Assembly (NCBI GenBank): GCA_039808985.1 | Contig: JBDHUC010000004.1 | Span: 26,050-90,049, forward strand | Reading direction: 5' to 3' | Source of the DNA: Alphaproteobacteria bacterium | GTDB lineage: Bacteria; Pseudomonadota; Alphaproteobacteria; Rickettsiales; SXRF01 | DNA length: 64,000 nucleotides | Shown: piece after piece, positions 1 to 64,000 of the stretch | Layout: each line of letters opens with the position of its first letter | How positions within the stretch are numbered: position 1 is the first letter of the stretch | The notes under the pieces: generated by a model | Told to the model about the DNA's origin: nothing | Database searches by the model: none | Seen by the model: only the letters and a program-made list of their open reading frames with translations | Made by a program: the position numbers and the translations under genes

Positions 1-107
1 TTGTTTAGTACCGCGTCAATCCGCGCCAGCGCCATATTGACAGTAACTTCCTTTTGCGCCTGCGCCTGCTCGACCAGGGTTATTCCCAGATGCGGGGTAG
101 TTGCCAT
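1..107 (-). CDS. N-terminal fragment of a DUF2793-like protein; the gene continues left of the window
   Basis: ATG at 107 (minus strand) with GGAGG 8 nt upstream (116-120). Translation MATTPHLGITLVEQAQAQKEVTVNMALARIDAVLN resembles the QAQKE-x-T-x-N...D N-terminal signature I recall for DUF2793. Too short to appear in the ORF track. Confidence 0.45.
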   Translation of the reverse strand, partial: MATTPHLGITLVEQAQAQKEVTVNMALARIDAVLN

Positions 108-213
108 GTTATTTGCCTCCTCTATTTACGTTTTGATTTATTTTGAATTTCAGGTTAATGTCATGGAAGTGGTTATTTTTAGATTTTATTGCTTCTGCTT
201 TTTTCTTGTACGA

Positions 214-335
214 GGCAGGCAAGGCGTAGTGTAGGGTAACAAATCCACAAGTGGGATTTGTTCTTATAACAAAATCCCGCATGCGGATTTTGTATACACG
301 AGCCGAAGCATAACAAAGTACAAGGGAAAACAGAC
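214..335. repeat. Family-F-like palindromic element carrying a nested family-B double hairpin (238-293)
   Basis: GGCAAGGCGTAGTGTA ... TACACGAGCCGAAGC arms match the F copies at 48178-48288 and 63623-63706. The inner AACAAATCCACAAGTGGGATTTGTT...ACAAAATCCCGCATGCGGATTTTGT matches 59383-59447. Confidence 0.7.
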
Positions 336-341
336 GCAATA

Positions 342-869
342 ATGCCGACAGCCGCTGAGGTAAACCGCCAGATTGATGCCTTGCCAAACAGTTATATTTT
401 CTGGACCCGCAAGGAAATACGCGCCCTCCCCCAAATATTGGATCATGACGAGCCTATAAAAGCTTTTACCTCTGGTTTTATGAATAATGCCACGTGGATA
501 GCCGTATGCACCGACCGGCGTATTATATTTCTCAACCGTGGCATGATATACGGCGAACGGCAACTGATGATACCTCTGGAGCGCGTTCAGGCCATCGACC
601 ATCAATCCACCATTTTCTTCGGCTCAATAACAGTGTGGGACGGCGCCAGCGCCTTCATGCTGAGCATGGTGCTTAAAAGCTCCATACTTCCATTCGTGAA
701 AACCACGCAGGAGCAGATGCAGGTGGTGCGCATGAATTCCAAACCCACCCCTCCTTCAACAGCAACAACAGATATTGCCAGCCAGCTTGCAAAACTCGCT
801 GATTTAAAGGAAAAAGGCCACCTGACCGAGGAAGAATTCCAGGCGCAGAAGAAGAAATTGCTGGGCTGA
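342..869 (+). CDS. bacterial PH (bPH_2/YokE-like) domain protein with a C-terminal SHOCT motif
   Basis: 175-aa ORF. The central region (IAVCTDRRIIFLNRGMIYGERQLMIPLERVQAID) fits the bPH_2 pattern. The C-terminal LAKLADLKEKGHLTEEEFQAQKKKLLG is a typical SHOCT tail. Confidence 0.6.
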   Translation: MPTAAEVNRQIDALPNSYIFWTRKEIRALPQILDHDEPIKAFTSGFMNNATWIAVCTDRRIIFLNRGMIYGERQLMIPLERVQAIDHQSTIFFGSITVWDGASAFMLSMVLKSSILPFVKTTQEQMQVVRMNSKPTPPSTATTDIASQLAKLADLKEKGHLTEEEFQAQKKKLLG

Positions 870-880
870 AATCAGCTATC

Positions 881-913
881 TGTCATTGCGAACACATGTG
901 AGTAATCCTTGCA
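881..913. repeat. Family-E short element (TGTCATTGCGA...)
   Basis: TGTCATTGCGAACACATGTGAGTAATCCTTGCA shares the TTGTCATTGCGA...AATCC pattern with 23313-23352. Confidence 0.55.
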
Positions 914-1021
914 AATCAAGGCTTAATGCGCCTTAACATTAATTGTCACATAAGTTTCACACTATTCGCCGTGTTTTATGTTAAAGTACGGGAATTAATT
1001 TTAATTCAGGGACTTAATTAT

Positions 1022-1297
1022 ATGTCAGAAGATTCAGAACCATTAACACCGCTAACGCCAGAACTGGCGCAGAAACTTTACAAAGAAGCTTGCGGCCCTG
1101 ATGCTTACGCTCTTGCGAAGTTAGCCTGTGAAAAACATGATTTTGAAGAATGGCTGTTTAATGAAAGCAAGAAGATCCTGCGTGATGTTTCTGATTCTGT
1201 TAGAGGCTTTGAGAAGCGAGTGAATCATTTTATACAAAACCCCGCCCCTACCCCACCACAAGGTAAAATACCAGCAACTGATTCTCCACACAGATAA
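1022..1297 (+). CDS. hypothetical protein
   Basis: ORF 926-1297. The first ATG in frame is at 1022 (MSEDSEPLTP...). The upstream TTG extension encodes low-complexity hydrophobic text. No recognised domain. Confidence 0.45.
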   Translation: MSEDSEPLTPLTPELAQKLYKEACGPDAYALAKLACEKHDFEEWLFNESKKILRDVSDSVRGFEKRVNHFIQNPAPTPPQGKIPATDSPHR

Positions 1298-1312
1298 CCG
1301 ATTGGATAAAAT

Positions 1313-1669
1313 ATGCCTAAAGAATTAGAAGACCTAACTAAAGAACAACTTATTGGGATAATAAAAACCCAGCAAGATGAAGCTGATCGGTTGAATGATA
1401 AAAAACTTAAAGGCTGTTTAATGGGTGCTGCCCCTGGGGCACTCTTAAGCCTTTCTGGCCATCTATATGCAGGAATCCCCATGGCGATAGCAGGTTGCGC
1501 GACTGTCAGCGGAGCCGTTGATGCTTACGACATGGTAACAAACAGCAGAGGGGCAAGAGCTTTAGAAAAAACCTTGCAAGAAGCCGGAAATGATATTGAA
1601 AAATTAACCAATCCCCGGCACGGCCTGCCAGAACAGCAGCAGCCACAAAAGCGGCAACAGGGTCGCTGA
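1313..1669 (+). CDS. hypothetical protein with a Gly/Ala-rich hydrophobic core
   Basis: 118-aa ORF. It has a coiled N-terminus, a central GAAPGALLSLSGHLYAGIPMAIAGCATVSGAV segment (glycine-zipper-like) and a Q-rich basic tail. No recognised family. Confidence 0.45.
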   Translation: MPKELEDLTKEQLIGIIKTQQDEADRLNDKKLKGCLMGAAPGALLSLSGHLYAGIPMAIAGCATVSGAVDAYDMVTNSRGARALEKTLQEAGNDIEKLTNPRHGLPEQQQPQKRQQGR

Positions 1670-1746
1670 TTATTATAGCCGTCATGTATAAAAATCATAC
1701 ATGCGGCTCTTGCTAATCTCCAAAAATATTTTATAAATAGCGTTTC

Positions 1747-1776
1747 CTGTCACCCCGCATTTATTGCGGGGTCTGG
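1747..1776. repeat. Family-D solo hairpin (TGTCACCCCGC...GCGGGGTCTGG)
   Basis: CTGTCACCCCGCATTTATTGCGGGGTCTGG. The same hairpin occurs at 6921-6952, 40848-40878, 41178-41208 and 56952-56982. Confidence 0.8.
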
Positions 1777-1808
1777 AGTAAAACGCGCTATATCAACGAG
1801 ATAAAATC

Positions 1809-3626
1809 ATGACCAAAACCTATGGTAAATCCACCCTTCCCTCCCGCCATGTAACCGAAGGGCCGCAACGTGCTCCGCACCGTTCCTATCTTTACGCCAT
1901 GGGCATAACCGAAGCGGCTATACATGCGCCGCTAGTTGGTGTCGCCACCACCTGGAACGAAGCCGCGCCATGCAACATCACTCTCGCCCGTCAGGCGCAG
2001 GTGGTAAAAAAAGGCGTGGCGGCAGCAGGTGGAACCCCTCGTGAATTTACGACAATCACCGTAACCGATGGCATCGCAATGGGGCACCAGGGCATGAAAT
2101 CATCGCTGGTTTCGCGTGAGGTGATAGCCGATTCGGTCGAGCTTACCATGCGCGGCCATTCCTATGACGCACTGGTCGGGCTTGCAGGCTGCGATAAATC
2201 CCTGCCCGGCCTGATGATGGCTATGGTTCGCCTGAACGTGCCCAGCGTATTCATCTATGGCGGCTCTATACTTCCGGGAAAATTCAAGGGCAAACAGGTG
2301 ACTGTTGTCGATGTATTCGAAGGGGTGGGAAGCCACAGCGCGGGCAATATGAGCGAAGAAGATCTGCACGAGCTGGAACAGGTCGCCTGCCCATCGGCTG
2401 GTTCATGCGGCGGGCAGTTCACCGCCAACACCATGGCCTGCGTGTCCGAAGCCATAGGCCTTGCCCTGCCCGGCTCCGCTGGTGCTCCTGCGCCTTATGA
2501 ATCGCGTGACCAGTTTGGGTTCGAGTCTGGCCGCGCGGTTATGGAACTGCTCAAAAACAAAATCCGCCCGCGCGATATAGTCACCCGCAAGGCATTGGAA
2601 AACGCCGCAGCAGTGGTCGCGGCAACCGGCGGTTCGACCAATGCAGCGCTTCACCTGCCAGCTATCGCCAATGAATGCGGCATTGACTTTGACATCCACG
2701 CGGTCGGCGAAGTATTCAAGCGCACCCCATACCTTGCCGATTTGATGCCCGGCGGCAAATATTCCGCCAAGGATATGTATGAGGCAGGCGGCGTTCAGAT
2801 AGTTCTCAAAACCCTGCTTGACGGCGGCTACCTCCATGGCGATGGCCTGACCGTAACCGGAAAAACAATGGCCGAGAATTTGAAAAATGTAAAATTCCCT
2901 ACATTCCGTCATCCTGTGAATCACTCCAGTGATTGCACAGGATCTAAGACGGCAAAAGATCCTGCGCAACCGCTTCGCCCCTCGCAGGATGACAGTGAGG
3001 GCCAGAATGTTGTCCGTCCCTATAACGACCCGATAACCCCAACCGGCGGCGTAGTAGTGCTTAAAGGCAACCTTGCCCCGGAAGGAGCAATCGTAAAAGT
3101 CGCAGGCATGAAGAATCTGGTATTTAAAGGCACCGCGCTATGTTTTGATTGCGAGGAAGATGCCTTCGCTGCGGTCGAGAAAAAGCAATATAAGGAAGGC
3201 GATGTTATAGTCATACGTTATGAAGGCCCACGCGGCGGCCCAGGTATGCGCGAAATGCTATCAACCACCGCTGCCCTCTATGGGCAGGGCGCTGGCGATA
3301 AGGTAGCGCTTATAACTGATGGTCGTTTTTCCGGCGGCACCCGTGGTTTCTGCATAGGCCATGTCGGCCCCGAAGCGGCAGTTGGCGGCCCTATCGGCCT
3401 GCTAAAGAACGGCGATGTTATAACTATTGATGCAACAAACTCCACCATCCATGTTGAACTTTCCGATGCCGAACTGGAAAAACGCCGCGCAGAATGGAAA
3501 CCACGCAGAAATGATTACGGCTCCGGCGCATTGTGGAAATACGCGCAGATCGTAGGCCCGGCAGAAAAAGGCGCGCTGACTCATCCCGGCGCAAACGCAG
3601 AAACCAAAGCCTATGCGGATATTTAA
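1809..3626 (+). CDS. ilvD: dihydroxy-acid dehydratase, carrying an in-frame repeat-element insertion
   Basis: 605-aa ORF with IlvD/Edd signatures throughout ([53 protein letters not shown]). Confidence 0.93.
2908..2993. repeat. Family-C double-hairpin element inserted in-frame in ilvD
   Basis: GTCATCCTGTGA...GCACAGGATCT ... GATCCTGCGCAA...CGCAGGATGAC. The same two-stem architecture occurs in the intergenic copies at 24698-24800, 34574-34662, 6957-7045 and 57040-57152. Confidence 0.8.
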
Positions 3627-4572
3627 ACTGCTGTTTAATCCACTGCTTATATGTATTGCAGCAGGGATAGCCTATGGGGTCTGCCTGCTTTCCGGCAGGT
3701 TCTGGCTGGCCGACCTTGTAGTCCATTTCCGCCTGCATATGACAGTAGCTTTTTTTATGTTCGCTATTTTATTCATCCTGCAAAAACATTGGCGCTATTC
3801 GCTGTGTATGCTTGCATTCTCCATTTGCTCTGCAATCGCGGTCCAGTCAGCCTTTGCGCCACCATCGCAGCCGGAGGGAACCGCAAAAGCAAGCCTTAAA
3901 ATACTGCAGTTTAATATACTTTATACAAATGAGGAATTTGCAAAAGCCATACCATGGATAATAGCTCAGGACGCCGATATAGTGGTATTGCAGGAGGTGA
4001 ATGAAGCCCGCGCCGGGGAAATGGGGCCTCTTAAAGAATATTACAAATGGTCGCAGATAAAAATAAACCCGCAGCGCGAAGCTTTCGGTATGGCTATATT
4101 CAGCAACCTTCCAGTAACAAAATTCGATTACGTGAATATAGGCCGGGGATGGAATAAATATACCAGGACAGAGTTCATGGTGAATAATACCCCATTTCAT
4201 CTCTACGAATTACACACACCGCCGCCTATGTCGCGGTTTTTCTTTTCCCAGCGTAACCGTGCTTTAGAACTCATGGGCAATCTTCTTTCCGAGGACCAGA
4301 CACAGCACCGTATCCTGCTTGGCGACCTGAACACGACTATTTACTCGCCATTTTTTAGCAATATACTTTCAAAAACCGGAATGCACCATGCCCAGCAGGG
4401 CTATAATATGGAGGGAACATGGCCGCAAGCCCTGCCAATGCCGCTTAGAATAGGAATAGACCATATAATAGCATCGAGGCAGGTAAAGGTTGAAAGCCGG
4501 GAAGTCCAGGGGTACCATGGCTCCGACCATTTGCCGGTAATAACAAAACTAACATTTTATGAGGATAAATAA
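3613..4572 (+). CDS. membrane-anchored endonuclease/exonuclease/phosphatase (EEP) family protein (COG3021/YafD-like)
   Basis: Three N-terminal hydrophobic helices are followed by EEP motifs ([37 protein letters not shown]). The start overlaps the ilvD stop by 14 nt. Confidence 0.7.
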
Positions 4573-5282
4573 TGGCAAGCAAAATGAGCAGGGATACAGC
4601 CCTGTTTTATCACTACATACTGGATCAGATATTTCCTCCTATTATCAGGGATTGTCGCTTTATAATGGCAATTCCAATGTGGTTATTATTCCGGCATCGT
4701 TATAAATACTACCTGGATTTCAAGAAAAAGGCGTTTTCACTTACCGAAGAAGGATTCCGCGATTACTACAGGACGGTAAATGATACCGCCATCAGCCGCG
4801 AAACCGATTTAAACAAAGCCTGCATTGCTAAAATAATAGAATCAGTAACACCAGGCAAAATATTGGATGTAGGCTGCGGGCGTGGGTTTTTAATAAACCT
4901 GCTTTTACAAAAACATACAGATGTTTCCGGCGTTGATATTTACATAACAGATTCCTTGAAGCAGCGCTATCCGCACGTAAAATTCTACGAGGAAAATGTA
5001 GAATCACTCCCCTTTCCCGACAAACATTTCGACACAGTAATATGCACCCATACATTAGAGCATGTAAGGAACCTCGCAAACGCCACAGCAGAGCTTCGCC
5101 GAGTTGCTAAAAAACTGATCATAATTGTTCCCAGGCAGCGCCCTTATAAATACACATTTGACCTGCATCTGAACTTCTTTCCATATCTTTATTCACTACT
5201 GTCAGTGATGGGAAAAACCAGGGGGGAAGTTATATGCGAAGATGTGGATGATGACATTTTTTATATGGAAACCACCGGATGA
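4572..5282 (+). CDS. class I SAM-dependent methyltransferase
   Basis: Motif I ILDVGCGRGFL and the Methyltransf_11-like LPFPDKHFDTVICTHTLEHV. TAATG overlap with the upstream gene. Confidence 0.75.
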   Translation: MASKMSRDTALFYHYILDQIFPPIIRDCRFIMAIPMWLLFRHRYKYYLDFKKKAFSLTEEGFRDYYRTVNDTAISRETDLNKACIAKIIESVTPGKILDVGCGRGFLINLLLQKHTDVSGVDIYITDSLKQRYPHVKFYEENVESLPFPDKHFDTVICTHTLEHVRNLANATAELRRVAKKLIIIVPRQRPYKYTFDLHLNFFPYLYSLLSVMGKTRGEVICEDVDDDIFYMETTG

Positions 5283-6796
5283 TTAAGCGCAATGCGCCTG
5301 TAATATTGCTATTTTTGTTTGTTTTAGCTTCTGGCAGTATTACCTTATGCTATATACTCTCGATGCGTTACGAATTGAAAACCAGCGCGGTTGACGGGCT
5401 TTCCTTTGCGCAAATTCTTTTCAACTTCCTGTCTGGCAACGGCTTAACCACAAGCATACCACCGCCTTATATTGAGCAGAACTGGCTAGGCATCCATTTT
5501 TCGCCGATATTATATTTGCTGGCTCCGGTTTATTATTTTTCCCCCCATATCGAAACATTGCTAACCATCCAAAGTTTTGGCATTGCCCTGGCCGCTATCC
5601 CATTATTTCTTGCCTCCAGGACATTACTGAAATCTCAGTGGTACGCCCTTGTAATTGCAATATTTTATCTCACAAACCCCTTTGTAATAAATGCCCAGAT
5701 ATGGGATTTCCACGAAATAGCATTTGCCCCCTTGGTAATCTCCATGATTTTATGGTCTGTTATCCATAAAAACAGAAAATACTTTATTATTTTTTGCACC
5801 ATACTGCTTACAATCAAAGAGCATTACGGCCTAGCTGTATTTGGCTCCGGGCTGCTCTGGGCTTATTACTGGCGCGATGTAAAATTCGGTATGGCAGTTG
5901 CTGCTTTAGGGCTTTTATTTCTGGCTCTTGTTATAGGCATGATTATGCCGCATTTTAGTCCACTTGGTTCTGCGCTTATGCTCAGCAATCAAAAAACCGT
6001 CGGTTTTTTCAACTGGCTGGGCCATCCTTTTGCCGATAGTGATTTATTAGCAAGGCAGGTGGTTAATGGCATATTTTATGGAATAATGATTGTCCTGCCC
6101 CTCTGGTTCCAGCCGCTATTATCCTTTACCTGGCTCTTGCCAGCCATGGCTGATATAGCAACTAACACATTATCTATCAACGACCTGATGCGTGCGCCAC
6201 AATCATACCATACGGCTGCAATTATACCTATTTTGCTTGTTGCCTATGCTAAAACCCTCTCAAACCGCTATAGCGCAGCAAGCAAATTAAAAATTTCCGA
6301 TATGTTGATCGCAACGGCTGCCTTATCGGCATTTTTTTCTTATAGCTTTACTGCATTGCCCAATTTACCTAACAATTCGTTTGAATTATCTAAATTTAAA
6401 TTTTCACTTCCACCGGCTGACAAATCTGTGCGTGATGAGATAATAAAAATCATCGGGCCAGATTCATCTATTGCCGGACCAATGAATATACTTCCTCAAA
6501 TTCCTGTACGTAGAAATATGTACCTTTTTCCTGATAGGTATGAAGACGCTGATTATATTGTAATAAACACCCGGATTGTTTTTGAAAAGCGCCCTGCCTA
6601 TTTTACTGAAAAGCATTTCCAGGCACTGAAGGAAATAATGGGCGATAAGAACTGGACAGTTGCCTTTTACCGTGACAACTGGCTTTTATTCAAGCATGGC
6701 GGCAAGGAAAATACCGAATTATCAGCTAGAGCTGCTGATGATTTGCAGAAATTACAGGTAAAAGTCATGGAACATAACAAAAAACTGCATAATTAA
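5279..6796 (+). CDS. polytopic membrane protein, DUF2079-like
   Basis: 505 aa with roughly 12 hydrophobic segments. GIHFSPILYLLAPVYYF and DFHEIAFAPL resemble the DUF2079 core as I recall it. ATGA overlap with the methyltransferase gene. Confidence 0.5.
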   Translation: MIKRNAPVILLFLFVLASGSITLCYILSMRYELKTSAVDGLSFAQILFNFLSGNGLTTSIPPPYIEQNWLGIHFSPILYLLAPVYYFSPHIETLLTIQSFGIALAAIPLFLASRTLLKSQWYALVIAIFYLTNPFVINAQIWDFHEIAFAPLVISMILWSVIHKNRKYFIIFCTILLTIKEHYGLAVFGSGLLWAYYWRDVKFGMAVAALGLLFLALVIGMIMPHFSPLGSALMLSNQKTVGFFNWLGHPFADSDLLARQVVNGIFYGIMIVLPLWFQPLLSFTWLLPAMADIATNTLSINDLMRAPQSYHTAAIIPILLVAYAKTLSNRYSAASKLKISDMLIATAALSAFFSYSFTALPNLPNNSFELSKFKFSLPPADKSVRDEIIKIIGPDSSIAGPMNILPQIPVRRNMYLFPDRYEDADYIVINTRIVFEKRPAYFTEKHFQALKEIMGDKNWTVAFYRDNWLLFKHGGKENTELSARAADDLQKLQVKVMEHNKKLHN

Positions 6797-6802
6797 ATGC
6801 GG

Positions 6803-7060
6803 CCATCCTGTGAGGCGCGCAACGGCAACAACGTCATCCTGCAAATTCGTAAGTATTGCGCAGGATCTCATGATATTTTCTCAGTTTGTCATGCCGCCGG
6901 ATGGCGGTATCCGGTATTAAGCCCCAGACCCCGCAACAAATGCGGGGCGACAGTTTCCGTCCTGTGAGGCGCGCAACGACTGCACAGAATCTGTATCAAT
7001 AATCCTGATATCCTGCGCAATTGCCACTGCAATTCGCAGGACGACACCCACTCACACTAA
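6803..7060. repeat. Nested cluster of family-C and family-D elements
   Basis: Truncated C hairpin-1 arm (6803-6824), reverse C hairpin-2 (6833-6871), reverse D double hairpin (6886-6952), then a complete C element (6957-7045) with the ACACCCACTCACACTA tail. Confidence 0.8.
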
Positions 7061-7093
7061 CGCCCACACCAACCAACAGCCCTTCACAAATTT

Positions 7094-8485
7094 TCACCCT
7101 ACCTTTTCCTCAGCAGTGGCAATTCCCAGCAATTTAAGCTTGCGGTGCAAGGCCGAGCGTTCCATACCCACAAAAGAAGATGTGCGAGAAATATTCCCGC
7201 CAAAACGTTCTATCTGCGCGGCCAGATATTGTTTTTCGAACAGCTCCCGGGCTTCACGCAACACCATCGACATAATATCGGCATTAGTTTCCGGACGCGC
7301 CAGCACAGGGTTTGAAGTCAGTATTTCCGGCGGCAACTCGTCAGCGGTAATATTTTCTGTTTTCCCGGTAGTCATGATAAGCAGCCATTCCATCATATTA
7401 CGAAGCTGGCGCACATTCCCCGGCCAGCTATATGCCTGAAGCATAACAATAGCTTCCTGCGACAGCGAGCGCACAGGCAAACCAGCGATTTCAGAAGCCC
7501 GTTTTAAAAAATAGCTGCAAAGCTCTGGTATATCTTCGCGGCGTTCCTTAAGCGATGGGATACGAACCGGAACCACATTAAGCCGGTAATACAGATCTTC
7601 GCGGAAGCGTCCGGCAGCAATTTCATTTTCCAGATTATGGTTGCTGGCAGCAATAACCCGCACATCAACTTCCACCTTCTGTTTGCCACGCTGGCGGGTA
7701 AAGCTCTGCTCCTGTAATGCCCGCAGGATTTTTCCCTGTATTTCCAGCGGCAGGTCAAGCACCTCGTCAATAAACAATGTGCCATTATGTGCGCGTTCCA
7801 GAAGCCCAAGTTTTTCTGCTCCTCCGGTCGGATTCGTATCCTCGATACCAAATAATTCCGCTTCAACCCGGTCCGCGGTTAAGCCGGAAACATTCATAAC
7901 CACGAAATTAGCGGCTGAACGTGTTGATTTAGCGTGGATCATCCTCGCGTACATTTCTTTGCCAGTTCCCGGAGCGCCAGTTATAAGCACCCGGCTGGCG
8001 GTTGGCGCAATTTTTTCCAACGCATTGCGAAGCTGTTGTACGGTCTGGGAAGTGCCATTTAGCTGCATTTCAAACTTGCCGCGTGATTTAAGCTCAGTAT
8101 TTTCATTGCGCAGCTTGGCATTTTCCAGTGCGCGGGCGACAACCAGAAGCAGCCTATCCTCTTTAAATGGTTTTTCGATAAAATCATAAGCCCCCATTTT
8201 AATAGCCGAAACCGCAGTTTCTATATTTCCATGGCCGCTTATCATAATAACCGGAATATGGGGATATTTCTTCTTAACCATTTCCAGTATTCCAAGCCCA
8301 TCAAGCTCGCTGCCCTGCAACCATATATCCAGGACTATAGCCGACGGCACACGTTCAGCGAGCGCTTTGAATGCAAAATCACTGTTATGAGCCACTCTTG
8401 TGTCATATTTAGCATCTTTAAGAATATCGGAGATTAATTCGCGGATGTCTGCTTCATCATCAATAATCAATATGTCAGCGGTCAT
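7094..8485 (-). CDS. ntrX: sigma-54-interacting response regulator NtrX
   Basis: Receiver (ILIIDDEADIRE...VLDIWLQG), AAA+ (ITGAPGTGKE) and a C-terminal HTH. Strong resemblance to alphaproteobacterial NtrX, and it lies downstream of ntrY. Confidence 0.85.
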   Translation of the reverse strand: MTADILIIDDEADIRELISDILKDAKYDTRVAHNSDFAFKALAERVPSAIVLDIWLQGSELDGLGILEMVKKKYPHIPVIMISGHGNIETAVSAIKMGAYDFIEKPFKEDRLLLVVARALENAKLRNENTELKSRGKFEMQLNGTSQTVQQLRNALEKIAPTASRVLITGAPGTGKEMYARMIHAKSTRSAANFVVMNVSGLTADRVEAELFGIEDTNPTGGAEKLGLLERAHNGTLFIDEVLDLPLEIQGKILRALQEQSFTRQRGKQKVEVDVRVIAASNHNLENEIAAGRFREDLYYRLNVVPVRIPSLKERREDIPELCSYFLKRASEIAGLPVRSLSQEAIVMLQAYSWPGNVRQLRNMMEWLLIMTTGKTENITADELPPEILTSNPVLARPETNADIMSMVLREARELFEKQYLAAQIERFGGNISRTSSFVGMERSALHRKLKLLGIATAEEKVG

Positions 8486-8898
8486 ATTACCTCTAGTTGC
8501 AAGTAATTAGTGGTTAGTGATAAGTCATCAGAAGAAACAAGCTTTTTATGTAATGATTTTTGCAATCCATTCACCATGCGCCCTACCTCATCTGCGCTTT
8601 CTTTTAATATATCAAGATTTTCTATGCTTATAAAACCTAGATTTTTAGCAATAACAAGCTGTGTCTGTAATTCTGCAAGCGAGCCATTGCTAATGCTTAT
8701 AAATCTTAAAAAATCCTTTGTGCTTTCCCGACAAGAGCCTTCCGCTATATTGCTTGGTATTGAAACAGCGGCTCTGCGCATTTGCGCTGTAAGGCCATAT
8801 ATTTCTTCCTTAGGAAAAGATGCAGTGCAGTTATAAACCTGCGTTACAAGATTTACAGCTTTTTGCCAGACTTTTAGTTCCTCGTAATAATGTGCCAC
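8482..8898 (-). CDS. four-helix-bundle protein (23S rRNA intervening-sequence protein / Avd superfamily)
   Basis: GTG start with AGGAAA upstream. KVWQKA...FPKEEIYGLTAQMRRAAVSIPSNIAEG...GSLAELQTQL is the canonical TIGR02436/PF05635 pattern. Its stop overlaps the ntrX ATG (ATGA). Confidence 0.85.
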   Translation of the reverse strand: MAHYYEELKVWQKAVNLVTQVYNCTASFPKEEIYGLTAQMRRAAVSIPSNIAEGSCRESTKDFLRFISISNGSLAELQTQLVIAKNLGFISIENLDILKESADEVGRMVNGLQKSLHKKLVSSDDLSLTTNYLQLEVI

Positions 8899-8943
8899 TA
8901 TCAGCTTTCCTGCTTTCTCTTATCACTACTTTCCTACCACTAA
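8505..8943. mobile_element. Inverted-repeat-bounded cassette carrying the four-helix-bundle gene between ntrY and ntrX
   Basis: Left arm TTAGTGGTTAGTGATAAG (8507-8524) and right arm CTTATCACTACTTTCCTACCACTAA (8919-8943) form an imperfect inverted repeat. The cassette exactly fills the ntrY-ntrX junction. Confidence 0.5.
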
Positions 8944-11135
8944 TCTGTTGCCCTTATATCACAGTGTTGCAAAAAAGAAAGCGTTACTTTTGCGCCGCCA
9001 GAAGGAATATTATCTATCTTTATCAATCCATTATGATCATCAACTATCTTTTTAACAATTGAAAGCCCCAGCCCTGTGCCTTTACTTCTGGTTGTAACAT
9101 AAGGTTCCAGCATTTTGTTAATATCCTGGGTTTGGAAGCCTGCCCCGTTATCCTCCACGGCTATTACTATACGTTCGCCATCATGGCTTACATTAACATT
9201 AACAATGCCTTTTTCCGGTTTTTTTCCTGATTCTTCTATTGCTTCGGAAGCATTTTTAAGAAGATTGGTCATAACCTGGGTCATTTGCCGTTCATCGCAG
9301 TTAAAAATCACTGGTTTTTCAGGAATTGAAATAAAAAATTCTATAGATGGATAGGCAACCTGCGCAGAAAACACTGATTTTTTTACAATCTGCGCTATAT
9401 CTTCAGGAGCGAAGCGCACGCTTGGCATCTTGGCAAAAGAAACAAATTCATCCACCATTTTGCCAATATCACCAACATGCTTGGTAATAGTGTCGGTATA
9501 TTTTACAAAATTCTCCTCATCCTCACTTATAAACCTAAGGTATTTACGCTTTATTCGCTCAGCAGAAAGCTGGATAGGAGTAAGCGGGTTCTTTATTTCA
9601 TGCGCCACGCGCCGCGCAACGTCAGCCCATGCAGCGCTACGCTGCGCCGCCATCAGCGGTGTTATATCGTCGAAAGTCACAATAAATCCTTCCGTTATAT
9701 TACCGATGCTTTCCACCGTCACCCGCACATGCAGCGTTATGGCCTTATCGTTATTACCAAGTGTTACTGTGCCTTCAGCTATATCGCCTGGTATATTTTC
9801 TGCCTTTGCGAGCAGGCCTTCAAGGTCAGGCAGGAATTTTGCAATATCCTTTCCTTCCTCTGGCCGTTTATTGATACGCTCTAATATCGCAGCCGATGAG
9901 CGATTGAACAAGGTAATCTGCTTAGCGCTGTTAAGGGCTATTACACCAGCGGAAACCCCGGAAAGCACCGTTTCAGTAAAGCGCCTGCGCTCATCAAGCC
10001 TGCGGTTAGCGTCAATCAGATCGCCACGCTGGGCTTCAAGCTGCTCGGTCATGCGGTTAAAGCTACGGCTTAATGTACCGAATTCGTCCTTGCTGGTCGC
10101 ATCCTTGATTCGCGCGCTGAAATCCCCTCCACGCACACGCTCAGAAGCCTCTACCAGAAAGCGTATTGGCCTTGTTAAACGTGCCGCGAATACCATCCCA
10201 TACCACACGGAGCATATTAGCAGAAGCAAGGCAAGCGCTACAAATACAATAGAAAAAGTTATCTGCAGCCGGTCAAGCTGGCCTTTCAAATGTTCATATT
10301 CGCTCACCGCCCCTTGCGCATTCTCCATATGGTCTATCACCTTACTGTCAATAAGGCGGCCAACCAGCAGATAACCTTCCGGAAGCGCCGGGATTTTTAT
10401 AAGGGCGCGGACTTTATCGTCATCGGTGGTCATAATAACCACCTCGCCTTTTGCCGCCCTCTCAAGCACATCCGGCGGTATGGTTTCAAAGGCCAGGGCA
10501 AAGCTGAACCTTCCCTGCGCTATAATGCGGTTACGCTGGATAACAACAGCTTCAGTAAGAACCCGTAGTGCTGCCTGCGTAACAACAGCCTGCTCAAAAT
10601 CAGCAGGGCTGGAGATAACCAGGTCAGCAACCTGGTTCAAATCCCCCGCCATGGCGATTGCGTCAGCGCGGATATTTTCCTTATGCTCAGCAAGGTAGGC
10701 TTCCGCAACCGCCCTTGATTCCTCAACAGTCCGCTGCACACGCTCGTTAAACCATGTTTGTATGCCAATATTAAAAAACAGTGCTGAGAATATGGAAACT
10801 ATGATAGCAGGAGAAATAGTCACCAGGCTGAACATGATAATTATGCGTTTTTGCAGCTTGGCACGCGATGATCCAGCCCTGAGAGCGCGCCACAGGGAGA
10901 AAATCCGGATTGAGATAATAGTGATAACAATGGCCAGCAACCCAACATTTACGGAAAGCAGCGTCATCATCCGTTTTGGCTTCATGCCAAAATTAGTAGG
11001 GCTGTTATCAATTATGCTGTAGGTGATGCCCAGCGATACCATCACAGAAATAACAATTATAAAAAGTAAATTCCTGCGTAAAAACTTAGCGCCCCGCCAT
11101 AATAACGGATAATTTAAAAGAAATGGCTTGGACAT
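8940..11135 (-). CDS. ntrY: sensor histidine kinase NtrY
   Basis: 731 aa with N-terminal TM helices, HAMP, PAS, an H-box (AHEIKNPLTPI) and ATPase G-boxes (DNGAGF, GTGLGLSI). Positioned upstream of ntrX. Confidence 0.8.
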   Translation of the reverse strand: MSKPFLLNYPLLWRGAKFLRRNLLFIIVISVMVSLGITYSIIDNSPTNFGMKPKRMMTLLSVNVGLLAIVITIISIRIFSLWRALRAGSSRAKLQKRIIIMFSLVTISPAIIVSIFSALFFNIGIQTWFNERVQRTVEESRAVAEAYLAEHKENIRADAIAMAGDLNQVADLVISSPADFEQAVVTQAALRVLTEAVVIQRNRIIAQGRFSFALAFETIPPDVLERAAKGEVVIMTTDDDKVRALIKIPALPEGYLLVGRLIDSKVIDHMENAQGAVSEYEHLKGQLDRLQITFSIVFVALALLLLICSVWYGMVFAARLTRPIRFLVEASERVRGGDFSARIKDATSKDEFGTLSRSFNRMTEQLEAQRGDLIDANRRLDERRRFTETVLSGVSAGVIALNSAKQITLFNRSSAAILERINKRPEEGKDIAKFLPDLEGLLAKAENIPGDIAEGTVTLGNNDKAITLHVRVTVESIGNITEGFIVTFDDITPLMAAQRSAAWADVARRVAHEIKNPLTPIQLSAERIKRKYLRFISEDEENFVKYTDTITKHVGDIGKMVDEFVSFAKMPSVRFAPEDIAQIVKKSVFSAQVAYPSIEFFISIPEKPVIFNCDERQMTQVMTNLLKNASEAIEESGKKPEKGIVNVNVSHDGERIVIAVEDNGAGFQTQDINKMLEPYVTTRSKGTGLGLSIVKKIVDDHNGLIKIDNIPSGGAKVTLSFLQHCDIRATD

Positions 11136-11172
11136 ACGCTTAATAATTCAATTGATAAGAAAGCCCCAGCTA

Positions 11173-11550
11173 TCAATTCAACGGCCTTTCGCCATAATCG
11201 TTAGCACCTTCGTCGCTTTTTTGAACATACCAGAACAACAGCAGGAATATACCAATACCAGTAAACGATACCAATATCCACCAGCCACTGCGGTTCACAT
11301 CATGCAGGCGGCGCGCAGCTACAGCAAGCGATGGCAGCAAAGTCGCATATGTAAATATGTTTCCCAGTATATTATTTGGTACGGTACCTGGTGCTCCGTT
11401 CCAGGCTACAACGGCTAATATTGCCAGAGCAACACCTATTACAGCGGTAAATAACGACCAGTACCAGAATTCCGACCGGCTGGCACGCCCTTTGAAATCC
11501 ACATATTTTTTTAAGCAGGTCTGTACAGCTTCCTTGAATTGCATAGCCAC
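11173..11550 (-). CDS. DUF805 family inner-membrane protein
   Basis: GRASRSEFWYW...RRLHDVNRSGWW motifs with three or four TM helices. Confidence 0.7.
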   Translation of the reverse strand: MAMQFKEAVQTCLKKYVDFKGRASRSEFWYWSLFTAVIGVALAILAVVAWNGAPGTVPNNILGNIFTYATLLPSLAVAARRLHDVNRSGWWILVSFTGIGIFLLLFWYVQKSDEGANDYGERPLN

Positions 11551-11618
11551 CCCCAGTTTATGATTATTATAACAAACAACACTTTATTTATGGATATATG
11601 CCTAATATAAACATAAAA

Positions 11619-11906
11619 TCAATTACTTGCTAAACTAATCCGCAGTTCGGCCATCTTTTTTCGCAAAGTGTTGCGGTTAATCCCCAATACATACGCTGCT
11701 TTTAGCTGGTTTCCCTCTGTTGCCTGCAAGGCCATTTCGATTAGCGGCTTCTCGATTAGCGGCAGGATACGGTAATAAAGCCCCGAAGGCGGCAGCGAAC
11801 CAGCCGTATGCGCTGCAAAATAATTACGCAGGTGCTCCTCTACATCTTCCTGCAAAGTTCGCGTTTTCCCCAATAATTTATTTTCTAATTTCGGGGCGTT
11901 TTCCAT
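11619..11906 (-). CDS. Fis-family DNA-binding protein
   Basis: 95 aa. The C-terminal HTH GNQLKAAYVLGINRNTLRKKM is typical of Fis and NtrC C-terminal domains. Confidence 0.65.
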   Translation of the reverse strand: MENAPKLENKLLGKTRTLQEDVEEHLRNYFAAHTAGSLPPSGLYYRILPLIEKPLIEMALQATEGNQLKAAYVLGINRNTLRKKMAELRISLASN

Positions 11907-11912
11907 AGCATT

Positions 11913-13571
11913 TTACGCGGCTTTTTTATGTTTTTTATCCTCGGCCATTGCTGCTTTTATAAATGATGCAAATAGAGGATGCGGTGCGAATGGTCGTGAT
12001 TTAAGCTCAGGGTGGAATTGCACGCCAACAAACCATGGATGCTTTTTAAGCTCAACAATCTCCGGCAGATGGCCTTCCGGTGAAACCCCGGAAAATACCA
12101 TGCCTGATTTTTCAAATTCTTCACGGTATTGCATATTTACTTCATAGCGATGGCGATGGCGCTCGCTTATACGCGTGCTGCCGTAAATTTTTTCGGCAAG
12201 GCTTCCCGGCGCAATATCACACTCATAAGCCCCAAGGCGCATAGTTCCGCCAAGGTCGCCTCCACGGGTGCGGGTTTCTATAACGCTTCCGCGCTGCCAT
12301 TCAGTCATAAGCCCCACCAGCGGCCCCTTGTTATTTTCCGCGTTATAAGGTGCAAATTCAGTAGAAGCAGCGTCTTTTATGCCCAGCACATCACGGGCAT
12401 ATTCGATAACAGCAAGCTGCATACCAAAGCATATTCCCAGATATGGCTTGTTATGGGTGCGCGCATAATTTATCGCCGCTATTTTACCATTCACACCTCG
12501 CTCGCCAAACCCGCCGGGAACGAGTACCGCGTCAACATCAGAAAGGGATTTACCTACATCTTCCTTTTCAAACCCGGCAGCATCTACCCAGCGTATATTA
12601 ACTTTAGCACGGTTGGCTATTCCAGCATGGTCAAGCGCTTCACAAAGCGATTTATACGCATCTCCAATACCAGTATATTTGCCCACTATCGCGACAGTAA
12701 CCTCGGTTTTCGGGTTTTGCACACGCTCCAGTATCTCATCCCATTTTTTAAGGTCAGGACTTGCTTTTTCCTCAATGCCAAAAAGCTTAAGCACCTGTTT
12801 ATCAAATCCTTGCTCGCTGTAGCGGCGCGGCACTTCATATATGGAATTAACATCCAGCCCGGCAATCACCGATTCCTCGCGGATATTACAGAACAAAGCA
12901 ATTTTACGGCGCTCGGCCAGCGGTATTTCGCGGTCAGCGCGGCATAAAAGAATATCAGGCTGTATCCCGATCATGCGCAATTCTTTAACGCTGTGCTGGG
13001 TTGGCTTGGTTTTAAGCTCTTTTGCCGCCGCGATATAAGGGACCAGCGTAAGATGTATATACATCACCCTCTCGCGCCCCAGTTCCCAGCCAAGCTGGCG
13101 TATCGCCTCGAAAAACGGCAGACCTTCAATATCGCCAACCGTACCGCCTATTTCGCATAATATAAAATCTTCATCATCAGTATCGCGTAAAACGAACTCT
13201 TTTATAAGGTCGGTAACATGCGGTATCACCTGGACTGTGCCGCCAAGATAATCCCCGCGCCGTTCCTTGGTAAGCAGTGTTGAATATATCTGCCCGGTGC
13301 TTACCGAATCGCTGCGGCGAGCGCTGACATCAGTAAAGCGCTCATAATGCCCAAGATCAAGGTCAGTTTCCGCCCCGTCATCAGTTACAAAAACCTCGCC
13401 ATGCTGGGTCGGGTTCATAGTGCCAGGGTCAACGTTAAGATACGGGTCGAGCTTGCGCAGCCGGACCTTATAGCCGCGTGCCTGCAAAAGCGCGCCAAGA
13501 CTTGCAGAAGCAAGGCCTTTCCCCAATGAGGATACCACACCGCCAGTTATGAATATAAAACGTGTAGGCAT
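11913..13571 (-). CDS. pyrG: CTP synthase
   Basis: [14 protein letters not shown]-terminus and a GATase domain ([15 protein letters not shown]). 552 aa. Confidence 0.95.
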
Positions 13572-13574
13572 AAA

Positions 13575-13970
13575 TTACTCAGGCTTTGGCGCAACAGGTG
13601 CCGGTGTTGTAGCTGGTGTTGTTGAGGCTGGCTGGCTGCCTGCCCCTTCAGTTGTTTTCTGCGGTGTGGTTGCCTGCGGATTTTCCGCTGGCGCTGTGCT
13701 TTCCGGCGGGGCAGCATCCATAATTGATTTAGAGCCCATATGGCTTGCCATGGTTGCAAGCGTGATGCTTGTAAGCATAAATCCGGTAGCCAGCAGGGCT
13801 GTAGTACGGGTCATAAAATTAGCGGCGCTGCGCCCGGTCATGAACTGGTTGCCGCCGCCACCGCTAAGCCCACTCATACCGTCACTATCAGTTTTTTGCA
13901 GTAGTATCATCATGATAAGGAACAACACTAATATAGTGTGCGCCACTAGTAAAACCGTATAAAAACCCAT
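13575..13970 (-). CDS. secG: preprotein translocase subunit SecG with a Pro/Thr/Ala-rich tail
   Basis: N-terminal LVAHTILVLFLIMMILLQKTDSDGMSG is the SecG signature. Located between tpiA and pyrG. Confidence 0.8.
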   Translation of the reverse strand: MGFYTVLLVAHTILVLFLIMMILLQKTDSDGMSGLSGGGGNQFMTGRSAANFMTRTTALLATGFMLTSITLATMASHMGSKSIMDAAPPESTAPAENPQATTPQKTTEGAGSQPASTTPATTPAPVAPKPE

Positions 13971-13987
13971 ATTTTTCCTCTGCTGCC

Positions 13988-14737
13988 TTAATTTAAGGCA
14001 GAAAAAATTATTTTACAAAAATCCTGGCCATTCAAGCTGGCGCCACCTACTAAAACCCCTGAAACATTGGGAACAGCCAATATCTCACCTGCGTTATCAG
14101 CTTTCACCGAACCACCATATAATACATAAACATCAGAAGTTTCAATAGCTATGCTCTTAGAAACCCTTGTAATAATGGCATCATGGACCTGTTTTATTTC
14201 ATCCATGGTGGGCAGGCTTCCAGAACCAATAGCCCAAACAGGTTCATATGCAAGGATAAAATTACCTGCACCGGCTTCTTTTGGCAATGATTCATCAATT
14301 TGCTGGTTAATAACCTTAATAGTATCACCGCCATCCCTTTGTTCTTTGGTTTCTCCTATACAGATAACAGGCACAAGCCCCGACTTTATTGCGCCTGCCG
14401 CCTTGGCACGCACAATCTCATTACTTTCCAGGCTATAAGCGCGGCGCTCGGAATGGCCTACTATCACATATGAACAGCCAACATCCTTAAGCAGTTTTGC
14501 ACTGGTTTCTCCGGTATATGCTCCTTCCGGCTTTGCATGGCAATCCTGTCCGCCTATTTTAACTTCCGAACCATCCATAAGATATTTAAGAAGTGGTATA
14601 AGCGGTGCCGGTGGGCATGCTACAACCTCCACTCCATATGGTATTTCCGGCATCGACAACATAAAATCATGCGCCCATTTTTTGGTGCTTTCGCTGCTAC
14701 CATTCATTTTCCAATTTGCTATTATAATTTTTTTCAT
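13988..14737 (-). CDS. tpiA: triose-phosphate isomerase
   Basis: IIANWKMNG, VIVGHSERR, AYEPVWAIGSG and YGGSV motifs. Confidence 0.93.
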   Translation of the reverse strand: MKKIIIANWKMNGSSESTKKWAHDFMLSMPEIPYGVEVVACPPAPLIPLLKYLMDGSEVKIGGQDCHAKPEGAYTGETSAKLLKDVGCSYVIVGHSERRAYSLESNEIVRAKAAGAIKSGLVPVICIGETKEQRDGGDTIKVINQQIDESLPKEAGAGNFILAYEPVWAIGSGSLPTMDEIKQVHDAIITRVSKSIAIETSDVYVLYGGSVKADNAGEILAVPNVSGVLVGGASLNGQDFCKIIFSALN

Positions 14738-14861
14738 AAACCTCGATTAATAAAACCTAAATAATTTCAAGCAAACTATCCGAACAAAAAACCTTTTACA
14801 ATCTTCAAGTGTAGTGTAGTAAAGCAGATATGATTAAACTTATAAATAACAACGTATCAGA

Positions 14862-16796
14862 ATGATTAAAGAATTCAGGGCACACGCCCGCAATCTCGGC
14901 TCAAAAATCCTGATGGGCTTGCTCATCCTAACTTTTGGCATCTGGGGCATAGAGGATATGCTCCTTAAATCGAACGGCAATGTCACCGTTGCTACAGTTG
15001 GGGATATAAAAATTTCCGGCGCTGAATACCAGCAGGCAATGTCGCGTGAAACTGACAAGCTGCGGCAGATGCTTGGCAAGGAAGCAACTCCGGATATACT
15101 TAAGAGCTTTAATATAGGACCGCAGGTTCTTCAGCAGCTTATAAATGAGCGCCTGCTGATGCTGGAAAGCCGCAAGATAGGGCTGCGTCCAAGCGATGAG
15201 GACGTTGCCAATAATATCCGTAAGAATCCAGGGTTTCTTGATGATAAAGGCAAATTCAGCAAAAAGAATTTTGAGTATTTCCTGCAAGCCAACCATATAT
15301 CGGAAAAAGCTTTTATAGAAAAAATACGCAGCGATATGGCGGTCGGCCTTCTTATAAGCTCTATAACTTCCATGGCAAATGTCCCAGGCAATGCCCCAGC
15401 CACTCTTCTTTCTGCGCGTGAGGAACTGCGCAATATAGACATATATACCATTCCATCTTCCCTCATAAACTCCCAGCCATCGCCTACAAATGAGCAGGTA
15501 AAGGGATATTATGATGCGAATATAGCCACTTTCACCGCGCCTGAATATCGCACCATAAGTTATGTATCGTTTAGCAGCGATGATGCAAAAAAGCTTTCTG
15601 GTGAGTCAAACGGTTCTTCTTCATCAGCAAAACAGGGTATGCCGGGCAAGGACTTAGAAACTGCATATCACGAAAGGATTGAAGAATTCAAAAAACCCGA
15701 ACGCCGCAGGGTCGAGCAATTGCTTTTTGCAACCGAAGAAGGAGCACACAAAGCCCTTGAAGATATAAAATCCGGTAAATCATTCGAGCAGGTAGCGAAA
15801 GAGTCGCAATTATTAAACCCTAAATCCATATCCCTGGGTCTTGTTGAAAAATCCAGTATTCTGTCAGAGGCAGCCGACAAGGTTTTTTCCCAGGAAGTAG
15901 GCGTTGCTGGCGAACCAATTAAAAGCTCGTTCGGGTGGCATATTTTCCGGGTTAAGGAGATAATTCCGCCGATGACGCTCCCACTTGAAGAAGTGCGCTC
16001 AATCCTTGAAAAAGATATTCAGCAGCAAAATGACGAGAAGGCAATGACCGAGCTATCCAACAAGCTGGAGGATGCTGTTGCTGGCGGCAGCACATTAGCT
16101 GAAGCCGCAAACGATCTGGGCCTTAAAGTTACTACATTGCAACCGGTGGATAAGGGTGGCAGGCTCGCAAACGGCAATGCGGATAAATCCATTCCGCAAG
16201 ACAGTAAGTTCTTAGAAACAGCTTTTAAAACTGAAGAAAAAACTGAATCACCCATAATTAATGGAAAAAATGGGGTTAGCTATATGCTGCGCATAGACAG
16301 CATAACCCCCGAGCATGTATTGCCGCTGGAACAGGTTAAGGCTAAAGCATCTAGCCTGTGGATAGAACAGGAAAAGATAAAGCAGCTATCAAGGATGGCG
16401 CAGGGAATTGCAGATGATTTTGCTAACCCGGCGAAGCGCCAGGTCGCCGCGAAGAACCTGGACGCACCCGTAAGCCTTACTGTTTCACAAAAAGTAGAAG
16501 ATTATAAAAACGTTCCCCCAGCTATGATAAAGGATATATTTTCCCGTCAGGTTGGTAGCGCAACATCTGCATACAAACAGGATAATGACCATTATATACT
16601 TGCAGTAATAAAGCAGGCGATGCCGGTTTTTCACGACACCAAAGATCCTAAATATGCTGGTATTTTATCAAACACTTCACGGGAATATAAAACTGCGGTT
16701 GAGAATGAGATTATAGACCAGTATCTGCGCTTTCTGGCCAGCAAATATCCTCCGGTTGTGAATACGCAGGCATTGCAGATAAAGAGCGATGAGTAA
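14862..16796 (+). CDS. ppiD: periplasmic chaperone / peptidyl-prolyl isomerase PpiD-like
   Basis: N-terminal membrane anchor, a SurA_N-like region and a parvulin-like segment (SFGWHIFRVKE). It precedes trpE, as in many alphaproteobacteria. Confidence 0.65.
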   Translation: MIKEFRAHARNLGSKILMGLLILTFGIWGIEDMLLKSNGNVTVATVGDIKISGAEYQQAMSRETDKLRQMLGKEATPDILKSFNIGPQVLQQLINERLLMLESRKIGLRPSDEDVANNIRKNPGFLDDKGKFSKKNFEYFLQANHISEKAFIEKIRSDMAVGLLISSITSMANVPGNAPATLLSAREELRNIDIYTIPSSLINSQPSPTNEQVKGYYDANIATFTAPEYRTISYVSFSSDDAKKLSGESNGSSSSAKQGMPGKDLETAYHERIEEFKKPERRRVEQLLFATEEGAHKALEDIKSGKSFEQVAKESQLLNPKSISLGLVEKSSILSEAADKVFSQEVGVAGEPIKSSFGWHIFRVKEIIPPMTLPLEEVRSILEKDIQQQNDEKAMTELSNKLEDAVAGGSTLAEAANDLGLKVTTLQPVDKGGRLANGNADKSIPQDSKFLETAFKTEEKTESPIINGKNGVSYMLRIDSITPEHVLPLEQVKAKASSLWIEQEKIKQLSRMAQGIADDFANPAKRQVAAKNLDAPVSLTVSQKVEDYKNVPPAMIKDIFSRQVGSATSAYKQDNDHYILAVIKQAMPVFHDTKDPKYAGILSNTSREYKTAVENEIIDQYLRFLASKYPPVVNTQALQIKSDE

Positions 16797-18313
16797 TGCT
16801 CCCTGTAAAAAACCCCATATTTTTTCCCGGCGAAGATATTTTTACTACCGGGCTTAATGCCGGAAAATCGCAACTGGTGTGGACAACCTGCCCCGCTGAC
16901 CTGGACACCCCTGTTTCTGCCATGCTTAGGCTTATGGAAGACGGCAAACCATCATTCCTCCTGGAATCAGTGGAGAAAGGCGAAATCCGTGGCCGCTATT
17001 CTGTTATCGGCCTTATGCCCGATCTTATCTGGCGCTGCAAAGGTAACAAAGCCGAAATTTCTTATAATGATACAATAAAAGATTCCGAATTTAAGCCCTG
17101 CGCTGAAGGAAGCCTTGAATCGTTACGCAAGCTCTACGAAGAGTCAAAACTGGACATACCTGAAGGCCTGCCGCCAATGTCCTGCGGCCTTGTTGGCACA
17201 ATGGGATATGACATGGTAAAGCTCATGGAGCACCTGCCTGATACAAAGCCCGATAGCATAAAAATTCCCGATAGCTGCTTCATCCGCCCAAAACTGATGG
17301 TGGTTTTTGATGCAGTGACCGATAAGATTTTTGTTATTACCAGCATCTATGCTGACAAAGAGCGTGCCGATGCTAAAGCCGCTTACGCCGCCGCGCAAAA
17401 GCGTATAAATTATGTATTGCAGAAGCTGGCCGCACCTGTTCCTGAAAATGAAAACAAAAACTATAAGCCGGTTTCTATTTCCGATTTCACATCAAATACA
17501 AGCCGTGAACAATATGATTCCATGCTGGAAAAAGCCAAGGACCACATCCGCGCTGGCGACATCTTCCAGGTGGTAATTTCCCAGCGTTTTTCTGCGAAAT
17601 TCACCCTGCCGCCATTTGCGCTATACCGCGCCCTGCGCCAGCTAAACCCATCGCCTTTCCTGTTTTACCTGCATATCGGCGATTACACCCTGGTTGGCTC
17701 CAGCCCGGAAATACTTGTTCGCCTGCGCGATGGCGAGGTTACAATCCGCCCCATAGCCGGAACCCGTAAACGCGGCAGGAATAAAGCCGAAGACGAAGCT
17801 CTGGCCGCCGACCTCCTCTCCGACCCCAAGGAAGTTTCCGAGCATCTTATGCTTTTGGATTTAGGGCGCAACGATGTGGGGCGCGTAGCTAAAATAGGCA
17901 GCGTTCATACCACGCAAAAAATGAATATAGAAAACTATTCTCATGTAATGCACATAGTTTCTAATGTCGTAGGCGAGATCGACCCCAAATATGACGCTCT
18001 CTCCGCCTTGATAGCCGGTTTTCCGGCAGGAACGGTCAGTGGCGCGCCCAAGATACGGGCAATGGAGATAATTGATGAACTGGAAACAGAAGCCCGCAGT
18101 TTTTATGCTGGCTGCATCGGATATTTTTCAGGAAACGGCAATATGGATACCTGCATAACATTGCGCACGGCGCTCATAAAAAATGGGGTTATGTATGTAC
18201 AGGCAGGCGGCGGTATAGTAGCAGAAAGCGTAAACGAAGACGAATACCAGGAAGCATTGAACAAATCCCGCGCCTTGATGCGCGCTGCAGAAGAGGCTAT
18301 AAAGTTTGTATGA
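16796..18313 (+). CDS. trpE: anthranilate synthase component I
   Basis: Chorismate-binding motifs (GDIFQVVISQRF, GSSPE, IAGTRKRG, LSALIAGFPAGTVSGAPK). TAATG overlap with ppiD. Confidence 0.92.
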   Translation: MLPVKNPIFFPGEDIFTTGLNAGKSQLVWTTCPADLDTPVSAMLRLMEDGKPSFLLESVEKGEIRGRYSVIGLMPDLIWRCKGNKAEISYNDTIKDSEFKPCAEGSLESLRKLYEESKLDIPEGLPPMSCGLVGTMGYDMVKLMEHLPDTKPDSIKIPDSCFIRPKLMVVFDAVTDKIFVITSIYADKERADAKAAYAAAQKRINYVLQKLAAPVPENENKNYKPVSISDFTSNTSREQYDSMLEKAKDHIRAGDIFQVVISQRFSAKFTLPPFALYRALRQLNPSPFLFYLHIGDYTLVGSSPEILVRLRDGEVTIRPIAGTRKRGRNKAEDEALAADLLSDPKEVSEHLMLLDLGRNDVGRVAKIGSVHTTQKMNIENYSHVMHIVSNVVGEIDPKYDALSALIAGFPAGTVSGAPKIRAMEIIDELETEARSFYAGCIGYFSGNGNMDTCITLRTALIKNGVMYVQAGGGIVAESVNEDEYQEALNKSRALMRAAEEAIKFV

Positions 18314-18879
18314 AACTCATCCTGCTCGATAATTATGACAGCTTCACCTACAACCTGGTCCATTATCTTGGCGAACTCGGGGCGGATGTCGAAACATTGC
18401 GCAACGATGCAGTAACAGTGGATGAATTTCTGGCAAAAAAGCCTGCCGCCATAGTTATTTCGCCAGGGCCGGGAACTCCTCAGCAATCAGGCATCTGCCT
18501 GGAGCTGATAAAAACCGCTTCCGGCAAAGTTCCTATTTTTGGCGTATGCCTTGGCATGCAGGCTATCGGCGAAGCCTTTGGCGGCAAAGTCATCCGCGCT
18601 CCCAGGCCGATGCACGGAAAAATAAGCCCGATACTGCATAAAAACCAGAGCGTATTCGCCGGACTTCCCAATCCCTTCAACGCCACGCGCTACCATTCGC
18701 TGATAGTGGAAAAAGATACGGTTCCAGAAATGCTGGAAGTAACTGCTATAACCGAGGATGGATTGGTAATGGGGCTTCAACACAAAGTCCACAATACCCA
18801 TGGCGTGCAGTTTCACCCTGAGTCCATCGCCTCTGAACATGGCCACTCCCTCATAAAAAACTTCCTTGAGGGTATATGA
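18310..18879 (+). CDS. trpG: anthranilate synthase component II (glutamine amidotransferase)
   Basis: ILLDNYDSFTYNL, GVCLGMQ, GVQFHPES. Confidence 0.92.
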   Translation: MKLILLDNYDSFTYNLVHYLGELGADVETLRNDAVTVDEFLAKKPAAIVISPGPGTPQQSGICLELIKTASGKVPIFGVCLGMQAIGEAFGGKVIRAPRPMHGKISPILHKNQSVFAGLPNPFNATRYHSLIVEKDTVPEMLEVTAITEDGLVMGLQHKVHNTHGVQFHPESIASEHGHSLIKNFLEGI

Positions 18880-19901
18880 CCGACAATGCAATACAGCATG
18901 TCCTGGCATTGCTTGCCGATGGTAAAAACCTGACGCTTGATGTTGCCACACGCGCCTTCCAGGTCATTATGAATGGCGGCGCGACACCAGCGCAGATGGC
19001 AGCATTCCTTATGGCCCTGCGTATAAAAGGCGAAACAGTAGATGAAATAACGGCGGGCGCAACCGCAATGCGCGTCAAAGCACGACCTTTCCACTCGCTC
19101 CCGGGAGCAATTGACACTTGCGGAACCGGCGGCGATTCACGAGGGACTTATAATATTTCAACCGCGACTGCGCTGGTTCTTGCCGCTTGCGGCCTGCCGG
19201 TTGTAAAGCATGGCAACCGTTCTGTTTCTTCGCGCTCAGGCTCGGCTGATGTGCTGGAAATACTTGGCGTCAAAACCGATGCGGAACCAGAAATTGCCGA
19301 GCGCTGCCTTAAGCAGTGCAACATTGCCTTCCTTTTCGCGCCGAAATTCCATCCCGCCCTGCGCCATGTGCAGCCGGTAAGGCAGGAGCTTGCGTTGCGT
19401 ACTATCTTCAACATACTTGGGCCCCTTACCAATCCTGCCGCGCCAGATTTCCACCTTCTTGGCGTTTATAATAAATCACTTCTAATGCCATTGGCGGAAA
19501 CATTGAAAGCTCTTGGCACAAAATCCGCATGGATCGTGCATGGCAGCGATGGGCTTGATGAGCTTACTATAACCGGAAGTTCTAGCGTTACCGCGCTTAA
19601 AAACGGCGAAATAACCGGGTTTGAAATAACCCCGGAAGATGCCGGAATTGAGCGCGTGTCGCTGGAGGATTTAAAGGGTGGAACCCCAGAAACCAATGCA
19701 GCAGCGCTTAGCGAAGCCATATCCGGGGTTGAAACCCCATATCGGAATGCCATAATATTTAATGCTGCGGCAGGCCTGCTAATCTCAGGAAAAAGCAAAG
19801 ACCTGAAGGACGGGGCCGATATGGCAAAAAGAAGCATTGATTCCGGAGCTGTTTTTTCCGTACTTAAAAAACTGGTCGATGTCAGCAATACAAAAATATG
19901 A
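18876..19901 (+). CDS. trpD: anthranilate phosphoribosyltransferase
   Basis: DTCGTGGD, KHGNRSVSS and NILGPLTNP motifs. Confidence 0.92.
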   Translation: MTDNAIQHVLALLADGKNLTLDVATRAFQVIMNGGATPAQMAAFLMALRIKGETVDEITAGATAMRVKARPFHSLPGAIDTCGTGGDSRGTYNISTATALVLAACGLPVVKHGNRSVSSRSGSADVLEILGVKTDAEPEIAERCLKQCNIAFLFAPKFHPALRHVQPVRQELALRTIFNILGPLTNPAAPDFHLLGVYNKSLLMPLAETLKALGTKSAWIVHGSDGLDELTITGSSSVTALKNGEITGFEITPEDAGIERVSLEDLKGGTPETNAAALSEAISGVETPYRNAIIFNAAAGLLISGKSKDLKDGADMAKRSIDSGAVFSVLKKLVDVSNTKI

Positions 19902-20701
19902 GCGACATACTGGCAAAAATCTGCGCCGATAAATTAGGCCATATCAGGAATCGCAAATCTGCTATGCCCGAATCACTCTTGCGCGAAAAAATAATAGAGC
20001 AGAGTGAACCCCGTGGCTTTAAAAAATCACTCGTTAAAATAATAACCAGCAAAAAACCTGCGCTGATAGCCGAGATAAAAAAAGCCTCGCCCAGCAAAGG
20101 GGTTATACGGCCCGATTTTCACCCGCAATCATTAGCAATACAGTATGAATCGGCAGGTGCTTCCTGCCTTTCTGTGCTAACCGATGAACCATATTTCCAG
20201 GGGCGGGATGAATATCTCATAGAAGCCCGGGCGGCGGTAAACATCCCGGTTTTACGCAAAGATTTTATACTCGACACATACCAGGTTACTGAATCGCGCG
20301 CGCTCGGAGCCGATTGCATACTGCTGATAATGGCTGCCCTGTCTGATGCTCAGGCCAGCGAGCTGGAGCTGGCAGCAACAGCTCTTGGCATGGATGTTCT
20401 CGTTGAAATCCATGCTGCAGATGAGCTTGAGCGCTCCCTTGCGATCAACCCGGATAATCCTGGCAAAATCATCGGGATAAATAACCGCAATTTAAAAACC
20501 CTGGTGGTCGATATAAGAACCTCAGAAATCCTCTCCAAATCTATACCCAAAGCTTATATCGGCGTATGCGAAAGCGGCATAAAAACCAATGCCGACATAA
20601 GGAATATGCAGGCATTTGGCCTCCATGCGTTCCTGGTTGGTGAATCACTTATGCGTGAAGCAGACGTTGCAGCCGCAACACGGGCTTTGTTGGCCATATG
20701 A
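19898..20701 (+). CDS. trpC: indole-3-glycerol-phosphate synthase
   Basis: LIAEIKKASPSKG, LSVLTDEPYFQG, LRKDFI, VEIH, GINNRNL. Confidence 0.92.
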   Translation: MSDILAKICADKLGHIRNRKSAMPESLLREKIIEQSEPRGFKKSLVKIITSKKPALIAEIKKASPSKGVIRPDFHPQSLAIQYESAGASCLSVLTDEPYFQGRDEYLIEARAAVNIPVLRKDFILDTYQVTESRALGADCILLIMAALSDAQASELELAATALGMDVLVEIHAADELERSLAINPDNPGKIIGINNRNLKTLVVDIRTSEILSKSIPKAYIGVCESGIKTNADIRNMQAFGLHAFLVGESLMREADVAAATRALLAI

Positions 20702-21657
20702 CCCGCCGTCCATGGGAAGATTTCGTCAATGCGCGCTCTCAGGCAAGTGGCGCTGCCGATATCCCTCCTGCCGATCTTGTAGATATGGAAGCCATGAACC
20801 ACCCTTCCCTTATAATTTGCCTTGCTTATGCGCAGGAAGAATTAATTTACGATGCGCAGAATAAAATAATAAAAGTCGATAGCAAAACCTATTCTGTTAC
20901 CCATCGCAATGAGCGCGTAAACAAGTTTGGCCTGGCCTACCGGCCAGATGCGAGCTTCTGGCTGCATAAAACCCTTGCCAGTATTATTGTCGGAGCAGCA
21001 GAGCATCTCCATAAAACCTACGGCTGGCGCACAGTTCTATATGACGGGCTGCGCACAGTTGAAGGCGCATTCGCGCTGTATAACTTCGCAACCGATGACG
21101 ATCTGGCGGCAAACCTCCTCGCCATGCCGGGAAAAAGCGCGCATAATAAGGGGCTGGCGGTTGACAGCATGATGGTTGATGAAAACGGTTTTGAAATAGA
21201 AATGGGCGGACATTTCGACCATCTCGATATGTCAACCAATGGCCGCGCATACAACGGCGATAAGATTTCTGAAACCGCAAAGAAAAACCGTATCATCCGC
21301 GAAGCAGCATTCCTGCGTTCGGCATTTTCGCAAAATCTTTTAATAGCCCCGCTACGCAATGAATTCTGGGATGACCGCCTGCCCGAAAACCACGAGGATC
21401 TATGGCGGGTTTTAGATAGCGCGGCGCGCTGCATCGGCCTTGAATATGAGGCGCCAGATAAAGAAAAATGGAATTATTCTGATTTTCTTGCCAATTGGAA
21501 AAAAATTTTCACTGGCCATGAGAAAAATCTTGAAGGAATAATTGGCCATGCTATGCCACCGCTTATTGAAAAACCGGAATTTTATCACGGTAATTATCAC
21601 CCGATTTATGACACCGCTTTAAAAGAAAGTGGAAAAAACCTAACTTTGGTAGCCTAA
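20698..21657 (+). CDS. M15-family D-Ala-D-Ala dipeptidase-like (VanX/DdpX-like) protein, extended form
   Basis: SAHNKGLAVD fits the S-x-H-x-x-G-x-A-x-D zinc motif, and LYDGLRTVEG fits the DgyRP-like region. 319 aa, longer than VanX. ATGA overlap with trpC. Confidence 0.55.
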   Translation: MTRRPWEDFVNARSQASGAADIPPADLVDMEAMNHPSLIICLAYAQEELIYDAQNKIIKVDSKTYSVTHRNERVNKFGLAYRPDASFWLHKTLASIIVGAAEHLHKTYGWRTVLYDGLRTVEGAFALYNFATDDDLAANLLAMPGKSAHNKGLAVDSMMVDENGFEIEMGGHFDHLDMSTNGRAYNGDKISETAKKNRIIREAAFLRSAFSQNLLIAPLRNEFWDDRLPENHEDLWRVLDSAARCIGLEYEAPDKEKWNYSDFLANWKKIFTGHEKNLEGIIGHAMPPLIEKPEFYHGNYHPIYDTALKESGKNLTLVA

Positions 21658-21680
21658 CTTTTGTAGCCTAACTTTTGTTT
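21639..21680. repeat. 3 x 14-nt tandem repeat spanning the convergent gene ends
   Basis: CCTAACTTTGGTAG / CCTAACTTTTGTAG / CCTAACTTTTGTTT. Contains the stop codons of both convergent CDSs. Confidence 0.8.
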
Positions 21681-22586
21681 AACTTCTGCCGCCAGTTTTT
21701 CCATCTCATCGCCTTTTATCAGCAGGCGCGACTTTATCATCTCACCAAAATTATATGGCTTGGTGTTTTTATGGCCTTCCAGGTCAATTATTGTAACCGG
21801 CTTTCCAGTTGAAAATGCCTCGCTCATCATATTTACCGAGTCGTTGGTTACTAATATTTTATCGGCGCAGGCAAGCATCCCCATATAGGGATTCTGTCCT
21901 TTGCCATCATAAATATATACACGTTTATTGCCTGCAAACGCCTGCCTCAACGCCACAATATTATCAGCGCCCGTGCGCCGCGAAGTGGTTATGAGCAACG
22001 AGCCTTGCGTTTTCCCAACCACATCCCCTATTTGTTTGATTACATCAAGCATGCGCGCCGCCGTAAGCCTATATTTATTGGTAGAGCCACCAAGCAGGAC
22101 AGCAATATGTGGCTTGGGATAAGCCGCAAAAATATCTGCAAATTTATCATGCGCTGCCGCCAGAGCTTCTGGGCTTATATTATGCAGGGCAAAAAGGGTT
22201 TTTATTACATTTTTTCCTTCCACCCTGTCATGCTGCATGGCAACCACTACATCGAAATTATCCGGCGGCATCTGCGGGTCCTGTATATGGATTGCACGAA
22301 TTTTTGGCTCACGCATTTTAAGGCCTGCGCAAACCAGCGCCGCCTTGCGCCCACAACTTATCACAAGGTCAGGATAAGGCTCAGCAATAGCACCCTGCTC
22401 TTTAACCATGTGCGCAAGTATAAAATCTTTTAGAACGCCACCAAGTATAATATTAGGCAGGAACGACCATGGCTTTTTCAGCGCAATAACTTTCATATCG
22501 ACTTCCAAACCCATAGCAGTAGCTAATGACCTGACCTGGGCAACCATGCCAGCGCTACCATCGGTTATTCCCCAGCAAGTGGTCAT
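21654..22586 (-). CDS. ELM1/DUF1022-family protein (glycosyltransferase-like fold)
   Basis: The N-terminus CWGITDGSAGMVAQVRSLATAMG resembles the vWvltDgkaG-x-x-Q motif of bacterial ELM1-like proteins. 310 aa. Confidence 0.5.
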   Translation of the reverse strand: MTTCWGITDGSAGMVAQVRSLATAMGLEVDMKVIALKKPWSFLPNIILGGVLKDFILAHMVKEQGAIAEPYPDLVISCGRKAALVCAGLKMREPKIRAIHIQDPQMPPDNFDVVVAMQHDRVEGKNVIKTLFALHNISPEALAAAHDKFADIFAAYPKPHIAVLLGGSTNKYRLTAARMLDVIKQIGDVVGKTQGSLLITTSRRTGADNIVALRQAFAGNKRVYIYDGKGQNPYMGMLACADKILVTNDSVNMMSEAFSTGKPVTIIDLEGHKNTKPYNFGEMIKSRLLIKGDEMEKLAAEVKQKLGYKS

Positions 22587-23302
22587 ATGATCCCTTTTGA
22601 TTTAAAGGAAAAATATTCTTTTTTGCTGATTATAACATGGTCATGAACCTCAATCCCCAATGGTTTAGCAACGCTTATTATGAATTTAGTTACGTTCACA
22701 TCATCCTTGCTGGGATTTACATCACCACTTGGATGGTTATGCACCAGTATTATGCTTGATGCGCCCAGCTCCAGCGCACGTTTCACAACTTCACGCGGAT
22801 AAATCGGCGTATGGTTAACTGTGCCTTTCTGCTGCTGTTCGTCAGCAATCAGCTCCAGCATATGATTTAAAAATAATATATGGAAAACTTCATTCTGCTT
22901 ATGGCCGATATTTATGCGCAGGTAATCAAGCAGTTGCGTCCAGCTTTTGATAACCGGGCTGGAAATAATCTGTTCCTTTAGCAATCTTTCGGCAGCGTGG
23001 CGCGTAACTTTTATAGCCGCAACCGCAGCCTCATTTACACCTTCCACCTTTAGCAATTCCGAAGGCGGAGCATTTAAAACCCTTGCAAAACTTCCAAACG
23101 CCGCAAGCAATGATTTAGCAAGCGGCTTCACATCACCAATCGGCTTTGCCGGGAATAATATAAGCTCCATTATTTCATAATCGGCAAATGATGATGGCTC
23201 GTTGTTCAAAAACCTATCGCGCAGGCGCTTCCTGTGCCCGGCGTAATGCGGTTTGGCAGCCACTTCCTTAACAGTTTTTTCTATAACTTCTTCTTCAGTC
23301 AT
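22583..23302 (-). CDS. radC: RadC-like JAB domain protein
   Basis: HhH-containing N-terminal region plus the JAMM motif ILVHNHPSGDVNPSKDD. Confidence 0.85.
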   Translation of the reverse strand: MTEEEVIEKTVKEVAAKPHYAGHRKRLRDRFLNNEPSSFADYEIMELILFPAKPIGDVKPLAKSLLAAFGSFARVLNAPPSELLKVEGVNEAAVAAIKVTRHAAERLLKEQIISSPVIKSWTQLLDYLRINIGHKQNEVFHILFLNHMLELIADEQQQKGTVNHTPIYPREVVKRALELGASSIILVHNHPSGDVNPSKDDVNVTKFIISVAKPLGIEVHDHVIISKKEYFSFKSKGII

Positions 23303-23312
23303 TTGTAGCTAA

Positions 23313-23352
23313 TTGTCATTGCGAGGAGTGTAAGCGAGGTGGCAATCCACAG
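23313..23352. repeat. Family-E short element
   Basis: TTGTCATTGCGAGGAGTGTAAGCGAGGTGGCAATCCACAG. Related to 881-913. Confidence 0.55.
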
Positions 23353-23395
23353 CGCCGCAGCCGACTATATCAAAAATTATTTATGGGAAACAGTC

Positions 23396-23971
23396 TTATA
23401 TTTGCACTTTTTTAGCAGTCCCGGCGGGGCTGGCCGCTGGCTGCCCGGCTTCTTTTACATCAGCGACAGAAAGTTTCGGTGTATCAATTTCCATGGATAA
23501 CTTCCTGGCCTTACGCTCATTGGACATATCAATGATAAAATTCCCTATTTTATTAATAGCCTCGCTAGAAAAACTAATGCCTTGTCTGCTTTCATCATAT
23601 TCACAATCAACAACTAAATGTTTTTCTTTTTTTAATTTCTCAGTTGGATGATAAGAATGATCAGCTGTGCTTTCATTATATTTTATGCTGCCGATAGTAA
23701 TCGTACCATTTCTATTATCAGCATTGCTTTCACTTACCTTGCCAAGCGCTATGCCCACCGGGTTATTTTTACTGTCAAATAAAGCAAAAGCTATTAAATA
23801 GCCATCTTTTGGTTCCGTAGAAAAATCAGATTCTTTAATATTATAATGTTGAAACATTTTAGGCGGAACCAGCACAAGCCTGGCAGTATCATCACCAAGC
23901 TCCACGCCATGGGACGACCTTGTAACTTTAATCTTTTCTATCTCGCCAGTGTTTTTTATCATATTACGCAA
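23396..23971 (-). CDS. hypothetical protein, paralog of the adjacent gene
   Basis: 191 aa. Shares the core (Y/A)xIAxxLxDxKxxxVG(I/V)ALG(K/R)V with 23975-24562. Disordered Ala/Pro C-terminus. No signal peptide. Confidence 0.55.
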   Translation of the reverse strand: MRNMIKNTGEIEKIKVTRSSHGVELGDDTARLVLVPPKMFQHYNIKESDFSTEPKDGYLIAFALFDSKNNPVGIALGKVSESNADNRNGTITIGSIKYNESTADHSYHPTEKLKKEKHLVVDCEYDESRQGISFSSEAINKIGNFIIDMSNERKARKLSMEIDTPKLSVADVKEAGQPAASPAGTAKKVQI

Positions 23972-23974
23972 GCC

Positions 23975-24562
23975 CTAAACCGCAAGGTTAGGTTTTGATT
24001 GTATCAAGGCAGGGTTCCCGGCTGGCGTAGATGGAGATGAGGTTGGGGAAGCGCTAGCCACTTCGTATTTCTGCATGTTATTTGGCACAAGGGCAGATAA
24101 TCCATGTCCTTTTATTAGGTTATCACGATGTTTATTAACAGCATCTTGAACAGCTTTACTTAGTTTTTCAGCGCCAGCCTCTTCAATCTTTTGATGCCCA
24201 TCTTCAGATTTCACACCGACAGTAATCTTACTTCCAAATTTTTCTAAATTGCCATCATTAAATTGAATACGGTCAACAGTAATGCCATTACCTTCCACCC
24301 TTCCCAGTGCTACACCGACCAGTTCATGCTTCTTATCTAAAACAGCAATCGCTACCGCACTTCCACCACCAAAATTCGGCCTTTCAGGAAAATTCTTACC
24401 ATCTAGTCCCCATGTATCAATACCACTACCCTTAATGATAATAAGGTGATTTCCGTCCTTAGTGTCAGTAGGGAAAACCGCCTCAGCCCTGCCATTCTGG
24501 CCTTTTATAGTATATTCAGTAGGGTTTTCTTTTTTAAGATTCAGCGAATCTGGTTTTGGCAT
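23975..24562 (-). CDS. hypothetical protein, paralog of the adjacent gene
   Basis: 195 aa. AVAIAVLDKKHELVGVALGRVEGNGITVDRIQFNDG aligns with LIAFALFDSKNNPVGIALGKVSE...TITIGSIKYNES of the neighbour. Ser/Pro-rich tail. Confidence 0.55.
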   Translation of the reverse strand: MPKPDSLNLKKENPTEYTIKGQNGRAEAVFPTDTKDGNHLIIIKGSGIDTWGLDGKNFPERPNFGGGSAVAIAVLDKKHELVGVALGRVEGNGITVDRIQFNDGNLEKFGSKITVGVKSEDGHQKIEEAGAEKLSKAVQDAVNKHRDNLIKGHGLSALVPNNMQKYEVASASPTSSPSTPAGNPALIQSKPNLAV

Positions 24563-24697
24563 ATCAAATCTCCATTTTATTTATGCCAGTATAATATCAT
24601 ACTGAACCATAAATAATATTAAGCTTTTGTGACATTGTATCCGCCCTGCGCCACAACAGGCAACATATTGAAATATAATTATTATCAACAAGTAAAC

Positions 24698-24800
24698 GTC
24701 ATCCTGTGGACGGCGAAGCCGTAGCACAGGATCTGTTCAACAACCCTGAGATCCTGCGCAATGCTTACGCATTCGCAGGATGACACCCCACACTCACACT
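24698..24800. repeat. Family-C double-hairpin element (complete, intergenic)
   Basis: GTCATCCTGTGGACGGCGAAGCCGTAGCACAGGATCT...GAGATCCTGCGCAATGCTTACGCATTCGCAGGATGAC plus the ACCCCACACTCACACTA tail. Confidence 0.85.
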
Positions 24801-24804
24801 AGCC

Positions 24805-25599
24805 CTAATATGGCGGGAAATTCAGCCCCTTGGGCGAAGATGTAAAAATCTCATAGCCATTGGCGGTAACGCCGATAGTATGCTCGAACTGCGCCGAGAG
24901 CGATTTATCGCGGGTGGTAACGGTCCAGCCGTCGTGCCTGTTGAGGATGGTTGCGTAATCCCCGGCATTTATCATCGGCTCCACGGTGAAAAACATCCCC
25001 TCCTGTAAAACCGGGGAATATCCATCCTCATAATAATGCAGGATGCTTGGCGCGGTATGGAATATCTTGCCGATCCCATGCCCGCAATAATCGCGCACCA
25101 CTGAATATCCGTGCTTTTCCGCATATTCCTGAATAGCGCGGCCAATATCGTTTACCTTCGCGCCCGGCTTCACCTGTTCAATTCCCAGCATCATCGAATC
25201 ATATGTTATCTGCGTAAGCCTTTTGGCTTTTATCGGTGGGCTGCCTGCCCAGTACATGCGGCTAGTGTCGCCGTGCCAGCCATCGACAATAACCGTCACG
25301 TCAACATTAACAATATCCCCGTCTTTCAGCCGGTAATCTCCGGGAATCCCATGGCAGACCACATGGTTCACCGAGGTACATATCGAGCGCGGGAACCCAC
25401 GGTAATTAAGCGGCGCAGGGATTGCCCCCGCCCCTATTATCATTTCATGGCACAGATCATTTATCTCCTGCGTGGTAACACCCGGCGCAACATGCCCGGC
25501 TACCATATCCAGTACTTCCGCCGCCAGCTTACCGGCGCGGCGCATTCCCTCATAGTCAGAGGCCGTATGAATTGTTATTTTTCTGTTATCGTCTTCCAA
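24805..25599 (-). CDS. map: type I methionine aminopeptidase
   Basis: VCHGIP, DIVNVDVT, GHGIG, FTVEP and EHT metal-ligand motifs. Confidence 0.93.
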   Translation of the reverse strand: MEDDNRKITIHTASDYEGMRRAGKLAAEVLDMVAGHVAPGVTTQEINDLCHEMIIGAGAIPAPLNYRGFPRSICTSVNHVVCHGIPGDYRLKDGDIVNVDVTVIVDGWHGDTSRMYWAGSPPIKAKRLTQITYDSMMLGIEQVKPGAKVNDIGRAIQEYAEKHGYSVVRDYCGHGIGKIFHTAPSILHYYEDGYSPVLQEGMFFTVEPMINAGDYATILNRHDGWTVTTRDKSLSAQFEHTIGVTANGYEIFTSSPKGLNFPPY

Positions 25600-25690
25600 A
25601 CTTATATCTTTCTGCTACGCAAAATCCATATGTGACAAAGCCAATTTTTACAATTACTATAATGAAGTATTTATCAGGGATATTAACATT

Positions 25691-26443
25691 ATGCAAACTG
25701 CAAAAACCTCATATACAGCCTGCCTTATTATAATAGGCAATGAGATACTTTCCGGGCGCACACAGGATAAGAATATCCAGTATATTGCATCCGGTCTTAA
25801 TGATGCCGGGGTTAAACTCTCCGAAGTCCGTGTTATCCCCGATATTAACCAAACCATTATAAATACAGTAAAATCCTGCTCTGAGCTATTCGATTATGTT
25901 TTCACAACAGGCGGCATAGGCCCTACCCATGACGATATAACCAGCGAAGCCATAGCGCAGGCTTTTTCTGTTCCACTGGAACGTAACAAGGAAGCAGAAG
26001 CCATCCTGGAAAAACATTATGGCCGGGAAAAATTAAATGCCGCCCGCCTTAAAATGGCCGATATACCAGCAGGGGCAAAGCTTATATATAATCCGGTCAG
26101 CGCCGCGCCCGGCTTCATAATCAGCAATATTTATGTAATGGCAGGGGTTCCAGGCATCATGCAGGCCATGTTCGACAGCATAAAGGGCAAGCTGCGCGGC
26201 GGGGCAAAAACCCTGTCCAAAACTATTTCTGTTTATATGACCGAGGGCTATATTGCCGAAGGTATGGCAAGCATCCAGAATAAATATCCCAATGTCGAAA
26301 TCGGCAGCTACCCCTTCATAAAAAACCAGAAGCTGGGAACGAGTTTGGTATGCCGCGCAACCGACCCACAAATGCTGGATTCATGCTACGCAGAACTCAA
26401 AACTTTCCTTATGGGCTTTAAATCAGAAATCGAGGAGGAGTAG
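25691..26443 (+). CDS. CinA-like / MoCF-biosynthesis (molybdopterin-binding) domain protein
   Basis: LIIIGNEILSGRTQDKN...TTGGIGPTHDDIT is the MoCF_biosynth/CinA N-terminal domain pattern. Confidence 0.75.
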   Translation: MQTAKTSYTACLIIIGNEILSGRTQDKNIQYIASGLNDAGVKLSEVRVIPDINQTIINTVKSCSELFDYVFTTGGIGPTHDDITSEAIAQAFSVPLERNKEAEAILEKHYGREKLNAARLKMADIPAGAKLIYNPVSAAPGFIISNIYVMAGVPGIMQAMFDSIKGKLRGGAKTLSKTISVYMTEGYIAEGMASIQNKYPNVEIGSYPFIKNQKLGTSLVCRATDPQMLDSCYAELKTFLMGFKSEIEEE

Positions 26444-26454
26444 ACTGTATTGTC

Positions 26455-26634
26455 ATACTGCGAATGCGTAATCATTGAGCAGGATCTCAGGATTATTGAG
26501 CAGATTACTCCACCTCCTCAAAAACCATTCTTGTCATTCCCGCCTTGAGCGGGAATCCAGAAACAAACCCATCGTAATAAATTGTAGCGCTACCTACCCG
26601 CCTACGCGACATGACAAGTAGAGGCTGTGATACC
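26455..26634. repeat. Family-C half element (26455-26503) followed by a D-variant MITE (26528-26634) flanked by a 24-bp direct duplication
   Basis: ATTACTCCACCTCCTCAAAAACCA occurs at 26504-26527 and 26635-26658. The insert has CTTGTCAT...ATGACAAG ends. Confidence 0.8.
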
Positions 26635-26635
26635 A

Positions 26636-27787
26636 TTACTCCACCTCCTCAAAAACCACCTGCTTGGTTTTGGGATTGAGCGAAAGCTTCAGCTTTCCTT
26701 GCAAAAGCAGTTGCGCCTCGCGCCCGAACACATCATTGCGCCAGCCCTGCAATACCATTATATCAGTTTTCCCAAGCGCCAGCGCTTCCAATTCATCCTT
26801 CCCGGTTATAAGCGGCGCGGCGATACCATGCACATCGGCTTTAACTTTCAGCAAAAGCTGGAGCATAGCAACCAAGCTGGTGATATTTTCCGGCGGCTTG
26901 CGCGATTTACCTACCTGCGGCCATTCGGTCTGCGGCAGTGCAAGCGCAGCTTCTACGCAGGCAAAAACCTGGTCGGCCTTTGTTTTGGAAAGATTCTTAT
27001 CAACACTACGCATACGCGCCAGGTCAGCGGCTTTACGCGGCAGTGCCGATGCCAGCTCCACTAACGCTTCATCTTTTAATATCCTCCCGCGCGGCACATC
27101 ATTCTTACGCGCTTCGATCTCGCGCCACTGTGCCAGCTCGCGCAGAACAGCTAAATGTTTAGGGCGCATAGTTCCGTATTTTAATCTCTTCCACGCATTG
27201 TTCGGCTCTATCTGGTAAAGTGCCGGGTCGGAAAGCTGGATATGTTCCTCGGCTATCCATGATGTCCGCCCTGCTTCTTCGATCTGTTTTTTCAGGCTCT
27301 CATAGATCGTACGCAGGAAGGTAACATCGGAAAGCGCGTAAGTGAGTTGCTTTTCTGTAAGCGGGCGCGCTGACCAATCAGTAAAACGTGAACTTTTATC
27401 AAGATCCTGCCCCACTATCTTGTTCACCAGAGTTTCATAAGAAACCGATTCGCCATAACCACACACCGAAGCCGCGATCTGAGTATCAAAAATATTTACC
27501 GGTATCGCCCCCGAAAGCAGGTAGAAAATTTCAATATCCTGACGGCAGGCATGGAAAACTTTTACCAGATCAGGTTTTTGCAATAGTGCAAATACAGGCT
27601 CAAGCTTAATCCCTGCTGCCAGCGGATCTATTATCGCTGCATCATCTTTTCCGGCTATCTGTATCAGGCATAATTTAGGAAAATATGTCTTGTCGCGGAT
27701 AAATTCTGTATCCACGGTGACATATGCCCCGGCTTCCACCTGCGCGCAAAATTTTGTAAGTTCTGATTGTTTAGTTATAAGATTCAT
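26636..27787 (-). CDS. rnd: ribonuclease D
   Basis: DEDDy 3'-5' exonuclease motifs (VTVDTEF, HACRQDIE, YALSDV) plus an HRDC region. The ATG at 27787 is preferred over the TTG at 27805. Confidence 0.85.
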   Translation of the reverse strand: MNLITKQSELTKFCAQVEAGAYVTVDTEFIRDKTYFPKLCLIQIAGKDDAAIIDPLAAGIKLEPVFALLQKPDLVKVFHACRQDIEIFYLLSGAIPVNIFDTQIAASVCGYGESVSYETLVNKIVGQDLDKSSRFTDWSARPLTEKQLTYALSDVTFLRTIYESLKKQIEEAGRTSWIAEEHIQLSDPALYQIEPNNAWKRLKYGTMRPKHLAVLRELAQWREIEARKNDVPRGRILKDEALVELASALPRKAADLARMRSVDKNLSKTKADQVFACVEAALALPQTEWPQVGKSRKPPENITSLVAMLQLLLKVKADVHGIAAPLITGKDELEALALGKTDIMVLQGWRNDVFGREAQLLLQGKLKLSLNPKTKQVVFEEVE

Positions 27788-27912
27788 GGGGCTTTTATAG
27801 TGCAAAACTCAACAAAAGCCAGAGGCTTTGCATAAAATAGCTATAATTGTGAGTTTCCGGTTGGTTTGACGGCAAATTATGATATATTAACATTATTTAA
27901 CGGAGCTATTTA

Positions 27913-28146
27913 ATGCCAAAAGAGCGCAAAACGTCAATTACCTATTATAGCTGGGAAGGCGATGCCTGCCGTGTGCATGAGGATGAAATGGGCAATATGG
28001 AAGCCGATATTTATCGTGCAGGAACAGGCACTGTGCCCGTAAAACCTTATGATGTCATTGATAATAGCAGGCGCATAAGTGAAGAAGAATATAAAGATAT
28101 CGTTCTAGAAGAAATAGAATACCATAAGAAAAAAACTGGGAAATAA
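27913..28146 (+). CDS. hypothetical small protein (77 aa)
   Basis: ATG preceded by GGAG. TAATG overlap with the next ORF. No recognised domain. Confidence 0.5.
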   Translation: MPKERKTSITYYSWEGDACRVHEDEMGNMEADIYRAGTGTVPVKPYDVIDNSRRISEEEYKDIVLEEIEYHKKKTGK

Positions 28147-29669
28147 TGCCAATATCTCAAAAACAATCCGAAAAGCCAGCAAAACTATTGCATCCCAAGA
28201 CAGCAATGCAATTTGTCCGCTTGTGGGAAATCCCCGGCAGCGATCATTTAATTAACGGCAATGCCGATTTTCCTAACATATATGCGCGTCAAGACAGGCT
28301 GGTCGGGCAGGTAATAGATGCTTGTATAGCATTGCATGTTTATGAGCAGATTAAAGCCCATGCCAGCTACAACTCATTAAAACCCCTTTTATCTGATAAT
28401 TTCAGCGAAACGCAGTTTGATAAGTTGGCAAAACTCCCCGATGATAAACAAGCACCCGGCGGAAGTGAGCTTTTAAAGGCAATTATTGAACTATCGCAAA
28501 ATAAGGGAAAGGATAAGGGATTAAAAACCCATTCCGACCTGGTAAGCAAAAAAGAATGGAAATCTTATATAGATGAATTCAGGGAATATGAGAAAAAATA
28601 TATAGAGTGGAAAGTAGATGCCTATTCTAAGAAAGATGCTATAGAGCAATCTGAATCTCCCTCCTATTACACTTCTGTTAAAAACAAAAAAATAACAATT
28701 AATAAAGCCCCTGAAAGGCCTGAAGACCCAAGGGTCACAAGAATAAACAAAGAAATTGCCCAAACTATAACTATATTAGATCCAGGCCCCAAGGCAAAGG
28801 ACTCAATAGAAGCAAAAGCATCAAACAGGGGTAATGCAGAAATAACCTCGTTTCGGGATTTAAACCGTATCGGCGTCTTGCCAACCGAAACAACCCATGC
28901 TGATGATTTTATAACGATAATCGCAAATTTAAATCCCCCTAAATCTGTAAAACAGAATCAAGTGCCGCGTTTTTTTGAAGAGCAGGCCGAAATATTTGAC
29001 CACGGATATTTTAATAAAAAACTATTTGTGGCGCTCGACAGGTGCAAAGAGCGTGATGGCGGGGTTACTAATGGCAATATAGCCTCTATAGCCGAAATAA
29101 AAATAGTGCCCGCCAAGATGCTGGATGCAGAAAAATTAACAGCGATAACCAAACCTCTGCGTGATATGCTGGCCAGGCCGGAAATATATATTTCCCATAG
29201 CGACACGGATGTGACACCTCAAGTGAACAGAGGCAAATTAAAAACCGACTATGAAGCTAAAAAGGCTGATTTTATAAGGCTGTCAGAAAAACTGGGTGTG
29301 CAGTATAAATTTCCTGAATTTAATATACGCGAACCTAACAATCCGGGGTCCTATAGGGATTTAAGGCAGGAGTTCAATAAATTATCCACACGTATACACG
29401 TAGATGCTATCAAAAAAGAAAACCGGACATGGCAGGAAGAATATCTGAAAACTGCAACAATTCAGGATCTGGCCGGAAGCAATGAACAATACCTGGATAG
29501 AATAAACCGCAAACTGTCAACCAACCTGCCGCGTACTGATAAGATGGAGCATAGCTGGTTAGAAGAAATTGCCCATTCAGTTAATCTTGACTTGAAAGAG
29601 ATAACAAGAAAACTAAGGGAAGAATTCAAGCTAGGTAAGATGACAGCAACATCTTCCCGCCAAAGATAA
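28146..29669 (+). CDS. hypothetical Lys/Glu-rich protein (507 aa)
   Basis: Long uninterrupted ORF coupled to the 77-aa ORF. No signal peptide, TM segment or recognised domain. Basic C-terminus (KLGKMTATSSRQR). Confidence 0.55.
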   Translation: MPISQKQSEKPAKLLHPKTAMQFVRLWEIPGSDHLINGNADFPNIYARQDRLVGQVIDACIALHVYEQIKAHASYNSLKPLLSDNFSETQFDKLAKLPDDKQAPGGSELLKAIIELSQNKGKDKGLKTHSDLVSKKEWKSYIDEFREYEKKYIEWKVDAYSKKDAIEQSESPSYYTSVKNKKITINKAPERPEDPRVTRINKEIAQTITILDPGPKAKDSIEAKASNRGNAEITSFRDLNRIGVLPTETTHADDFITIIANLNPPKSVKQNQVPRFFEEQAEIFDHGYFNKKLFVALDRCKERDGGVTNGNIASIAEIKIVPAKMLDAEKLTAITKPLRDMLARPEIYISHSDTDVTPQVNRGKLKTDYEAKKADFIRLSEKLGVQYKFPEFNIREPNNPGSYRDLRQEFNKLSTRIHVDAIKKENRTWQEEYLKTATIQDLAGSNEQYLDRINRKLSTNLPRTDKMEHSWLEEIAHSVNLDLKEITRKLREEFKLGKMTATSSRQR

Positions 29670-29712
29670 TATTCTACTTGAATAAATACGCGTTTAATCG
29701 TGTAATGCTTCC

Positions 29713-31593
29713 ATGACAATGCCTATAGCAACCAGCAAAATATCGCATCTTTCCGGGCAATCACTTCTGGTTTTTGCCTCCCTCTTGGCAATCATGGCTC
29801 ATTTGGTATTGCCCGATAACCAGTGGCGCGAAATTCCGCTTATTATAATAATCGTCATCGGCTCGGTGCCGCTTCTTTGGGATATTGGCAAAAAACTCAT
29901 AAAATTTGATTTTGGAGCTGACATACTGGCTGCCCTGGCACTTATCACCGCTATTGTGCTTGGTGAATATATGACGGCAGTTTTAATAATACTTATGCTG
30001 GCGGGCGGACAAGCATTAGAGAATTATGCTATGCGTAAAGCCTCTTCTGTTCTGCAGGCATTAGCGCAACGCATGCCGGAAACAGCGCAACGTAAGAATG
30101 GCGATAAGATCGAAGCAATAAATATCAGCGATATTAAGATAGGTGATTTTATTGTAGTTTACCCCCATGAAACCTGCCCTGTGGATGGAACAGTGGTTGA
30201 AGGCCACAGCACCATGGATGAATCATACCTGACCGGCGAGCCGTACCGCGTGTCAAAGGCAAAAGGTGCAGGCGTACTTTCCGGCGCGATAAATGGTGAA
30301 GCAGTTCTAACTATCCGTGCCGATAAATTATCGGCTGATTCACGTTATGCAAAAATAATGGAAGTTATGCAGGATGCCGAGCAGAAACGCCCCAACCTGC
30401 GCCGCCTCGGTGACCAGCTAGGCGCGATATTTGCACCACTTGCACTGCTCCTTGCAATATCTGCATGGTGGTATACAGGTGATGCCATACGATTCCTGGC
30501 AGTTCTCGTAGTAGCCACCCCCTGCCCTTTGCTTATCGCCATTCCTATAACAATTATCAGCGCCATTTCCATGGCGGCACGGCTTGGCATAATAATAAAA
30601 GACCCAACAGTTCTGGAACGCCTGCCCACCTGCACTACAGCGATCTTTGATAAAACCGGCACATTAACTTACGGAAGGCCGGAACTTACCGAAATAGCTG
30701 CTGCGCAGGGCATAAGCCGCGATGATGTTTTAAGAAAATCCGCAAGCCTGGAGCGTTATTCAAAACACCCCCTCGCCCATGCTATTTTACAGGCAGCCCA
30801 GAAAAGCAACCTTAAACTTCTTACTGCGCAGAGCGTTTCAGAAAGCCCCGGCCTTGGGCTTTCCGGTGTCGTTGAAAATTCTGAGATAACCATAACCAGC
30901 CGCAAGAAGTTTCTGGCAAAAATGCCCCAATTGGAAAATATACTTCCAAAGCAATCTGCTGGCCTCGAATGTGTAGTTCTTGTTGATGGGGCATACGCCG
31001 CCACCTTCCATTTCCGCGATGCCCCGCGCGAGGAAGGCTTATCCTTCATCAGCCACCTGGCTCCTAATCACCAGTTCAACCGCATAATGCTTGTGTCTGG
31101 CGACCGCGAATCGGAAGTCAACTATCTGGCCGAACGCATGGGCATAACCAAATCACTTGCAGGACAGACACCCGAGCAGAAACTGGCATTAGTGCGCGAA
31201 GAAACTGCAAAAGCCCCCACCCTGTTCATGGGCGATGGCATAAATGACGCCCCAGCCCTTGCTGCCGCCACAGTTGGCATAGCTTTCGGTCAGGCCAGCA
31301 GCGTAACTTCCGAGGCCGCAGGCGCGGTAATAATGGAAAACACACTGGCAAAAGTTGATGAGCTTATTCATATAAGCGAATCAATGCGTAAAATAGCCAT
31401 GCAAAGCGCGGTCGGCGGTATGCTTTTAAGCGTTATCTGCATGGGATTCGCAGCAGCGGGATATTTATCTCCGGTTGCCGGCGCAATTGCACAGGAACTT
31501 ATCGACATGGTAGCGATAATATGGGCTTTGCGCCTGACTTTACAGGGAAAAATCGAGGCTGACATAAAACTGGGCAAACATCACAAGCATTAG
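29713..31593 (+). CDS. heavy-metal P1B-type ATPase lacking an N-terminal metal-binding domain (TPCP-type TM motif)
   Basis: TGEP, ATPCPLL, DKTGTLT, MVSGD and GDGINDAP motifs. His-rich tail GKHHKH. Confidence 0.85.
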   Translation: MTMPIATSKISHLSGQSLLVFASLLAIMAHLVLPDNQWREIPLIIIIVIGSVPLLWDIGKKLIKFDFGADILAALALITAIVLGEYMTAVLIILMLAGGQALENYAMRKASSVLQALAQRMPETAQRKNGDKIEAINISDIKIGDFIVVYPHETCPVDGTVVEGHSTMDESYLTGEPYRVSKAKGAGVLSGAINGEAVLTIRADKLSADSRYAKIMEVMQDAEQKRPNLRRLGDQLGAIFAPLALLLAISAWWYTGDAIRFLAVLVVATPCPLLIAIPITIISAISMAARLGIIIKDPTVLERLPTCTTAIFDKTGTLTYGRPELTEIAAAQGISRDDVLRKSASLERYSKHPLAHAILQAAQKSNLKLLTAQSVSESPGLGLSGVVENSEITITSRKKFLAKMPQLENILPKQSAGLECVVLVDGAYAATFHFRDAPREEGLSFISHLAPNHQFNRIMLVSGDRESEVNYLAERMGITKSLAGQTPEQKLALVREETAKAPTLFMGDGINDAPALAAATVGIAFGQASSVTSEAAGAVIMENTLAKVDELIHISESMRKIAMQSAVGGMLLSVICMGFAAAGYLSPVAGAIAQELIDMVAIIWALRLTLQGKIEADIKLGKHHKH

Positions 31594-31691
31594 GTCGTGC
31601 CGACATTAATAAACCATTGAGATATTCTGGGTTTGTGGTAATATTTACCCATAAAAACCAAAGAAAGTTACCAGGAAAACCAACAGGAACA

Positions 31692-32747
31692 ATGTCCCAT
31701 TTCAGCGCAGAAAATATCGAAGATTACACGCAGGCTCCGCCAGGGCCTTCTCTTTTTTCGCGCATAAAAACAGCGGTAAAAAATCTTTTTGGCTTTAAAT
31801 CTGAGCAGCCCACCGCCCCTCAGTCAGAAACATATGATCTGGTTCGCCGCCCGATAGAATATCTGCCGATTGTAAACAATAACCCGATTCAAGCCGATCT
31901 AAACAAGGCCATCTTAATGGCAAGGGCCAATATACACCCGGCAGGCCTGTCGGAAGCAGACATAAATTCAGTAGCCAGCTATCTTGTTCCCACAGAAATA
32001 AAGCCTGGCGACTCATTAAAGGTTGGGAGCAACGAATCAATCTCCTATGCCGAGCTTGCAAAGGTCGCGCAGAATGTTGAAAATGTAAGTTCAAAAGACG
32101 CTGCTTTCAAAGCCATGCCGCGCATCTTCGTTTATCCTCCGTCCCCACCCCAGGGCAGCAGGGAGGAAGCCATACTTGATAAGCTTAATATAGCCCCTGA
32201 CAATGTCGCCTATTCCTATACCGACTCAATAATAATAAGCCAGGATTTCTCTAATAAAAATAACCGTGAAGGGATAATTTCCGCCTTCGCGCATGAATAT
32301 GGCCACCGCCTTAATTTCGCAACGCAAGGCATAGTAACCGCCGAGTACAACCAGTTCAAACATGCTCAGATGACCGGCAATGACCTTAATAAAATGTATG
32401 GGCAGAAGGAAAAAATAAAATCAGCAATCGACTTAAAAAACAATGAACTGGCTCGCCAGGAAGAAAAAATAGCCGATGATTACGCGGCACTTGCCGGTTA
32501 CGGCGAAGGCATAAAAAAATTCGCCGCCAGCAATCTTATACCGGATTCAAAAACAAGCAGGCACCCTTCTTCAAAAGAACGCGTTGAGAATATTGAAGAA
32601 ACATTGGCCAATCCCCAGTCGGCACTAAGCAAAATAGAAAAAAGCCTGGATAAGTTTAAAAAGCAGATTTTCAGCCGCCCTGCTGCAAGCCATCAGGAAC
32701 TCGTAGCCGCATCATCAGCAAACGCTGATTACCAGCCAGCGCGCTGA
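31692..32747 (+). CDS. putative HExxH zinc metalloprotease (divergent M48-like), paralog 1
   Basis: FAHEYGHRLNF, then EEKIADDYAALAGYG and RHPSSKERVENI. This spacing fits M48 (HExxH ... ExxAD ... HPs..R). ATG at 31692 with AGGAA upstream. Confidence 0.55.
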   Translation: MSHFSAENIEDYTQAPPGPSLFSRIKTAVKNLFGFKSEQPTAPQSETYDLVRRPIEYLPIVNNNPIQADLNKAILMARANIHPAGLSEADINSVASYLVPTEIKPGDSLKVGSNESISYAELAKVAQNVENVSSKDAAFKAMPRIFVYPPSPPQGSREEAILDKLNIAPDNVAYSYTDSIIISQDFSNKNNREGIISAFAHEYGHRLNFATQGIVTAEYNQFKHAQMTGNDLNKMYGQKEKIKSAIDLKNNELARQEEKIADDYAALAGYGEGIKKFAASNLIPDSKTSRHPSSKERVENIEETLANPQSALSKIEKSLDKFKKQIFSRPAASHQELVAASSANADYQPAR

Positions 32748-32841
32748 TTTATAACAATTAATAAATGTTAACCAATATTGACATTTAAGCATTAAATGTT
32801 AGACTCAATGCAATTCATAACCGTATTATATTTGAAAACAA

Positions 32842-33975
32842 ATGGCTGATATAACACTCTTCAGATTAGAAGGCCAGGCGCCGGAACCATCCCTGCTTGG
32901 CTCCCTGATTTCGGGCATAAAAAAATTTTTCAGGCCTACACCGAAAATCCCTGAACCAGCCGTTCCTTATGATGTGGTTCAGGTTCATATACCTTATGCG
33001 GATATAGGCAACAGCAACATATTAAACACCGAAGTGTATAGAAATAACCTTAATGAGGAATTAAGCAAGGTTGCCAACATAGAAAATGCTGACTTGAGAA
33101 ATATCAGCCCTGAATCAATCAATGAGGCTTTTTCCGCCAATGCGCCAAGACGATTAAAACCCGGCGAATCCATAAAGGTTAAGGATGGCGAAATTTCATA
33201 CGAAGAACTTGCTGAAATAAAGCGGAATGTTGACAATGTAAGCAGTAACGATGCTTTTTTAGGCAAGAAAATGCCTGAAATATTTGTCTTCCAGAATTTT
33301 TCTCCGGAAATAACATCCAGGCTTCCGCTGCTGGAAATTTTAAACGAAGCCACAGGCAATAATTTACATTATTACGTTCATTATGATTCGGTATTAGGCG
33401 GACAGGAATTTTTTGCAAACCGTACAAAGGATGAAATCAAGCACGCTTTCGGGCATGAAATAGGCCATCGCATTGCAAATGCCACACAGGGGCTGAATAT
33501 TATCAATTATAACCCGGAAAAGCACGCCGCCATGATGGGTGAAGACTTTAGCGGAGTCTGCGGAAATCCCAATCATCTAAACAATAGTTATGATTGCCAT
33601 CAGCTAATAACAAAACTAAACGGCGAGAGCGACAAAGTTATTGGGCAGATAAGGGAAAAAACAAATGAACTGCAACGGGAGCAGGAAAACCTCGCCGATA
33701 AATATTCCGTGCTTGCTGGTTATGGAGATGGTGGCATCAGCTTAAATCTACACGACTATTTTGGTCAGGCAGACGGCTCTCACCTCCCTGGCAAGGAGCG
33801 CCTCAAAAACATTGAGGCTATCATGGCTGACCCGGCAGCCGCCAAAGAAAAGCTGGAATCTGAGCTTGCCCAACTAAAAAGACCAATATTACCGGTGCAG
33901 GAAGCTGAAACAGGCCATAAATCCCCTCTCCCTCCTCAAGCATCACTTGCGGATCAGGTGATACTGGAACGCTGA
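32842..33975 (+). CDS. putative HExxH zinc metalloprotease (divergent M48-like), paralog 2
   Basis: FGHEIGHRIAN, QENLADKYSVLAGYG, SHLPGKERLKNI. Colinear similarity to 31692-32747 over the full length. Confidence 0.55.
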   Translation: MADITLFRLEGQAPEPSLLGSLISGIKKFFRPTPKIPEPAVPYDVVQVHIPYADIGNSNILNTEVYRNNLNEELSKVANIENADLRNISPESINEAFSANAPRRLKPGESIKVKDGEISYEELAEIKRNVDNVSSNDAFLGKKMPEIFVFQNFSPEITSRLPLLEILNEATGNNLHYYVHYDSVLGGQEFFANRTKDEIKHAFGHEIGHRIANATQGLNIINYNPEKHAAMMGEDFSGVCGNPNHLNNSYDCHQLITKLNGESDKVIGQIREKTNELQREQENLADKYSVLAGYGDGGISLNLHDYFGQADGSHLPGKERLKNIEAIMADPAAAKEKLESELAQLKRPILPVQEAETGHKSPLPPQASLADQVILER

Positions 33976-33977
33976 TT

Positions 33978-34328
33978 TTATTTTACCTGCGCTGGCCTGG
34001 AGTCCGCATCAACCGTAGGATGCTTGCACTGTATTACCATAATCCGGTTATGGGTAGTGGTTGTAGTTGCAGTAGATACCGCAGAAGATGATTTAACATT
34101 AGTAACCGTTCCCGCTTCGCCGGTAACCTCAAGAACTTCATAACCAAGGTCTTCACAGATAATACCGGCCTTCTGGTAACAATGCCCCCAGTTCCTGTCA
34201 AGCCCTGAGCAGTTTATTGCATAGCCGCGCTTACCGTCGGCGGTATATATCCGGCTCGACCCGGCCTCATGGCCGCAACCACTCACAAGCAACGCCGCAA
34301 CCAGCAATATAAGTGTTTTTCTATTCAT
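33978..34328 (-). CDS. small lipoprotein
   Basis: MNRKTLILLVAALLVSGC lipobox. The ORF-track extension to 34388 overlaps tRNA-His and was trimmed to the ATG at 34328. Confidence 0.65.
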   Translation of the reverse strand: MNRKTLILLVAALLVSGCGHEAGSSRIYTADGKRGYAINCSGLDRNWGHCYQKAGIICEDLGYEVLEVTGEAGTVTNVKSSSAVSTATTTTTHNRIMVIQCKHPTVDADSRPAQVK

Positions 34329-34355
34329 AAAATACATCCTGACCCTTATAGAGAA

Positions 34356-34433
34356 TGGGGCGAGTGAGGGGACTCGAACCCCCGACATCCAGAATCACAA
34401 TCTGGCGCTCTAACCAACTGAGCTACACCCGCC
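34356..34433 (-). tRNA. tRNA-His (GTG), with encoded G-1 and 3' CCA
   Basis: Reverse complement GGCGGGTGTAGCTCAGTTGGTTAGAGCGCCAGATTGTGATTCTGGATGTCGGGGGTTCGAGTCCCCTCACTCGCCCCA folds as a cloverleaf. The anticodon loop is TTGTGAT. Confidence 0.9.
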
Positions 34434-34440
34434 ATAACCA

Positions 34441-34463
34441 GCAAATCCATCAGTGGGATTTGC
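34441..34463. repeat. Family-B solo hairpin next to the tRNA-His 5' end
   Basis: GCAAATCCATCAGTGGGATTTGC. The same stem occurs at 241-260, 59385-59406 and 61082-61101. Confidence 0.75.
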
Positions 34464-34573
34464 GACTTAAAACCTAGTAAATTAAGGTAAGGCACTAGGA
34501 ATTAGGCACTGCGCGGCCAAAAGTCAATTAAAAAGTCGTTTTTCAGGGATTAACTCATTATATTTTCTCCAGC

Positions 34574-34662
34574 GTCATCCCGCAAATGCGTAAGCATTGC
34601 GCAGGATCTCGGGATTATTGATACAGATCCTGTGCTACGGCTTCGTCGCCCGCAGAATGACT
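34574..34662. repeat. Family-C double-hairpin element (inverted orientation)
   Basis: GTCATCCCGCAAATGCGTAAGCATTGCGCAGGATCTC...GATCCTGTGCTACGGCTTCGTCGCCCGCAGAATGAC. Confidence 0.8.
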
Positions 34663-34682
34663 GCAATGCCCAGCCCCTAAGC

Positions 34683-35180
34683 TTAATGCGCCGAAGAAAA
34701 ATGCGCGCGCAGATGAGCAGCCACATTCGGCGACACGAATGATGATATATCGCCGCCTAATCTTGCTATCTGTTTAACAAAGCGCGAAGAAATAAAATGC
34801 GTATCTTCCGATGCGGTCAGGAATACCGTTTCCACATCAGGTTTCATCCGCGCATTCATGCATGCCATCTGGAATTCATATTCAAAATCTGAAATAGCGC
34901 GCAAACCTCGTATCACCATATTAGCGCCAACCTCTTCGGCAAAATTCACAAGCAGCCCGGAGAATGTTTTAACTTCAACCCGGTGCGCTTCCTTGCCAAG
35001 CGAAGCCAGGTCAGACTCCACCAGTTGCCCACGCATAGCAAGGTCAAACACCGGTTCTTTTCCGGTATCCAGCGCGACAGCTACTATAAGCCGGTCCGTC
35101 ACATTTAATGCACGCCTGATAATATCCATATGCCCAACTGTAATCGGATCAAACGTACCCGGATAAATAGCAGTCCTCAT
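34683..35180 (-). CDS. coaD: phosphopantetheine adenylyltransferase
   Basis: AIYPGTFDPITVGHMDII and ISSRFVKQIA motifs. The ATG at 35180 has GGAG upstream. Confidence 0.9.
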   Translation of the reverse strand: MRTAIYPGTFDPITVGHMDIIRRALNVTDRLIVAVALDTGKEPVFDLAMRGQLVESDLASLGKEAHRVEVKTFSGLLVNFAEEVGANMVIRGLRAISDFEYEFQMACMNARMKPDVETVFLTASEDTHFISSRFVKQIARLGGDISSFVSPNVAAHLRAHFSSAH

Positions 35181-35385
35181 TTTATATATCTCCACCTAAA
35201 AAAATTACTTGTAAAAATGTTGAAAAAAACTATTACAGATTCATATAATCGCACTATGGGTTTTTCGCAATCAAGCATAATGATTTATAAAAATTATTTA
35301 ACTAAGAAAATTTTTCTTTATCTTAATATAAATAAAAATAATTCGCTTGCCTAACCCCTTCAAATATATTTTATCATATCAATGT

Positions 35386-35400
35386 AGGAAAAATTTTCCT
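35386..35400. promoter_or_regulatory. Perfect 7-1-7 palindrome upstream of fliF (candidate operator)
   Basis: AGGAAAAATTTTCCT lies about 140 nt upstream of the fliF ATG in an AT-rich intergenic region. Function unknown. Confidence 0.2.
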
Positions 35401-35538
35401 CATGTTAACACATTGTAAACACTATTGGGTTATTGTGAGGAAATACAAGGCTTACACAAGGGTCAATCCCTGCCGGTATTATAAATAACGCATATGGACT
35501 TGCTGTAAAAATATAAATTTGGGGAAGAATAAGGCGCT

Positions 35539-37197
35539 ATGGAATCAGTAATGGAAGGCATGAAAGGTTTAGGTAATTTTCGCGCAAGATTGCTGATAGC
35601 AGTCGCAATAGTTTTACTGGGATTTTTTATGATGATGGCCTTCCGTATTTCCAGCGCGGGAATGTCACCTATCTATACCGGCCTTTCAATGGAGGATAGC
35701 GCCAAGGTAGTTGCCGAACTCGAAAAAAACGGCGTTCCATATGAAATATCCGCTGGCGGCTCCCAGATTTCCGTTCCTTCCGACCGCGTTTTGCGCCTGC
35801 GCCTGTCAATGGCGGAGCAAGGCGTTCCCTCAGGCGGCTCTATAGTGGGATATGAAATTTTTGATCGCTCGGAAAGTTTTGGCAGTTCTAATTTTGTCAT
35901 GAACGTGAATATGCTGCGTGCGCTTGAAGGCGAACTGGCGCGCACCATAGCCTCCCTGAATGGTGTTGATACCGTGCGTGTACATCTGGTTATGCCCAAG
36001 CGCGAATTATTCAGCCGCGAAAAGGAAAAGCCAAGCGCCTCAGTTGCCATTAAAATGCGCAGCGGTGCAACCCTGGAGCATCAGGAAGTAACCGCCATAA
36101 CCCACCTTATAGCTTCTGCTGTTCCAGAACTTGAGCCATCGAAGGTTACAATTATTGATAGCCACGGGAAACTACTCGCGCGCGGCGATGGAAATGATGG
36201 AATGGACGGCGCATCCCTCTCTTCTGTTGAATATAAAACGGCCTTTGAGAACCGCACCCAGCAAACCCTGGAAGAATTACTGGAAAAAGTTATCGGTGTT
36301 GGCAAGGTTCGCGTTCAGGTAGCGGCCGATATAAATTTCGACCGCATAGTAACCAATTCCGAAAAATATGACCCGGACGGACAGGTTGCGCGCTCGGTAC
36401 AATCCAACAGCCAGAAGGAAAATTCCAGCGATAAAACCGGCAAGGACAATGTAAGCGTTGGCAACAACCTGCCACAATCTACAACCGGAAATGAAGGGGC
36501 GTCAGGAAGCAACAAAACTGTTGAAAGCTCCGATGAAACAACAAATTATGAAATCTCCAAAACAGTCCAGAACCATATCAAGGAAGCAGGCAACATAAAC
36601 AAGCTTTCGATTGCGGTACTGGTTGATGGGACCTACCCGGAATCCGCCGATGGCAAAACCACATACACCCCGCGCACCGAGGAAGAACTGAAACAACTTA
36701 AGGCGCTGGTAAGTTCAGCAGTTGGTTATGACGAGAAGCGCGGCGACAAGATCGAGCTGGTTAATATGCGCTTTACACAGGATGCGCTGAATATCGGCGA
36801 AACCTCATTCTTCGAGCGCTTCAAACTTGAAGTGCAATCAGTTATCCAGACCCTTATAATCTCCGTGGTCGCAATACTTGCTATTTTGCTGGTGCTGCGC
36901 CCGGCTGTTGCTAAAATGGCAAGACAGATACAGCCTCCAAGCGAGCGTGTTGCCAATGAAATGGCAATTCTTGGTGGCGGCGCCCCTGTGGAGCGCATAG
37001 GAAGTGACGGCGGTTCAGGCGGCGGCGGGGGTGCCCCTGACGGCGGGTTTGAGCCGCCTGCTGAATCAATGATAAATGTTGCAAATATCAAAGGCGGCAT
37101 GAAATCATCATCAATGTCCAAGATAAATGAGATAGTGGAAAAATATCCTGAAGAGACCATGGGCGTTCTTCGCCAATGGATATTGAAACAGACCTGA
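35539..37197 (+). CDS. fliF: flagellar MS-ring protein FliF
   Basis: N-terminal TM helix, YscJ/FliF domain (PIYTGLSMEDSAKVVAELEKNGVPYE), C-terminal TM helix. 552 aa. Confidence 0.9.
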   Translation: MESVMEGMKGLGNFRARLLIAVAIVLLGFFMMMAFRISSAGMSPIYTGLSMEDSAKVVAELEKNGVPYEISAGGSQISVPSDRVLRLRLSMAEQGVPSGGSIVGYEIFDRSESFGSSNFVMNVNMLRALEGELARTIASLNGVDTVRVHLVMPKRELFSREKEKPSASVAIKMRSGATLEHQEVTAITHLIASAVPELEPSKVTIIDSHGKLLARGDGNDGMDGASLSSVEYKTAFENRTQQTLEELLEKVIGVGKVRVQVAADINFDRIVTNSEKYDPDGQVARSVQSNSQKENSSDKTGKDNVSVGNNLPQSTTGNEGASGSNKTVESSDETTNYEISKTVQNHIKEAGNINKLSIAVLVDGTYPESADGKTTYTPRTEEELKQLKALVSSAVGYDEKRGDKIELVNMRFTQDALNIGETSFFERFKLEVQSVIQTLIISVVAILAILLVLRPAVAKMARQIQPPSERVANEMAILGGGAPVERIGSDGGSGGGGGAPDGGFEPPAESMINVANIKGGMKSSSMSKINEIVEKYPEETMGVLRQWILKQT

Positions 37198-37220
37198 CAA
37201 ATAGAATAAGGCATTAAACC

Positions 37221-38255
37221 ATGGCTGCATCACCTCCTAAAGACAATAAAGAAGACTTCCGTAAAATGGGTGGGCCGCAAAAAGCGGCAATGTTCCTTAT
37301 GGCTATCGGCGAAGAAAACGCAATCAAGCTTTTCGCATTGATGGATGATGACGAGATACGCGAAATATCCAACATAATGTCAACCCTGGGCCAGGTGAAT
37401 TCCGATGTAGTGGAACGCCTGTTCCATGATTTTGCCGATCAGGTTTCAGCGTCCGGCGCGCTGGTTGGCAACTACGATTCCACCGAGCGCCTGCTGGTAA
37501 AAGCGCTGGGTAAAAACCGCGTAGACGGCATCATGGAAGAAATACGCGGCCCGGCAGGCCGTACAACATGGGACAAGCTTGGCAATGTAAGCGAAGAAAT
37601 ACTTGCTAACTTCCTGAAGAATGAATACCCGCAGACCATTGCGGTAGTACTTTCCAAGATACGTCCCGAACATGCCGCAAGGGTTCTTATGAACCTGCCG
37701 GAGGAAATGACGGTGGAAGTTATCCTGCGTATGCTTTCCATGGAAACTGTGAAAAAAGATGTTATGGACGGTATCGAAAAAACCCTGCGCATGGAGTTCA
37801 TGAGCAACCTTGCCAAACGCCAGGCAACCGACAGCTTTGAAATGATAGCCGAAATATTCAATAACTTTGATCGCACAGCCGAGGGGAAATTCATGGGTAA
37901 GCTCGAAGAGCGCAATGCCGAATCGGCAGAGAAGGTTCGCGCCCTTATGTTTACCTTTGAAGACCTGCTCAAAATCAATGGCGCTGGCATACAGGTGCTT
38001 CTTCGCACAGTTGACAAAACCAAGCTGGGCACGGCTCTCAAAGGCGCTTCCGATAGCATAAAAGAATTGTTCCTGAGCAATATGTCGGAACGCGCCGGTA
38101 AAATTATGCGCGAGGAAATGGAAGGCATGGGGCCGGTCAGGATCAAGGATGTGGATGAAGCGCAGATGTATGTGGTGGGGGTTGCAAAAGATCTTGCTGG
38201 CAAAGGCGAGATAATGATATCGAGCGACAGCCCAGACGAGCAACTGGTATATTAA
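37221..38255 (+). CDS. fliG: flagellar motor switch protein FliG
   Basis: GPQKAAMFLMAIGEE...EIREIS and C-terminal FliG_C motifs (MFTFEDL, IQVLLR). Confidence 0.92.
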   Translation: MAASPPKDNKEDFRKMGGPQKAAMFLMAIGEENAIKLFALMDDDEIREISNIMSTLGQVNSDVVERLFHDFADQVSASGALVGNYDSTERLLVKALGKNRVDGIMEEIRGPAGRTTWDKLGNVSEEILANFLKNEYPQTIAVVLSKIRPEHAARVLMNLPEEMTVEVILRMLSMETVKKDVMDGIEKTLRMEFMSNLAKRQATDSFEMIAEIFNNFDRTAEGKFMGKLEERNAESAEKVRALMFTFEDLLKINGAGIQVLLRTVDKTKLGTALKGASDSIKELFLSNMSERAGKIMREEMEGMGPVRIKDVDEAQMYVVGVAKDLAGKGEIMISSDSPDEQLVY

Positions 38256-38264
38256 AGGCAGTTC

Positions 38265-39002
38265 ATGCAAATTTCACCGTTTACATTCAGGGAATTTGAT
38301 TCGGCAGCCCTTCCGGCCAGGGAGCAACGCAAAAAGCCGTTTACCACCCAGAAAAAAGAGGAGGAGCCGGAAGCCCCACCACCACCGCCCACCTTTAGCG
38401 AAGAGCAATTGCACGAGGCCGAGCGCGATGCTTATAAGCGCGGGTTTCTGGAAGGCACCAGGGAAGGCCACGCAACCGCGCAAGGTGAACATAGCGAGGT
38501 TCAACGCATATTGATGGAAGGGCTTGAAAGTTTTGTAAACAGCATATCCCCCATATTCGATCAGTACCGAAAGCATTGCCAGCAGATGCGTAAGGATATG
38601 CCGGTTCTTGCCCTTGCCATCGCCAAAAAAATTGCGAACGAGGCCCTTTCCGAACCAGCGCAATATATAGTTGATGAGGCCGCGAAACAATGCGCCGAAG
38701 CCTTGATAAGCGAGCCGGAAATCACTGTGCTTATAAATCCGCGGCTGGCCGAAGCCCTTTCTTTCAAGCTCAGGCAGATGGGAGGGCGTGAAAAATACAC
38801 TGATAATATAACCATTATTCCCGAAGAAGCCATGCCGGTTAGCAACTACCGGATCGAATGGACAAACGGCAGCCTTGAGCGCTCCACCGAAAAACTCTGG
38901 CAACAAATGGATAAAGCTATTAACAATATGATAGCAGCAATTGTTGGTGAACCCGAAGAGCAGCTTGAGTTATTGAATCTGCAAAACATAGCAAAGGAGT
39001 AG
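38265..39002 (+). CDS. fliH: flagellar assembly protein FliH
   Basis: Position between fliG and fliN. The charged N-terminal coil (EEQLHEAERDAYKRGFLEGTREG) is typical of FliH. Confidence 0.65.
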   Translation: MQISPFTFREFDSAALPAREQRKKPFTTQKKEEEPEAPPPPPTFSEEQLHEAERDAYKRGFLEGTREGHATAQGEHSEVQRILMEGLESFVNSISPIFDQYRKHCQQMRKDMPVLALAIAKKIANEALSEPAQYIVDEAAKQCAEALISEPEITVLINPRLAEALSFKLRQMGGREKYTDNITIIPEEAMPVSNYRIEWTNGSLERSTEKLWQQMDKAINNMIAAIVGEPEEQLELLNLQNIAKE

Positions 39003-39008
39003 TTTTAC

Positions 39009-39299
39009 ATGGCTGATGAAATCACTGGTTTTGGCGAAAATGCCAATACCGATAATTTAAGTTTAGACACGGTTTATGATATTCCGGTTCAGATAACTGT
39101 GGTTCTTGGGCGCACCAGCATGCAGGTAAACCAGCTTTTAAAACTTGGCCGCGGCGCTGTTATAGAACTTAACCAGAAGGTCGGCGAGCCTATAGATATA
39201 TTCGTAAATAACCGCCTTGTCGCACGTGGCGAGGTTGTTGTAGTCGAGGACCGGATAGGCGTAACCATGACAGAAATTATAAAATCAGAGAAACACTAA
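39009..39299 (+). CDS. fliN: flagellar motor switch protein FliN
   Basis: SpoA/FliN C-terminal domain: IPVQITVVLGRTSMQVNQLLKLGRGAVIELNQKVGEPIDIFVNNRLVARGEVVVVEDRIGV. Confidence 0.9.
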   Translation: MADEITGFGENANTDNLSLDTVYDIPVQITVVLGRTSMQVNQLLKLGRGAVIELNQKVGEPIDIFVNNRLVARGEVVVVEDRIGVTMTEIIKSEKH

Positions 39300-39303
39300 G
39301 AAG

Positions 39304-39368
39304 GGACTAGGTCCTCGGTACTAGGTTCTAGATTACTAGCCCCTAGAACCCAGCCCCTAGAACCTGAG
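39304..39368. repeat. Heptamer-rich inverted-repeat hairpin (CTAGGTTCTAG / CTAGAACC type), fliN-flbD spacer
   Basis: GGGACTAGGTCCTCGGTACTAGGTTCTAG...CTAGCCCCTAGAACCCAGCCCCTAGAACC. A related fragment lies at 47441-47458. Confidence 0.7.
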
Positions 39369-39376
39369 GAGCAACA

Positions 39377-40714
39377 ATGCGACTACTAATAATCGGCGAA
39401 TTATACGGGCAGCTAGGCACCGCCAGCTCGATAGCCAAATCGCGTGGCGCCAGGGTTGCGCATGTAGCCGACATCGAGGGGGCGATGAATGCATTGCGTG
39501 GTGGCCAGGGTGCTGACCTAATAATGATAGAAGTACGTGAGGATATTGAGAAGTTAGTCAACTTACTAATGCGCGAACGCTTCAATTTAATGGTCATAGC
39601 CTGCGGCTTGGATACAGACAAGGACGCCGCTGTAAAAGCCATAAAATCTGGCGCAAAGGAGTATATTCCCCTTCCCCCTGACGAGGAGCTGATAGCTGCG
39701 GTGCTGGAGGCTATAACCGAGGAAATAAAAACCGTTGTGTTTGCCGATCCTGCCACCATGCGCACATTAGCGCTGGCCGATCAGATTGCGCCAAGCGATG
39801 CCAGCGTGCTTATAACCGGCGAATCAGGAACCGGAAAAGAAGTTATAGCCCGTTATATTCATCGCAAGAGCAAGCGTGCAGGCAACCAGATGATATGCGT
39901 AAACTGCGCAGCTATCCCAGAGGCTTTGCTTGAGGCCGAGCTTTTCGGCCATGAAAAAGGCGCGTTTACTGGCGCAGTTGCCCGGCGTATTGGGAAATTC
40001 GAGGAAGCAGATGGCGGCACGATACTGCTCGATGAGATAAGCGAGATGGACATGCGCCTGCAATCAAAATTGCTGCGGGTATTGCAGGAGCGAGAAGTAG
40101 ACCGTATCGGCGGCAGCAAACCGGTAAAGGTCAATATCCGTGTTCTGGCCACTTCAAATCGTAATATGCCTGAAGAAGTAAAAAAAGGCACATTCCGTGA
40201 GGATTTATATTTCCGCCTGAATGTTATAAGCCTGAACATGCCTCCACTGCGCGAGCGCAAGGAAGATATAAAACCACTGGCAGAGCATTTTATCGACAAA
40301 TATTCCAAGGCCAACGGAATACCAGTCAGAAAACTGACTGACGAAGCTCTTGGCAAGCTCAAAAGCTATAAATGGTCAGGAAATGTACGTGAGTTGGAAA
40401 ACACGATGCATCGCAGTGTGCTGCTTGCCAGCGGTAATGACATCGGGGCTGACGCAATTTACCTGAGCGGCGCACCGGAAGAAGTAAAGGCCGCACCTGT
40501 CGCTACCCAGCAGACACAGGGCACCAATCCGCTGGTTGGCAGGTCCGTGGAAAGTGTAGAGCAGGAGCTTATAATCGACACCCTAAGCTATTGCCTGGGT
40601 AATCGCACCCACGCCGCCAATATACTCGGGATTTCGATCCGCACCCTGCGCAACAAGCTTAAAACCTATAGTGAGCAAGGGCTGAACATCCCTCCTGCCG
40701 TGGGGGAAGAATGA
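39377..40714 (+). CDS. flbD: sigma-54-dependent flagellar transcriptional activator FlbD-like, with a degenerate receiver domain
   Basis: AAA+ sigma-54 interaction domain (GESGTGKE, GAFTGA, ELENT) and a Fis-type HTH. The receiver-like N-terminus lacks the acidic pocket. Confidence 0.7.
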   Translation: MRLLIIGELYGQLGTASSIAKSRGARVAHVADIEGAMNALRGGQGADLIMIEVREDIEKLVNLLMRERFNLMVIACGLDTDKDAAVKAIKSGAKEYIPLPPDEELIAAVLEAITEEIKTVVFADPATMRTLALADQIAPSDASVLITGESGTGKEVIARYIHRKSKRAGNQMICVNCAAIPEALLEAELFGHEKGAFTGAVARRIGKFEEADGGTILLDEISEMDMRLQSKLLRVLQEREVDRIGGSKPVKVNIRVLATSNRNMPEEVKKGTFREDLYFRLNVISLNMPPLRERKEDIKPLAEHFIDKYSKANGIPVRKLTDEALGKLKSYKWSGNVRELENTMHRSVLLASGNDIGADAIYLSGAPEEVKAAPVATQQTQGTNPLVGRSVESVEQELIIDTLSYCLGNRTHAANILGISIRTLRNKLKTYSEQGLNIPPAVGEE

Positions 40715-40722
40715 TTATAGCT

Positions 40723-40800
40723 CAGGATTCGGGATTCAGAATTCAGGAAGTAAGGGAGTTTTCCTTTCCCCTGACCTCTGAATCCCGAATCCTGACCCCT
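40723..40800. repeat. GATTCAG/GAATCCTGA heptamer-rich hairpin without cargo, downstream of flbD
   Basis: CAGGATTCGGGATTCAGAATTCAGG...CCTGACCTCTGAATCCCGAATCCTGACCCCTG. The arms match the inverted repeats at 62106-62138 and 62529-62553. Confidence 0.8.
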
Positions 40801-40842
40801 GTTTCGCGGAGCGAAACCAATGCCTGAGGCCACCGCAACAGC

Positions 40843-41216
40843 TTTAACTTGTCACCCCGCCGAATGGCGGGGTCTGGGACCAATATGAAAGAATATAATT
40901 ATTATGTTTATATTATGGCAAAAGAGCGAAACAGCACATTTTATACTGGCGTGACTAATAATTTAATCCGCCGCGTTTATGAGCATAAAAATGACTTAGC
41001 CGATGGTTTTACTAAAAAATATGGGATAAAAACTTTGGTATATTACGAACATCATAGCAATATAAATTCAGCAATACACCGAGAAAAATTAATAAAAAAA
41101 TGGAAGCGTGAGTATAAACTCAATGCCATTGAACAACTGAATCCTGACTGGAATGATTTATATTTAGATTTAATAAGGCCAGACCCCGCTATTCGGCGGG
41201 GTTACATTCACGAAAT
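40843..41216. mobile_element. GIY-YIG cassette bounded by family-D hairpins and flanked by a 34-bp direct duplication
   Basis: GAGCGAAACCAATGCCTGAGGCCACCGCAACAGC occurs at 40809-40842 and 41217-41250. The terminal hairpins are CTTGTCACCCCGCCGAATGGCGGGGTCTGG and CCAGACCCCGCTATTCGGCGGGGTTACATTC. Confidence 0.75.
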
Positions 41217-41235
41217 GAGCGAAACCAATGCCTGA
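40885..41235 (+). CDS. GIY-YIG nuclease family protein (COG2827/YhbQ-like)
   Basis: YYVYIMAKERNSTFYTGVTNNLIRRVYEHKN...FTKKYGIKTLVYYE...REKLIKKW is the canonical small GIY-YIG pattern. The ATG at 40885 is preferred over the TTG at 40849. The 3' end overlaps the flhA start. Confidence 0.85.
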   Translation: MKEYNYYVYIMAKERNSTFYTGVTNNLIRRVYEHKNDLADGFTKKYGIKTLVYYEHHSNINSAIHREKLIKKWKREYKLNAIEQLNPDWNDLYLDLIRPDPAIRRGYIHEMSETNA

Positions 41236-43369
41236 GGCCACCGCAACAGCAGCGCCAGCGCAGATTGACTGGCTTGCCCGTGTAAATTCCCTATCACGGC
41301 GCAAGGATATTTATTTTGCGGTTGGCATCATAGCGATACTTGTGGTGTTGATACTTCCGCTGCCATCCTTCCTGCTTGATTTTTTCCTTGGAATTTCCAT
41401 CACCCTTTCAGTTATAATCCTTATGACGGTTCTGTTCGTGGAAAAGCCGCTGCATATGAGCTCCTTCCCCACAATATTGCTTATCGTCACCATGTTGAGG
41501 CTATCACTGAACATAGCTTCAACCCGCCTTATCCTCGCGCATGGGCATGAAGGCACGGCAGCAGCCGGACACGTGATACAGGCCTTTGGCGGCTTCGTAA
41601 TGGGCGGCTCTGTAGTAATCGGCGTTATAATTTTTGGCATACTAACCATCATCAATTTTGTGGTAATCACCAAAGGCTCTGGCCGCATTGCCGAAGTATC
41701 GGCGCGCTTTTCATTAGATGCGATGCCGGGCAAGCAGATGGCTATCGACGCTGACCTGTCAGCAGGCCTCATAACCGAGGAAATGGCCAAAATGCGGCGC
41801 AAGGAAATCGAAGATGAAAGTAATTTCTTCGGCTCGATGGACGGTGCAAGTAAGTTTGTGCGCGGCGATGCGATAGCAGGCCTCCTCATCACCTTTATCA
41901 ACTTTATTGCCGGGATTATTATTGGTGTTGCGCAAAAGGGCCTGCCATTTAATGAAGCGCTCAACCATTACACAGTACTGACTGTCGGCGATGGCCTGGT
42001 ATCACAGATACCAGCGCTAATAGTTTCCACTGCCGCCGGTATACTTGTCACCAAATCAGGTGTTGCCGGTTCAGCCGAAAAAGCGGTACTTGGCCAACTG
42101 AGCCGACACCCGGCAGCCCTTGGCATAACCAGCGTGTTCCTGCTTATGATGTCGGTTCTGCCGGGCATTCCTTTTGTGCCGTTTTTCCTGCTTTCCTGCA
42201 TAACCGGGTTTGGCAGCTATTATCTTTTTAATAACCCGCAGGCCATTAATCCGAAAACCGGCGAGGCCTATCCTTCAGGCACAGCTCCCAAACAAATAGA
42301 AGGCCCGGCAAAAGATGGGGAAGCGCCGAAAACCGAAGAACAGCCAGCCGATTTTTTACAGATTGATTCGTTGCGCCTTGAGCTTGGTTACGGCCTTCTG
42401 CCTCTTATAAACTACCAGAAAGGGCACCGCCTTACCGAGCAAATCAAGGCACTTCGCCGCCAGATGGCACGTGAGCTTGGCTTTATTATCCCTTCTGTAC
42501 GCATTCAGGATAATATGCAGTTACCGCCCAATACTTACGTGGTGAAGGTAAAGGAAATAGAAGCGGCGCGTGGCGACATCCGCCCGGAAATGTTGCTGGT
42601 AATGAACCCAAGCGGCGGGAAAATCACTCTGCCCGGCGAAGAAACAACTGAGCCCACCTTTGGCCTGCCAGCCATGTGGATAAACGAAAACCACCGCGAA
42701 GAAGCTTTGTTCCGCAATTTTACAGTGGTCGACCCGCCTACAATTATTACCACCCATCTGACCGAAGTAATTAAAGACAATATGGCCGAGCTGCTTTCCT
42801 ACGCGGAAACGCAGAAGCTGCTCGATGACCTTGGAAAAACCCAGCAGAAGCTCGTTTCCGAAACCATCCCATCGCAGATAAGCGTTGGCGGCGTGCAGCG
42901 CGTGCTGCAAAACCTCCTGCGTGAGCTGGTTTCCATCCGCGACCTGTCCACCATTATCGAGGCTATCGCCGAAGCCTCGCGCACCACCCAGAATATAAGC
43001 CTGATAAGCGAACATGTGCGCAGCCGCCTTGGCCGCCAGATAAGCCACAGCCAGACCACCGATGGCGGGTATATCCCCATAATCGCTATGTCGCCGGGCT
43101 GGGAACAAACCTTTATTGAAGCGCTTAGCGGCAATGCTGATGACCGCACACTGTCAATGGCCCCAAGCCGCATCCAGGAATTCATCAATAATGTACGTGC
43201 AAGCTTTGATAAATTCGCCATGCAGGGAGAAAGCCCGGTACTGCTAACCAGCCCGGTTATCCGCCCTTATGTGCGCTCGATAGTTGAGCGTTTCCGCCCC
43301 AGCACCGTTGTCATGTCGCAGAATGAAATCTATGCCAAGGCGCGGATAAAAACACTGGGGCAATTATGA
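41228..43369 (+). CDS. flhA: flagellar export apparatus protein FlhA
   Basis: FHIPEP family: FPTILLIVTMLRLSLNIASTRLIL, GRIAEVSARFSLDAMPGKQMAIDADL. 713 aa. Confidence 0.95.
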   Translation: MPEATATAAPAQIDWLARVNSLSRRKDIYFAVGIIAILVVLILPLPSFLLDFFLGISITLSVIILMTVLFVEKPLHMSSFPTILLIVTMLRLSLNIASTRLILAHGHEGTAAAGHVIQAFGGFVMGGSVVIGVIIFGILTIINFVVITKGSGRIAEVSARFSLDAMPGKQMAIDADLSAGLITEEMAKMRRKEIEDESNFFGSMDGASKFVRGDAIAGLLITFINFIAGIIIGVAQKGLPFNEALNHYTVLTVGDGLVSQIPALIVSTAAGILVTKSGVAGSAEKAVLGQLSRHPAALGITSVFLLMMSVLPGIPFVPFFLLSCITGFGSYYLFNNPQAINPKTGEAYPSGTAPKQIEGPAKDGEAPKTEEQPADFLQIDSLRLELGYGLLPLINYQKGHRLTEQIKALRRQMARELGFIIPSVRIQDNMQLPPNTYVVKVKEIEAARGDIRPEMLLVMNPSGGKITLPGEETTEPTFGLPAMWINENHREEALFRNFTVVDPPTIITTHLTEVIKDNMAELLSYAETQKLLDDLGKTQQKLVSETIPSQISVGGVQRVLQNLLRELVSIRDLSTIIEAIAEASRTTQNISLISEHVRSRLGRQISHSQTTDGGYIPIIAMSPGWEQTFIEALSGNADDRTLSMAPSRIQEFINNVRASFDKFAMQGESPVLLTSPVIRPYVRSIVERFRPSTVVMSQNEIYAKARIKTLGQL

Positions 43370-43378
43370 ACAAGCTAT

Positions 43379-43450
43379 CAGGATTCAGGATTCAGGATTC
43401 AGGGAATAATTCTTGCTGCCTGACCTCTGAATCCCGACCTCTGAACCCTG
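43379..43450. repeat. GATTCAG/GAATCCTGA heptamer-rich hairpin without cargo, flhA-flhF spacer
   Basis: CAGGATTCAGGATTCAGGATTCAGGG...CCTGACCTCTGAATCCCGACCTCTGAACCCTG. Confidence 0.8.
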
Positions 43451-43457
43451 AGGCGCT

Positions 43458-44486
43458 ATGCGCCTGAGAACCTTCACCGCCTCCGACATGCCCACCGCCA
43501 TGCAGATGGTACGTGACGCATTGGGCGACAATGCTATAATACTCGCAACCGACAGCAAGGGCGGCAGGCAGGTAACTCTAACCGCTGCGGTTGAACCAGA
43601 TGATGAATTCAAACTTTCTTCTCCCTCTCCCCTTGGGAGAGGACGGGGTGATGGCAATATACCCGAACCCAGGGCCCCTGCTCCCGAGCCACTGACCAAC
43701 GATATAAAATTTGAACTCCAGAACATACTGCGCTTCCATAATTTACCGGAAATATTCATAGCCAGGCTTTTGCAAAAAATCACTCCGGCTGATTTTTTAG
43801 ATGTCATTTCCAAAAGGCGCGGCTCTGAGGAATTATTCCGCCCGGCCCTGGAAAAGCTCCTTGCGCGCAATTTTGTTTTCGATCCGCTTCGTTTTTCTAC
43901 ACAAGACATGCGCATTATGCTGGTCGGCACACCCGGTATTGGAAAAACGCTGACCATCGCTAAACTTGCAACAAAACTGGCCATGGATAAACAGTCGGTA
44001 GCCGTTATAACAACCGATAACAGCCGCGCAGGCGGGGTCGAGCAATTACAGGCTTTCACCTCGATACTTGGCATTGAATTACAAACAGCGAACACGCGCA
44101 GCGAACTTGAAAAAATATTAAAACAGCTTCAGCCGCGCACCCGTGTGCTTATTGATACTGCTGGCTGCTCACCATACGATGAGTCAGGGCTTGCCGAGCT
44201 TAAATCTATTGCAACCATCGAAAATATTGAGCCGGTCATGGTGCTCCAAGCCGGTGGCGACAGCATGGAAGCGATAGATACGGTAGAAATTTTTGGCACG
44301 CTGCCAATACGCCGCCTGCTGGTCACAAGGGCCGATACAACCCGCCGTTTCGGAGGGGTGCTGGCCGCTTCAATCGCACACGGTCTGGGCTTTTGCAATA
44401 TAAGCCGTTCGTCAAGCATAACCGATTCGCTACAGATGCTGGAACCACAGATGCTTGCGCACATGTTGCTAAAATATAAGGATTAG
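43458..44486 (+). CDS. flhF: flagellar biosynthesis GTPase FlhF
   Basis: SRP-type GTPase motifs (LVGTPGIGKTLTIAKLA, DTAG, TRAD) downstream of flhA. Confidence 0.85.
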   Translation: MRLRTFTASDMPTAMQMVRDALGDNAIILATDSKGGRQVTLTAAVEPDDEFKLSSPSPLGRGRGDGNIPEPRAPAPEPLTNDIKFELQNILRFHNLPEIFIARLLQKITPADFLDVISKRRGSEELFRPALEKLLARNFVFDPLRFSTQDMRIMLVGTPGIGKTLTIAKLATKLAMDKQSVAVITTDNSRAGGVEQLQAFTSILGIELQTANTRSELEKILKQLQPRTRVLIDTAGCSPYDESGLAELKSIATIENIEPVMVLQAGGDSMEAIDTVEIFGTLPIRRLLVTRADTTRRFGGVLAASIAHGLGFCNISRSSSITDSLQMLEPQMLAHMLLKYKD

Positions 44487-44519
44487 TGTATGAAAACCCA
44501 GATTAAGAGATAAAATTTT

Positions 44520-45284
44520 ATGATGAACGCAAGCAACGAAACAAGGCAGAACCTGATAGCAGTGGCATCTGGCAAAGGCGGTGTGGGAAAAACATGGCTT
44601 TCAGTTACCCTTGCGCATTTATTCGCACGCTCAGGGCGCAGCGTCCTGCTGTTTGACGGCGATATAGGCCTTGCCAATGTCGATGTCCAGCTCGGCATCA
44701 CCCCCCAGCGTGATCTTGGCAGCGTTCTTTCAGGGCGCAGCACACTTAAGGATGCCATAACTCACTATGAAGAAGGCGGGTTCGACATAATAGCCGGGCG
44801 TTCAGGCTCAGCCTCCCTGGCAACCATGCCTGTCGATAAGCTGGAAAAAATTGTAGATGCCCTGCGCACTTTGCAAAATGATTATGATTTTGTGATGATA
44901 GATCTGGGCGCTGGCATCGAGCAGCATGTACAGTATCTGGCTTCTGTTTCCTCGCGCTGCCTGGTAGTAGTTACCGATGAACCTACCTCCCTTACTGATG
45001 CCTATGCCTTCATAAAAATAGCGCAATCCAGCAAGCCGACCCCAGATATAGGGATAGTGATAAACCAGGCGGCAACGCAGAAGGAAGGCGAAGCTACATT
45101 TCAGGCAATAAGCAAGGCCTGCTCCAATTTCCTTGGCATTTCCCCACCGCTTATGGGCGTTATCCGCCGCGACAACAAAGTAAAAGATACAATCCGCAAC
45201 CAGAAATCGATCCTGCTTAAAGCCCCGCATTCAACCGCAGCAAGTGATGCGGCGTTAATTTCGATAAAACTTATGCAGAAATAG
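44520..45284 (+). CDS. flhG: MinD/ParA-type ATPase FlhG (FleN/MotR)
   Basis: Deviant Walker A VASGKGGVGKTW. Position immediately after flhF. Confidence 0.8.
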   Translation: MMNASNETRQNLIAVASGKGGVGKTWLSVTLAHLFARSGRSVLLFDGDIGLANVDVQLGITPQRDLGSVLSGRSTLKDAITHYEEGGFDIIAGRSGSASLATMPVDKLEKIVDALRTLQNDYDFVMIDLGAGIEQHVQYLASVSSRCLVVVTDEPTSLTDAYAFIKIAQSSKPTPDIGIVINQAATQKEGEATFQAISKACSNFLGISPPLMGVIRRDNKVKDTIRNQKSILLKAPHSTAASDAALISIKLMQK

Positions 45285-45312
45285 CTGGCAACATATAACT
45301 GGCAATCAAACC

Positions 45313-47157
45313 ATGTCCGACCTGCGACTCATCACCATACTACCGCCGCAATCAGTAAGCGGGATACAGCCAGCACAGGTTACAGGCAACCCAACACCAC
45401 AAGGCAGCCTTGGAAGTTTCCAGCCCGGCTCTATCTTAAGCGGCTTTATAATAAACCGCGATTCAGGCGGGAATCCTATCTTGCGCACCGATAGCGGCGA
45501 CATAACTTTCGCCAGTAATTTTTTTCTTAAAATCGGCAGCGAAATAACCATCCGCATCGAGCATATTGCAGGCAGCAATTCTGCGCATATACTCACAGTA
45601 AACGGCCAGCCTCCTGAAGTTGCGGTATTACAGTCTGGGTTTGCGCCAGACCCGGAGATTATCGTAAGCGATAGTTTAAAACCATCAATCCAGCAGTCAC
45701 CGCAGCAGTCACAGCCTAATATCAGCGCATCGAATTCAGGGGTGGTGCCCAGCCCATCGCCTGCACAATCTCCAACTATTACCGTAACCGGCACAATAAT
45801 TTCTCAGGCAAACGAGCAAAATATCCAGCAAAACACGCAGCTCCAACCACTACCCGTCGGCTCCCAACTTTCGCTTAAGATTGTAAGCCTGGCGCAACCA
45901 CCATCTGCGCAGGCACAAACCCCGGCTGCTGCAATTACGCAATCACCCGCCACAAAGAATAATCACATAAATAATAATGCAAATAATAATATAAACACCC
46001 AAAACGCAGCAGCCCCATCCCCCTCAACTCAGGCGCCAGCTACAGCGCCAACAGTTACGCAATCGCAAGCTCCTTACGCCGCCTATGTGCGTACCAGTTC
46101 CGCAACACCAATATCCGTTCAAACACCTGAGGTTAGCGCGCCTGTAATTCAGCCGCAAACATTGCAGGCACAGCCGGGCCGGAATCAACTACAGTTACAA
46201 AACCCGGCTCAAATATCAGCAACCGTTATAAGTAATGATCCAAACGGGGAAGCAATAGTGAATTCGCCGTTGGGAATAATCCGCCTGCAATCAGGAACGC
46301 AGCTTCCTATCGGCAGCCATGTCGCTTTCGAAATATCCGAAATAAAAACTCCGGAAATGCTGCAAAACGCCGCAAATATCATGCAGACATTCAATACAGC
46401 CAGGGCCCCTGCCCCGCTTACAGAGCTGGCGCGCAGCCCGGGAGCCCTTGGCAATATCTTCACCCTGCTTTCAGGATTGAATACACAGGATGCGCAGGAT
46501 TTTTTAGCCAGGAGCATCCCAACCATTGGCCAGCCCCAGACTTTTACAAATACAGGTTATAACAGCGAGGCGGCGCAATCACATAATCTTCTTTCTTCGA
46601 TATTTAATTATGCTTCTGCCATAGGCAGCGGCGATTTCCGTAGCTGGCTTGGCAAAAACAACGCTAAATGGCTGGAGGATAATGGCCATGAAGACCTGCT
46701 GAAAAAGGCAGAGGGTGAATTTGCAAGCGTGGCACGCCAGTATACCGATGCTCCGCCACGTAGCTGGCAGTCGCTGTTTTTCCCCATTGCTCTTGGCGGC
46801 GAATTACAACAGGCGCGGCTGTTTGTAAAGCGTGACCGCAAACAGAAAGATACTGGCAATGGCGCAACTAATGAAGAGGACACACGCTTCGTAGTCGAAA
46901 TGGATCTTACGCAGCTTGGCGAAATGCAGATGGACGGCTTTGTGCGCAACAATAATAAATCTATCCAGTTCGACTTAATAATCCGCAGCAATATGGCGCT
47001 CTCGCAGGAAATACAAAAAGACATACTGGATATATATAACAATATCGGTGAGCTTACCGGTTATCATGGGGCCTTAAGCTTCCAGACAGTCAGGGAATTC
47101 CCTGTAAACCCGATGGAAGAAATAATTTCGGCAGACCATGAAGGCATAGTTGCATAA
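45313..47157 (+). CDS. putative flagellar hook-length control protein (FliK-like)
   Basis: 614 aa, Pro/Gln/Ala-rich middle region. The C-terminal segment (RFVVEMDLTQLGEMQMDGFVRNNNKSIQFDLIIRSNMALSQEIQKDILDIYNNIGELTG) has the FliK C-terminal pattern. Flagellar context. Confidence 0.45.
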   Translation: MSDLRLITILPPQSVSGIQPAQVTGNPTPQGSLGSFQPGSILSGFIINRDSGGNPILRTDSGDITFASNFFLKIGSEITIRIEHIAGSNSAHILTVNGQPPEVAVLQSGFAPDPEIIVSDSLKPSIQQSPQQSQPNISASNSGVVPSPSPAQSPTITVTGTIISQANEQNIQQNTQLQPLPVGSQLSLKIVSLAQPPSAQAQTPAAAITQSPATKNNHINNNANNNINTQNAAAPSPSTQAPATAPTVTQSQAPYAAYVRTSSATPISVQTPEVSAPVIQPQTLQAQPGRNQLQLQNPAQISATVISNDPNGEAIVNSPLGIIRLQSGTQLPIGSHVAFEISEIKTPEMLQNAANIMQTFNTARAPAPLTELARSPGALGNIFTLLSGLNTQDAQDFLARSIPTIGQPQTFTNTGYNSEAAQSHNLLSSIFNYASAIGSGDFRSWLGKNNAKWLEDNGHEDLLKKAEGEFASVARQYTDAPPRSWQSLFFPIALGGELQQARLFVKRDRKQKDTGNGATNEEDTRFVVEMDLTQLGEMQMDGFVRNNNKSIQFDLIIRSNMALSQEIQKDILDIYNNIGELTGYHGALSFQTVREFPVNPMEEIISADHEGIVA

Positions 47158-47336
47158 TCACGATATTAAAATTTATGCAGAATAAATTGAGGCATACGAA
47201 AGCCCGATCTTACGCTGCGTAGCGCAGCAAATAACCAAATAATAATTGTAAATTTATTACTTTGAATAACTATAAATAAAATTTACGCCTTCCTGTACCA
47301 ATATTCTTCAAATAAAAATAAATTACTTTGTAGGTT

Positions 47337-47443
47337 CTAGAGCGTTTTCGCTTTAGTTGTGCGTTAGGCATCCGAGGCGAAGTGTACAATAGTACATGAG
47401 ACGAAGGATAACAACACGCACGATTAAATGGAAAATGCTCTAG
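47337..47443. repeat. Family-A palindromic element (about 107 bp, MITE-like), intact copy
   Basis: CTAGAGCGTTTTCGCTTTAGTTGTGCGTTAGGCATCCGAGGCGAAGTGTACAATAGTACATGAGACGAAGGATAACAACACGCACGATTAAATGGAAAATGCTCTAG. A second copy lies at 59331-59497. Confidence 0.85.
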
Positions 47444-47457
47444 GGGCTAGTGGCTGG

Positions 47458-47493
47458 GTCATCCTGTGAGGCGCATAGCGACTGCACAGGATC
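47458..47493. repeat. Family-C hairpin-1, solo copy
   Basis: GTCATCCTGTGAGGCGCATAGCGACTGCACAGGATC. Confidence 0.8.
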
Positions 47494-47625
47494 TCGCCTA
47501 ATAGTACGACAGAGAACTTATAAGATATTATTTGGATATATCTTATTTTACTTGAGATATTTCTTATTTTATGCCATCAATAAATTAATTTTCATTAAGT
47601 TCGTTGCTTATCGTTGAGGATTAAA

Positions 47626-48132
47626 ATGTCAAAAGATATTAATTTTTTTAATACCGGCTCGCCTGCCACCCCAAACACCCCCAAAAACAATATTTCCCAA
47701 ACAGATAAGCAAGCCGCAAAGGATGGCAGAAAACTGAACAAGGCCGCTGATTCCCTGGCATGGCTGAATGATGCTTACAACTCAGCCCGTGGCGAAACAT
47801 CATTATGGGTAGCAGTTATAACCCAGGCAATGATGGATGCGCTTAGCCGCTGTAAAAAAACCGAATCCATATACCAGAAGCACGAGGCAACTCGCTGGCT
47901 TACCAGCAACAGCAAGGATTTTATTAATGTGTGCCTGTGCGCAGGCATGGACCCGGATTATGTGCGCCGCAAGGCAAAGAATATACTTTCTTCGCCAAGG
48001 CCATGGAGAGCACAGGCCGGTCAGGGCAAGCGTTATGAAGAGCGCAGGCAATACCGGGAAAACCGCAGGCTGAAAGCCAAAAAACTGCAAATCAAAAATA
48101 ATACAGCAGCAATCATAATTTCCTTAACTTAA
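47626..48132 (+). CDS. hypothetical basic protein upstream of the T4SS operon
   Basis: ATG at 47626 with GAGGA 5 nt upstream. Strongly Arg/Lys-rich C-terminal part. No recognised domain. Confidence 0.55.
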   Translation: MSKDINFFNTGSPATPNTPKNNISQTDKQAAKDGRKLNKAADSLAWLNDAYNSARGETSLWVAVITQAMMDALSRCKKTESIYQKHEATRWLTSNSKDFINVCLCAGMDPDYVRRKAKNILSSPRPWRAQAGQGKRYEERRQYRENRRLKAKKLQIKNNTAAIIISLT

Positions 48133-48148
48133 GGCCATATAGATCATT

Positions 48149-48781
48149 ATGAAAAAAAACACTAAAAACCCCAAAATACTATACTTGTTTGAGAAAGGAA
48201 TTTCCCAGGGAAGGCAAGGCGAAGTGTACAAAATAGTACATGAGCCGAAGCCTGACATAGGGAAAAACTTAAATCAAACGAGTATAAAATTCACAAGCAA
48301 ACGTGGGCGCCCCAGAATCAACCGTCCGCAAATTGACACCGGAACTCCGGAAACTGTTATGAAACGCCTTCTGGGCCTCACAGCCGAAGCGCTGGATTTA
48401 TGCCTGCAGCATGAAATAATAACCGAAAAGCAGCATTGGTGCGGCATGCATCTACGCTGGCTCTACACTTTACGCCATGGTATCCCAGGCGTCAGGGCAA
48501 ATGACCTGTCCCACATCAGCGTCCGTGATGAAAAATCAGCAGAATATGACGACCCACAATGGCGCGCATTGCGCGAAAGTGAGTATAACCATGCCATAAA
48601 CGCCCTGACCCATAGTGGGCACGCTATTTTAATTATGAATTTATGCATTTATAACGAACTTCCCAAATCATTCAGTTTTTTTACAAAAAACAACAAAAAA
48701 CCTCCATGCCAAACAGCCATTTCTATAAGAAATGGGCTTGATACTCTGGAAACACTATGGAAAAGCAGAAAAAAATCCTAA
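48149..48781 (+). CDS. hypothetical protein with an AT-hook-like motif and an in-frame family-F element
   Basis: KRGRPR (AT-hook core RGRP) at about residue 51. Residues about 11-47 are encoded by the repeat at 48178-48288. Confidence 0.5.
   Translation: MKKNTKNPKILYLFEKGISQGRQGEVYKIVHEPKPDIGKNLNQTSIKFTSKRGRPRINRPQIDTGTPETVMKRLLGLTAEALDLCLQHEIITEKQHWCGMHLRWLYTLRHGIPGVRANDLSHISVRDEKSAEYDDPQWRALRESEYNHAINALTHSGHAILIMNLCIYNELPKSFSFFTKNNKKPPCQTAISIRNGLDTLETLWKSRKKS
48178..48288. repeat. Family-F palindromic element (111 bp) inside ORF 48149-48781
   Basis: ACTATACTTGTTTGAGAAAGGAATTTCCCAGGGAAGGCAAGGCGAAGTGTAC...GTACATGAGCCGAAGCCTGACATAGGGAAAAACTTAAATCAAACGAGTATA. Shorter copy at 63623-63706. Confidence 0.75.
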
Positions 48782-48917
48782 CAAATGGTTAATAACAAAA
48801 AATTAAACTGACATAATTCTGACACAATTCTATGGTAAGCTGCTTTTATAAACTCGCTTATTCATTGTTTATTAAGCAAACACTTGTAGAACTATATAAT
48901 AGCTTAGGAGATTGTAT

Positions 48918-49220
48918 ATGTCAGGTTCAGGTCGCCTCCAATCAGACCCGTTATTTCAAGGACTTACCCGCCCAACCATGATTATGGGCGTCAGTTTCTA
49001 CTACTTCGTTTTAAATGCAGCCGCAAGCCTTGTGCTCTTCATTAACACCCAGAATTTTATATTCCTTCTGATTGTTGCCCCTGCCGTGCATCTGGCTGGC
49101 TATTATATCTGCCTAAAGGAGCCTCGCGCAGTGGAAATGCTTATCCTTAAAATGAGCAAGGGCTTTAAATGTGTAAACAAAAATTACCACGGCCAGAGAA
49201 ACTCTTACGATCCTTATTAA
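48918..49220 (+). CDS. virB3: type IV secretion system protein VirB3
   Basis: DPLFQGLTRPTMIMGV motif and two TM helices. AGGAG 7 nt upstream of the ATG at 48918. Confidence 0.88.
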   Translation: MSGSGRLQSDPLFQGLTRPTMIMGVSFYYFVLNAAASLVLFINTQNFIFLLIVAPAVHLAGYYICLKEPRAVEMLILKMSKGFKCVNKNYHGQRNSYDPY

Positions 49221-49255
49221 CCATACTGTATTTATTAAAAATTTAGATATAGAGC

Positions 49256-51679
49256 ATGCAACTTAAAATTTTACGCCGCCAGACTGAGAAAGCTTCGCGT
49301 TCTGCGTTTGAAGTTTCAGAATCAGAGTTCCTTCCCTATGAAAATCATTGGGACAGAGCCACCATTTTCACCAAGAAAAAAGAATTCATCCAGATAATAA
49401 AGGTTGAAGGTTTCTCTTTTGAAACGGCCGATGATGAAGACATCGACATGAAAAAGATGGTACGCAACTCTTTGTTTAAAAGTATGGCCGATGGTTCCTG
49501 TTCGGTATGGTTCCATACCATCCGCCTGCGCCAGAGCGCCTATCCGGGTGGCAAGCAGCCTCCAGGCTTCGCCTCGGTTTTAGACAAGCAATGGCATGCA
49601 AAGCACCACACCAAAGACTCCTATGTGAACGAACTATATATAAGCGTAGTACGCCGCGTTGGCATGAAAAAAATTCCAAAGCTTGGGCGCGTTCTCCGAA
49701 AAGATATAGAATCTGCTAAATATTCTGAGATACGCTCAATGCGCGAATCGCAAAAAGAGCTAACCGAAGCTGTTGCGCGTATTATATCAACAATGAAGGA
49801 TTATGGCGCGCGCCTCCTGACCACCTATGAAAATGAGTACGGCACATTCTCCGAACCGATGGAGTTCTTAAGCAAGCTAATCAATGGCGGTACCAGCACG
49901 CCCATGCGCTGCGCCCCAACCAACCTGTCGCACTACCTGCCAACCAACCGCCTTTATTTCGGCAACAGCGTAATAGAAATTTCCGGTGGCCCCCGCAAGC
50001 GTTACGCAGCAATCGTCGCCATCCGCGAATACGGCCCGGCAACAGCAGCAGGCTTCATGGACGGCTTCTTGCAGCTCCCATTCGAATTCGTTATTTCCCA
50101 ATCCTACCAGTTTGCCGACCGCAGCGCAAAGATCGGCGCTATGCAACGCAGACAGAACCGAATGATTAACGCGCAGGATAAAGCTATCTCACAGATTGCT
50201 GAAATCAGCGACGCGCTTGACATGGCAACATCAGGCCACGTTGCCTTCGGTAAGCACCAGCTCAGCATCATGTGCTTCGAGGAAGATTTGCGCGCCCTGG
50301 AAAACGTCGCCTCTATGGCAATCGCAGAGCTTGTAAACGTAGGTATCAACCCGGTCCGTGAAAAAATTATCATGGAACAGACTTTCTGGGCACAGCTTCC
50401 TGGCAACTTCGAATATATCGCCCGCGGCTCCGATATTACGACCATGAACCTTGCAAGCTTTGCATCAATGCACAACTACCCTACCGGTAAAATTGACGGC
50501 AACCACTGGGGCAACGCAGTAACCGTATTCGAAACCACCTCAGGCACGCCTTATTTTTTCAATTTCCATTCCCGTGACGTAGGCCATTCAACAGTTATCG
50601 GGCCAACAGGTTCCGGTAAAACCGTGCTGCTTAACTTCCTTTGCGCCCAGGCACAGAAGTTCAACTGCCGTATCTTTTTCTTCGATAAGGATCGCGGCGC
50701 TGAAATCTTTATGCGCGCCATAGGCGGGAAATATAGTATTATTGAGCCAAGTGAAAATTGCGGCTTCAATCCCCTCCAGCTTCCCGATACGCCGGAAAAC
50801 CGTTCCTTCATAATAGAATGGCTGCGTACGCTTGTTACTATAAATGACGAACCGTTCACCGCTGCCGATATGGACAGGATAGAAGGCGCAGTTACCGGTA
50901 ATTACAAGCTCGCAAAGAAAGACCGTATACTTCGTAACATTGCGCCTTTCTTCGGCATGGAAGGGCCAGGCACACTCGCGGGCCGCCTGAAAATGTGGCA
51001 TTCCGACACCTCCTATAGCGGATTGTTCGATAACGAGCATGACATAATAGATTTTTCAATGGGTAGCGCTTTCGGCTTCGAAATGGGCGAAGTTCTGCGC
51101 GACAGGTCTTCTCTTGGGCCGGTCCTGCTTTATCTTTTTCACCGCATAAACCTGTCGCTTGATGGCACGCCAACGATTATCGTGCTCGATGAAGCATGGG
51201 CGCTCATTGACAACAAAATATTCGCTGAACGCATCAAGGACTGGCTGAAAACACTGCGTAAACTTAACGGAATGGTTATTTTTGCCACCCAAAGCGTGGA
51301 AGACGCTTCTAACAGCTCGATCAGCGCCACCCTTATCCAGCAGACAGCCACCCAGATATTCCTGCCTAACTCTAAGGCAACCGAGGCTTACCGCACCGCT
51401 TTCATGGTTACTGAGCGTGAGTTCAATCTGTTGCAAACCACAGATCCGGCAAGCCGTTTCTTCCTTGTAAAACAGGGCAAAGACGTTGTGGTTGCGCGTA
51501 TCGACCTGTCTGGTATGGAAGAAATTGTAAATATACTCTCAGCCCGCGCTGAAACTATTTCTATTGTTGATGAGGTTCGTGCGAGATATGGAGATTCTCC
51601 GGAAGCGTGGATACCGCATTTCCAGGAACGTGTTAAAGCAGATAAAGAGAAAATAGCTAATAAAGATGCAAAAAAATAA
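49256..51679 (+). CDS. virB4: type IV secretion system ATPase VirB4
   Basis: 807 aa. CagE/TrbE/VirB4 family with Walker A GPTGSGKT and Walker B IIVLDEAW. Confidence 0.95.
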   Translation: MQLKILRRQTEKASRSAFEVSESEFLPYENHWDRATIFTKKKEFIQIIKVEGFSFETADDEDIDMKKMVRNSLFKSMADGSCSVWFHTIRLRQSAYPGGKQPPGFASVLDKQWHAKHHTKDSYVNELYISVVRRVGMKKIPKLGRVLRKDIESAKYSEIRSMRESQKELTEAVARIISTMKDYGARLLTTYENEYGTFSEPMEFLSKLINGGTSTPMRCAPTNLSHYLPTNRLYFGNSVIEISGGPRKRYAAIVAIREYGPATAAGFMDGFLQLPFEFVISQSYQFADRSAKIGAMQRRQNRMINAQDKAISQIAEISDALDMATSGHVAFGKHQLSIMCFEEDLRALENVASMAIAELVNVGINPVREKIIMEQTFWAQLPGNFEYIARGSDITTMNLASFASMHNYPTGKIDGNHWGNAVTVFETTSGTPYFFNFHSRDVGHSTVIGPTGSGKTVLLNFLCAQAQKFNCRIFFFDKDRGAEIFMRAIGGKYSIIEPSENCGFNPLQLPDTPENRSFIIEWLRTLVTINDEPFTAADMDRIEGAVTGNYKLAKKDRILRNIAPFFGMEGPGTLAGRLKMWHSDTSYSGLFDNEHDIIDFSMGSAFGFEMGEVLRDRSSLGPVLLYLFHRINLSLDGTPTIIVLDEAWALIDNKIFAERIKDWLKTLRKLNGMVIFATQSVEDASNSSISATLIQQTATQIFLPNSKATEAYRTAFMVTEREFNLLQTTDPASRFFLVKQGKDVVVARIDLSGMEEIVNILSARAETISIVDEVRARYGDSPEAWIPHFQERVKADKEKIANKDAKK

Positions 51680-53282
51680 AAATATTATTATATGTTTTTT
51701 TATGCTTCTGGTAGTTGCAGGCATTATCCTGCCGCCTATTTCTGCACTGGCTTATGATGTATCAACTGCCCCTCCCCAGACGTTCACAACAGACCCTGCC
51801 CCGCTGATAACGGCAGGAACAACAAGAGTTTGCGCCAGCGGTGATCCGTTAAATCCTTCAAAAGGCCTTACTTCACGCCTGATACCCTGCATCAAGGATG
51901 CCGTTATTTATGGGACCACCAGCCTGATAAAAGCCTCTTTCCAGTTTTTCAGTGACGCACTAATACCCGTATTTGTTATAGCTTTTGCATTATGGGGAAT
52001 AATGGTAATGACCGGCCATTCCCAGAATATCACCCGCGATGGTGTGATACTTGGGATAAAGGTAGGTGCCATTTTATTATTTATAAATAATTTCGGTGGC
52101 TATTACCCTAAATTATTAGACAGCATCGAGGGGCTTTTAAACATCCTGGCAAAGCCAGCCATACCTCTGTTAAACGCAAATGGCGGGTGGAACCAAATGA
52201 GTGGCTTCACCTGTGAATTCGGCACTTTCCAGAATAGCGAAAGGGATATAATGGAAGTATGGAATATACTGGATTGCTATATTGATATGATTGTTGGCGG
52301 AATTTTCTCAACCAATACTATGGCCACAGGAATCCTTGGTTTCATTGCCGCTGCCTTATTTTCCACTACCGTTGGAATGTTCATTGCCACAGCAGGGGTA
52401 TATATGCTTGCAAATGGCCTTATGACAATTGGCAAGATGGTATATATTTTTGTTACCGCTTATATAGCTTTTTCCTTCATGATAGCTATTTCCTGTATAT
52501 TCATACCGTGCATATTATTCACGCATACCAAGGAATATTTTGATAGCTGGCTGCGACTGACCATTAGCTTCATGCTCCAGCCATTATTTGTGTTTGGCTA
52601 TTTAATAATGTTCATTGTAGCTATTAATGTAACTATATTTTCAGGCCCATACTCCCTCTATTATGCTATTGTAGGGGAAGCAACCGTAACTACTGATCCA
52701 AGCAAACCTATTGTCAACGGGGAACCATTCTATATTGGAACCTGGCTTAATAATAATGGGGCATTTAAGGAGCAGCTAAAAAACAAAGACCAAATTCGTG
52801 AAAGTGGTGACAAAACAGCTTTAAATGAGGCCACCCCGGTAACAACAGGGCAGACTGACAAACAGGGCTTTAACCCACTCACCTATACGGACATCTCCGA
52901 TTTTATGACTTTCAATCCTAATGATTTAACCAAGCCATTATCCTTTTTCCAGGCCGGAATACCGATGACTACAGTAGATTGGGAAGATCTGTCGCATAAG
53001 GCAAGGGCATCAGAGTGGGCTACAACTAAAGGCATTATTGACGCCGTAACAAACGATGAAGTCCTAAAAAAGGATCTGACTGACCAATTCACCAGGGACT
53101 ACCAGGTAAGCCTATTCATAACATTCCTTATGGCTGCAATCACAATGTATATATTTTATTCACTACTCGATTACATGCCATTTATAGGAACAGGCACCTT
53201 AGGGGATACGGGCATATCCCCAACACTCGGGGTTGGTAATCTTGCTGCTCCGGGCAGCGGATTTTTTGGCGGCGGACGATGA
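51666..53282 (+). CDS. virB6: VirB6/TrbL-family T4SS inner-membrane protein, paralog 1
   Basis: Signal peptide, multiple TM helices, Gly-rich tail. Overlaps the virB4 end by 14 nt. Confidence 0.75.
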   Translation: MQKNKNIIICFFMLLVVAGIILPPISALAYDVSTAPPQTFTTDPAPLITAGTTRVCASGDPLNPSKGLTSRLIPCIKDAVIYGTTSLIKASFQFFSDALIPVFVIAFALWGIMVMTGHSQNITRDGVILGIKVGAILLFINNFGGYYPKLLDSIEGLLNILAKPAIPLLNANGGWNQMSGFTCEFGTFQNSERDIMEVWNILDCYIDMIVGGIFSTNTMATGILGFIAAALFSTTVGMFIATAGVYMLANGLMTIGKMVYIFVTAYIAFSFMIAISCIFIPCILFTHTKEYFDSWLRLTISFMLQPLFVFGYLIMFIVAINVTIFSGPYSLYYAIVGEATVTTDPSKPIVNGEPFYIGTWLNNNGAFKEQLKNKDQIRESGDKTALNEATPVTTGQTDKQGFNPLTYTDISDFMTFNPNDLTKPLSFFQAGIPMTTVDWEDLSHKARASEWATTKGIIDAVTNDEVLKKDLTDQFTRDYQVSLFITFLMAAITMYIFYSLLDYMPFIGTGTLGDTGISPTLGVGNLAAPGSGFFGGGR

Positions 53283-54667
53283 CATTATTACGCAATATAA
53301 CGCTGATATTATTAATGGCCGGGATTATACTGTTCCAGCCACATACCGCATTAGCAGAAAGTGTGGAATTAACGCCTAACACTGATATATTGTTCGATAG
53401 CACCAATAAAATCATTGATACTTATTATTGCAAATCTGTACCTGGGCAGTTCACCCAGTCAATCATTAATTGCATAGAAAAACCGATCCGCAAGGCAGTG
53501 CTGGATCCAGACCCGAAAAAAGGGTTATTGGCAGGTGTTTCCAAGTATATGATGGATTTTCTCTATGCGGCAACAGTACTTACATTGGCTATTTTTGGAA
53601 TAAGGCTGATGACAGGGCAGAGGAATGCCCTAAACAACGGGTTTGGCATTTTGGTCAGGATTGGTATAGCTTTTATGCTTACTACAATCCTGTATGGGTT
53701 TGGCGATAAGTTTTTTGGTATTTTCTATGAGGTTTCCACACTTACAAATATAGGCGGCACAACAGGTCCGCTTATGGCCAGCACCAATACAATAACCCCA
53801 TGGATGCAGATTGATGAATTCCTGGGAAAACTCCTGGGCTTTGCAAGCAATGAACCAAATGCGATAAGAAAAGGCATAGCCGCTTTGCTTAGTGGCTCTC
53901 TGCTTTCCAAAAATCTTGGCGTCATGATAACTATTGTAGGGACAATCTGCGTTGTAGTGATATTGCTGTTTATTTTCCAGGCCGTATACCTATACCTGAT
54001 TTCTCTGGTAGTGTTTGGGATGATGGTAGTTATTTCGCCAATAATTTTCGCTCTATATATTTTCCAATACCGCTGGACAGACCGTTTTATGACCAAATGG
54101 TTCGATATAGTTATTTCATCAATGCTTATACCTTTGCTGATGTTTGCTTTCCTCAGCCTTTTTCTGGATACCCCTGTGCAGATGGGGCCGCCTAATCCGG
54201 GTATATTCAGCAAGCTTGTCGATAAAGTTTTTATCAGCCTGGGCGGAAATGATTACGCTGACAGGTGCCTGCGCACCGATGTACCATTCATGAGTTCATG
54301 GCTGCTGCCAACCAATAACAGCATGGCGGATGTACTGGCTTGCCCTCCTCCGCTGGCGCCTGGTTGTGAACGGGAAAACGTAGATTCCAGCTCCATGCAA
54401 ACCTTTGTAAACCCATATTTGAACAGGGGCCTTAATTATGCTCCGCTTAATGTACCGCTTATTGATTGCGGACTGGGCGATGAAAAAATGAAGCTTGAGG
54501 TAGTCTACGCATTGCTCGATTTACTGTTTAATGCGTTACTTATTAATATAATGCTGAAAATAATCCCGGAAATAGCGCAGGATCTGGCAAATGGTGTTAC
54601 TACAGGAGCCGCTGATATTAGTTCGCCAATTAACAGCGCGGTGCGTTCGATGATTAGTAGCAGGTAG
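53279..54667 (+). CDS. virB6: VirB6/TrbL-family T4SS inner-membrane protein, paralog 2
   Basis: Signal peptide plus a polytopic TrbL-like core. ATGA overlap with paralog 1. Confidence 0.72.
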   Translation: MTLLRNITLILLMAGIILFQPHTALAESVELTPNTDILFDSTNKIIDTYYCKSVPGQFTQSIINCIEKPIRKAVLDPDPKKGLLAGVSKYMMDFLYAATVLTLAIFGIRLMTGQRNALNNGFGILVRIGIAFMLTTILYGFGDKFFGIFYEVSTLTNIGGTTGPLMASTNTITPWMQIDEFLGKLLGFASNEPNAIRKGIAALLSGSLLSKNLGVMITIVGTICVVVILLFIFQAVYLYLISLVVFGMMVVISPIIFALYIFQYRWTDRFMTKWFDIVISSMLIPLLMFAFLSLFLDTPVQMGPPNPGIFSKLVDKVFISLGGNDYADRCLRTDVPFMSSWLLPTNNSMADVLACPPPLAPGCERENVDSSSMQTFVNPYLNRGLNYAPLNVPLIDCGLGDEKMKLEVVYALLDLLFNALLINIMLKIIPEIAQDLANGVTTGAADISSPINSAVRSMISSR

Positions 54668-54705
54668 GAATATATAACCACTACAAATTAACTATGGTAT
54701 AATTT

Positions 54706-56094
54706 ATGATGAAAATATTAAAGGCTTCGGACATGAAAATGACAGAAAAAACAGCAGGCAGCCAGGGCGGAAAAAAATTATTTATATTATTCCTGTTGGT
54801 AGCTGTATTTTTAACATCATTTATAGCAATTCCTCAGCCGGGATATGCTCAGCTAACAACCCAGACCAACCTGGATGACCAGCTTCCAAACATTGCTAAT
54901 GGCAGCACTTTGCCAGGCTGTACGGTAGATGCGGCAGGCAATGAAACTGCGGGTTTTAAATTGCCGCAGACATATATTATTTCACGCATAATTAAAGAAA
55001 TAAGCCTTAAGCTATCACTGGCATCCACCCAGATATATAACAAGCTAATCCTCGATAGCTATTACAAGGTAATTATAATGGCCTGCTTCTCATTATATTT
55101 TGCCATATACGGTATAATGTTCATGACCGGGATGATCCCCATAAGCCTGCATGACTTTATAGTAAGGCTGGTTAAAATCGGGATTATAGTCATGCTGTTG
55201 GAGCCGACTTCGTGGAAGTTTTTTAACGATACTGTAGTTCGTTTCTTTAACCAGGGCACGAATGAAATAATAAACTACTTTACCATGACCGGGAATTTCC
55301 CCGGTTCAAGTATACAAAACACTGGCCCTCTGCCTAATATAACCAATACTGCCACTTCGGCATCGACAGCATTTCTGGTTATTGATGGTGTTTTATCAAA
55401 AATAGTTTCCAGTAAGCTTTTCGTAGTAATGATGTCAGCGTCCCTCACCAACGTATATGGCTTCCTTATGGGCGGCTTGCTGCTTTGGGCTATAATCCTG
55501 TTTTTGAAATCATTGTTTGACGCCCTTTGGGTATATATAATGTCGCTGGTGTTGAAAGCGTTGCTTTTCGGGCTTGCTCCTATTTTCATACCAACCATAT
55601 TATTCCAAAGGACCCGCCATCTGTTTGACAACTGGCTGAACCAGATAGTCAATGCGACATTGCAGCCGATACTGCTGTTTATCTTTTATATATTCTTCGT
55701 AAAATTAATGGAAGGTTCCCTCGATCAGATATTAGCCCATCCGGTATGCTGGACCAAGCTCCCGGAAGGTTACAGGGGTTCACCATTCGACTTTGTTTTC
55801 TGGAGGTTTGCTGAAAGGGGAGATAATGGCTGGAGGCCAAGCCAGGATTCTTTCAACACAGCCACACAGGAATTCCCGATTCCTATAGTAGAGTTGCTGT
55901 CCTTCCTGCTTATTGCCGAGATTGCCAGCAACTTTAACAAGGTTGTGATACAGATTGCCAATACCATATCTCAGGCCAGTGTAAACCTGAATACAGGTAA
56001 TCCTATGCATGCCGCAGCGCATTCTTTAGGCGGCAGCGGCGGCGGCAACAGCCTTGCAAAGCTTAATAATAGCGGTTTAGGGCCATCACGTTAA
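54706..56094 (+). CDS. virB6: VirB6/TrbL-family T4SS inner-membrane protein, paralog 3
   Basis: Signal peptide, polytopic core, Gly-rich C-terminus (GGSGGGNS). Confidence 0.72.
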   Translation: MMKILKASDMKMTEKTAGSQGGKKLFILFLLVAVFLTSFIAIPQPGYAQLTTQTNLDDQLPNIANGSTLPGCTVDAAGNETAGFKLPQTYIISRIIKEISLKLSLASTQIYNKLILDSYYKVIIMACFSLYFAIYGIMFMTGMIPISLHDFIVRLVKIGIIVMLLEPTSWKFFNDTVVRFFNQGTNEIINYFTMTGNFPGSSIQNTGPLPNITNTATSASTAFLVIDGVLSKIVSSKLFVVMMSASLTNVYGFLMGGLLLWAIILFLKSLFDALWVYIMSLVLKALLFGLAPIFIPTILFQRTRHLFDNWLNQIVNATLQPILLFIFYIFFVKLMEGSLDQILAHPVCWTKLPEGYRGSPFDFVFWRFAERGDNGWRPSQDSFNTATQEFPIPIVELLSFLLIAEIASNFNKVVIQIANTISQASVNLNTGNPMHAAAHSLGGSGGGNSLAKLNNSGLGPSR

Positions 56095-56104
56095 CAGTAT
56101 TTAT

Positions 56105-56968
56105 ATGCAGGGTTTTATAAATAATGCGATTGAGTCATGGATATATATTGGTCCATACCTGTTTGGCTTTTTTATAATTTTTTCCGCCCTTGCTTATTTT
56201 ATGCCATGCAATAAGGGGCAGCCGTTTTTACACAGGGGCACAGTAATAGACCTGCTTTACGGCCTGATAATACCGCTTTTCAGCCGATACGTAAACATGC
56301 TGTTCTTAATCTTAGGTTTTTCGATATTTTTCTATTCAACCTCAAAGGAACAGCTCCAGGATTATTTGAATAATGGACACGGGCTGGCGAAGGAATTACC
56401 ATTATGGCTACAGGCTGCGCTGGTATTCCTGCTTTCTGATATAATCCTGTACTGGACGCACCGTTTTTTCCATACTCCGCGCATGTGGCGCTGGCATGCT
56501 ATACATCATTCGGCAAAAATAGTTGATTGGCTTACCAGCTACCGTTTCCATCCCATAAATATCTGGTTTTCATTCACCATGACCGACACCATCATGCTCC
56601 TTCTGGGTTTTTCGCCAGCCGCAATAGGCACAATGGGGCTTTTCAATATGGCCTACTCTTTTATGGTTCATGCTAACCTGAATTGGACTTTCGGCCCATT
56701 CCGTTATATTTTCGCCAGCCCGGTTTTTCACCGCTGGCATCACACTACGCAAAAGGAAGGGCTGGATAAAAATTTTGCTCCCACCTTTCCGCTTCTTGAT
56801 GTTATGTTTGGAACATTCTATATGCCCGAAGGAAAACTTCCGGAAACTTATGGTGTGCTTGGTGCCGCAATACCGGAATCATTCATAGGCCAGCTAATAT
56901 GGCCATTCAGGAAAGAAAACCAGCCATCATCCTGTGAGGCGCGGAGCGACCACCTGTCACCCCGCTGA
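56105..56968 (+). CDS. fatty acid hydroxylase / sterol desaturase superfamily membrane protein
   Basis: Histidine boxes HRFFH, HAIHH and HRWHH. The last about 14 codons and the stop lie in repeat elements. Confidence 0.8.
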   Translation: MQGFINNAIESWIYIGPYLFGFFIIFSALAYFMPCNKGQPFLHRGTVIDLLYGLIIPLFSRYVNMLFLILGFSIFFYSTSKEQLQDYLNNGHGLAKELPLWLQAALVFLLSDIILYWTHRFFHTPRMWRWHAIHHSAKIVDWLTSYRFHPINIWFSFTMTDTIMLLLGFSPAAIGTMGLFNMAYSFMVHANLNWTFGPFRYIFASPVFHRWHHTTQKEGLDKNFAPTFPLLDVMFGTFYMPEGKLPETYGVLGAAIPESFIGQLIWPFRKENQPSSCEARSDHLSPR

Positions 56969-57152
56969 ATAGCGGGGTCTGGGCCTTAGGCTTAATACCG
57001 GATGCCGCCATACGGCGATATGACAAGCTGGGAAAACATCCTGAGATCCTGCGCAATGTTTACGCATTCGCAGGACGACACCCACACTATCCCCTGTGAA
57101 GCGCGCCGCCACAAAACAGTCATCCTGTGAGGAGCGGAGCGACTGCACAGGA
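56927..57152. repeat. Nested cluster of family-C and family-D elements
   Basis: C hairpin-1 5' arm (56927-56950), D double hairpin (56952-57028), C hairpin-2 plus tail (57040-57092), then a complete C hairpin-1 (57119-57152). Confidence 0.8.
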
Positions 57153-57157
57153 CTCCA

Positions 57158-57601
57158 TCAACCATTAAGCAGCTTATCGATCTCTTCATTACTCAAAGCC
57201 CGTGATTCAGCCGCTGGCTCAGCAGCAGGTGGCGGTGCTGGTGGTGGTTCAGGCGCAGCCTGGACAGGCGCGGCAGCAACTGGCTCTTCAGGTTTTTGCG
57301 GGGGTTGGTCTTCGCTATAGTTATCAGCGCTTTCCGGTTCCATACTACCTATAAAATCCTGGTTTAGAACCTGGTTCAAATGAATGACATTAAAACCAAG
57401 CGGATCGTGCCGCTGGATCTTATATATTTTTTTATTTTTGCAGGCAGCCATGGCATCAAGTGCAGAAGCGGCTTCCACCAGTTCAAAATTTTTTCTATCA
57501 CGATAAACGCGATACACCATAGCTGAGGAAAGTTGCAAATCCTTGCGCGGAATAAACAATTCTTCAAAAGGTTCTTTATTTTCTTCTTTCATATTCTCCA
57601 T
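57158..57601 (-). CDS. hypothetical protein with a Pro/Ala-rich C-terminal region
   Basis: ORF 57158-57625. The start is ambiguous (TTG 57625, ATG 57601 or ATG 57592). No recognised domain. Confidence 0.45.
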   Translation of the reverse strand: MENMKEENKEPFEELFIPRKDLQLSSAMVYRVYRDRKNFELVEAASALDAMAACKNKKIYKIQRHDPLGFNVIHLNQVLNQDFIGSMEPESADNYSEDQPPQKPEEPVAAAPVQAAPEPPPAPPPAAEPAAESRALSNEEIDKLLNG

Positions 57602-57653
57602 CCAAAATAAATTAAGGATGAACAAATCCGCAATTTTTGGCTAAAGCGTTTTT

Positions 57654-58169
57654 TTAATATGCTTTCCAGCGCATTACTCCAAACAAATGCGAAACCTGTC
57701 CGTTTTCGTATCCGAGGGGAACAATGCAAGTTCTGTACCGAACATTCATATGATGTGCGTTAGTGAATTCACCTTCATCAATAACCGGATGTTTTTTATC
57801 CAGAACTTCCTCTATTTTTTTCAGGTTCGGGACTTTGGTGCTTGATAATAAACGCAATGCCATATCCGGATTATTGACATCATCACCAAATGCGCCAACC
57901 AGAGCCGAACCCATATAGCTATAACGGTAGCCGATACGCTTAACCACGTCATCAAGGCTTATCAGGAAGCAGTAATCCCATATGTCAGCTATTTCTTCCG
58001 GTTCAATATCGCTTTCATGCGGCAACTCGCTTTTATTGCGTATCTTGTTCCAGTATGCGAGTAGTTCATCATGACAGCGATGATGCAGGTCGCCTTCCTT
58101 GCCATGGCTTTTAAGTTCAGTCTGTTTCATTGTATGTTCTTGTTTCATTGCATGTTCTTTCATAAGCAA
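57654..58169 (-). CDS. PAS_5 (DUF1457)-like domain protein
   Basis: LLAYWNKIRNKSELPHESDIEPEEIADIWDYCFLISL resembles the alphaproteobacterial PAS_5 N-terminal pattern. The start codon is uncertain. Confidence 0.4.
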   Translation of the reverse strand: MLMKEHAMKQEHTMKQTELKSHGKEGDLHHRCHDELLAYWNKIRNKSELPHESDIEPEEIADIWDYCFLISLDDVVKRIGYRYSYMGSALVGAFGDDVNNPDMALRLLSSTKVPNLKKIEEVLDKKHPVIDEGEFTNAHHMNVRYRTCIVPLGYENGQVSHLFGVMRWKAY

Positions 58170-58252
58170 CCATCATAACATAATTTTACGCTTTGTATAA
58201 CTATAAAATCCATTTTTTTCATTAACTTAAACATGCCGGCTTTAATAAAAAA

Positions 58253-59221
58253 TTAATCATGTCGGTTTTTATCGCGGTATTCCTTGACATTACGGTTATG
58301 TTCTTCCAGCGAGCTTGCAAAATTATGCCCGCCCCTGCCAGTCGCAACAAAATATATCTCATTGCTTACAGCAGGATGCAGCACTGCCTCAATAGCTTCG
58401 CGGCTGGGGTTGGTTATCGGGGCTGGGGGCAGGCCGTCTATAACATAAGTATTGTAAGCCGTTTCGCTTTTCAGATCGGCCAGCGTCAATGGACGGCCAA
58501 GCGGTTTTCCGTTTGCCTTTTCAATCCCGTAAACTGTGGTCGGGTCTGATTGCAGCTTCATACCTATCTTCATGCGGTTTAAAAACACCGCCGCGATGCG
58601 CGGCCTTTCAGCAGCAACCCCGGTTTCCTTTTCCACGATAGAAGCAAGTATAACCGCCTGCGCAGGCGTTGTATAAGGCAAGCCATCAGCCTTTTTCGCC
58701 CATAACTCAGCGACAGCCGCCTTCATTTTTTCCTGCATCCTGGCAATTATCGAAGCGCGTGTATCGCCATAGGTAAAATGGTAGGTCTGCGGCAGCAGAG
58801 AACCTTCTTCAATATTAGCGGGAACATTGCCAGAAAGCACAGGTTCAGCCGTGAGCAATGCCGAAACCTCGCGCACATTAAGGCCTTCCGCAAAGGTTAT
58901 TTTATGCACCACCACCTGACCGGCAACCAGCATCTGCATAACCGCTTGTGGCGATATGCCAGCCGGGAACAGATATTCTCCGGCTTTTATCTTTGCGCCG
59001 TCTTTATCAAAATATCCAATAGCCTTAAAAACCAGGGGTAAATCTATCACGCCTTTTAGCGCAAGATCATCAACACTCTTCGAAAAACCATTTCCTTTAG
59101 GAAGGATAACAGTGGTGTCCTGCGTTGTCTTACCCGGTGAAATATAATTATCCCATGCGAGCAATCCGGCTGCACCAGCGGATAAAAATAAAACTAAAAA
59201 GATAATTAAAAAATTACGCAA
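58253..59221 (-). CDS. mltG: endolytic murein transglycosylase MltG (YceG-like)
   Basis: N-terminal TM helix and YceG motifs (ASIVEKETG, LQSDPTTVYG, YNTY). Apparent TTG start. Confidence 0.85.
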   Translation of the reverse strand: MRNFLIIFLVLFLSAGAAGLLAWDNYISPGKTTQDTTVILPKGNGFSKSVDDLALKGVIDLPLVFKAIGYFDKDGAKIKAGEYLFPAGISPQAVMQMLVAGQVVVHKITFAEGLNVREVSALLTAEPVLSGNVPANIEEGSLLPQTYHFTYGDTRASIIARMQEKMKAAVAELWAKKADGLPYTTPAQAVILASIVEKETGVAAERPRIAAVFLNRMKIGMKLQSDPTTVYGIEKANGKPLGRPLTLADLKSETAYNTYVIDGLPPAPITNPSREAIEAVLHPAVSNEIYFVATGRGGHNFASSLEEHNRNVKEYRDKNRHD

Positions 59222-59242
59222 ATTTTTGCCCTCAAAACCTTA

Positions 59243-59536
59243 TTGTCATACCGGGCTTGAGCCAGGATCCATGGCTACAAATTCCATCGGCGAATACTCC
59301 CTGGATCCCCCGCCTGCGCGGTGATGACAACTAGAGCGTTTTCGCTTTAGTTGTGCGTTAGGCATCCGAGGCGAAGTGTACACAGCAAATCCACATGTGG
59401 GATTTGCTTTTTATAAATTACAAAATCCCGCATGCGGATTTTGTTAGTACATGAGACGAAGGATAACAACACGCACGATTAAATGGAAAATGCTCTAACT
59501 AATTACGAACTACGAAATACTAATTACGAATTATGG
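59243..59536. repeat. Stack of four repeat elements between fabF and mltG
   Basis: D-variant (59243-59330), family A (59331-59497) interrupted by family B (59383-59447), then a TAATTACGAA-type heptamer tract (59497-59536). Confidence 0.8.
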
Positions 59537-60793
59537 TTAAACTTGCCTGAACACCAGTGAAGCATTAGTCCCGCCAAAGCCGAACGAATTGGAAAGTGCA
59601 GCGCGGATTTTGCGCTTTTTGGCAGTATGCGCCACCAGATCCAGGTCGCATCCTTCAGATGGGTCATCCAGGTTTAATGTCGGCGGGGCTACCTGATCGC
59701 GTATCGCAAGTATCGAAAAAATGGCTTCGACAGCACCTGCCGCACCAAGAAGATGCCCGATTGCTGATTTGGTTGATGACATGGAAAGCTTATAAGCGGC
59801 ATCACCGAACAGGTTTTTAACCGCGAGTAATTCCAGCTCATCACCAAGCGGGGTCGAGGTTCCGTGCGCATTGATATAATCAATATCCTCAGGGTTCATG
59901 CCTGCGCGTTTAAGCGCAGCCGACATTGCGCGCCCTGCCCCTTCATGCTCCGGCGCAGGCGCGGTTATATGGTAAGCATCACCAGACAGGCCATACCCCA
60001 CCACCTCAGCATAAATTTTTGCACCGCGTTTTTTCGCATGTTCATATTCTTCGAGGACAACAACACCAGCCCCCTCGCCCATTACAAAGCCATCACGGCC
60101 TTTATCCCATGGGCGCGATGCCTTTGCCGGGGTTTCATTATACCCGGTCGACAAGGCGCGGGCAGCCGCAAACCCGGCCAGCCCGATGCGGCATATGGTA
60201 GCTTCCGCACCACCCGCCAGCATTATGTCAGCATCACCGAACTGTATCATCCTGGCAGCATCGCCGATAGCGTGCGCGCCGGTTGAGCAGGCTGTAACAA
60301 CAGCATGGTTGGGTCCTTTGAAGCCATATTTAATGGAAATCTGCCCGGAAGCTAAATTTATCAGCGCCGCCGGGATAAAGAATGGGCTTACGCGCCGCGG
60401 GCCTTTTTCCTTCATCATCAAAACAGTTTCTTCAATAATGTGCAGCCCGCCAATACCAGAGCCAATCATAACCCCGGTACGCAATGCAGTTTCTTCATCA
60501 AGCGATGCTATACCAGCGTCCTCAACTGCCTGCGAAGCAGCGCCAAAAGCAAAATGGATAAAATCATCCATTTTTTTCTGTTCTTTTGGTTCTATATAGT
60601 TGTCGGCGTTGAATTGCCCAGGCTCATTGCCACGCACTACCTGCCCTGCGACCTTGGCCGGAATATCCGAAACATCGCAAAGAGTAATGCCCGTAAGCCC
60701 CGAGCGCGAAGAAACAATACCATCCCATGACTGCTCCACCCCGCAACCAAGCGGAGTAACCAGACCAAGACCAGTAACTACGACCCTTCTCAT
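59537..60793 (-). CDS. fabF: 3-oxoacyl-ACP synthase II
   Basis: VVTGLGLVTPLG, active-site ACSTG, HGTSTPLGD, GFGGTNA. Confidence 0.95.
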   Translation of the reverse strand: MRRVVVTGLGLVTPLGCGVEQSWDGIVSSRSGLTGITLCDVSDIPAKVAGQVVRGNEPGQFNADNYIEPKEQKKMDDFIHFAFGAASQAVEDAGIASLDEETALRTGVMIGSGIGGLHIIEETVLMMKEKGPRRVSPFFIPAALINLASGQISIKYGFKGPNHAVVTACSTGAHAIGDAARMIQFGDADIMLAGGAEATICRIGLAGFAAARALSTGYNETPAKASRPWDKGRDGFVMGEGAGVVVLEEYEHAKKRGAKIYAEVVGYGLSGDAYHITAPAPEHEGAGRAMSAALKRAGMNPEDIDYINAHGTSTPLGDELELLAVKNLFGDAAYKLSMSSTKSAIGHLLGAAGAVEAIFSILAIRDQVAPPTLNLDDPSEGCDLDLVAHTAKKRKIRAALSNSFGFGGTNASLVFRQV

Positions 60794-60810
60794 AGATTAA
60801 TTAGGAAATA

Positions 60811-61053
60811 TTACGCGGCTTTTGCGTGTTGCTGGATGTAATTTACAGCATCCTGCAGGCTTAAGATTTTTTCAGCGGCATCATCAGGAATTTCGATGTT
60901 GAATTCTTCTTCAAACGCCATAACCAGCTCAACGGTATCGAGGCTGTCAGCGCCAAGGTCGTCGATAAAGCTTGCTTCAAGCACAGCTTTGGATTCATCC
61001 ACACCCAGATGTTCAACAACGATTTTTTTTACTCGTTCAGCAATATCACTCAT
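60811..61053 (-). CDS. acpP: acyl carrier protein
   Basis: [20 protein letters not shown] phosphopantetheine-attachment motif. Confidence 0.95.
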
Positions 61054-61081
61054 GATGTTTTTCCTTCGTTAGTTACACATG

Positions 61082-61101
61082 CAAATCCATATATGGATTT
61101 G
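61082..61101. repeat. Family-B hairpin, a perfect 20-bp palindrome, 28 nt upstream of the acpP start
   Basis: CAAATCCATATATGGATTTG. Confidence 0.8.
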
Positions 61102-61347
61102 TTACTCTGAAATCTACAACTAATATTTTTTAATTGGTTAGAGTCGGGAACAATAATCATCCAAACTTAAACGTCAATCTTAAAAACACCTGTTTAGATA
61201 AATAATTTCACAATCATACACAATATTTTCACTAAGCCACTGATGGAGTAGCATAACTCAAGGGCTATGACTACAAAAAAGTAGGATTCATGGCTAATGA
61301 TTCATGTATTATTTAGCATACCGGCTGCCACTTGGCCTCAGGCCTCT

Positions 61348-62088
61348 TTAAGCCATATACATTCCACCATTAATATGTAGTGTCTGGCCGGTAATATAAG
61401 ATGCCGAGTCACTGGCCAGATAAAGCGCCCCATCAGCGATCTCTTCTGCACTGCCCATACGCCCAAGCGGAATATTCTGGTTAATACGGGCTTTTTGCTC
61501 ATCATTTAGCGCATCGGTCATTTTAGTTGCAATGAATCCCGGAGCGATACAATTAATAGTTATCCCGCGTGATGCCACTTCCTGCGCCAGCGATTTCGCC
61601 ATTCCGGTAAGCCCGGCTTTAGAAGCGCAGTAGTTAGCCTGGCCGGGATTCCCCGTCCACCCGACAACGGAAGTTACAAATATGATGCGCCCGGCGCGGC
61701 GTTTAAGCATGCCTTTGATTGCCGCGCGCGCCAGCCGGAAACTGGCTGTCAGGTTGATGTCGATAACCTGCTGCCATTCATCGTCTTTCATACGCAGCGC
61801 AAGATTATCTTTAGTAACGCCAGCGTTACACACTAATATATCCAGCCCTCCAAGTGCCTCTTCCGCATTTTTTATAAGCGCATCAACGCTGGCAAGGTCA
61901 GATAAATTGCAGGCGATAGGTATAACACCATTGCCCAGTTCAGCCGCAAAACCCTTCAGCTTTTCTTCGTTACTCCCTGAAATAGCCAGATGCGCGCCTG
62001 CTTCTTTGAAACTCTTGGCAATAGCACTTCCAATGCCACCGCTAGCCCCGGTTATAAGTGCTTTTTTGTTGGTAAGTGAGAATGTCAT
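61348..62088 (-). CDS. fabG: 3-oxoacyl-ACP reductase
   Basis: ALITGASGGIG, NAG and YCASKAG motifs. The ATG at 62088 has GAGGA 5 nt upstream and is preferred over 62100. Confidence 0.93.
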   Translation of the reverse strand: MTFSLTNKKALITGASGGIGSAIAKSFKEAGAHLAISGSNEEKLKGFAAELGNGVIPIACNLSDLASVDALIKNAEEALGGLDILVCNAGVTKDNLALRMKDDEWQQVIDINLTASFRLARAAIKGMLKRRAGRIIFVTSVVGWTGNPGQANYCASKAGLTGMAKSLAQEVASRGITINCIAPGFIATKMTDALNDEQKARINQNIPLGRMGSAEEIADGALYLASDSASYITGQTLHINGGMYMA

Positions 62089-62105
62089 TTTTGTCCTCAT
62101 GTTTA

Positions 62106-62553
62106 GGGATTCAGGATTTAGGATTCAGGATTCGGGGGAAGAAAGTTTTTTATCCAGACTTTTTATAAGCCCATTGAGCATTTTTCCAACTTCCATATAT
62201 CCATTAAATAAATACAATATTGCTTGCTCAGTTGTGTAACCTAAATCACTGGCAATATAAAGCTGTGTTTCAACTTCAGCAACAGAACCATAAGCTATAT
62301 CAAGAAAGCGCATGTATTCTTTGGTAGTCCTGCGTGATTTTCCTTCAGCTATATTCGATGGAACAGAAACAGCCGCCCTTTGTAATTGACTGGATAAACC
62401 ATATAATTCTTCTTTTGGAAATGTCTTTGTTAACTTATAAACAGCAGCGACCAAAACCCTTGATTTCTGCCAAACTTCCAAATCACGATAACTATTAATA
62501 TTCATAATCTTATCTTGAATTTTCTCTGCCCCCTGAATCCTGACCCCTGAATC
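62106..62553. mobile_element. Inverted-repeat-bounded cassette carrying a four-helix-bundle gene between fabD and fabG
   Basis: Left arm GGGATTCAGGATTTAGGATTCAGGATTCGGGGG (62106-62138). Right arm CCCCCTGAATCCTGACCCCTGAATC (62529-62553) abuts the fabD stop codon. Confidence 0.55.
62125..62505 (-). CDS. four-helix-bundle protein (23S rRNA intervening-sequence protein / Avd superfamily)
   Basis: YRDLEVWQKS...FPKEELYGLSSQLQRAAVSVPSNIAEG...GSVAEVETQL. Paralog of 8482-8898. Confidence 0.88.
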   Translation of the reverse strand: MNINSYRDLEVWQKSRVLVAAVYKLTKTFPKEELYGLSSQLQRAAVSVPSNIAEGKSRRTTKEYMRFLDIAYGSVAEVETQLYIASDLGYTTEQAILYLFNGYMEVGKMLNGLIKSLDKKLSSPES

Positions 62554-63495
62554 CTATTCTACCTTGGCAAACGCTTCCAAATCAGCAACCGTCCCGACAT
62601 TCATCGCCTGCACATCAGGGGCGCAGCGCTTCATAAGGCCTGAGAGCACTTTCCCGGCGCCTATTTCAATTACGCGGGTTACGCCCTGCTGCGCCAGATA
62701 TTCCATTGATTCGCGCCAGCGCACCACTTCTGTAACCTGGTCAACAAGCAGGTCACGCAGCATCTGCGGATCATTTTCCGCTTTTGCCGTGACGTTAGTT
62801 ACAACCGGAACAATCGGGGCATTAAATTTCGCAGCCGCAAGCGCCGATGCCATAACGCCGGAAGCCGGGGCCATCAGGGCACAATGGAACGGCGCGCTTA
62901 CTTCCAGCATCATTGCACGTTTTGCGCCTTTATCCTTGGCAATTATGATTGCGCGGTCGATCGCAGTTCGCGTTCCGCTTATAACCACCTGCCCCGGCGC
63001 GTTATCGTTAGCGACGCTGCAAACTTCTTCGCCTGCCGCCTGGTTGGCGATTTCTTCAGCCATATCGCGGTCAATCCCAATCAGTGCTGCCATAGCGCCA
63101 TTGCCGTCATGCACGCAACGCTGCATCGAAAGCCCACGCACACGCAGCAACCGTGCTGTTTCAGCAAGCCCGAGCACCCCATCGGCGCAAAGGGCGGAAT
63201 ATTCGCCCAGGGAATGGCCAGCGACAAAAGCCGCCTGCTTTTTAAGGTCGAATCCAAATTCGCTCTGTAAAACACGGAAGGCAGCTATAGATGTCGCCAT
63301 AATAGCTGGCTGGGCGTTTTCAGTAAGGGTCAGCAGGTCTTGCGGCCCATTAAATATAATATCGGAAAAATCTTCCGAAAGGGCATTATCGACTTCTTCA
63401 AAAACCTCGCGTGCGGCTGCAAAGTTATCGGCCAACTCTTTCCCCATGCCAACCACCTGCGATCCCTGCCCTGGAAACAATAACGCCTTTTTCAT
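62554..63495 (-). CDS. fabD: malonyl-CoA-ACP transacylase
   Basis: LFPGQGSQ, GHSLGEYSAL and the conserved C-terminal half. The ATG at 63495 (MKKALLFPGQGSQ) is preferred over 63531. Confidence 0.93.
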   Translation of the reverse strand: MKKALLFPGQGSQVVGMGKELADNFAAAREVFEEVDNALSEDFSDIIFNGPQDLLTLTENAQPAIMATSIAAFRVLQSEFGFDLKKQAAFVAGHSLGEYSALCADGVLGLAETARLLRVRGLSMQRCVHDGNGAMAALIGIDRDMAEEIANQAAGEEVCSVANDNAPGQVVISGTRTAIDRAIIIAKDKGAKRAMMLEVSAPFHCALMAPASGVMASALAAAKFNAPIVPVVTNVTAKAENDPQMLRDLLVDQVTEVVRWRESMEYLAQQGVTRVIEIGAGKVLSGLMKRCAPDVQAMNVGTVADLEAFAKVE

Positions 63496-63622
63496 ATCCC
63501 TACCTTTTTTAATTATTATTTTATCCATCACTACGTAACCCCAAGGCTACAATCATTAAAGCTTTTCGGTAATTATAGCAACTGCGAATTGCTGGCATAT
63601 GGTGTAAGTGCCAGATATCCCA

Positions 63623-63706
63623 CTATACTGGCCTGAGAAAGGAATTTCCCAGAGAAGGCAAGGCAAAGACTGACATAGGGAAAAACTTTAATCAAACCAG
63701 TATAAT
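63623..63706. repeat. Family-F palindromic element (short form, intergenic)
   Basis: CTATACTGGCCTGAGAAAGGAATTTCCCAGAGAAGGCAAGGCAAAGACTGACATAGGGAAAAACTTTAATCAAACCAGTATA. It lacks the central GTGTAC...GTACATGAG core present at 48178-48288. Confidence 0.75.
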
Positions 63707-63865
63707 ACCACCAACAAACTCACACCCCATCTAAAAAACCCAAAAATTCAGCCCGTTAGTTTTCTTGGCTCAATATCACTATTTTGCTTGCAATCCATAA
63801 AAAAGTGACTATAGCTATACCCCTTTTTTATATATTACAAGAAATTCGCAGGAGCTTAAACCACT

Positions 63866-64000
63866 ATGCCGTTGTACGAAAGCACTTTTATCACCCGCCA
63901 GGACCTGTCCCGCCAGGACATCACCAAACTCACAGAAAGCATGGGCACTATCGTTTCCCAGGGCGGTGGAAAAGTTGTAAAAGACGAGTATTGGGGCCTG
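63866..64000 (+). CDS. rpsF: 30S ribosomal protein S6 (5' part; continues right of the window)
   Basis: MPLYESTFITRQDLSRQDI...KDEYWGL is the S6 N-terminus. AGGAG upstream. Confidence 0.88.
   Translation, partial: MPLYESTFITRQDLSRQDITKLTESMGTIVSQGGGKVVKDEYWGL

Follow-up and report, generated by a model that had tools for sequence, protein, structure and literature searches.

How can a palindromic repeat come to lie within the reading frame of a gene for an essential Fe-S enzyme, and what kind of DNA is it? The question is raised by ilvD (dihydroxy-acid dehydratase) in the 64-kb stretch of alphaproteobacterial DNA analysed here (the window, to which all positions refer). The original prediction, made from the letters of the window, was of an intact ilvD interrupted in frame by an element that behaves like the Rickettsia palindromic elements (RPEs), and the comparisons below agree with it in this respect: the insertion is in frame, the gene is intact, and the inserted DNA belongs to a repeat family.

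An in-frame insertion in an intact ilvD gene

The ilvD frame is open over its 605 codons, as predicted, and its product scores 696 bits against the TIGR00110 equivalog (cut-off 618), with the Pfam domains ILVD_EDD_N at aa 41-357 and ILV_EDD_C at aa 400-589. Cys55, Cys128-Asp-Lys, Cys200 and TDGRFSG are invariant in a comparison with 118 orthologues, and the Fe-S and Mg ligands are conserved. A second metagenome-assembled genome (MAG), L030 (GCA_964410315.1), has an identical 96-nt insert at this position, inside 7,018 bp of collinear DNA that is 99.44% identical, with synteny around ilvD kept on both flanks, and 18 of the 19 differences between the two ilvD genes are synonymous. Judged by the identical insert in the second MAG and by these synonymous differences, the gene looks functional. 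The host looks free-living from its gene content (ilvD, the flagellar gene fliF, ntrYX and fab genes); several of its relatives are labelled 'Rickettsiales bacterium' by NCBI, and the 64-kb window contains no rRNA gene.

The predicted extra segment of about 30 aa exists, and a codon-level comparison with the orthologues L001 and L002 sets its exact extent at 32 codons, or 96 nt (Table 1). L001, the nearest orthologue without an insert (syntenic, 91% aa identity), has KFP-DG-QDV at this point, as compared with KFP-[32 aa]-EG-QNV in the window. The insert is composed of 7 nt (ACATTCC), an 86-nt element and 3 nt (AGT); the length of the element by itself is not divisible by three, and ACATTCC and AGT may be leftovers of an earlier insert common to L002.

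On the structural side, the insert falls in the loop that connects the N- and C-terminal IlvD/EDD domains, outside both Pfam domains: PDB alignments of IlvD are interrupted at residues 362/395, and the AlphaFold2 pLDDT is ~94 before the insert, ~30 within it (residues 371-390, coil) and ~93 after it. Natively, AENL and Q(D/N)VV are joined by a loop of 8 residues, not the dozen or so that had been supposed; in the superfamily this connection is long and already variable in length (PMC5770437). Most probably the insert is read into the protein, where it would form a hydrophilic, disordered extension of 32 residues; we infer that it is translated, with indirect support from the kept frame and from a 20-aa insert inherited in other orthologues (see below), and that it is neutral.

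Table 1 Positions of ilvD, its insert, the repeat copies and the nuclease gene in the window
Feature	Position	Strand	Evidence or remark
Family-P hairpin TGTC-ACCCCGC-loop-GCGGGGT-CTGG, 32 nt upstream of ilvD start	1748-1776	+	Fits SRM motif
ilvD (dihydroxy-acid dehydratase)	1809-3626	+	Intact ORF, 605 aa
Insert, 32 codons / 96 nt, between codons for KFP and EGQ	2901-2996	+	Missing from insert-free orthologue
Family-C element in ilvD, 86-nt dimer of two tagged hairpins	2908-2993	-	nhmmer, fold, alignments
Hairpin 1, ATCCTGTG / CACAGGAT, inner stem AATCAC / GTGATT	2911-2943		Compensatory changes, 29 copies
Hairpin 2, ATCCTGCG / CGCAGGAT	2959-2990		Compensatory changes, 29 copies
Family-C half copy, one hairpin, B-type	6833-6874	-	E = 1.5e-8
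Full intergenic family-C copy	6957-7045	+	E = 6.9e-24; overlapped by no ORF
Full intergenic family-C copy	24698-24784	+	E = 4.1e-25
Family-C half copy, spacer and hairpin B	26452-26505	-	E = 1.9e-10
Full intergenic family-C copy, adjoins tRNA gene 34359-34432	34574-34661	-	E = 2.4e-25
Small single-domain GIY-YIG gene, Ssn-like	40885-41235	+	Pfam GIY-YIG
Family-C half copy, one hairpin, A-type	47458-47496	+	E = 1.2e-6
Family-C half copy, one hairpin, B-type	57038-57079	+	E = 5.1e-10
Family-C half copy, one hairpin, A-type	57119-57161	+	E = 3.4e-5

The inserted DNA is a member of a covarying hairpin family

The two consecutive stem-loops described in the original prediction are indeed present in the 86-nt element, with GTCATCCTGTG (2908-2918), CACAGGAT (2936-2943), ATCCTGCG (2959-2966) and CGCAGGATGAC (2983-2993) as landmarks and a predicted fold of -42 kcal/mol (z = -5.5). 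The element aligns significantly to the intergenic repeats of the same family, here called family C: a leave-one-out nhmmer profile made from the three intergenic full copies only matches it at E = 2.5e-10, best on the reverse orientation, opposite to that of the copy at 24698. The window holds four full copies and at least five half copies, with 14 occurrences of the terminal motif GTCATCCTGYG where 1.03 are expected. Among the intergenic copies listed earlier, the one beginning at 6957 stands as a full copy, the two thought to end at 24800 and 34662 have been given new limits, and the supposed single copy at 57040-57152 resolves into two separate half-units.

When 29 full copies from the window and from related MAGs (the L006 MAG and ten others) are aligned, compensatory changes are seen at 12 of 25 stem pairs. 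Each position of the stems ATCCTGYG / CRCAGGAT is paired in 26-29 of the 29 copies, and the loop of 13-17 nt between these 8-bp stems contains a second, covarying inner stem. The tag, scored over 28 copies, reads C15/T9/A4/G0 at position -4, then G24, T25 and C24, with the right end mirroring the left; the stem starts with AT, and a near-invariant C directly follows the palindrome. Around the same 28 copies there is neither a target-site duplication nor a conserved flank beyond the tag. Family C has on average 2.3 stop-free frames out of six, compared with 1.9 for shuffles, which is no convincing enrichment. Because it finds no match in Rfam, even at E <= 1, or in the 72,556 plasmid records of PLSDB, the family is counted as undescribed.

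Palindromic inserts recur at the IlvD linker and in other genes

The insertion in the window is one of many at this site. Inserts are found in the same loop in 20 of the 120 closest IlvD orthologues, where they fall into 13 groups with at least eight unrelated palindromic sequences; 99 of the 120 have a loop of 8 aa. In a control set of more distant metagenome loci (69-80% identity), the 8-aa loop is found in 78 of 80 and an insert in one; no family C is seen in these loci. Apart from this loop, the 120 orthologues have no internal indel of 3 aa or longer. On at least eight independent occasions the hinge has taken up 5 to 34 additional residues. Every insert in the 20 insert-bearing orthologues, that of L034 and each of the seven genic family-C copies has a length divisible by three and no stop codon, in an IlvD orthologue set picked as full-length matches, by which frameshifted alleles would be missed. 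In one clade of six orthologues the common insert always has 20 aa and is 59% identical, the other parts of the protein being 92% identical; the rate of evolution of this inherited insert is about five times that of the remaining protein. Since further copies were found only for the L007 type (CCCTCTCCC/GGGAGAGGG) among the other ilvD inserts, the remaining types are taken to be repeats from their palindromic form.

Family C itself also lies in frame elsewhere in related MAGs, namely in atpG, recF, lnt (again between two Pfam domains), a thrB-like kinase gene, the ilvD of L006 and a 534-aa ORF with no Pfam match. To judge from these sequences, what is new is the hot spot, i.e., many different palindromic inserts at one IlvD hinge in related bacteria.

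Relationship to known palindromic repeats

RPEs had been put forward as the only well-known precedent, which is too narrow: GTAG- and CGTC-tagged REPs, single and dimeric, were catalogued by the dozen inside ORFs in 2013 (Di Nocera, De Gregorio and Rocco, PMC3733652), in hosts including Sphingomonas, Erythrobacter, Rhodopseudomonas, Coxiella, Opitutus and others, and in-frame MITE fusions are 'not unusual' according to a 2024 review (PMC10969869). CGTC-tagged REPs resemble family C in their unpaired terminal CGTC/TGTC tag at one hairpin end (PMC3733652) and in their stem starting with AT (8 bp in family C, 8-9 bp in the class), in occurring mostly as inverted dimers with a spacer and mainly in Alphaproteobacteria, in their intragenic singles and dimers coding for 8-30 aa, the dimers for 20-30 aa (in lnt, ileS and tRNA-modification genes, among others), and in having no known tyrosine transposase alongside. 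Their loops have 4-5 nt, whereas those of family C, at 13-17 nt, lie outside all four described families. We place family C in the CGTC-tagged REP / NTS-SRM class, as a previously undescribed family with long loops and not as a new kind of element.

RPEs share with family C the palindromic form and the occurrence both between genes and within housekeeping genes, at structurally tolerant sites where the frame is kept. RPE-4 and RPE-6 have been placed in the CGTC superfamily (PMC3733652), and Rickettsia proteins with RPEs are reported as expressed (cited in PMC3733652). The earlier view that the ilvD element stands apart from RPEs holds for its long structured loops (13-17 nt, as against 4-5 nt), for its stem sequence (ATCCTGYG, as against ATTCCTGC in RPE, the latter obtained by back-translation) and for its host, which has ilvD, flagella and ntrYX and is not a reduced Rickettsia, but not for the CGTC/TGTC tag and the AT-initiated 8-bp stem, which are features of the superfamily in which RPE-4 and RPE-6 have been placed. 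RPE-6 dimers code for ~30 aa ending in ...GND and family-C dimers for ~30 aa ending in ...QDD, in the same tag frame. Back-translation of the RPE-6 peptide SFLRKQES gives GTCATTCCTGCGCAAGCAGGAATC, the start of which is one base off GTCATCCTGCG of family C, a likeness drawn from the peptide and not from RPE DNA; the back-translated peptide has GTCAT(T)CCTGCG in common with family C. RPE-1 (~150 bp) is unrelated to family C.

REPINs, the RAYT-moved doublets of GTAG REPs, are like family C non-autonomous, with two inverted hairpins, a spacer and single-hairpin remnants, but their tag is GTAG where that of family C is CGTC. No RAYT/IS200-like or other transposase domain was detected in the 20 window ORFs scanned, most of which adjoin repeat copies. 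Bacterial MITEs (Coxiella QMITE, ERIC, BOX; PMC10969869) are likewise short, have terminal inverted repeats and extend or interrupt ORFs in frame; they differ in that family C has yielded neither target-site duplications (28 copies) nor a parent IS (20 ORFs scanned).

Finally, NTS/SRM repeats have been linked to Ssn GIY-YIG ssDNA nucleases (PMC11893778, 2025), for which cleavage of ssDNA and a modulating effect on transformation have been shown, but no transposition of repeats, and in Neisseria NTS repeats modulate the integration of transforming DNA (PMC11893778). Like family C, these repeats have HGTC before the palindrome and C immediately after it, positions that govern SsnA cleavage and binding in Neisseria (PMC11893778). 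When family C was tried against the published SRM motif, HGTCWYN(0-2)YYVSBRHN(0-5)WNVSBRGN(0-2)RNCYNB, no hairpin fitted it strictly, and one copy fitted with the loop relaxed to 20 nt.

Origin of the insert

In our view, the insert is probably a non-autonomous palindromic repeat, a tail-to-tail dimer of two tagged hairpins, that inserted in ilvD and is tolerated at the linker, the survivors of such events being filtered by selection. The gene would tolerate it because the added length is divisible by three and the frame read has no stop codon. Repeats abundant in the lineage would land at many places, gene-breaking insertions would be removed by selection and survivors would accumulate at permissive linkers; different palindromic inserts at the same loop in related species would follow from this filter. 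More speculatively, an Ssn-type GIY-YIG nuclease, such as the one encoded in the window or a paralogue of it, could mobilise the repeats in the form of single-stranded DNA hairpins.

The concentration of inserts in one loop nevertheless exceeds what a pure selection filter would predict, given that the enzyme has 573 aa and many surface loops. The linker could instead be a preferred landing pad, to which elements are directed by native TTYCC(N)...CAGGATG, by local structure or by a replication- or ssDNA-dependent mechanism, possibly with precise exchange or excision, so that the hot spot would reflect mechanism and not selection. We think such targeting unlikely. The 13 insert groups do lie within ~2-8 codons of each other, in a protein with no other internal indel among the 120 orthologues, but the single insert in the 80 distant relatives, whose loci lack family C, fits repeat load multiplied by site permissiveness. 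Native CAGGATG (codons Q-D-V) is identical to the family-C terminus in CGCAGGATGAC, and in L006 the right stem of the element merges into these native codons; at least eight unrelated sequences nevertheless occupy the site, including the GC-rich palindromes of the L007 type, which have no motif in common with family C. A TTT/TTC codon stands directly 5' of the palindrome in eight inserts (seven of the 13 groups and L034), whereas the flanks of the 28 family-C copies hold no conserved target beyond the tag, and those in five other genes are unrelated. It is a good deal less probable that the peptide, or a hairpin in mRNA or DNA, has been exapted to give IlvD a new property (regulation, interaction, mRNA stability or recombination protection). 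The insert is fixed in two MAGs, that of another clade has been kept at exactly 20 aa, and the effect of NTS repeats on transforming DNA in Neisseria (PMC11893778) offers a parallel; yet in the closest relatives the enzyme works with no insert or with unrelated ones, the 20-aa insert is the fast-evolving part of its protein, and the insert in the window is predicted to be disordered. The stem pairs covary, but equally so in intergenic copies, and the covariation therefore reflects the element and not IlvD.

Removal of the segment before the mature protein is formed, in an intron-like, intein-like or bypassing manner that would leave it absent from IlvD, we hold to be very improbable. The hairpin is very stable, but Rfam gives no match, 96 nt / 32 aa is far below the size of known self-splicing introns or inteins, and RPE-bearing Rickettsia proteins are reported as expressed; moreover, removal would not need stop-free multiples of three, which is what all inserts are in the full-length-selected IlvD set. 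An assembly artefact or a decaying pseudogene is scarcely credible: the source is a MAG, and repeats can mis-join contigs, but L030, assembled independently, contains these 96 nt in the same collinear DNA, with synteny conserved on both sides, while a ratio of synonymous to non-synonymous differences of 18:1 and a score above the equivalog cut-off speak against decay.

The ilvD insert extends 'protein-coding palindromes' of the Rickettsia type to a freshwater lineage of Alphaproteobacteria that is uncultured and apparently free-living, and it connects them with the CGTC-REP / Ssn-repeat class. In this essential Fe-S enzyme the hinge of 8 residues is a highly permissive site for IlvD/EDD engineering, and at the same time a natural experiment, a comparative system for selfish hairpin DNA turning into protein sequence. 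If the linker were a landing pad after all, the way in which CGTC/SRM repeats integrate could for the first time be read out from a natural locus, that of ilvD.

Family-P hairpins and a candidate nuclease gene

Strict matches to the SRM motif do occur in the window, four in number (0.1 in shuffles) and belonging to another hairpin family, family P. L002 and L030 have the family-P hairpin upstream of ilvD in the same position. The only ssn-like arrangements seen in the window and the related DNA examined are not flanked by family C, and that of the window has family P. The protein encoded by its GIY-YIG gene (Table 1), which has no match in the PDB, is a candidate for the trans-acting hairpin nuclease of this genome. 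A reading of this locus as an undescribed 'REPtron' for CGTC repeats was ruled out, as a small GIY-YIG gene bracketed by SRM is the published Ssn/NTS architecture (PMC11893778). Inverted family-P hairpins at 40850-40877 and 41179-41206 bracket the gene, making an SRM-ssn-SRM cassette (40850-41206), and the same bracket is present around all three homologues of the gene in the related DNA examined.

A family-C element lies in frame in an intact ilvD

The insert is real and ilvD is under constraint. An independently assembled second MAG (L030, GCA_964410315.1), 99.44% identical to the window over 7,018 bp, carries the identical 96-nt insert, and 18 of the 19 positions at which the two ilvD genes differ are synonymous. 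The window IlvD has both Pfam domains and scores 696 bits against TIGR00110 (cut-off 618), and its cluster- and Mg-binding Cys/Asp/Lys residues and TDGRFSG motif are invariant in comparison with 118 orthologues.

The element reads GTCATCCTGTG-...-CACAGGAT-CT...AG-ATCCTGCG-...-CGCAGGATGAC, as originally described. The window has 14 occurrences of its 11-nt terminal motif where 1.03 would be expected, and the predicted fold of the ilvD segment has an energy of -42 kcal/mol (z = -5.5). A leave-one-out profile built only from the three full-length intergenic copies listed in the table recovers the ilvD copy (E = 2.5e-10), which confirms it as a member of family C; since the minus strand scores best, it runs in the opposite direction to the 24698 copy. 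Every other copy or half-copy of the window lies between genes.

The 120 best IlvD relatives (77-100% identity) are usually 573 aa long. The closest orthologue without the insert, P0006 (91% identity, from the syntenic locus L001), reads GTA AAA TTT CCC GAT GGT CAG GAT (V K F P D G Q D) at the site, where the window has 96 additional nt between CCT (P) and GAG (E), composed of ACATTCC, the 86-nt element and AGT and encoding 32 aa. As the syntenic L001 lacks these 96 nt, the extra segment is indeed an insertion relative to orthologues, and 99/120 orthologues and 78/80 more distant metagenome loci have exactly 8 residues between AENL and Q(D/N)VV.

The N-terminal Pfam domain ends at residue 357, and the C-terminal one starts at 400 versus 368 in an insert-free orthologue. 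Alignments to solved structures are interrupted at window residues 362/395, the break with Mycobacterium tuberculosis IlvD (6ovt) falling between its residues 401 and 404. Window residue 360 aligns with residue 369 of the 6-phosphogluconate dehydratase structure, an enzyme with an additional beta-hairpin in this inter-domain connecting region (PMC5770437). The AlphaFold2 model (mean pLDDT 70.8) resembles DHAD structures (TM 0.69-0.75 to 6ovt) and leaves the insert without secondary structure, with pLDDT of ~94 at 341-360, ~30 at 371-390 and 93 at 401-410.

Repeat elements, host genes and associated features (window coordinates unless a related locus, L, is named)
Feature	Location	Strand	Remarks
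ilvD, dihydroxy-acid dehydratase, 605 aa	1809-3626	+	ORF; TIGR00110; ILVD_EDD_N + ILV_EDD_C
Family-C element in ilvD	2908-2993		within insert 2901-2996
Intergenic full-length family C	6957-7045, 24698-24784, 34574-34661		profile copies
Family C in frame, ilvD	window and L006
Family C in frame, atpG	L008 (585-677 and 937-1022, one copy in frame and one ending just past the stop codon)
Family C in frame, recF	L018
Family C in frame, lnt	L015		between LNT_N and CN_hydrolase domains
Family C in frame, APH-family, thrB-like kinase	L020
Family C in frame, 534-aa ORF	L009		no Pfam match
ileS	L006, 1395-4736
ileS insert 1	L006, 1521-1560		peptide LPLPAGEGRGEG
Family-P hairpins in ileS	L006, 2316-2339 and 3967-3989		TPQQVRGD and DPAIQRGD
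Strict SRM/family-P hairpin	1748-1776		32 nt 5' of ilvD start codon
Same hairpin, close relatives	L002, 9942-9965; L030, 4149-4172
Family-P hairpin	40850-40877		5' of GIY-YIG gene
GIY-YIG gene, 116 aa, AT-rich, Ssn-like	40885-41235		bracketed by family P
Inverted family-P hairpin	41179-41206		encodes GIY-YIG protein C-terminal PDPAIRRG
Perfect 34-bp direct duplication	40809-40842 and 41217-41250		flanks Ssn-like cassette
Gene downstream of cassette	41228-43369
Heptamer-run repeats	40722-40801, 43378-43450, 62097-62137, 62522-62555		all in short gaps just 3' of genes
~50-nt blocks	47337-47442 and 59331-59497		related pieces 295-318, 48234-48286
138-aa ORF	8482-8898	-	between ntrX-like and ntrY-like genes

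Unrelated palindromes recur in the same IlvD loop

Extra residues occur in this same loop in 20 of the 120 closest orthologues, among which no other internal indel of >=3 aa was found. In a loop-masked neighbour-joining tree the 20 carriers form 13 groups interspersed with 8-aa-loop sequences; at least eight unrelated insert sequences are represented. All six inserts whose DNA was read form hairpins: the L006 insert is a double hairpin resembling family C, with its right stem merging into the native CAG GAT G codons, L004 has TGTCATCCTGAGCG...CGCTCGGGATGACA, the L007 palindrome is GC-rich and 100 nt long (the 159-nt loop segment around it folds at -95.8 kcal/mol), and L002, L003 and L005 have other palindromes. 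A six-orthologue clade has inherited an insert of constant 20 aa, at 59% identity versus 92% for the rest of the protein, which would fit a linker that is translated but under weak constraint. Neither 58.7 kb of syntenic DNA from L001-L003, the three closest other species, nor 825 kb of distant loci contains family C; the window insertion is therefore recent and lineage-specific.

An unrelated insert of 51 nt sits at this codon boundary in L002, the relative nearest to the window among those with another allele (93% by BLASTP, 97% in the alignment). The junction bases xCx TTY C ... xGT GAG are common to both, a weak hint that the window element replaced an older insert or nested into it, which would account for the 10 additional nt. 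A Phe codon lies directly 5' of the palindrome (K-F-P-x-F...) in eight inserts (seven of the 13 groups, and L034), including inserts from unrelated element families (window 2901-2907, L002, L003, L004, L005, L007 and L034). This codon is TTT, but TTC in the window; TTT is not part of the intergenic family-C copies. It could be left over from an ancestral insert, or reflect microhomology at the junction or a preferred target.

The closest precedent is the insertion of different REPs (repeated extragenic palindromes) at about the same site in Xanthomonas recB (PMC3733652); within the literature searched, the repeated use of a single enzyme hinge is new.

Family C is a long-loop family with general in-frame behaviour

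Twenty-nine full-length copies were aligned (4 from the window, 1 from L006 and 24 from ten MAGs picked from a genome collection by hairpin-pattern search). The unit is (C/T/A)GTC-ATCCTGYG-[13-17 nt]-CRCAGGAT-C, and two units joined tail to tail by a 10-25 nt spacer form the dimer, whose consensus fold is two separate hairpins with compensatory changes in 12/25 pairs (at one position, for example, C-G 13 versus U-A 13). Tag position -4 is C15/T9/A4, never G, followed by GTC in at least 24 of 28 copies; no conservation or duplication beyond the tag was found around 28 copies.

CGTC-tagged REPs have a tag that is "changed to TGTC" in many repeats, 8-9 bp stems beginning A-T and mostly inverted dimers; they occur chiefly in Alphaproteobacteria, have no known dedicated transposase, and form a superfamily in which Rickettsia palindromic elements (RPE-6, RPE-4) and Neisseria dRS3 have been placed (Di Nocera et al., PMC3733652). 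Family C shares the tag, the A-T-initial stem and the inverted dimer with these REPs, but its loops are longer than theirs. The same repeats, under the name NTS/SRM, lie on either side of genes encoding small GIY-YIG nucleases (Ssn) that cleave them in single-stranded form; for Neisseria, the three bases 5' of the palindrome govern cleavage, and the C directly 3' of it matters most for binding (PMC11893778, 2025). Family C keeps both the upstream bases and this C, but does not match the published SRM search motif because its loops are long and structured. By tag and stem, family C belongs with the CGTC-REP/SRM class, as a new long-loop family given its loop length and SRM mismatch.

In-frame behaviour is general for family C: 7/29 full copies lie in frame within long ORFs, and for six the gene identity is backed by Pfam or NCBIfam. 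In L008 (MAG RE-15aug16-6) one copy is inside atpG and the second full copy ends ~3 nt beyond its stop codon. Several in-frame copies share the peptide frame RHPV...DPAQ...SQDD, which published CGTC-1 peptides such as RHPGGGRDD also use. Stop-free frames (2.3/6 per copy, 1.9 in shuffles) are not notably enriched, so survival in genes looks like filtering rather than design. The L006 ileS holds three separate in-frame palindromic inserts, namely a third palindrome type (CCCTCTCCC/GGGAGAGGG) and two family-P hairpins, the latter of which adjoins a classical TGTC-ATGCCGCC-GAAT-GGCGGCAT hairpin. Family C works like an RPE, in line with the original prediction; RPEs are not, as had been supposed, the sole well-known precedent, in-frame intragenic REPs being on record since 2000 in Rickettsia and since 2013 in many other bacteria (PMC3733652, PMC10969869).

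The best-supported account of the ilvD insert is a genome rich in repeats together with a hinge that tolerates them. Hairpin elements would insert widely in the genome, and the survivors would be insertions that keep the frame, contain no stops and lie in the inter-domain loop; the candidate mover would be an Ssn-type nuclease acting on single-stranded hairpins, an enzyme for which transposition is not known from the literature. A minority reading is true targeting of the IlvD loop by palindromic elements, favoured by the concentration of all insertion events in one loop, by the native CAGGATG at the site, which mimics the family-C terminus, and by the recurrence of TTT/TTC at the 5' junction.

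Family P, an Ssn-like cassette and other repeats

Family P, the second hairpin repeat of the window (TGTC-ACCCCGC-loop-GCGGGGT-CTGG), fits the SRM motif (4 matches versus 0.1 in shuffles). The hairpin upstream of ilvD is shared with two close relatives, and a pattern scan of L001 found none; it could affect ilvD transcription or upstream mRNA stability. Like the window's Ssn-like gene, both other GIY-YIG homologues in the DNA examined are bracketed by family P. The duplication around the window cassette takes in the first 23 nt of the downstream gene, start codon included, and the arrangement resembles what a mobile insertion leaves behind; IS-like mobility of Ssn cassettes has only been hypothesised (PMC11893778).

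In a third repeat type, heptamer runs resembling GGATTCAGG pair with complementary runs (TCAGGATTCGGGATTCAGAATTCAGG ... CCTGACCTCTGAATCCCGAATCCTGA); these repeats may act as terminators given their position just after genes. Two intergenic sites 12 kb apart share two ~50-nt blocks (CTAGAGCGTTTTCGC... and TAGTACATGAGACGAAGG...) at 100% identity, with different inter-block spacing. The 138-aa ORF, which has no counterpart at this position in L001 or L003, probably encodes a four-helix-bundle protein, judging by synteny with L002 (Pfam 23S_rRNA_IVP / bAvd).

Follow-up and report, generated by a model that had tools for sequence, protein, structure and literature searches.

Nested CGTC-tagged hairpin units with long flanking repeats, and a candidate GIY-YIG partner, in an alphaproteobacterial genome

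Architecture of the nested cluster

Six hairpin units of the CGTC/TGTC-tagged REP kind are clustered between convergent genes at 6803-7065 of the window (the whole 64,000-nt stretch of DNA analyzed here). In all units a (C/T)GTC tag stands before an 8-bp stem, mostly with AT as its first bases; the loop and the returning arm of the stem come next, and a short tail ends the unit. Two direct repeats, CCATCCTGTGAGGCGCGCAACG (6803-6824) and CCGTCCTGTGAGGCGCGCAACG (6957-6978), are identical at 21 of 22 positions and enclose an insert of 132 nt (6825-6956; Table 1). An earlier note on this DNA had described 22-bp direct repeats with one mismatch around a 132-bp insert, and its coordinates and sequences proved exact. 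The right repeat opens a complete element of hairpin family C (6957-7045 plus a tail), the initial 22 nt of which are duplicated 154 nt upstream. The note had also read the insert as a C hairpin-2 joined to a family-D doublet, giving an element nested within an element. This description is upheld, as the insert is a unit with its own derived spacer and is seen at three loci.

Folding of 6796-7070 as a single strand gives the expected series of hairpins (z = -3.67). With a single substitution, contig CAYPGX010000072 (GCA_964410315.1) covers both repeats and continues to window position 7018; the same arrangement is found up to 6915 in two Logan assemblies. Given its presence in independent assemblies, the arrangement is not an assembly artefact. 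The position between convergent genes and the strong folding, together with the frequent transcription of REPs (PMC3733652), would suit a functional transcript element under selection (a terminator or stabilizer array, or a structured RNA), with the repeat as part of its design. We consider such a function highly improbable: Rfam returned no relevant match for the region at the gathering threshold or even at E = 10, and relatives whose NtrX proteins are 90-97% identical lack the cluster and have a small ORF in its place. The structured-RNA reading in particular was rejected on the grounds that the cluster is not conserved and that its units occur in both orientations and also inside genes.

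Table 1. Positions of hairpin units, flanking repeats, and the GIY-YIG cassette in the window
Feature	Position	Strand	Description
Locus 1, left direct repeat	6803-6824	+	Tag remnant, 5' arm, and 12 nt of loop of C hairpin-1; lacks the 3' arm
Locus 1, filler GCAACAAC	6825-6832		Left repeat to insert; read directly
Locus 1, C-type hairpin-2 unit	6833-6867	+	GTCATCCTGC..GCAGGATC; first part of composite insert; tag on left
Locus 1, derived spacer	6868-6886		TCATGATATTTTCTCAGTT; 19 nt; diverged C spacer, common to all three composites
Locus 1, D doublet	6887-6952		TGTCATGCCGCC..GGCGGTATCCGG (6887-6914, +) and inverted TGTCGCCCCGC..GCGGGGTCTGG (6924-6952, -)
Locus 1, filler GTTT	6953-6956		D to right repeat
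Locus 1, right direct repeat	6957-6978	+	Initial 22 nt of complete C hairpin-1
Locus 1, complete C element	6957-7065	+	Hairpin-1 6957-6991, spacer 6992-7009, inverted hairpin-2 7010-7045, tail ACCCACTCACACTA.. to ~7065
Reference complete C element with tail	24698-24801	+	Flanking repeat absent
E doublet with flanks	26504-26658	+	E 26532-26616 (TGTCATTCCCGC..ATGACA); perfect 24-nt repeats 26504-26527 and 26635-26658; fillers TTCT and 18 nt
Complete C element, reversed	34574-34662	-	Flanking repeat absent
GIY-YIG cassette	40809-41250	+	Perfect 34-nt direct repeats 40809-40842 and 41217-41250; ORF 40915-41235 (PF01541)
Locus 2, left direct repeat	56927-56950	+	Hairpin-1 5' arm and 14 nt of loop; also codes the final residues of hydroxylase ORF 56105-56968
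Locus 2, composite, reversed	56955-57079	-	D doublet 56955-57025, derived spacer 57026-57044, hairpin-2 57045-57079
Locus 2, C tail, degenerate hairpin-1 fragment, and filler	57080-57118	+	Tail ACCCACACTA; fragment 57089-57112, 67% identical to the repeats; filler AAAACA
Locus 2, solo complete hairpin-1	57119-57152	+	Contains the right direct repeat 57120-57143

Hairpin families and the CGTC superfamily

The window holds about 20 such units in its 64 kb, including C, D, and E doublets, placed in both orientations and also within genes. The family C doublet consists of hairpin-1 (GTCATCCTGTG, a 16-nt loop, and CACAGGATC), a spacer of ~18 nt, an inverted hairpin-2 (GATCCTGCGCAAT..ATTCGCAGGATGAC), and the tail ACCCCACACTCACACTA. 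Complete C copies in the window are the three elements of Table 1 and a copy at 2908-2993, the latter an in-frame insertion inside ilvD. The D doublet pairs TGTCACCCCGC..GCGGGGTCTGG with an inverted TGTCATRYCGCC..GGCGGYATCCGG, and E begins TGTCATTCCCGCCTTGAGCGGGAATCCAG. A metagenome scan for hairpin-2 retrieved 61 loci (505 kb) from many organisms, nearly all with the doublet of hairpin-1, spacer, and hairpin-2; 125 C-type hairpin-1 copies occur across these 505 kb. A corresponding metagenome scan for the D core found no match, although the D core is present on a metagenome contig described below (L134). When a 15-nt hairpin-2 pattern was run over genome contigs, the 120 matches listed were attributable to chance, with a real hairpin only in locus L111.

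The CGTC-tagged REP superfamily was defined by Di Nocera, De Gregorio, and Rocco in 2013 and includes Neisseria dRS3 and Rickettsia RPE-4 and RPE-6 (PMC3733652). Its members carry the tag CGTC, often TGTC or CCTC, followed by stems of 8-9 bp starting with AT, loops of 4-5 nt, and a CCA tail; families with other loops are also mentioned in the same survey (PMC3733652). Most copies form inverted dimers and most come from alphaproteobacteria, while some copies are intragenic and clusters are rare (PMC3733652). No transposase genes are associated with these repeats, which "apparently lack a dedicated transposase", nor are they linked to RAYT genes, and the survey asks what mobilizes them (PMC3733652).

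Measured against this definition, the tag agrees throughout, (C/T/G)GTC(A/G) being the first bases of every unit compared (all 12 of C, four of D hairpin-1, two of D hairpin-2, and that of E). The earlier note had all three families beginning (T)GTCAT and ending ATGAC(A), which does not hold for the D end on the hairpin-1 side (TGTCAC or TGTCGC) and stands in the form of a common (C/T)GTC tag. Stems of 8-9 bp with an A/T start are likewise present in C (ATCCTGYG / CRCAGGAT), E (ATTCCCGC / GCGGGAAT), and D hairpin-2 (ATGCCGCC / GGCGGTAT); the D hairpin-1 stem starts with AC (ACCCCGC), as in a Sphingobium unit. The loops of D (4-6 nt) and E (5 nt) fit the published range, but those of C, at 11-17 nt with an inner stem or bulge, do not. 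Against the consensus tail CCA, E ends in CCA, D hairpin-1 in CTG, D hairpin-2 in CCG, and C in CTC or CTG. The C, D, and E doublets share the inverted-dimer, multi-copy, dispersed organization of the superfamily. They depart from it with regard to the reported lack of association with a transposase gene, for here a GIY-YIG gene is framed by hairpins. This association is a departure from the published description of the superfamily and does not argue against membership.

A second nest and a recurrent composite

A second nest (locus 2) lies at 56927-57152, where TCATCCTGTGAGGCGCGGAGCGAC (56927-56950) and TCATCCTGTGAGGAGCGGAGCGAC (57120-57143) differ at only one of their 24 positions. The suggestion that an equivalent site had been hit here in the opposite orientation is borne out by the 24-nt repeats and the reversed composite, and needs correction with regard to the insert, which is 169 nt long and takes in, besides the composite, a C tail and a degenerate hairpin-1 fragment, the third at this locus (57089-57112). 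This fragment, with the AAAACA that follows it, looks like the scar of an earlier event at the same hairpin.

The composite of hairpin-2, derived spacer, and D doublet is seen at three loci, always beside a C hairpin-1: at 6833-6952, at 56955-57079 (reversed), and on L134, a 1.2-kb contig from JGI sample 3300028901 that also carries an identical FliN. The contig was found with a profile of ORFs running through the composite, which matched one protein. In all three composites the spacer ends TTTTCYCAGYT, compared with TTGAnACAG in plain C elements, and this shared derived spacer points to a single origin. The D copy on L134 differs by 1 nt from 6887-6952, yet it adjoins a C hairpin-1 of another loop type, which indicates that the composite moved and not the whole cluster.

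A preference of insertion for C hairpin-1 had also been proposed. Two clear cases support it, and weaker ones are the degenerate older fragment at locus 2, the composite on L134 (adjacent to hairpin-1, without a repeat), and locus L189, where a CGTC hairpin lies within a hairpin-1 loop with no duplication. We treat the preference as a possibility. The 505 kb of loci from other organisms contain 125 complete C hairpin-1 copies, and not one is interrupted as in the window nests. At locus L180, part of the hairpin-1 5' arm is duplicated over a short stretch and nothing is inserted.

Long direct repeats flank hairpin-ended inserts

A window-wide scan for direct repeats of at least 16 nt, spaced 30-1500 nt apart, was compared with shuffled sequence and returned five pairs against 0.45 expected. 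Four of the five flank inserts that end in (C/T)GTC hairpins, and the fifth is an unrelated repeat. The flanking repeats measure 22, 24, 24, and 34 nt, a recurrence of similar lengths at unrelated targets that is characteristic of target duplication. Those around the E doublet (24 nt) and the GIY-YIG cassette (34 nt) are perfect and consist of unique sequence, the right copy of the former being the 3' end of a gene. Repeats of 22-34 nt around hairpin-ended inserts, some made of unique sequence, are hard to account for except through an insertion process.

The duplications at the two nests have matching boundaries, starting at hairpin-1 position 2, inside the tag, and ending in the loop at position 23 or 25. 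Among ten hairpin-1 copies, the two locus 1 repeats are each other's closest relatives (22/25, against 20 or fewer for other pairings), as are those of locus 2 (23/25, against 22 or fewer). Each pair also has private variants, namely a C at tag position 2 and the loop GCAACG at locus 1, and the loop GGAGCGAC at locus 2. The private variants and nearest-relative pairing indicate that the repeats of each pair are local copies of each other, not two family members that landed adjacently.

Judged from these sequence comparisons, the 22-nt repeat is a probable target duplication. The long target duplication envisaged in the earlier note is made plausible by the perfect 24-nt and 34-nt unique repeats around two other hairpin-ended inserts in the window, and the recurrence of long repeats and the matching boundaries at the two nests favor it further; the missing empty site and the plain C copies without repeats count against it. 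No flanking repeat was found around the plain C doublets and solo hairpins of the window, and the C copy in ilvD has a true empty site in relatives, yet no duplication. Moreover, the element termini do not abut the duplications, as filler intervenes at every junction. From repeat to tag, the fillers measure 8 and 4 nt at locus 1, 4 and 18 nt around E, 7 and 10 nt around the GIY-YIG cassette, and 4 and ~40 nt at locus 2. The filler sequences show no conservation. Such variable fillers, with termini unconserved outside the tag, are not what a classical transposase would leave.

The repeats could have another origin if a circular or excised copy carrying a hairpin-1 fragment recombined with a chromosomal hairpin-1, in a Campbell-type or att-like manner, in which case they would represent a shared core and not fill-in. 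The geometry of such an exchange yields exactly the truncated left and complete right copies, the left repeat of locus 2 can be read as the composite's own hairpin-1 remnant, and related metagenome loci have att-like repeats (21 nt at a tRNA 3' end in L150, 46 nt around a HigBA cassette). Even so, the repeats around E and the GIY-YIG cassette are unique gene-end sequence (a gene 3' end and the flhA start), which would not be expected on an incoming circle, and no recombinase gene lies nearby; we regard this origin as unlikely.

A hairpin-framed GIY-YIG gene

The 374-nt segment between the 34-nt repeats of the cassette is bounded by 28-nt inverted D-type hairpins (TGTCACCCCGCCGAATGGCGGGGTCTGG and its complement, 40850-40877 and 41179-41206) that are 93% complementary. 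The enclosed ORF is intact and matches PF01541 at E = 3.5e-10, and the right repeat contains the flhA start codon (41228). With the 34-nt repeat lying outside both terminal hairpins, hairpins and gene arrived together.

A tblastn search with the window protein retrieved one further copy, on metagenome contig L171 (38% identical), in which the gene lies between a C-type hairpin-1 (3137-3172) and hairpin-2 (3467-3501), exactly where the C spacer would be. The family as a whole is large, with 10,473 representatives (50% identity clusters) at E <= 0.001. Of the best 120 representatives, 21 have REP-encoded peptides in N- or C-terminal ORF extensions (VIPAKAGIQ, SFPRKRES, LDSRLRGND, WIPAFAGMT). Two contigs of this kind were L211, whose GIY-YIG gene has 35-nt inverted hairpins (TGTCATTCCAGCGAAAGCTGGAATCCAG; 97% complementarity) and is flanked by repeats of ~25 nt that are 84% identical, and L212, with unlike hairpins at the two gene ends. 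Together with L171, three metagenome contigs have GIY-YIG genes framed by such hairpins.

The plasmid collection contained 32 records with a GIY-YIG homologue. In 8 of the 12 plasmid or chromid contexts examined, the gene is framed by inverted CGTC hairpins that lie no more than a few tens of nucleotides from it and point their tags outward (A. lipoferum 4B, N. aromaticivorans pNL2, Rhizobium CIAT894, Shinella, Sphingobium, Aeromonas, Neorhizobium, and S. meliloti pSymB). Several of these host species were CGTC-positive in the 2013 survey (PMC3733652). Flanking repeats were absent around seven of the eight plasmid cassettes, and the repeat found in S. meliloti is part of a larger repeat family. 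The plasmid cassettes without a duplication are older cassettes.

On the strength of its sequence context, the window GIY-YIG nuclease may be the enzyme that moves the hairpins, and we treat it as a candidate. That families C, D, and E share one machinery, as had been hinted, is plausible given the common (C/T)GTC tag and the GIY-YIG gene placed between D-type hairpins in the window and C-type hairpins in L171; the part assigned to the GIY-YIG gene is the inferred one. To our knowledge, no GIY-YIG enzyme has been described as a transposase. The window protein had no match in a PDB sequence search. Slx1 is a structure-specific nuclease, and a 2006 survey of GIY-YIG proteins considered the bacterial standalone Slx1-like proteins to be vertically inherited and probably repair enzymes (PMC1564403). 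Our literature search, which covered few subscription journals, found nothing linking GIY-YIG proteins to REP, REPIN, RAYT, or MITE repeats or reporting REP-encoded peptides; a prior description is possible.

The gene could instead be a parasite that, like a homing endonuclease, invaded the spacers of pre-existing doublets and does not move them. The doublets would then spread by other means, for example with a RAYT-like HUH enzyme that works on single strands and makes no duplication, and the two copies of the 22-nt repeat would be neighboring members of the family. The L171 gene, which fills a C doublet spacer exactly, fits such an invasion well, as do the plain C doublets and plasmid cassettes that have no flanking repeat. 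We nevertheless find it distinctly unlikely, given a 34-nt repeat outside both terminal hairpins (gene and hairpins came together), the private variants common to each repeat pair, and tags that are CGTC and not GTAG, in a class of REPs not tied to RAYT genes (PMC3733652).

Relatives, empty sites, and replaced flanks

The nearest database relatives of the window NtrX are from MAGs labeled Rickettsiales bacterium. A search for empty sites in relatives, which the earlier note had proposed, yielded no empty/filled pair: the clusters are wholly absent at both loci, and other differences accompany their absence. At locus 1, four relatives with NtrX proteins 90-97% identical (the closest two at 97% and 93%) have an ORF of 113-151 residues instead of the cluster. 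At locus 2, the best relative (87% identical) has a 7-nt intergenic gap without the repeats, and ~57 nt of ancestral sequence, the 3' end of the hydroxylase gene, have been replaced in the window. An intermediate with the C element only was not found for either nest among relatives with flanking proteins 87-97% identical. Contigs of the same species, found via FliN, all have the GIY-YIG cassette or end before it, so that they show only the filled state. The A. lipoferum 4B cassette lies between sufB and sufC and is absent there in three related Azospirillum, A. ramasamyi, A. oryzae, and strain B510; compared with this true empty site, flanking sequence has been replaced, not duplicated.

The main rival to insertion is template switching, in which a replicating polymerase stalls at hairpin-1, moves to a different locus that bears hairpins, copies the composite there, and returns to the start of hairpin-1, duplicating its 5' arm and loop; the cluster would grow as E. 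coli BIME arrays are thought to. Hairpin stems would supply microhomology everywhere, and the variable junction fillers fit, as do the partial 5' arm duplication without an insert in L180 and the replacement, in place of clean interruption, of the hydroxylase 3' end and the A. lipoferum site. We consider it rather doubtful in view of the same composite with the same repeat boundaries occurring twice in opposite orientations, the presence of that composite at a third locus as well, and the perfect 24-nt and 34-nt repeats of unique, non-hairpin sequence around E and the GIY-YIG cassette.

Proposed mechanism and implications

The best explanation, which we hold with middling confidence, is that the composite inserted between offset breaks, generating the 22-nt duplication, with the GIY-YIG nuclease as a speculative enzyme. 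The composite would have arisen once, when a D element landed in hairpin-1 of a C element, and would have moved as a unit thereafter. Each insertion would start from two breaks on opposite strands, 22-34 nt apart, the first at the foot of the target hairpin, inside the tag, and the second in the 3' part of the loop. The element would then be joined or copied in, with gap filling duplicating the stretch between the breaks. Junction filler could represent a few nucleotides added by imprecise joining or a carried-over donor flank. Slx1 enzymes cleave branched and hairpin DNA, and more speculatively the breaks might be made by the small Slx1-like GIY-YIG nuclease encoded in the cassette at 40850-41206. 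By analogy with RAYT and REPINs, the cassette might be the autonomous member of the pair, with the doublets of families C, D, and E as non-coding derivatives of it. Counted against the insertion model are the lack of empty and intermediate sites, the presence of only two clear hairpin-1 cases, and the replaced flanks at locus 2 and in A. lipoferum.

REP-type hairpins are among the most common repeats of bacterial genomes, and for the CGTC-tagged half of them we know of neither a mobilizing enzyme nor an insertion signature. The window supplies recent insertions with perfect or near-perfect long flanking duplications, which fix the break positions relative to the target hairpin. The hairpin-framed GIY-YIG gene, an arrangement recurring in unrelated bacteria, offers a second handle on CGTC REP mobilization. 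More broadly, and only tentatively, the CGTC REPs (including dRS3 and RPE-4/6) could be non-coding derivatives of an undescribed class of prokaryotic mobile elements. The only gene of such an element would be a ~90-residue Slx1-like GIY-YIG nuclease placed between inverted tagged hairpins. Two offset nicks would let the element enter at a hairpin or beside one, with 22-34 bp of target duplicated in the process, and the nest at 6803-7060 would have formed in this way recently.

If the GIY-YIG link is true, the standalone GIY-YIG proteins, now filed as repair proteins and numbering more than 10,000 clusters at 50% identity, would be a very large family of selfish elements, and a sixth chemistry would be added to the known transposase classes. 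If the link fails, the locus is still a clean, datable example of REP cluster growth. The interpretation in the earlier note is largely on the right track and unproven, and the nest itself is a variant within a known repeat superfamily. What the finding suggests is a testable answer to the superfamily's open question of what moves CGTC REPs.

Comparison with known systems

Within the CGTC superfamily, E (TGTC-ATTCCCGC-CTTGA-GCGGGAAT-CCA) conforms to the definition in every letter and D comes close to it, whereas the C hairpins have structured loops of 11-17 nt in place of 4-5 nt. The superfamily as reported has no flanking duplication and no dedicated enzyme; here, by contrast, four inserts have flanking repeats of 22-34 nt and a GIY-YIG gene is framed by hairpins.

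The arrangement resembles the REPIN/RAYT system (REPtron) of gammaproteobacteria, in which inverted doublets of tagged hairpins also spread as non-coding units and one small nuclease gene is flanked by the same hairpins. The two differ in tag (GTAG there, CGTC or TGTC here), and a RAYT/REPIN reading of the window was rejected on the absence of GTAG. They differ in enzyme as well: RAYT is an HUH tyrosine transposase of the IS200/IS605 kind that acts on single strands and leaves no target duplication, whereas the window has a candidate GIY-YIG nuclease and long duplications. The BIMEs of E. coli are likewise mosaics of clustered REPs that alternate in orientation. Elements of the IS1397, ISKpn1, and IS621 type are mobile DNA that targets the loop of REP hairpins, but they are full insertion sequences with duplications of 0-4 bp, whereas here hairpin units make up the insert itself, with 22-24 nt duplicated.

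The Rickettsia palindromic elements (RPE) are similar in being small palindromic repeats of Rickettsiales-like genomes that insert in frame into genes, as C does in ilvD. RPE-1 is longer than the present units and unrelated in sequence, and we know of no description of nested insertion with a long duplication for any RPE. Outside bacteria, Penelope-like retroelements use a GIY-YIG nickase, whose two offset nicks are the accepted source of their variable, sometimes long target duplications; these elements are eukaryotic and have a reverse transcriptase, which is absent here.

Direct repeats around small inserts

The E doublet lies between two identical direct repeats of 24 nt. The one on the right forms the 3' end of a gene on the reverse strand (26636-27805), and the one on the left is adjoined by a solitary C hairpin-2 with its spacer (26452-26503). 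A perfect 34-nt direct repeat encloses the GIY-YIG gene and its hairpins, and the flhA start codon falls within this repeat. Inverted D-type hairpins of 28 nt stand at both ends of the nuclease gene, which is a candidate for the autonomous partner of the hairpin repeats.

Features of the window
Feature	Position	Remark
Complete C doublet	2908-2993	Inside ilvD (dihydroxy-acid dehydratase; ORF 1809-3626)
23S-rRNA-intervening-sequence/bAvd-like four-helix protein gene	8482-8898	Between ntrY and ntrX
E doublet with flanks	26504-26658	Doublet itself, 26532-26616
Long hairpins of heptamer repeats (TCAGGAT/TCGGGAT ...)	40722-40795, 43378-43450, 62097-62137, 62524-62549	
GIY-YIG cassette	40809-41250	Nuclease ORF, 40915-41235
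106-nt element, inverted ends CTAGAGCGTTTTC..GAAAATGCTCTAG	47337-47442, 59331-59497	Two copies, 100% identity

Long duplications around small inserts may be more general. In other metagenome organisms that also have C doublets, a 39-nt direct repeat surrounds two paired CTCCCTCTCCC-type hairpins located where a gene ends (3' end; locus L160, 3798-4044), and a perfect 46-nt direct repeat surrounds a 727-nt HigB/HigA cassette (L150, 133-951). At a further locus (L180, 2701-2745), the 5' arm of hairpin-1 is duplicated over 10 nt and accompanied by a 5-nt filler, but no insert is present; this partial arm duplication may represent an excision scar.

Hairpin insertions within genes and repeats

Together with 10 flanking bases, the complete C doublet in ilvD makes up an in-frame insertion of 96 nt (32 codons); no flanking duplication accompanies the doublet. 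The ilvD genes of three relatives (L126, L128, and L133; 573 aa) have no C doublet, and that of a fourth (L125) carries, at the same codon, a 51-nt hairpin element of the CTCCCTCTCCC type, unlike the C doublet. Repeats also contribute coding sequence at the fatty-acid hydroxylase ORF, the final 14 residues of which are encoded by a repeat cluster (56926-56968). In relatives L197 and L198 (4826-4885), unlike in the window, this gene ends in a different 57 nt, and only 7 nt separate it from the convergent gene.

Hairpins were also found within other repeats. At locus L189 (1286-1340, reverse strand), a C-type hairpin-1 contains a CGTC-tagged CCCCGC hairpin in its loop, and duplication is absent. 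One copy of the 106-nt element (59331-59497) carries at its center a 61-nt doublet of CAAATCC..GGATTTG-type hairpins, whereas the other lacks it, so that the two constitute an empty-site/filled-site pair within the window; this insertion likewise lacks a long duplication. Related hairpins occur at 240-260 and 34442-34462, and the heptamer-built hairpins form a further dispersed repeat family.

Small genes within operons

The bAvd-like gene, which overlaps the ntrX start, is present between ntrY and ntrX in the window and L125 but not in L126, L128, or L133, indicating another small gene gained inside an operon. Among the plasmid-collection matches compared at sufB-sufC (H45-H51), the small gene in the gap differs between bacteria: Azospirillum lipoferum 4B and Shinella PSBB067 have a GIY-YIG gene, Sphingomonas parapaucimobilis has a DUF559 endonuclease-like gene, and Paracoccus has a heavy-metal-binding-domain gene. 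Small cassettes may have a hot spot in this intergenic region.

Follow-up and report, generated by a model that had tools for sequence, protein, structure and literature searches.

A four-helix-bundle gene with inverted heptamer arms between ntrY and ntrX looks like an overlooked type of selfish insert

Between ntrY and ntrX in the window, by which we mean the whole 64,000-nucleotide stretch of DNA that was analyzed, lies a 138-amino-acid four-helix-bundle (4HB) gene (positions 8482 to 8898, minus strand) that is bracketed by two inverted arrays of 7-nt units. The same combination of a 4HB gene and heptamer arms recurs at junctions of paired operon genes in many bacteria, and it therefore seems to be a kind of selfish insert that has been overlooked, with kinship to the 23S rRNA intervening sequences (IVSs). 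The balance of evidence leans toward an IVS-type selfish cassette consisting of a PF05635 4HB gene and two inverted heptamer arrays, with the enzyme that moves it unidentified. If this is true, the origin and mobility of ORF-bearing 23S IVSs, a question open since the early 1990s, the role of the abundant PF05635 "four helix bundle" proteins, and the unexplained overrepresentation of heptamers, both as repeats and as inverted arrays, in the intergenic DNA of bacteria would all be tied to one testable unit. A literature search found no paper tying PF05635 four-helix-bundle genes to heptamer arrays generally.

The 4HB gene and its arms at the ntrY-ntrX junction

The upstream host gene is the sensor kinase gene ntrY (8940 to 11135, minus strand), whose product has NtrY_N, HAMP, HisKA, and HATPase_c domains, and the downstream host gene is the response regulator gene ntrX (7094 to 8485, minus strand), which matches the NtrX equivalog NF051870 at 667.6 bits against a cutoff of 600. 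The neighbors at the locus are ntrY, ntrX, DUF2079, a methyltransferase, DUF805, a Fis-like HTH protein, and pyrG. An earlier note made from the sequence alone had placed the 4HB gene exactly between ntrY and ntrX, and the ORF coordinates together with the family and domain matches agree. Its premise that the two host genes are normally adjacent was also borne out by 32 more distant alphaproteobacterial loci (L059 to L092), 31 of which show an overlap (14 loci) or a gap of 2 to 46 nt (17 loci), the remaining one having a 78-nt spacer. The window 4HB gene starts with GTG, where its orthologues have ATG, and its TGA stop codon shares the bases ATGA (8482 to 8485, minus strand, from the ORF coordinates) with the ntrX start codon, as had been described. 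The same overlap with ntrX is present in L001, L003, L008, L009, and L011, and translation of ntrX is inferred to be coupled to the 4HB ORF. No known RNA family, promoter, or terminator was found within positions 8300 to 9100, and the 4HB region has no Rfam rRNA match; the insert sits among protein-coding genes and not in helix 9, 25, or 45 of 23S rRNA.

The protein belongs to the IVS-protein/Avd superfamily, as had been proposed, with matches to PF05635 (23S_rRNA_IVP; E value of 9.5e-41, 138.8 bits, cutoff of 33.8), TIGR02436 (named "four helix bundle protein"; 131 bits, cutoff of 24), and the bAvd Pfam family (E value of 1.4e-10). It also matches NF008911 (144.3 bits against 137) and, by sequence, PDB entry 2GSC (E value of 3.3e-28). 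An AlphaFold2 model, made for the monomer only, shows four long helices (pLDDT of 92.3), with a core of residues 1 to 125 and an unstructured, nonhelical tail of residues 126 to 138 (pLDDT of 61 to 69). Foldseek aligned the model with 2GSC at an rmsd of 0.6, 48% identity, and a TM score of 0.94 to 0.97, and also matched it to 2RLD, 4DWL, and 8UB7. The deposited structures 2GSC, 2RLD, and 4DWL (Avd) contain five chains each, and for 2GSC a pentameric assembly of four-helix bundles has been described (Lin et al. 2006, cited in PMC10053308). No Pfam match to any other fold, including HEPN or catalytic folds, was found at E values up to 10, only PF05635 and bAvd, and no catalytic motif was found in the protein. 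The PF05635 family is very abundant, with more than 7,900 relatives returned by one homology search. Its four-helix-bundle proteins are structural-genomics orphans.

The kinship with Avd raises the possibility that the protein is itself an Avd whose partner reverse transcriptase is encoded at another place, in which case the locus would be a remnant or component of a diversity-generating retroelement (DGR). A weak similarity to the PHROG "Avd protein of DGR" (E value of 1.4e-13) and the Foldseek matches to 4DWL and 8UB7 would be consistent with this. We nevertheless find it very improbable, as the Avd equivalog NF033474 gives only 41.6 bits for this protein and 35.1 bits for a second copy in the window (described below) against a cutoff of 80, no reverse transcriptase was found among the window neighbors or in the Pfam lists of L001, L003, and L005, no template/variable repeat pair was found at the locus, only the heptamer arms, and PADLOC returned no match, for a DGR or for a defense system, with the 4HB gene.

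The gene had been described as bounded by imperfect inverted repeats. An inverted repeat does bound it, with arms at 8506 to 8524 and 8919 to 8944, but the arms are heptamer arrays. On the sense strand the 5' arm (8919 to 8944, minus strand) reads ATTAGTGGT AGGAAAG TAGTGATAAG, with units of the AGTGGTA/AGTGATA type; it contains the ntrY stop codon (8940 to 8942), and a weaker 7-nt phasing runs on from it to the 4HB start codon. The 3' arm (8495 to 8524, minus strand) reads CT TATCACT AACCACT AATTACT TGCAACT in the sense direction, that is, four (NNNNACT) units, and a period-7 array was called at 8507 to 8531. The part of the 3' arm that pairs with the 5' arm (8506 to 8524) lies within the last 14 codons of the ORF, so the proposal that the repeat arm encodes the C-terminal residues, which are those modeled as nonhelical, holds. 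These tail codons have roughly the same pN and pS, the latter being below that of the core. The arms align over 9 and 10 paired nt, the 5' arm having an insertion of exactly 7 nt (AGGAAAG), which is the length of one repeat unit; the earlier alignment had 7 and 10 paired nt with an 8-nt bulge. The stem of this copy is only 19 bp with a 7-nt bulge, and a stem enclosing the ORF was found in both the minimum free energy (MFE) and the centroid structure of a 491-nt fold. In the sequence as read, with fuzzy array ends and no recently filled/empty pair of sites for comparison, no direct repeat of 4 nt or longer that might represent a target-site duplication abuts the arms at either window copy.

Taken alone, the inverted repeat is weak, its score being reached by 1.3% of 5,000 random pairs of window segments with the same spacing. 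That frequency (P of about 0.013) and the vertical inheritance of the gene would be compatible with a chance inverted repeat around an ordinary small gene, a reading that we find barely credible, given that like arms stand at orthologues, at the second copy, and at most family members in three independent collections. On the comparisons of the family survey, chance is already refuted. We take the window repeat as real because it is part of an arm architecture found family-wide and at the orthologous loci.

Heptamer arms across the family and elsewhere in the window

Throughout the family the arms follow one pattern, (AGTNNNN)n on the 5' side and (NNNNACT)n on the 3' side over about 32 nt per arm, with four variable bases that differ among gene lineages. 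The pattern holds across sets of 80 metagenome loci and 34 viral-contig loci (23 of the latter have the architecture), and plasmids from Nostoc edaphicum, N. punctiforme, and Azospirillum lipoferum have it too. For the 72 of 80 metagenome loci with full flanks, the median flank-to-flank inverted-repeat score was 36, compared with 16 for cross-locus and 17 for same-locus direct controls, and lag-7 identity in the flanks was 0.40 and 0.38 versus 0.25 in controls. The density of period-7 arrays was 4.17 per kb up to 150 nt from the 4HB gene and 0.31 per kb elsewhere in the same loci, and at least one was present in 65 of the 80. The unit profile was A (38/41), G (38/41), T (34/41), and then the four variable bases, and the median array length was 32 nt. 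All 22 hairpin candidates in 781 kb had their arrays facing inward, as (AGTNNNN)n ... (NNNNACT)n. A lack of flanking repeats around other family members would have refuted the earlier proposal, and such repeats surround most of them. A description of the G-rich arm as 5', following transcription, was dropped since an inverted repeat reads alike on both strands.

The cassettes are also placed in a recurrent manner relative to their neighbors. In 36 of 44 cassettes, the co-oriented upstream ORF stops between -15 and +11 nt from the base at which the 5' arm begins, and the 4HB ORF extends into the 3' arm in 26 of 52. The upstream stop codon is TAG in 15 of 36 cassettes versus 31 of 155 other ORFs (odds ratio of 2.9, P of 0.009), which is suggestive of TAG as an insertion target and explicable if the stop codon comes from the (T)AG of the array itself. 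A co-oriented neighbor was found upstream in 61 of 71 loci and downstream in 48 of 66. Co-orientation of bacterial neighbors is roughly 70%, and we gave these counts little weight because they are only modestly higher. Two of six plasmid copies are antisense to both neighbors, and therefore cotranscription is not universal. In both window copies and in several gene-less loops, the purine-rich ribosome binding site (RBS) region pairs with a tract of pyrimidines ahead of the 3' arm; anti-Shine-Dalgarno pairing was rejected as a family feature, since the 30 nt that precede the 3' arm have a purine fraction of about 0.5. Selection for complementarity in RNA should make G-U-compatible arm mismatches outnumber A-C ones, but the counts were 49 and 46, with no excess, so that no sign of selection acting on an RNA stem is seen; the ambiguous register of tandem repeats weakens this test.

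The even split of mismatches would fit copying at the DNA level, and with it a purely mutational origin, in which slippage and quasi-palindrome template switching make arrays anywhere in intergenic DNA and the adjacency to 4HB genes is incidental. Heptamers are indeed overrepresented in many bacteria, with gene-less inverted pairs common in Xanthomonas (PMC4692102), and unit-length insertions and deletions are seen between arms and between Coxiella strains. Such an origin seems improbable to us in light of the roughly 13-fold-higher density of arrays beside the gene than elsewhere in the same loci, the constant AGT core and inward arrangement, and the keeping of arm type when the gene sits at another junction.

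A second cassette (62105 to 62555, minus strand), identified by tblastn, sequence, and Pfam, lies in the window between fabD (62554 to 63531) and fabG (61348 to 62100). Its 4HB gene (62125 to 62505, minus strand) encodes 126 amino acids with 53% identity to the first copy. The 5' arm (62526 to 62555, minus strand; AGGATTC AGGGGTC AGGATTC AGGGGGC) abuts the TAG stop codon of fabD, and the 3' arm, located from the sequence, spans 62105 to 62138 on the minus strand. The inverted-repeat score of 35 was equaled by none of 5,000 random pairs, and the long-range stem is present in both the MFE and the centroid fold. The window further contains gene-less heptamer hairpins, to which no strand is assigned. 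Hairpin A (40720 to 40798) lies just past the stop codon of a sigma-54 activator gene (39377 to 40714) and folds at -48.6 kcal/mol (z of -8.1). Hairpin B (43376 to 43452), detected by TRF as (TCAGGAT)x3.7 plus its complement, lies between flhA (41228 to 43369) and an flhF-like gene (43458 to 44486), neighbors assigned by Pfam, and folds at -32.6 kcal/mol (z of -3.8). Both consist of units of the AGGATTC family, which is that of the second cassette in the same genome. A weaker hairpin C (39305 to 39366), with units ACTAGGT and CCTAGAA, stands directly upstream of the RBS of the ORF at 39377 to 40714, and its fold of -28.3 kcal/mol is marginal (z of -1.95). No gene-less hairpins of the AGTGGTA type were found in the 64-kb window.

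Movement, persistence, and a possible mechanism

Relatives of the second copy with 72 to 77% identity lie in carA|carB and glycosyltransferase|epimerase junctions and keep AGGATTC-type arms, so that one arm type is found at three different operon junctions. The nearest relatives of the ntrX-linked 4HB gene outside ntrX loci are in pdhA|pdhB and rpmI|rplT, with arms of their own. As far as a comparison of present-day loci can show, gene and arms move together among operon junctions over evolutionary time, after which a copy may be inherited vertically, decay, or give way to a gene-less hairpin. The earlier suggestion of a mobile unit is thereby supported at the level of the family, in which relatives with the same arm type occupy different junctions. 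Neither in the window nor at the annotated orthologous loci was a transposase, integrase, or reverse transcriptase found beside the 4HB gene. That insertions survive in operon spacers alone might be a result of selection and not of targeting.

At the ntrY-ntrX junction itself, orthologues with 62 to 83% identity occupy the same place upstream of ntrX. The ntrX-linked inheritance of the gene spans synonymous divergences of 0.6 to 1.4, with a dN/dS of 0.05 to 0.14 for the 4HB core against orthologues; judged from these divergences, the ntrX-linked copy is old and not a recent insertion. Arms of the AGTGGTA/AGTGATA type are found also in L001, L003, L009, L011, and L012. Inverted-repeat scores are 17 to 22 in the window, L001, and L008, compared with 33 to 45 in L009, L011, and L012, and the arms of the window copy are, by this measure, eroded. 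The ntrX-linked orthologues yield no compensatory-change argument; the unit type is common to all of them, and arms pair across loci. The one exception is L011, with arms containing GGCAAG/CTTGCC.

Other genomes lack the gene here. Its loss, decay, or replacement was seen in the close relatives L013, L014, L015, and L016; L015 and L016 carry a decayed 4HB remnant, and their ntrX genes are at a dS of only 0.25 to 0.27 from that of L003, in which the 4HB gene is intact. Gene-less heptamer hairpins with different units occupy the same site in L013, L019, L028, L035, and L036, other relatives have empty ntrY-ntrX spacers of 7 to 31 nt, and the majority of the clade has no 4HB gene at the site. The empty sites that the earlier note suggested seeking in related ntrY-ntrX junctions thus exist, alongside remnants and gene-less hairpins, and its refuting case, the same gene at the same site with ordinary flanks, was not met, since the relatives that carry the gene here carry repeats too. 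A recent insertion was considered from the absence of the gene in L013, whose NtrX protein is 98% identical, and was rejected, as pS against the window is 0.60 and the two genomes are therefore not close.

This history bears on whether the 4HB protein is by now a domesticated host factor, with the arms as its cis-acting sites or as leftovers. It might be an RNA-binding protein acting on heptamer hairpins of several operons or an accessory of NtrY/NtrX signaling, and coupled expression with ntrX would be what keeps the gene in its upstream position. The long retention upstream of ntrX with the ATGA overlap under strong purifying selection, the erosion of arms while the ORF is preserved, and the gene-less hairpins at operon junctions of the same genome all accord with such a role, as does L009, in which the gene is still linked to ntrX though ntrY is no longer upstream. 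Domestication remains an unlikely possibility in our judgment when set against the losses and replacements in close relatives, the absence of such a gene at the site in most of the clade, the sister lineages in unrelated operons (fab, car, pdh, and ribosomal protein), and the lack of AGTGGTA-type gene-less hairpins in the window. Counting against a selfish cassette, besides the lack of an enzyme for movement and of a visible target-site duplication, are the long stability of the copy, its eroded arms, and the strong purifying selection on its protein; such selection is as compatible with a domesticated function as with a selfish one.

If the insert is a selfish cassette of the IVS type, as we favor, it would lodge in the short spacer of two cotranscribed genes, starting from or on the upstream stop codon, and, having no promoter of its own, would presumably be transcribed with the host operon. 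The arms would pair in the transcript as a 20- to 35-bp stem of the RNase III type, which, by homology with the Coxiella 23S IVS, might be cut by RNase III, and such cutting would make the insert tolerable in essential transcription units. Only the relative borne in rRNA is known to be cleaved by RNase III. In the window copy, the ORF would have been lengthened through the 3' arm until its stop codon reached the ntrX start, an inferred restoration of ntrY-ntrX translational coupling. The protein most plausibly recognizes the phased AGU/AGT triplets of its own arrays, and about five units per arm would fit one pentamer, although both statements are speculative. Essential operon pairs can evidently harbor a foreign gene over the long term (ntrY|ntrX, fabD|fabG, carA|carB, pdhA|pdhB, and rpmI|rplT), with host frames adjusted around it, the upstream stop codon lying in the 5' arm and the stop codon of the insert over the next start. 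For annotation, small 4HB genes with arms flag remodeled operon junctions.

A broader proposal, tentative and rather unlikely to hold as a whole, is that PF05635 genes with inverted (AGTNNNN)n arrays form one widespread, unrecognized class of mobile element, which would explain ORF-bearing 23S IVSs, gene-less arrays of the STRR and Xanthomonas types, and orphan Avd-like genes between operon partners. The pentamer would be the specificity factor, reading array triplets at about five units per ring and promoting copying into new hairpins or spacers, possibly by break repair at hairpins or through a partner enzyme acting in trans.

Comparison with known systems

The proposed reading of phased triplets has a mechanistic analogy, and no more than that, in the trp RNA-binding attenuation protein (TRAP), a ring oligomer that reads a conserved triplet at fixed spacing in single-stranded RNA. 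The heptamer arrays would likewise present a conserved AGU with four variable bases, at about five units per pentamer, without any binding data for the 4HB protein. The 4HB fold is unrelated to that of TRAP, and, unlike in TRAP sites, the spacers are nearly identical within a cassette array, which points to tandem duplication. Avd of DGRs has the same fold, with five chains in 4DWL, and it binds RNA within the DGR ribonucleoprotein (8UB7/8UBE); the window protein differs in falling below the Avd equivalog cutoff and in having no reverse transcriptase or template/variable repeat pair nearby.

The REP/REPIN elements with their RAYT genes (PMC3116915) resemble the cassettes in that inverted copies of a short repeat stand on either side of one gene and gene-less copies lie in spacers of the same genome, as with the second cassette and hairpins A and B of the AGGATTC type. 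REP/REPIN hairpin copies are often inside operons just past stop codons, which is a further likeness to the window hairpins. However, RAYT is a Y1 transposase of known chemistry, whereas the 4HB protein has no Pfam match to Y1 (IS200/IS605-like) transposases, and the arms are tandem heptamer arrays instead of one palindrome.

Gene-less inverted heptamer arrays have been reported with the unit GGGAATC in Xanthomonas and GGGGA(C/T)T in Nostoc (PMC4692102). These and the STRR arrays resemble the cassette arms in being intergenic, in having tandem 7-nt units at about four per array, in often forming convergent, hairpin-capable pairs, and in varying between close relatives. The (GGGGACT)n/(CCCCAGT)n arms of one surveyed cassette (L112) have what we take to be the STRR1 unit of the cyanobacterial heptamers. 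The Xanthomonas and Nostoc studies drew no link to 4HB genes and discussed G-quadruplexes, for which only some cassette units are sufficiently G rich, AGTGATA and AGTGGTA not among them; the arrays of the surveyed cassettes, by contrast, bracket a gene and travel with it.

Another known system is the 23S rRNA IVSs that carry an S23p/PF05635 ORF, as in Leptospira and Coxiella burnetii. There are differences: the host of the window cassette is the ntrY-ntrX operon and not helix 25 or 45, and the cassette ORF runs on through the 3' arm to overlap the start of the next gene. In Coxiella the IVS stem is cut by RNase III in vitro, tandem heptamers (GACAGAT) stand at the IVS 5' end, and the IVS ORF is reported as decaying and probably untranslated (PMC4990558). 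The window ORF, unlike that of Coxiella, is intact and under purifying selection, and RNase III cleavage of the window cassette is an inference only. The two nevertheless share a protein of the same family inside the element, terminal inverted repeats that give a long stem around the ORF, tandem heptamers at the 5' end in varying copy number, and a sporadic distribution, and the IVS has long been suspected of being a mobile element.

The ntrX-linked gene and its inverted repeat

Three consecutive genes occupy the minus strand here: ntrY (8940..11135; NtrY_N, HAMP, HisKA, and HATPase_c domains), an open reading frame of 138 amino acids (8482..8898), and ntrX (7094..8485), which matched the NtrX equivalog NF051870 at 667.6 bits against a cutoff of 600. 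The 138-amino-acid protein matched PF05635, "23S rRNA-intervening sequence protein," with an E value of 9.5e-41, and also TIGR02436, "four helix bundle protein," and on sequence grounds it belongs to this family. The nearest solved structure is Xcc0516 from Xanthomonas campestris (PDB 2GSC; E value of 3.3e-28), on which an AlphaFold model with four long helices (mean pLDDT of 92.3) superposed with an rmsd of 0.6 Å. More distant superpositions were with 2RLD, with Avd (4DWL), the accessory protein of diversity-generating retroelements (DGRs), and with Avd in the DGR ribonucleoprotein (8UB7 and 8UBE). Five chains are deposited in each of 2GSC, 2RLD, and 4DWL, and 2GSC is cited as a pentamer of four-helix bundles in PMC10053308. 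Identity as Avd itself was rejected because the score was only 41.6 bits (cutoff, 80); the absence of a reverse transcriptase and of a template/variable repeat pair from the neighborhood examined around the gene also speaks against it.

The earlier note had placed a small four-helix-bundle gene of the IVS-protein (23S rRNA intervening sequence)/Avd superfamily between ntrY and ntrX; the domain and equivalog matches agree with the placement, and the PF05635 and TIGR02436 matches together with the Avd-like superposition bear out the membership. The overlap it had reported between the stop codon of the insert and the ntrX start was found as ATGA at 8482-8485. It had also described the insert as bounded by an inverted repeat that encodes the C-terminal residues, and both observations were confirmed. 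The sense-strand 5' arm is ATTAGTGGT-AGGAAAG-TAGTGATAAG (8944-8919) and the 3' arm (8506-8524) has the complement ATTAGTGGT-TAGTGATAAG; their alignment has 19 paired bases and a sole gap of exactly seven bases. The 5' arm contains the ntrY stop codon, and the 3' arm is made up of the last 14 codons of the reading frame, residues 126 to 138 being unstructured in the AlphaFold model. The arm stem was present in both the minimum-energy and centroid folds of a 491-nt region. The ntrX-linked repeat is weak when taken alone: among 5000 random pairs of equally spaced segments, 1.3% reached its score. The inverted repeat is genuine.

Heptamer arms across the gene family and its insertion sites

The family was surveyed in 80 metagenome loci encoding relatives with 45 to 58% identity, of which 72 had full flanks for inverted-repeat comparison over 150 nt. 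The best inverted alignment between flanks had a median score of 36, against 16 when a 5' flank was compared with another locus's 3' flank and 17 when the two flanks of one locus were compared directly. At a lag of 7 nt, identity was 0.40 upstream and 0.38 downstream of the genes, with harmonics at lags 14 and 21, versus about 0.25 to 0.28 at other lags and in control regions. The density of period-7 arrays was 4.17 per kb up to 150 nt from the gene, compared with 0.31 per kb in the remainder of these loci, and at least one was present in 65 of the 80. The phase-aligned consensus unit was A (38/41), G (38/41), and T (34/41) followed by four variable positions, carrying 5.3 bits of information versus 3.7 in shuffled units, with a median array length of 32 nt and an invariant layout of (AGTNNNN)n, then the gene or a loop, then (NNNNACT)n. 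The same architecture was found in 23 of 34 viral-contig loci and on plasmids of cultured organisms, with (AGTAGGG)n/(CCCTACT)n arms in Nostoc edaphicum, (AGTCAGG)n in N. punctiforme, and (AGAGGAC)-type units in Azospirillum lipoferum. One metagenome cassette had (GGGGACT)n/(CCCCAGT)n arms, the cyanobacterial STRR1 heptamer. The arms are heptamer arrays and, across the loci compared, a property of the gene family. Had the inverted repeat been missing around other family members, the earlier proposal would have failed; in the metagenome, viral-contig, and plasmid loci, most members have such arms.

A second cassette lies between fabD and fabG (62105-62555, minus strand), its gene (62125..62505) encoding 126 amino acids with 53% identity to the first copy. 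The upstream arm, AGGATTC AGGGGTC AGGATTC AGGGGGC, differs from the repeats of the first copy, and the downstream arm is its complement, CCCCCGAATCCTGAATCCTAAATCCTGAATCCC; the inverted-repeat score of 35 was reached by none of 5000 random pairs. Three gene-less hairpins sit at flagellar-operon junctions involving a sigma-54 activator gene, flhA, and an flhF-like gene. Two are strong and built from the AGGATTC-type units of the second cassette (40720-40798, -48.6 kcal/mol, z of -8.1; 43376-43452, -32.6 kcal/mol, z of -3.8), each lying between consecutive genes directly after the upstream stop codon; the third (39305-39366) is weaker (z of -1.95). No AGTGGTA-type gene-less hairpin was found in the 64-kb window.

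Several other features were seen in the same DNA. A GIY-YIG reading frame of 128 amino acids (40849-41235, plus strand; PF01541 E value of 1.2e-12, no NCBIfam match) lies between the sigma-54 activator gene and flhA, directly after the hairpin at 40720-40798, and shares bases with the flhA start. Possibly it too is a selfish insert lodged at an operon junction, with no more than a hypothetical link to the hairpins. A one-sided period-7 array (59498-59533; units like ACTAATT/ACGAACT) lies immediately past the fabF stop codon (59537), with no clear complementary partner seen. Further short tandem repeats were detected by TRF at 21639-21678, 47528-47571, and 58123-58159, with periods of 14, 21, and 18.

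Relatives of the second copy with 72 to 77% identity were found in retrieved comparison loci (L-numbers) between carA and carB (L181) and between family-2 glycosyltransferase and epimerase genes (L179 and L182), all with AGGATTC/AGGGGTC-type arms like those of the second copy. Away from ntrX, the nearest relatives of the ntrX-linked gene (64% and 58% identity) separate the E1 alpha gene of a 2-oxoacid dehydrogenase from the E1 beta gene (L219) and rpmI from rplT (L220), each relative having its own inverted heptamers. Flank 7-mers were common only to loci whose proteins were at least 65% identical. Within a single locus, the 5' flank shared a mean of 7 heptamers with the reverse-complemented 3' flank (estimated chance, ~0.8). 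Placement was stereotyped: of 44 cassettes preceded by a co-oriented reading frame, 36 had the stop codon of that frame at -15 to +11 nt from the 5' arm's first base, and 26 of 52 had a four-helix-bundle reading frame that entered or crossed the 3' arm. The gene need not be co-oriented with its host operon, since it is antisense to both of its co-oriented, functionally related neighbors on Nostoc edaphicum plasmid pNe_5 (L173; ribonucleotide reductase alpha and beta genes) and on a Calothrix sp. PCC 7716 plasmid (L174; ABC transporter and secretion protein genes).

History at the ntrY-ntrX junction

Orthologues with 83, 80, 71, 68, 68, and 62% identity all occupy the position immediately before ntrX. 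The ATGA overlap is present in five of the six, a conservation suggesting translational coupling of ntrX to the insert. All six have AGTGGTA/AGTGATA-type flanks; ordinary flanks around the gene at ntrX, which would have refuted the earlier reading, were thus not encountered. One locus (L009) has an OprB gene on the upstream side in place of ntrY. The protein core is under strong purifying selection (dN/dS of 0.05 to 0.14 at dS of 0.6 to 1.4), and pN roughly equals pS in the tail that the arm encodes.

An NtrX scan at one genome per species returned 80 loci. Distant alphaproteobacteria have ntrY and ntrX either overlapping or separated by 2 to 46 nt. The spacer varies among related junctions from the window's clade (MAGs labelled Rickettsiales, Alphaproteobacteria, or Pseudomonadota): it holds an intact cassette (L017), a decayed remnant retaining both arms and the last ~25 codons with the body replaced (L015 and L016), gene-less hairpins of other heptamers (L013, L019, L028, L035, and L036), a one-sided array (L033), or an unrelated reading frame of 101 to 103 amino acids (L020, 3661-3972; L024, 3640-3945), and it is empty (7 to 31 nt) in eleven other loci. 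Decay in L015 and L016 is recent, because their ntrX genes differ from that of L003, which has an intact four-helix-bundle gene, by a dS of only 0.25 to 0.27. L013 has an NtrX 98% identical to the window's, yet a pS of 0.60; it is not close at the DNA level, and the absence of the gene from it gives little evidence on timing. For the window and L003, pS was lower in the cassette core (0.43) than in the adjacent ntrX (0.69), a difference not seen in other genome pairs; this could reflect cassette exchange between lineages or a local nucleotide-level constraint. The ntrX-linked copy is an old resident, vertically inherited and possibly domesticated.

Comparison shows, at the level of sequence alone, that gene and arms are one heritable unit, which occupies different operon junctions from genome to genome and then persists, decays, or leaves hairpins. 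The mobile unit suggested in the earlier note is supported, with these refinements, at the family level by the relatives with the same arm type at the carA-carB and glycosyltransferase-epimerase junctions.

Other observations concern this neighborhood. The 101- to 103-amino-acid spacer reading frame is conserved between L020 and L024, without a Pfam or NCBIfam match; in L024 an (NNNNACT)-type array, CCACTTACCACTGGCCACTG, lies 3' of it with no 5' arm. The last ~30 nt of ntrY (GTAACGCTTTCTTTTTTGCAACACTGTGATATAA; about 8945-8985, equivalent in L013-L044) are near-invariant DNA across genomes with ntrX synonymous sites near saturation, which suggests a nucleotide-level constraint, e.g., a signal for the downstream gene. 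Just upstream of ntrY, where a DUF805 gene (11173..11550) lies in the window, there are different toxin-antitoxin pairs in L001 (3154-3700; BrnT/BrnA) and L003 (2940-3612; Phd/PIN). This site is the second variable spot next to the operon.

Possible mechanism and relation to known systems

No promoter or terminator of the cassette's own was found, so it would probably be transcribed by read-through from ntrY. In the RNA, the arms would then pair into a stem like the one cut by RNase III in the Coxiella 23S rRNA IVS, an element that carries this protein family as well as 5'-terminal tandem heptamers (PMC4990558). Such processing, if it occurs, would explain how the unit is tolerated inside essential transcripts. 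G-U-compatible mismatches in the arms were not in excess (49 versus 46), which counts against an RNA-only view, and indels of unit length indicate slippage and copying from a template at the DNA level. No mobilizing enzyme was found. We speculate, without binding data, that the protein reads its own arrays, because of the conserved triplet with four free positions, the approximately five units per array, the five-chain solved relatives, and RNA binding by Avd. Such reading of spaced triplets would be similar to that by TRAP.

Gene-less inverted heptamer arrays have been described in Xanthomonas and Nostoc without a link to the four-helix-bundle family (PMC4692102). In the searchable literature, heptamers beside an IVS reading frame were noted only for Coxiella; an earlier description elsewhere is not excluded. 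Within that literature, the general link between this family and inverted heptamer arrays, the cassettes wedged between operon partners, and the arms travelling with the gene appear to be undescribed. REP/RAYT elements resemble the cassette in layout, but not in their protein. A 23S rRNA IVS bearing a reading frame works alike as an element, but the cassette fails its defining location, the 23S rRNA gene; the insert between ntrY and ntrX is an IVS-like cassette in a protein-coding operon.
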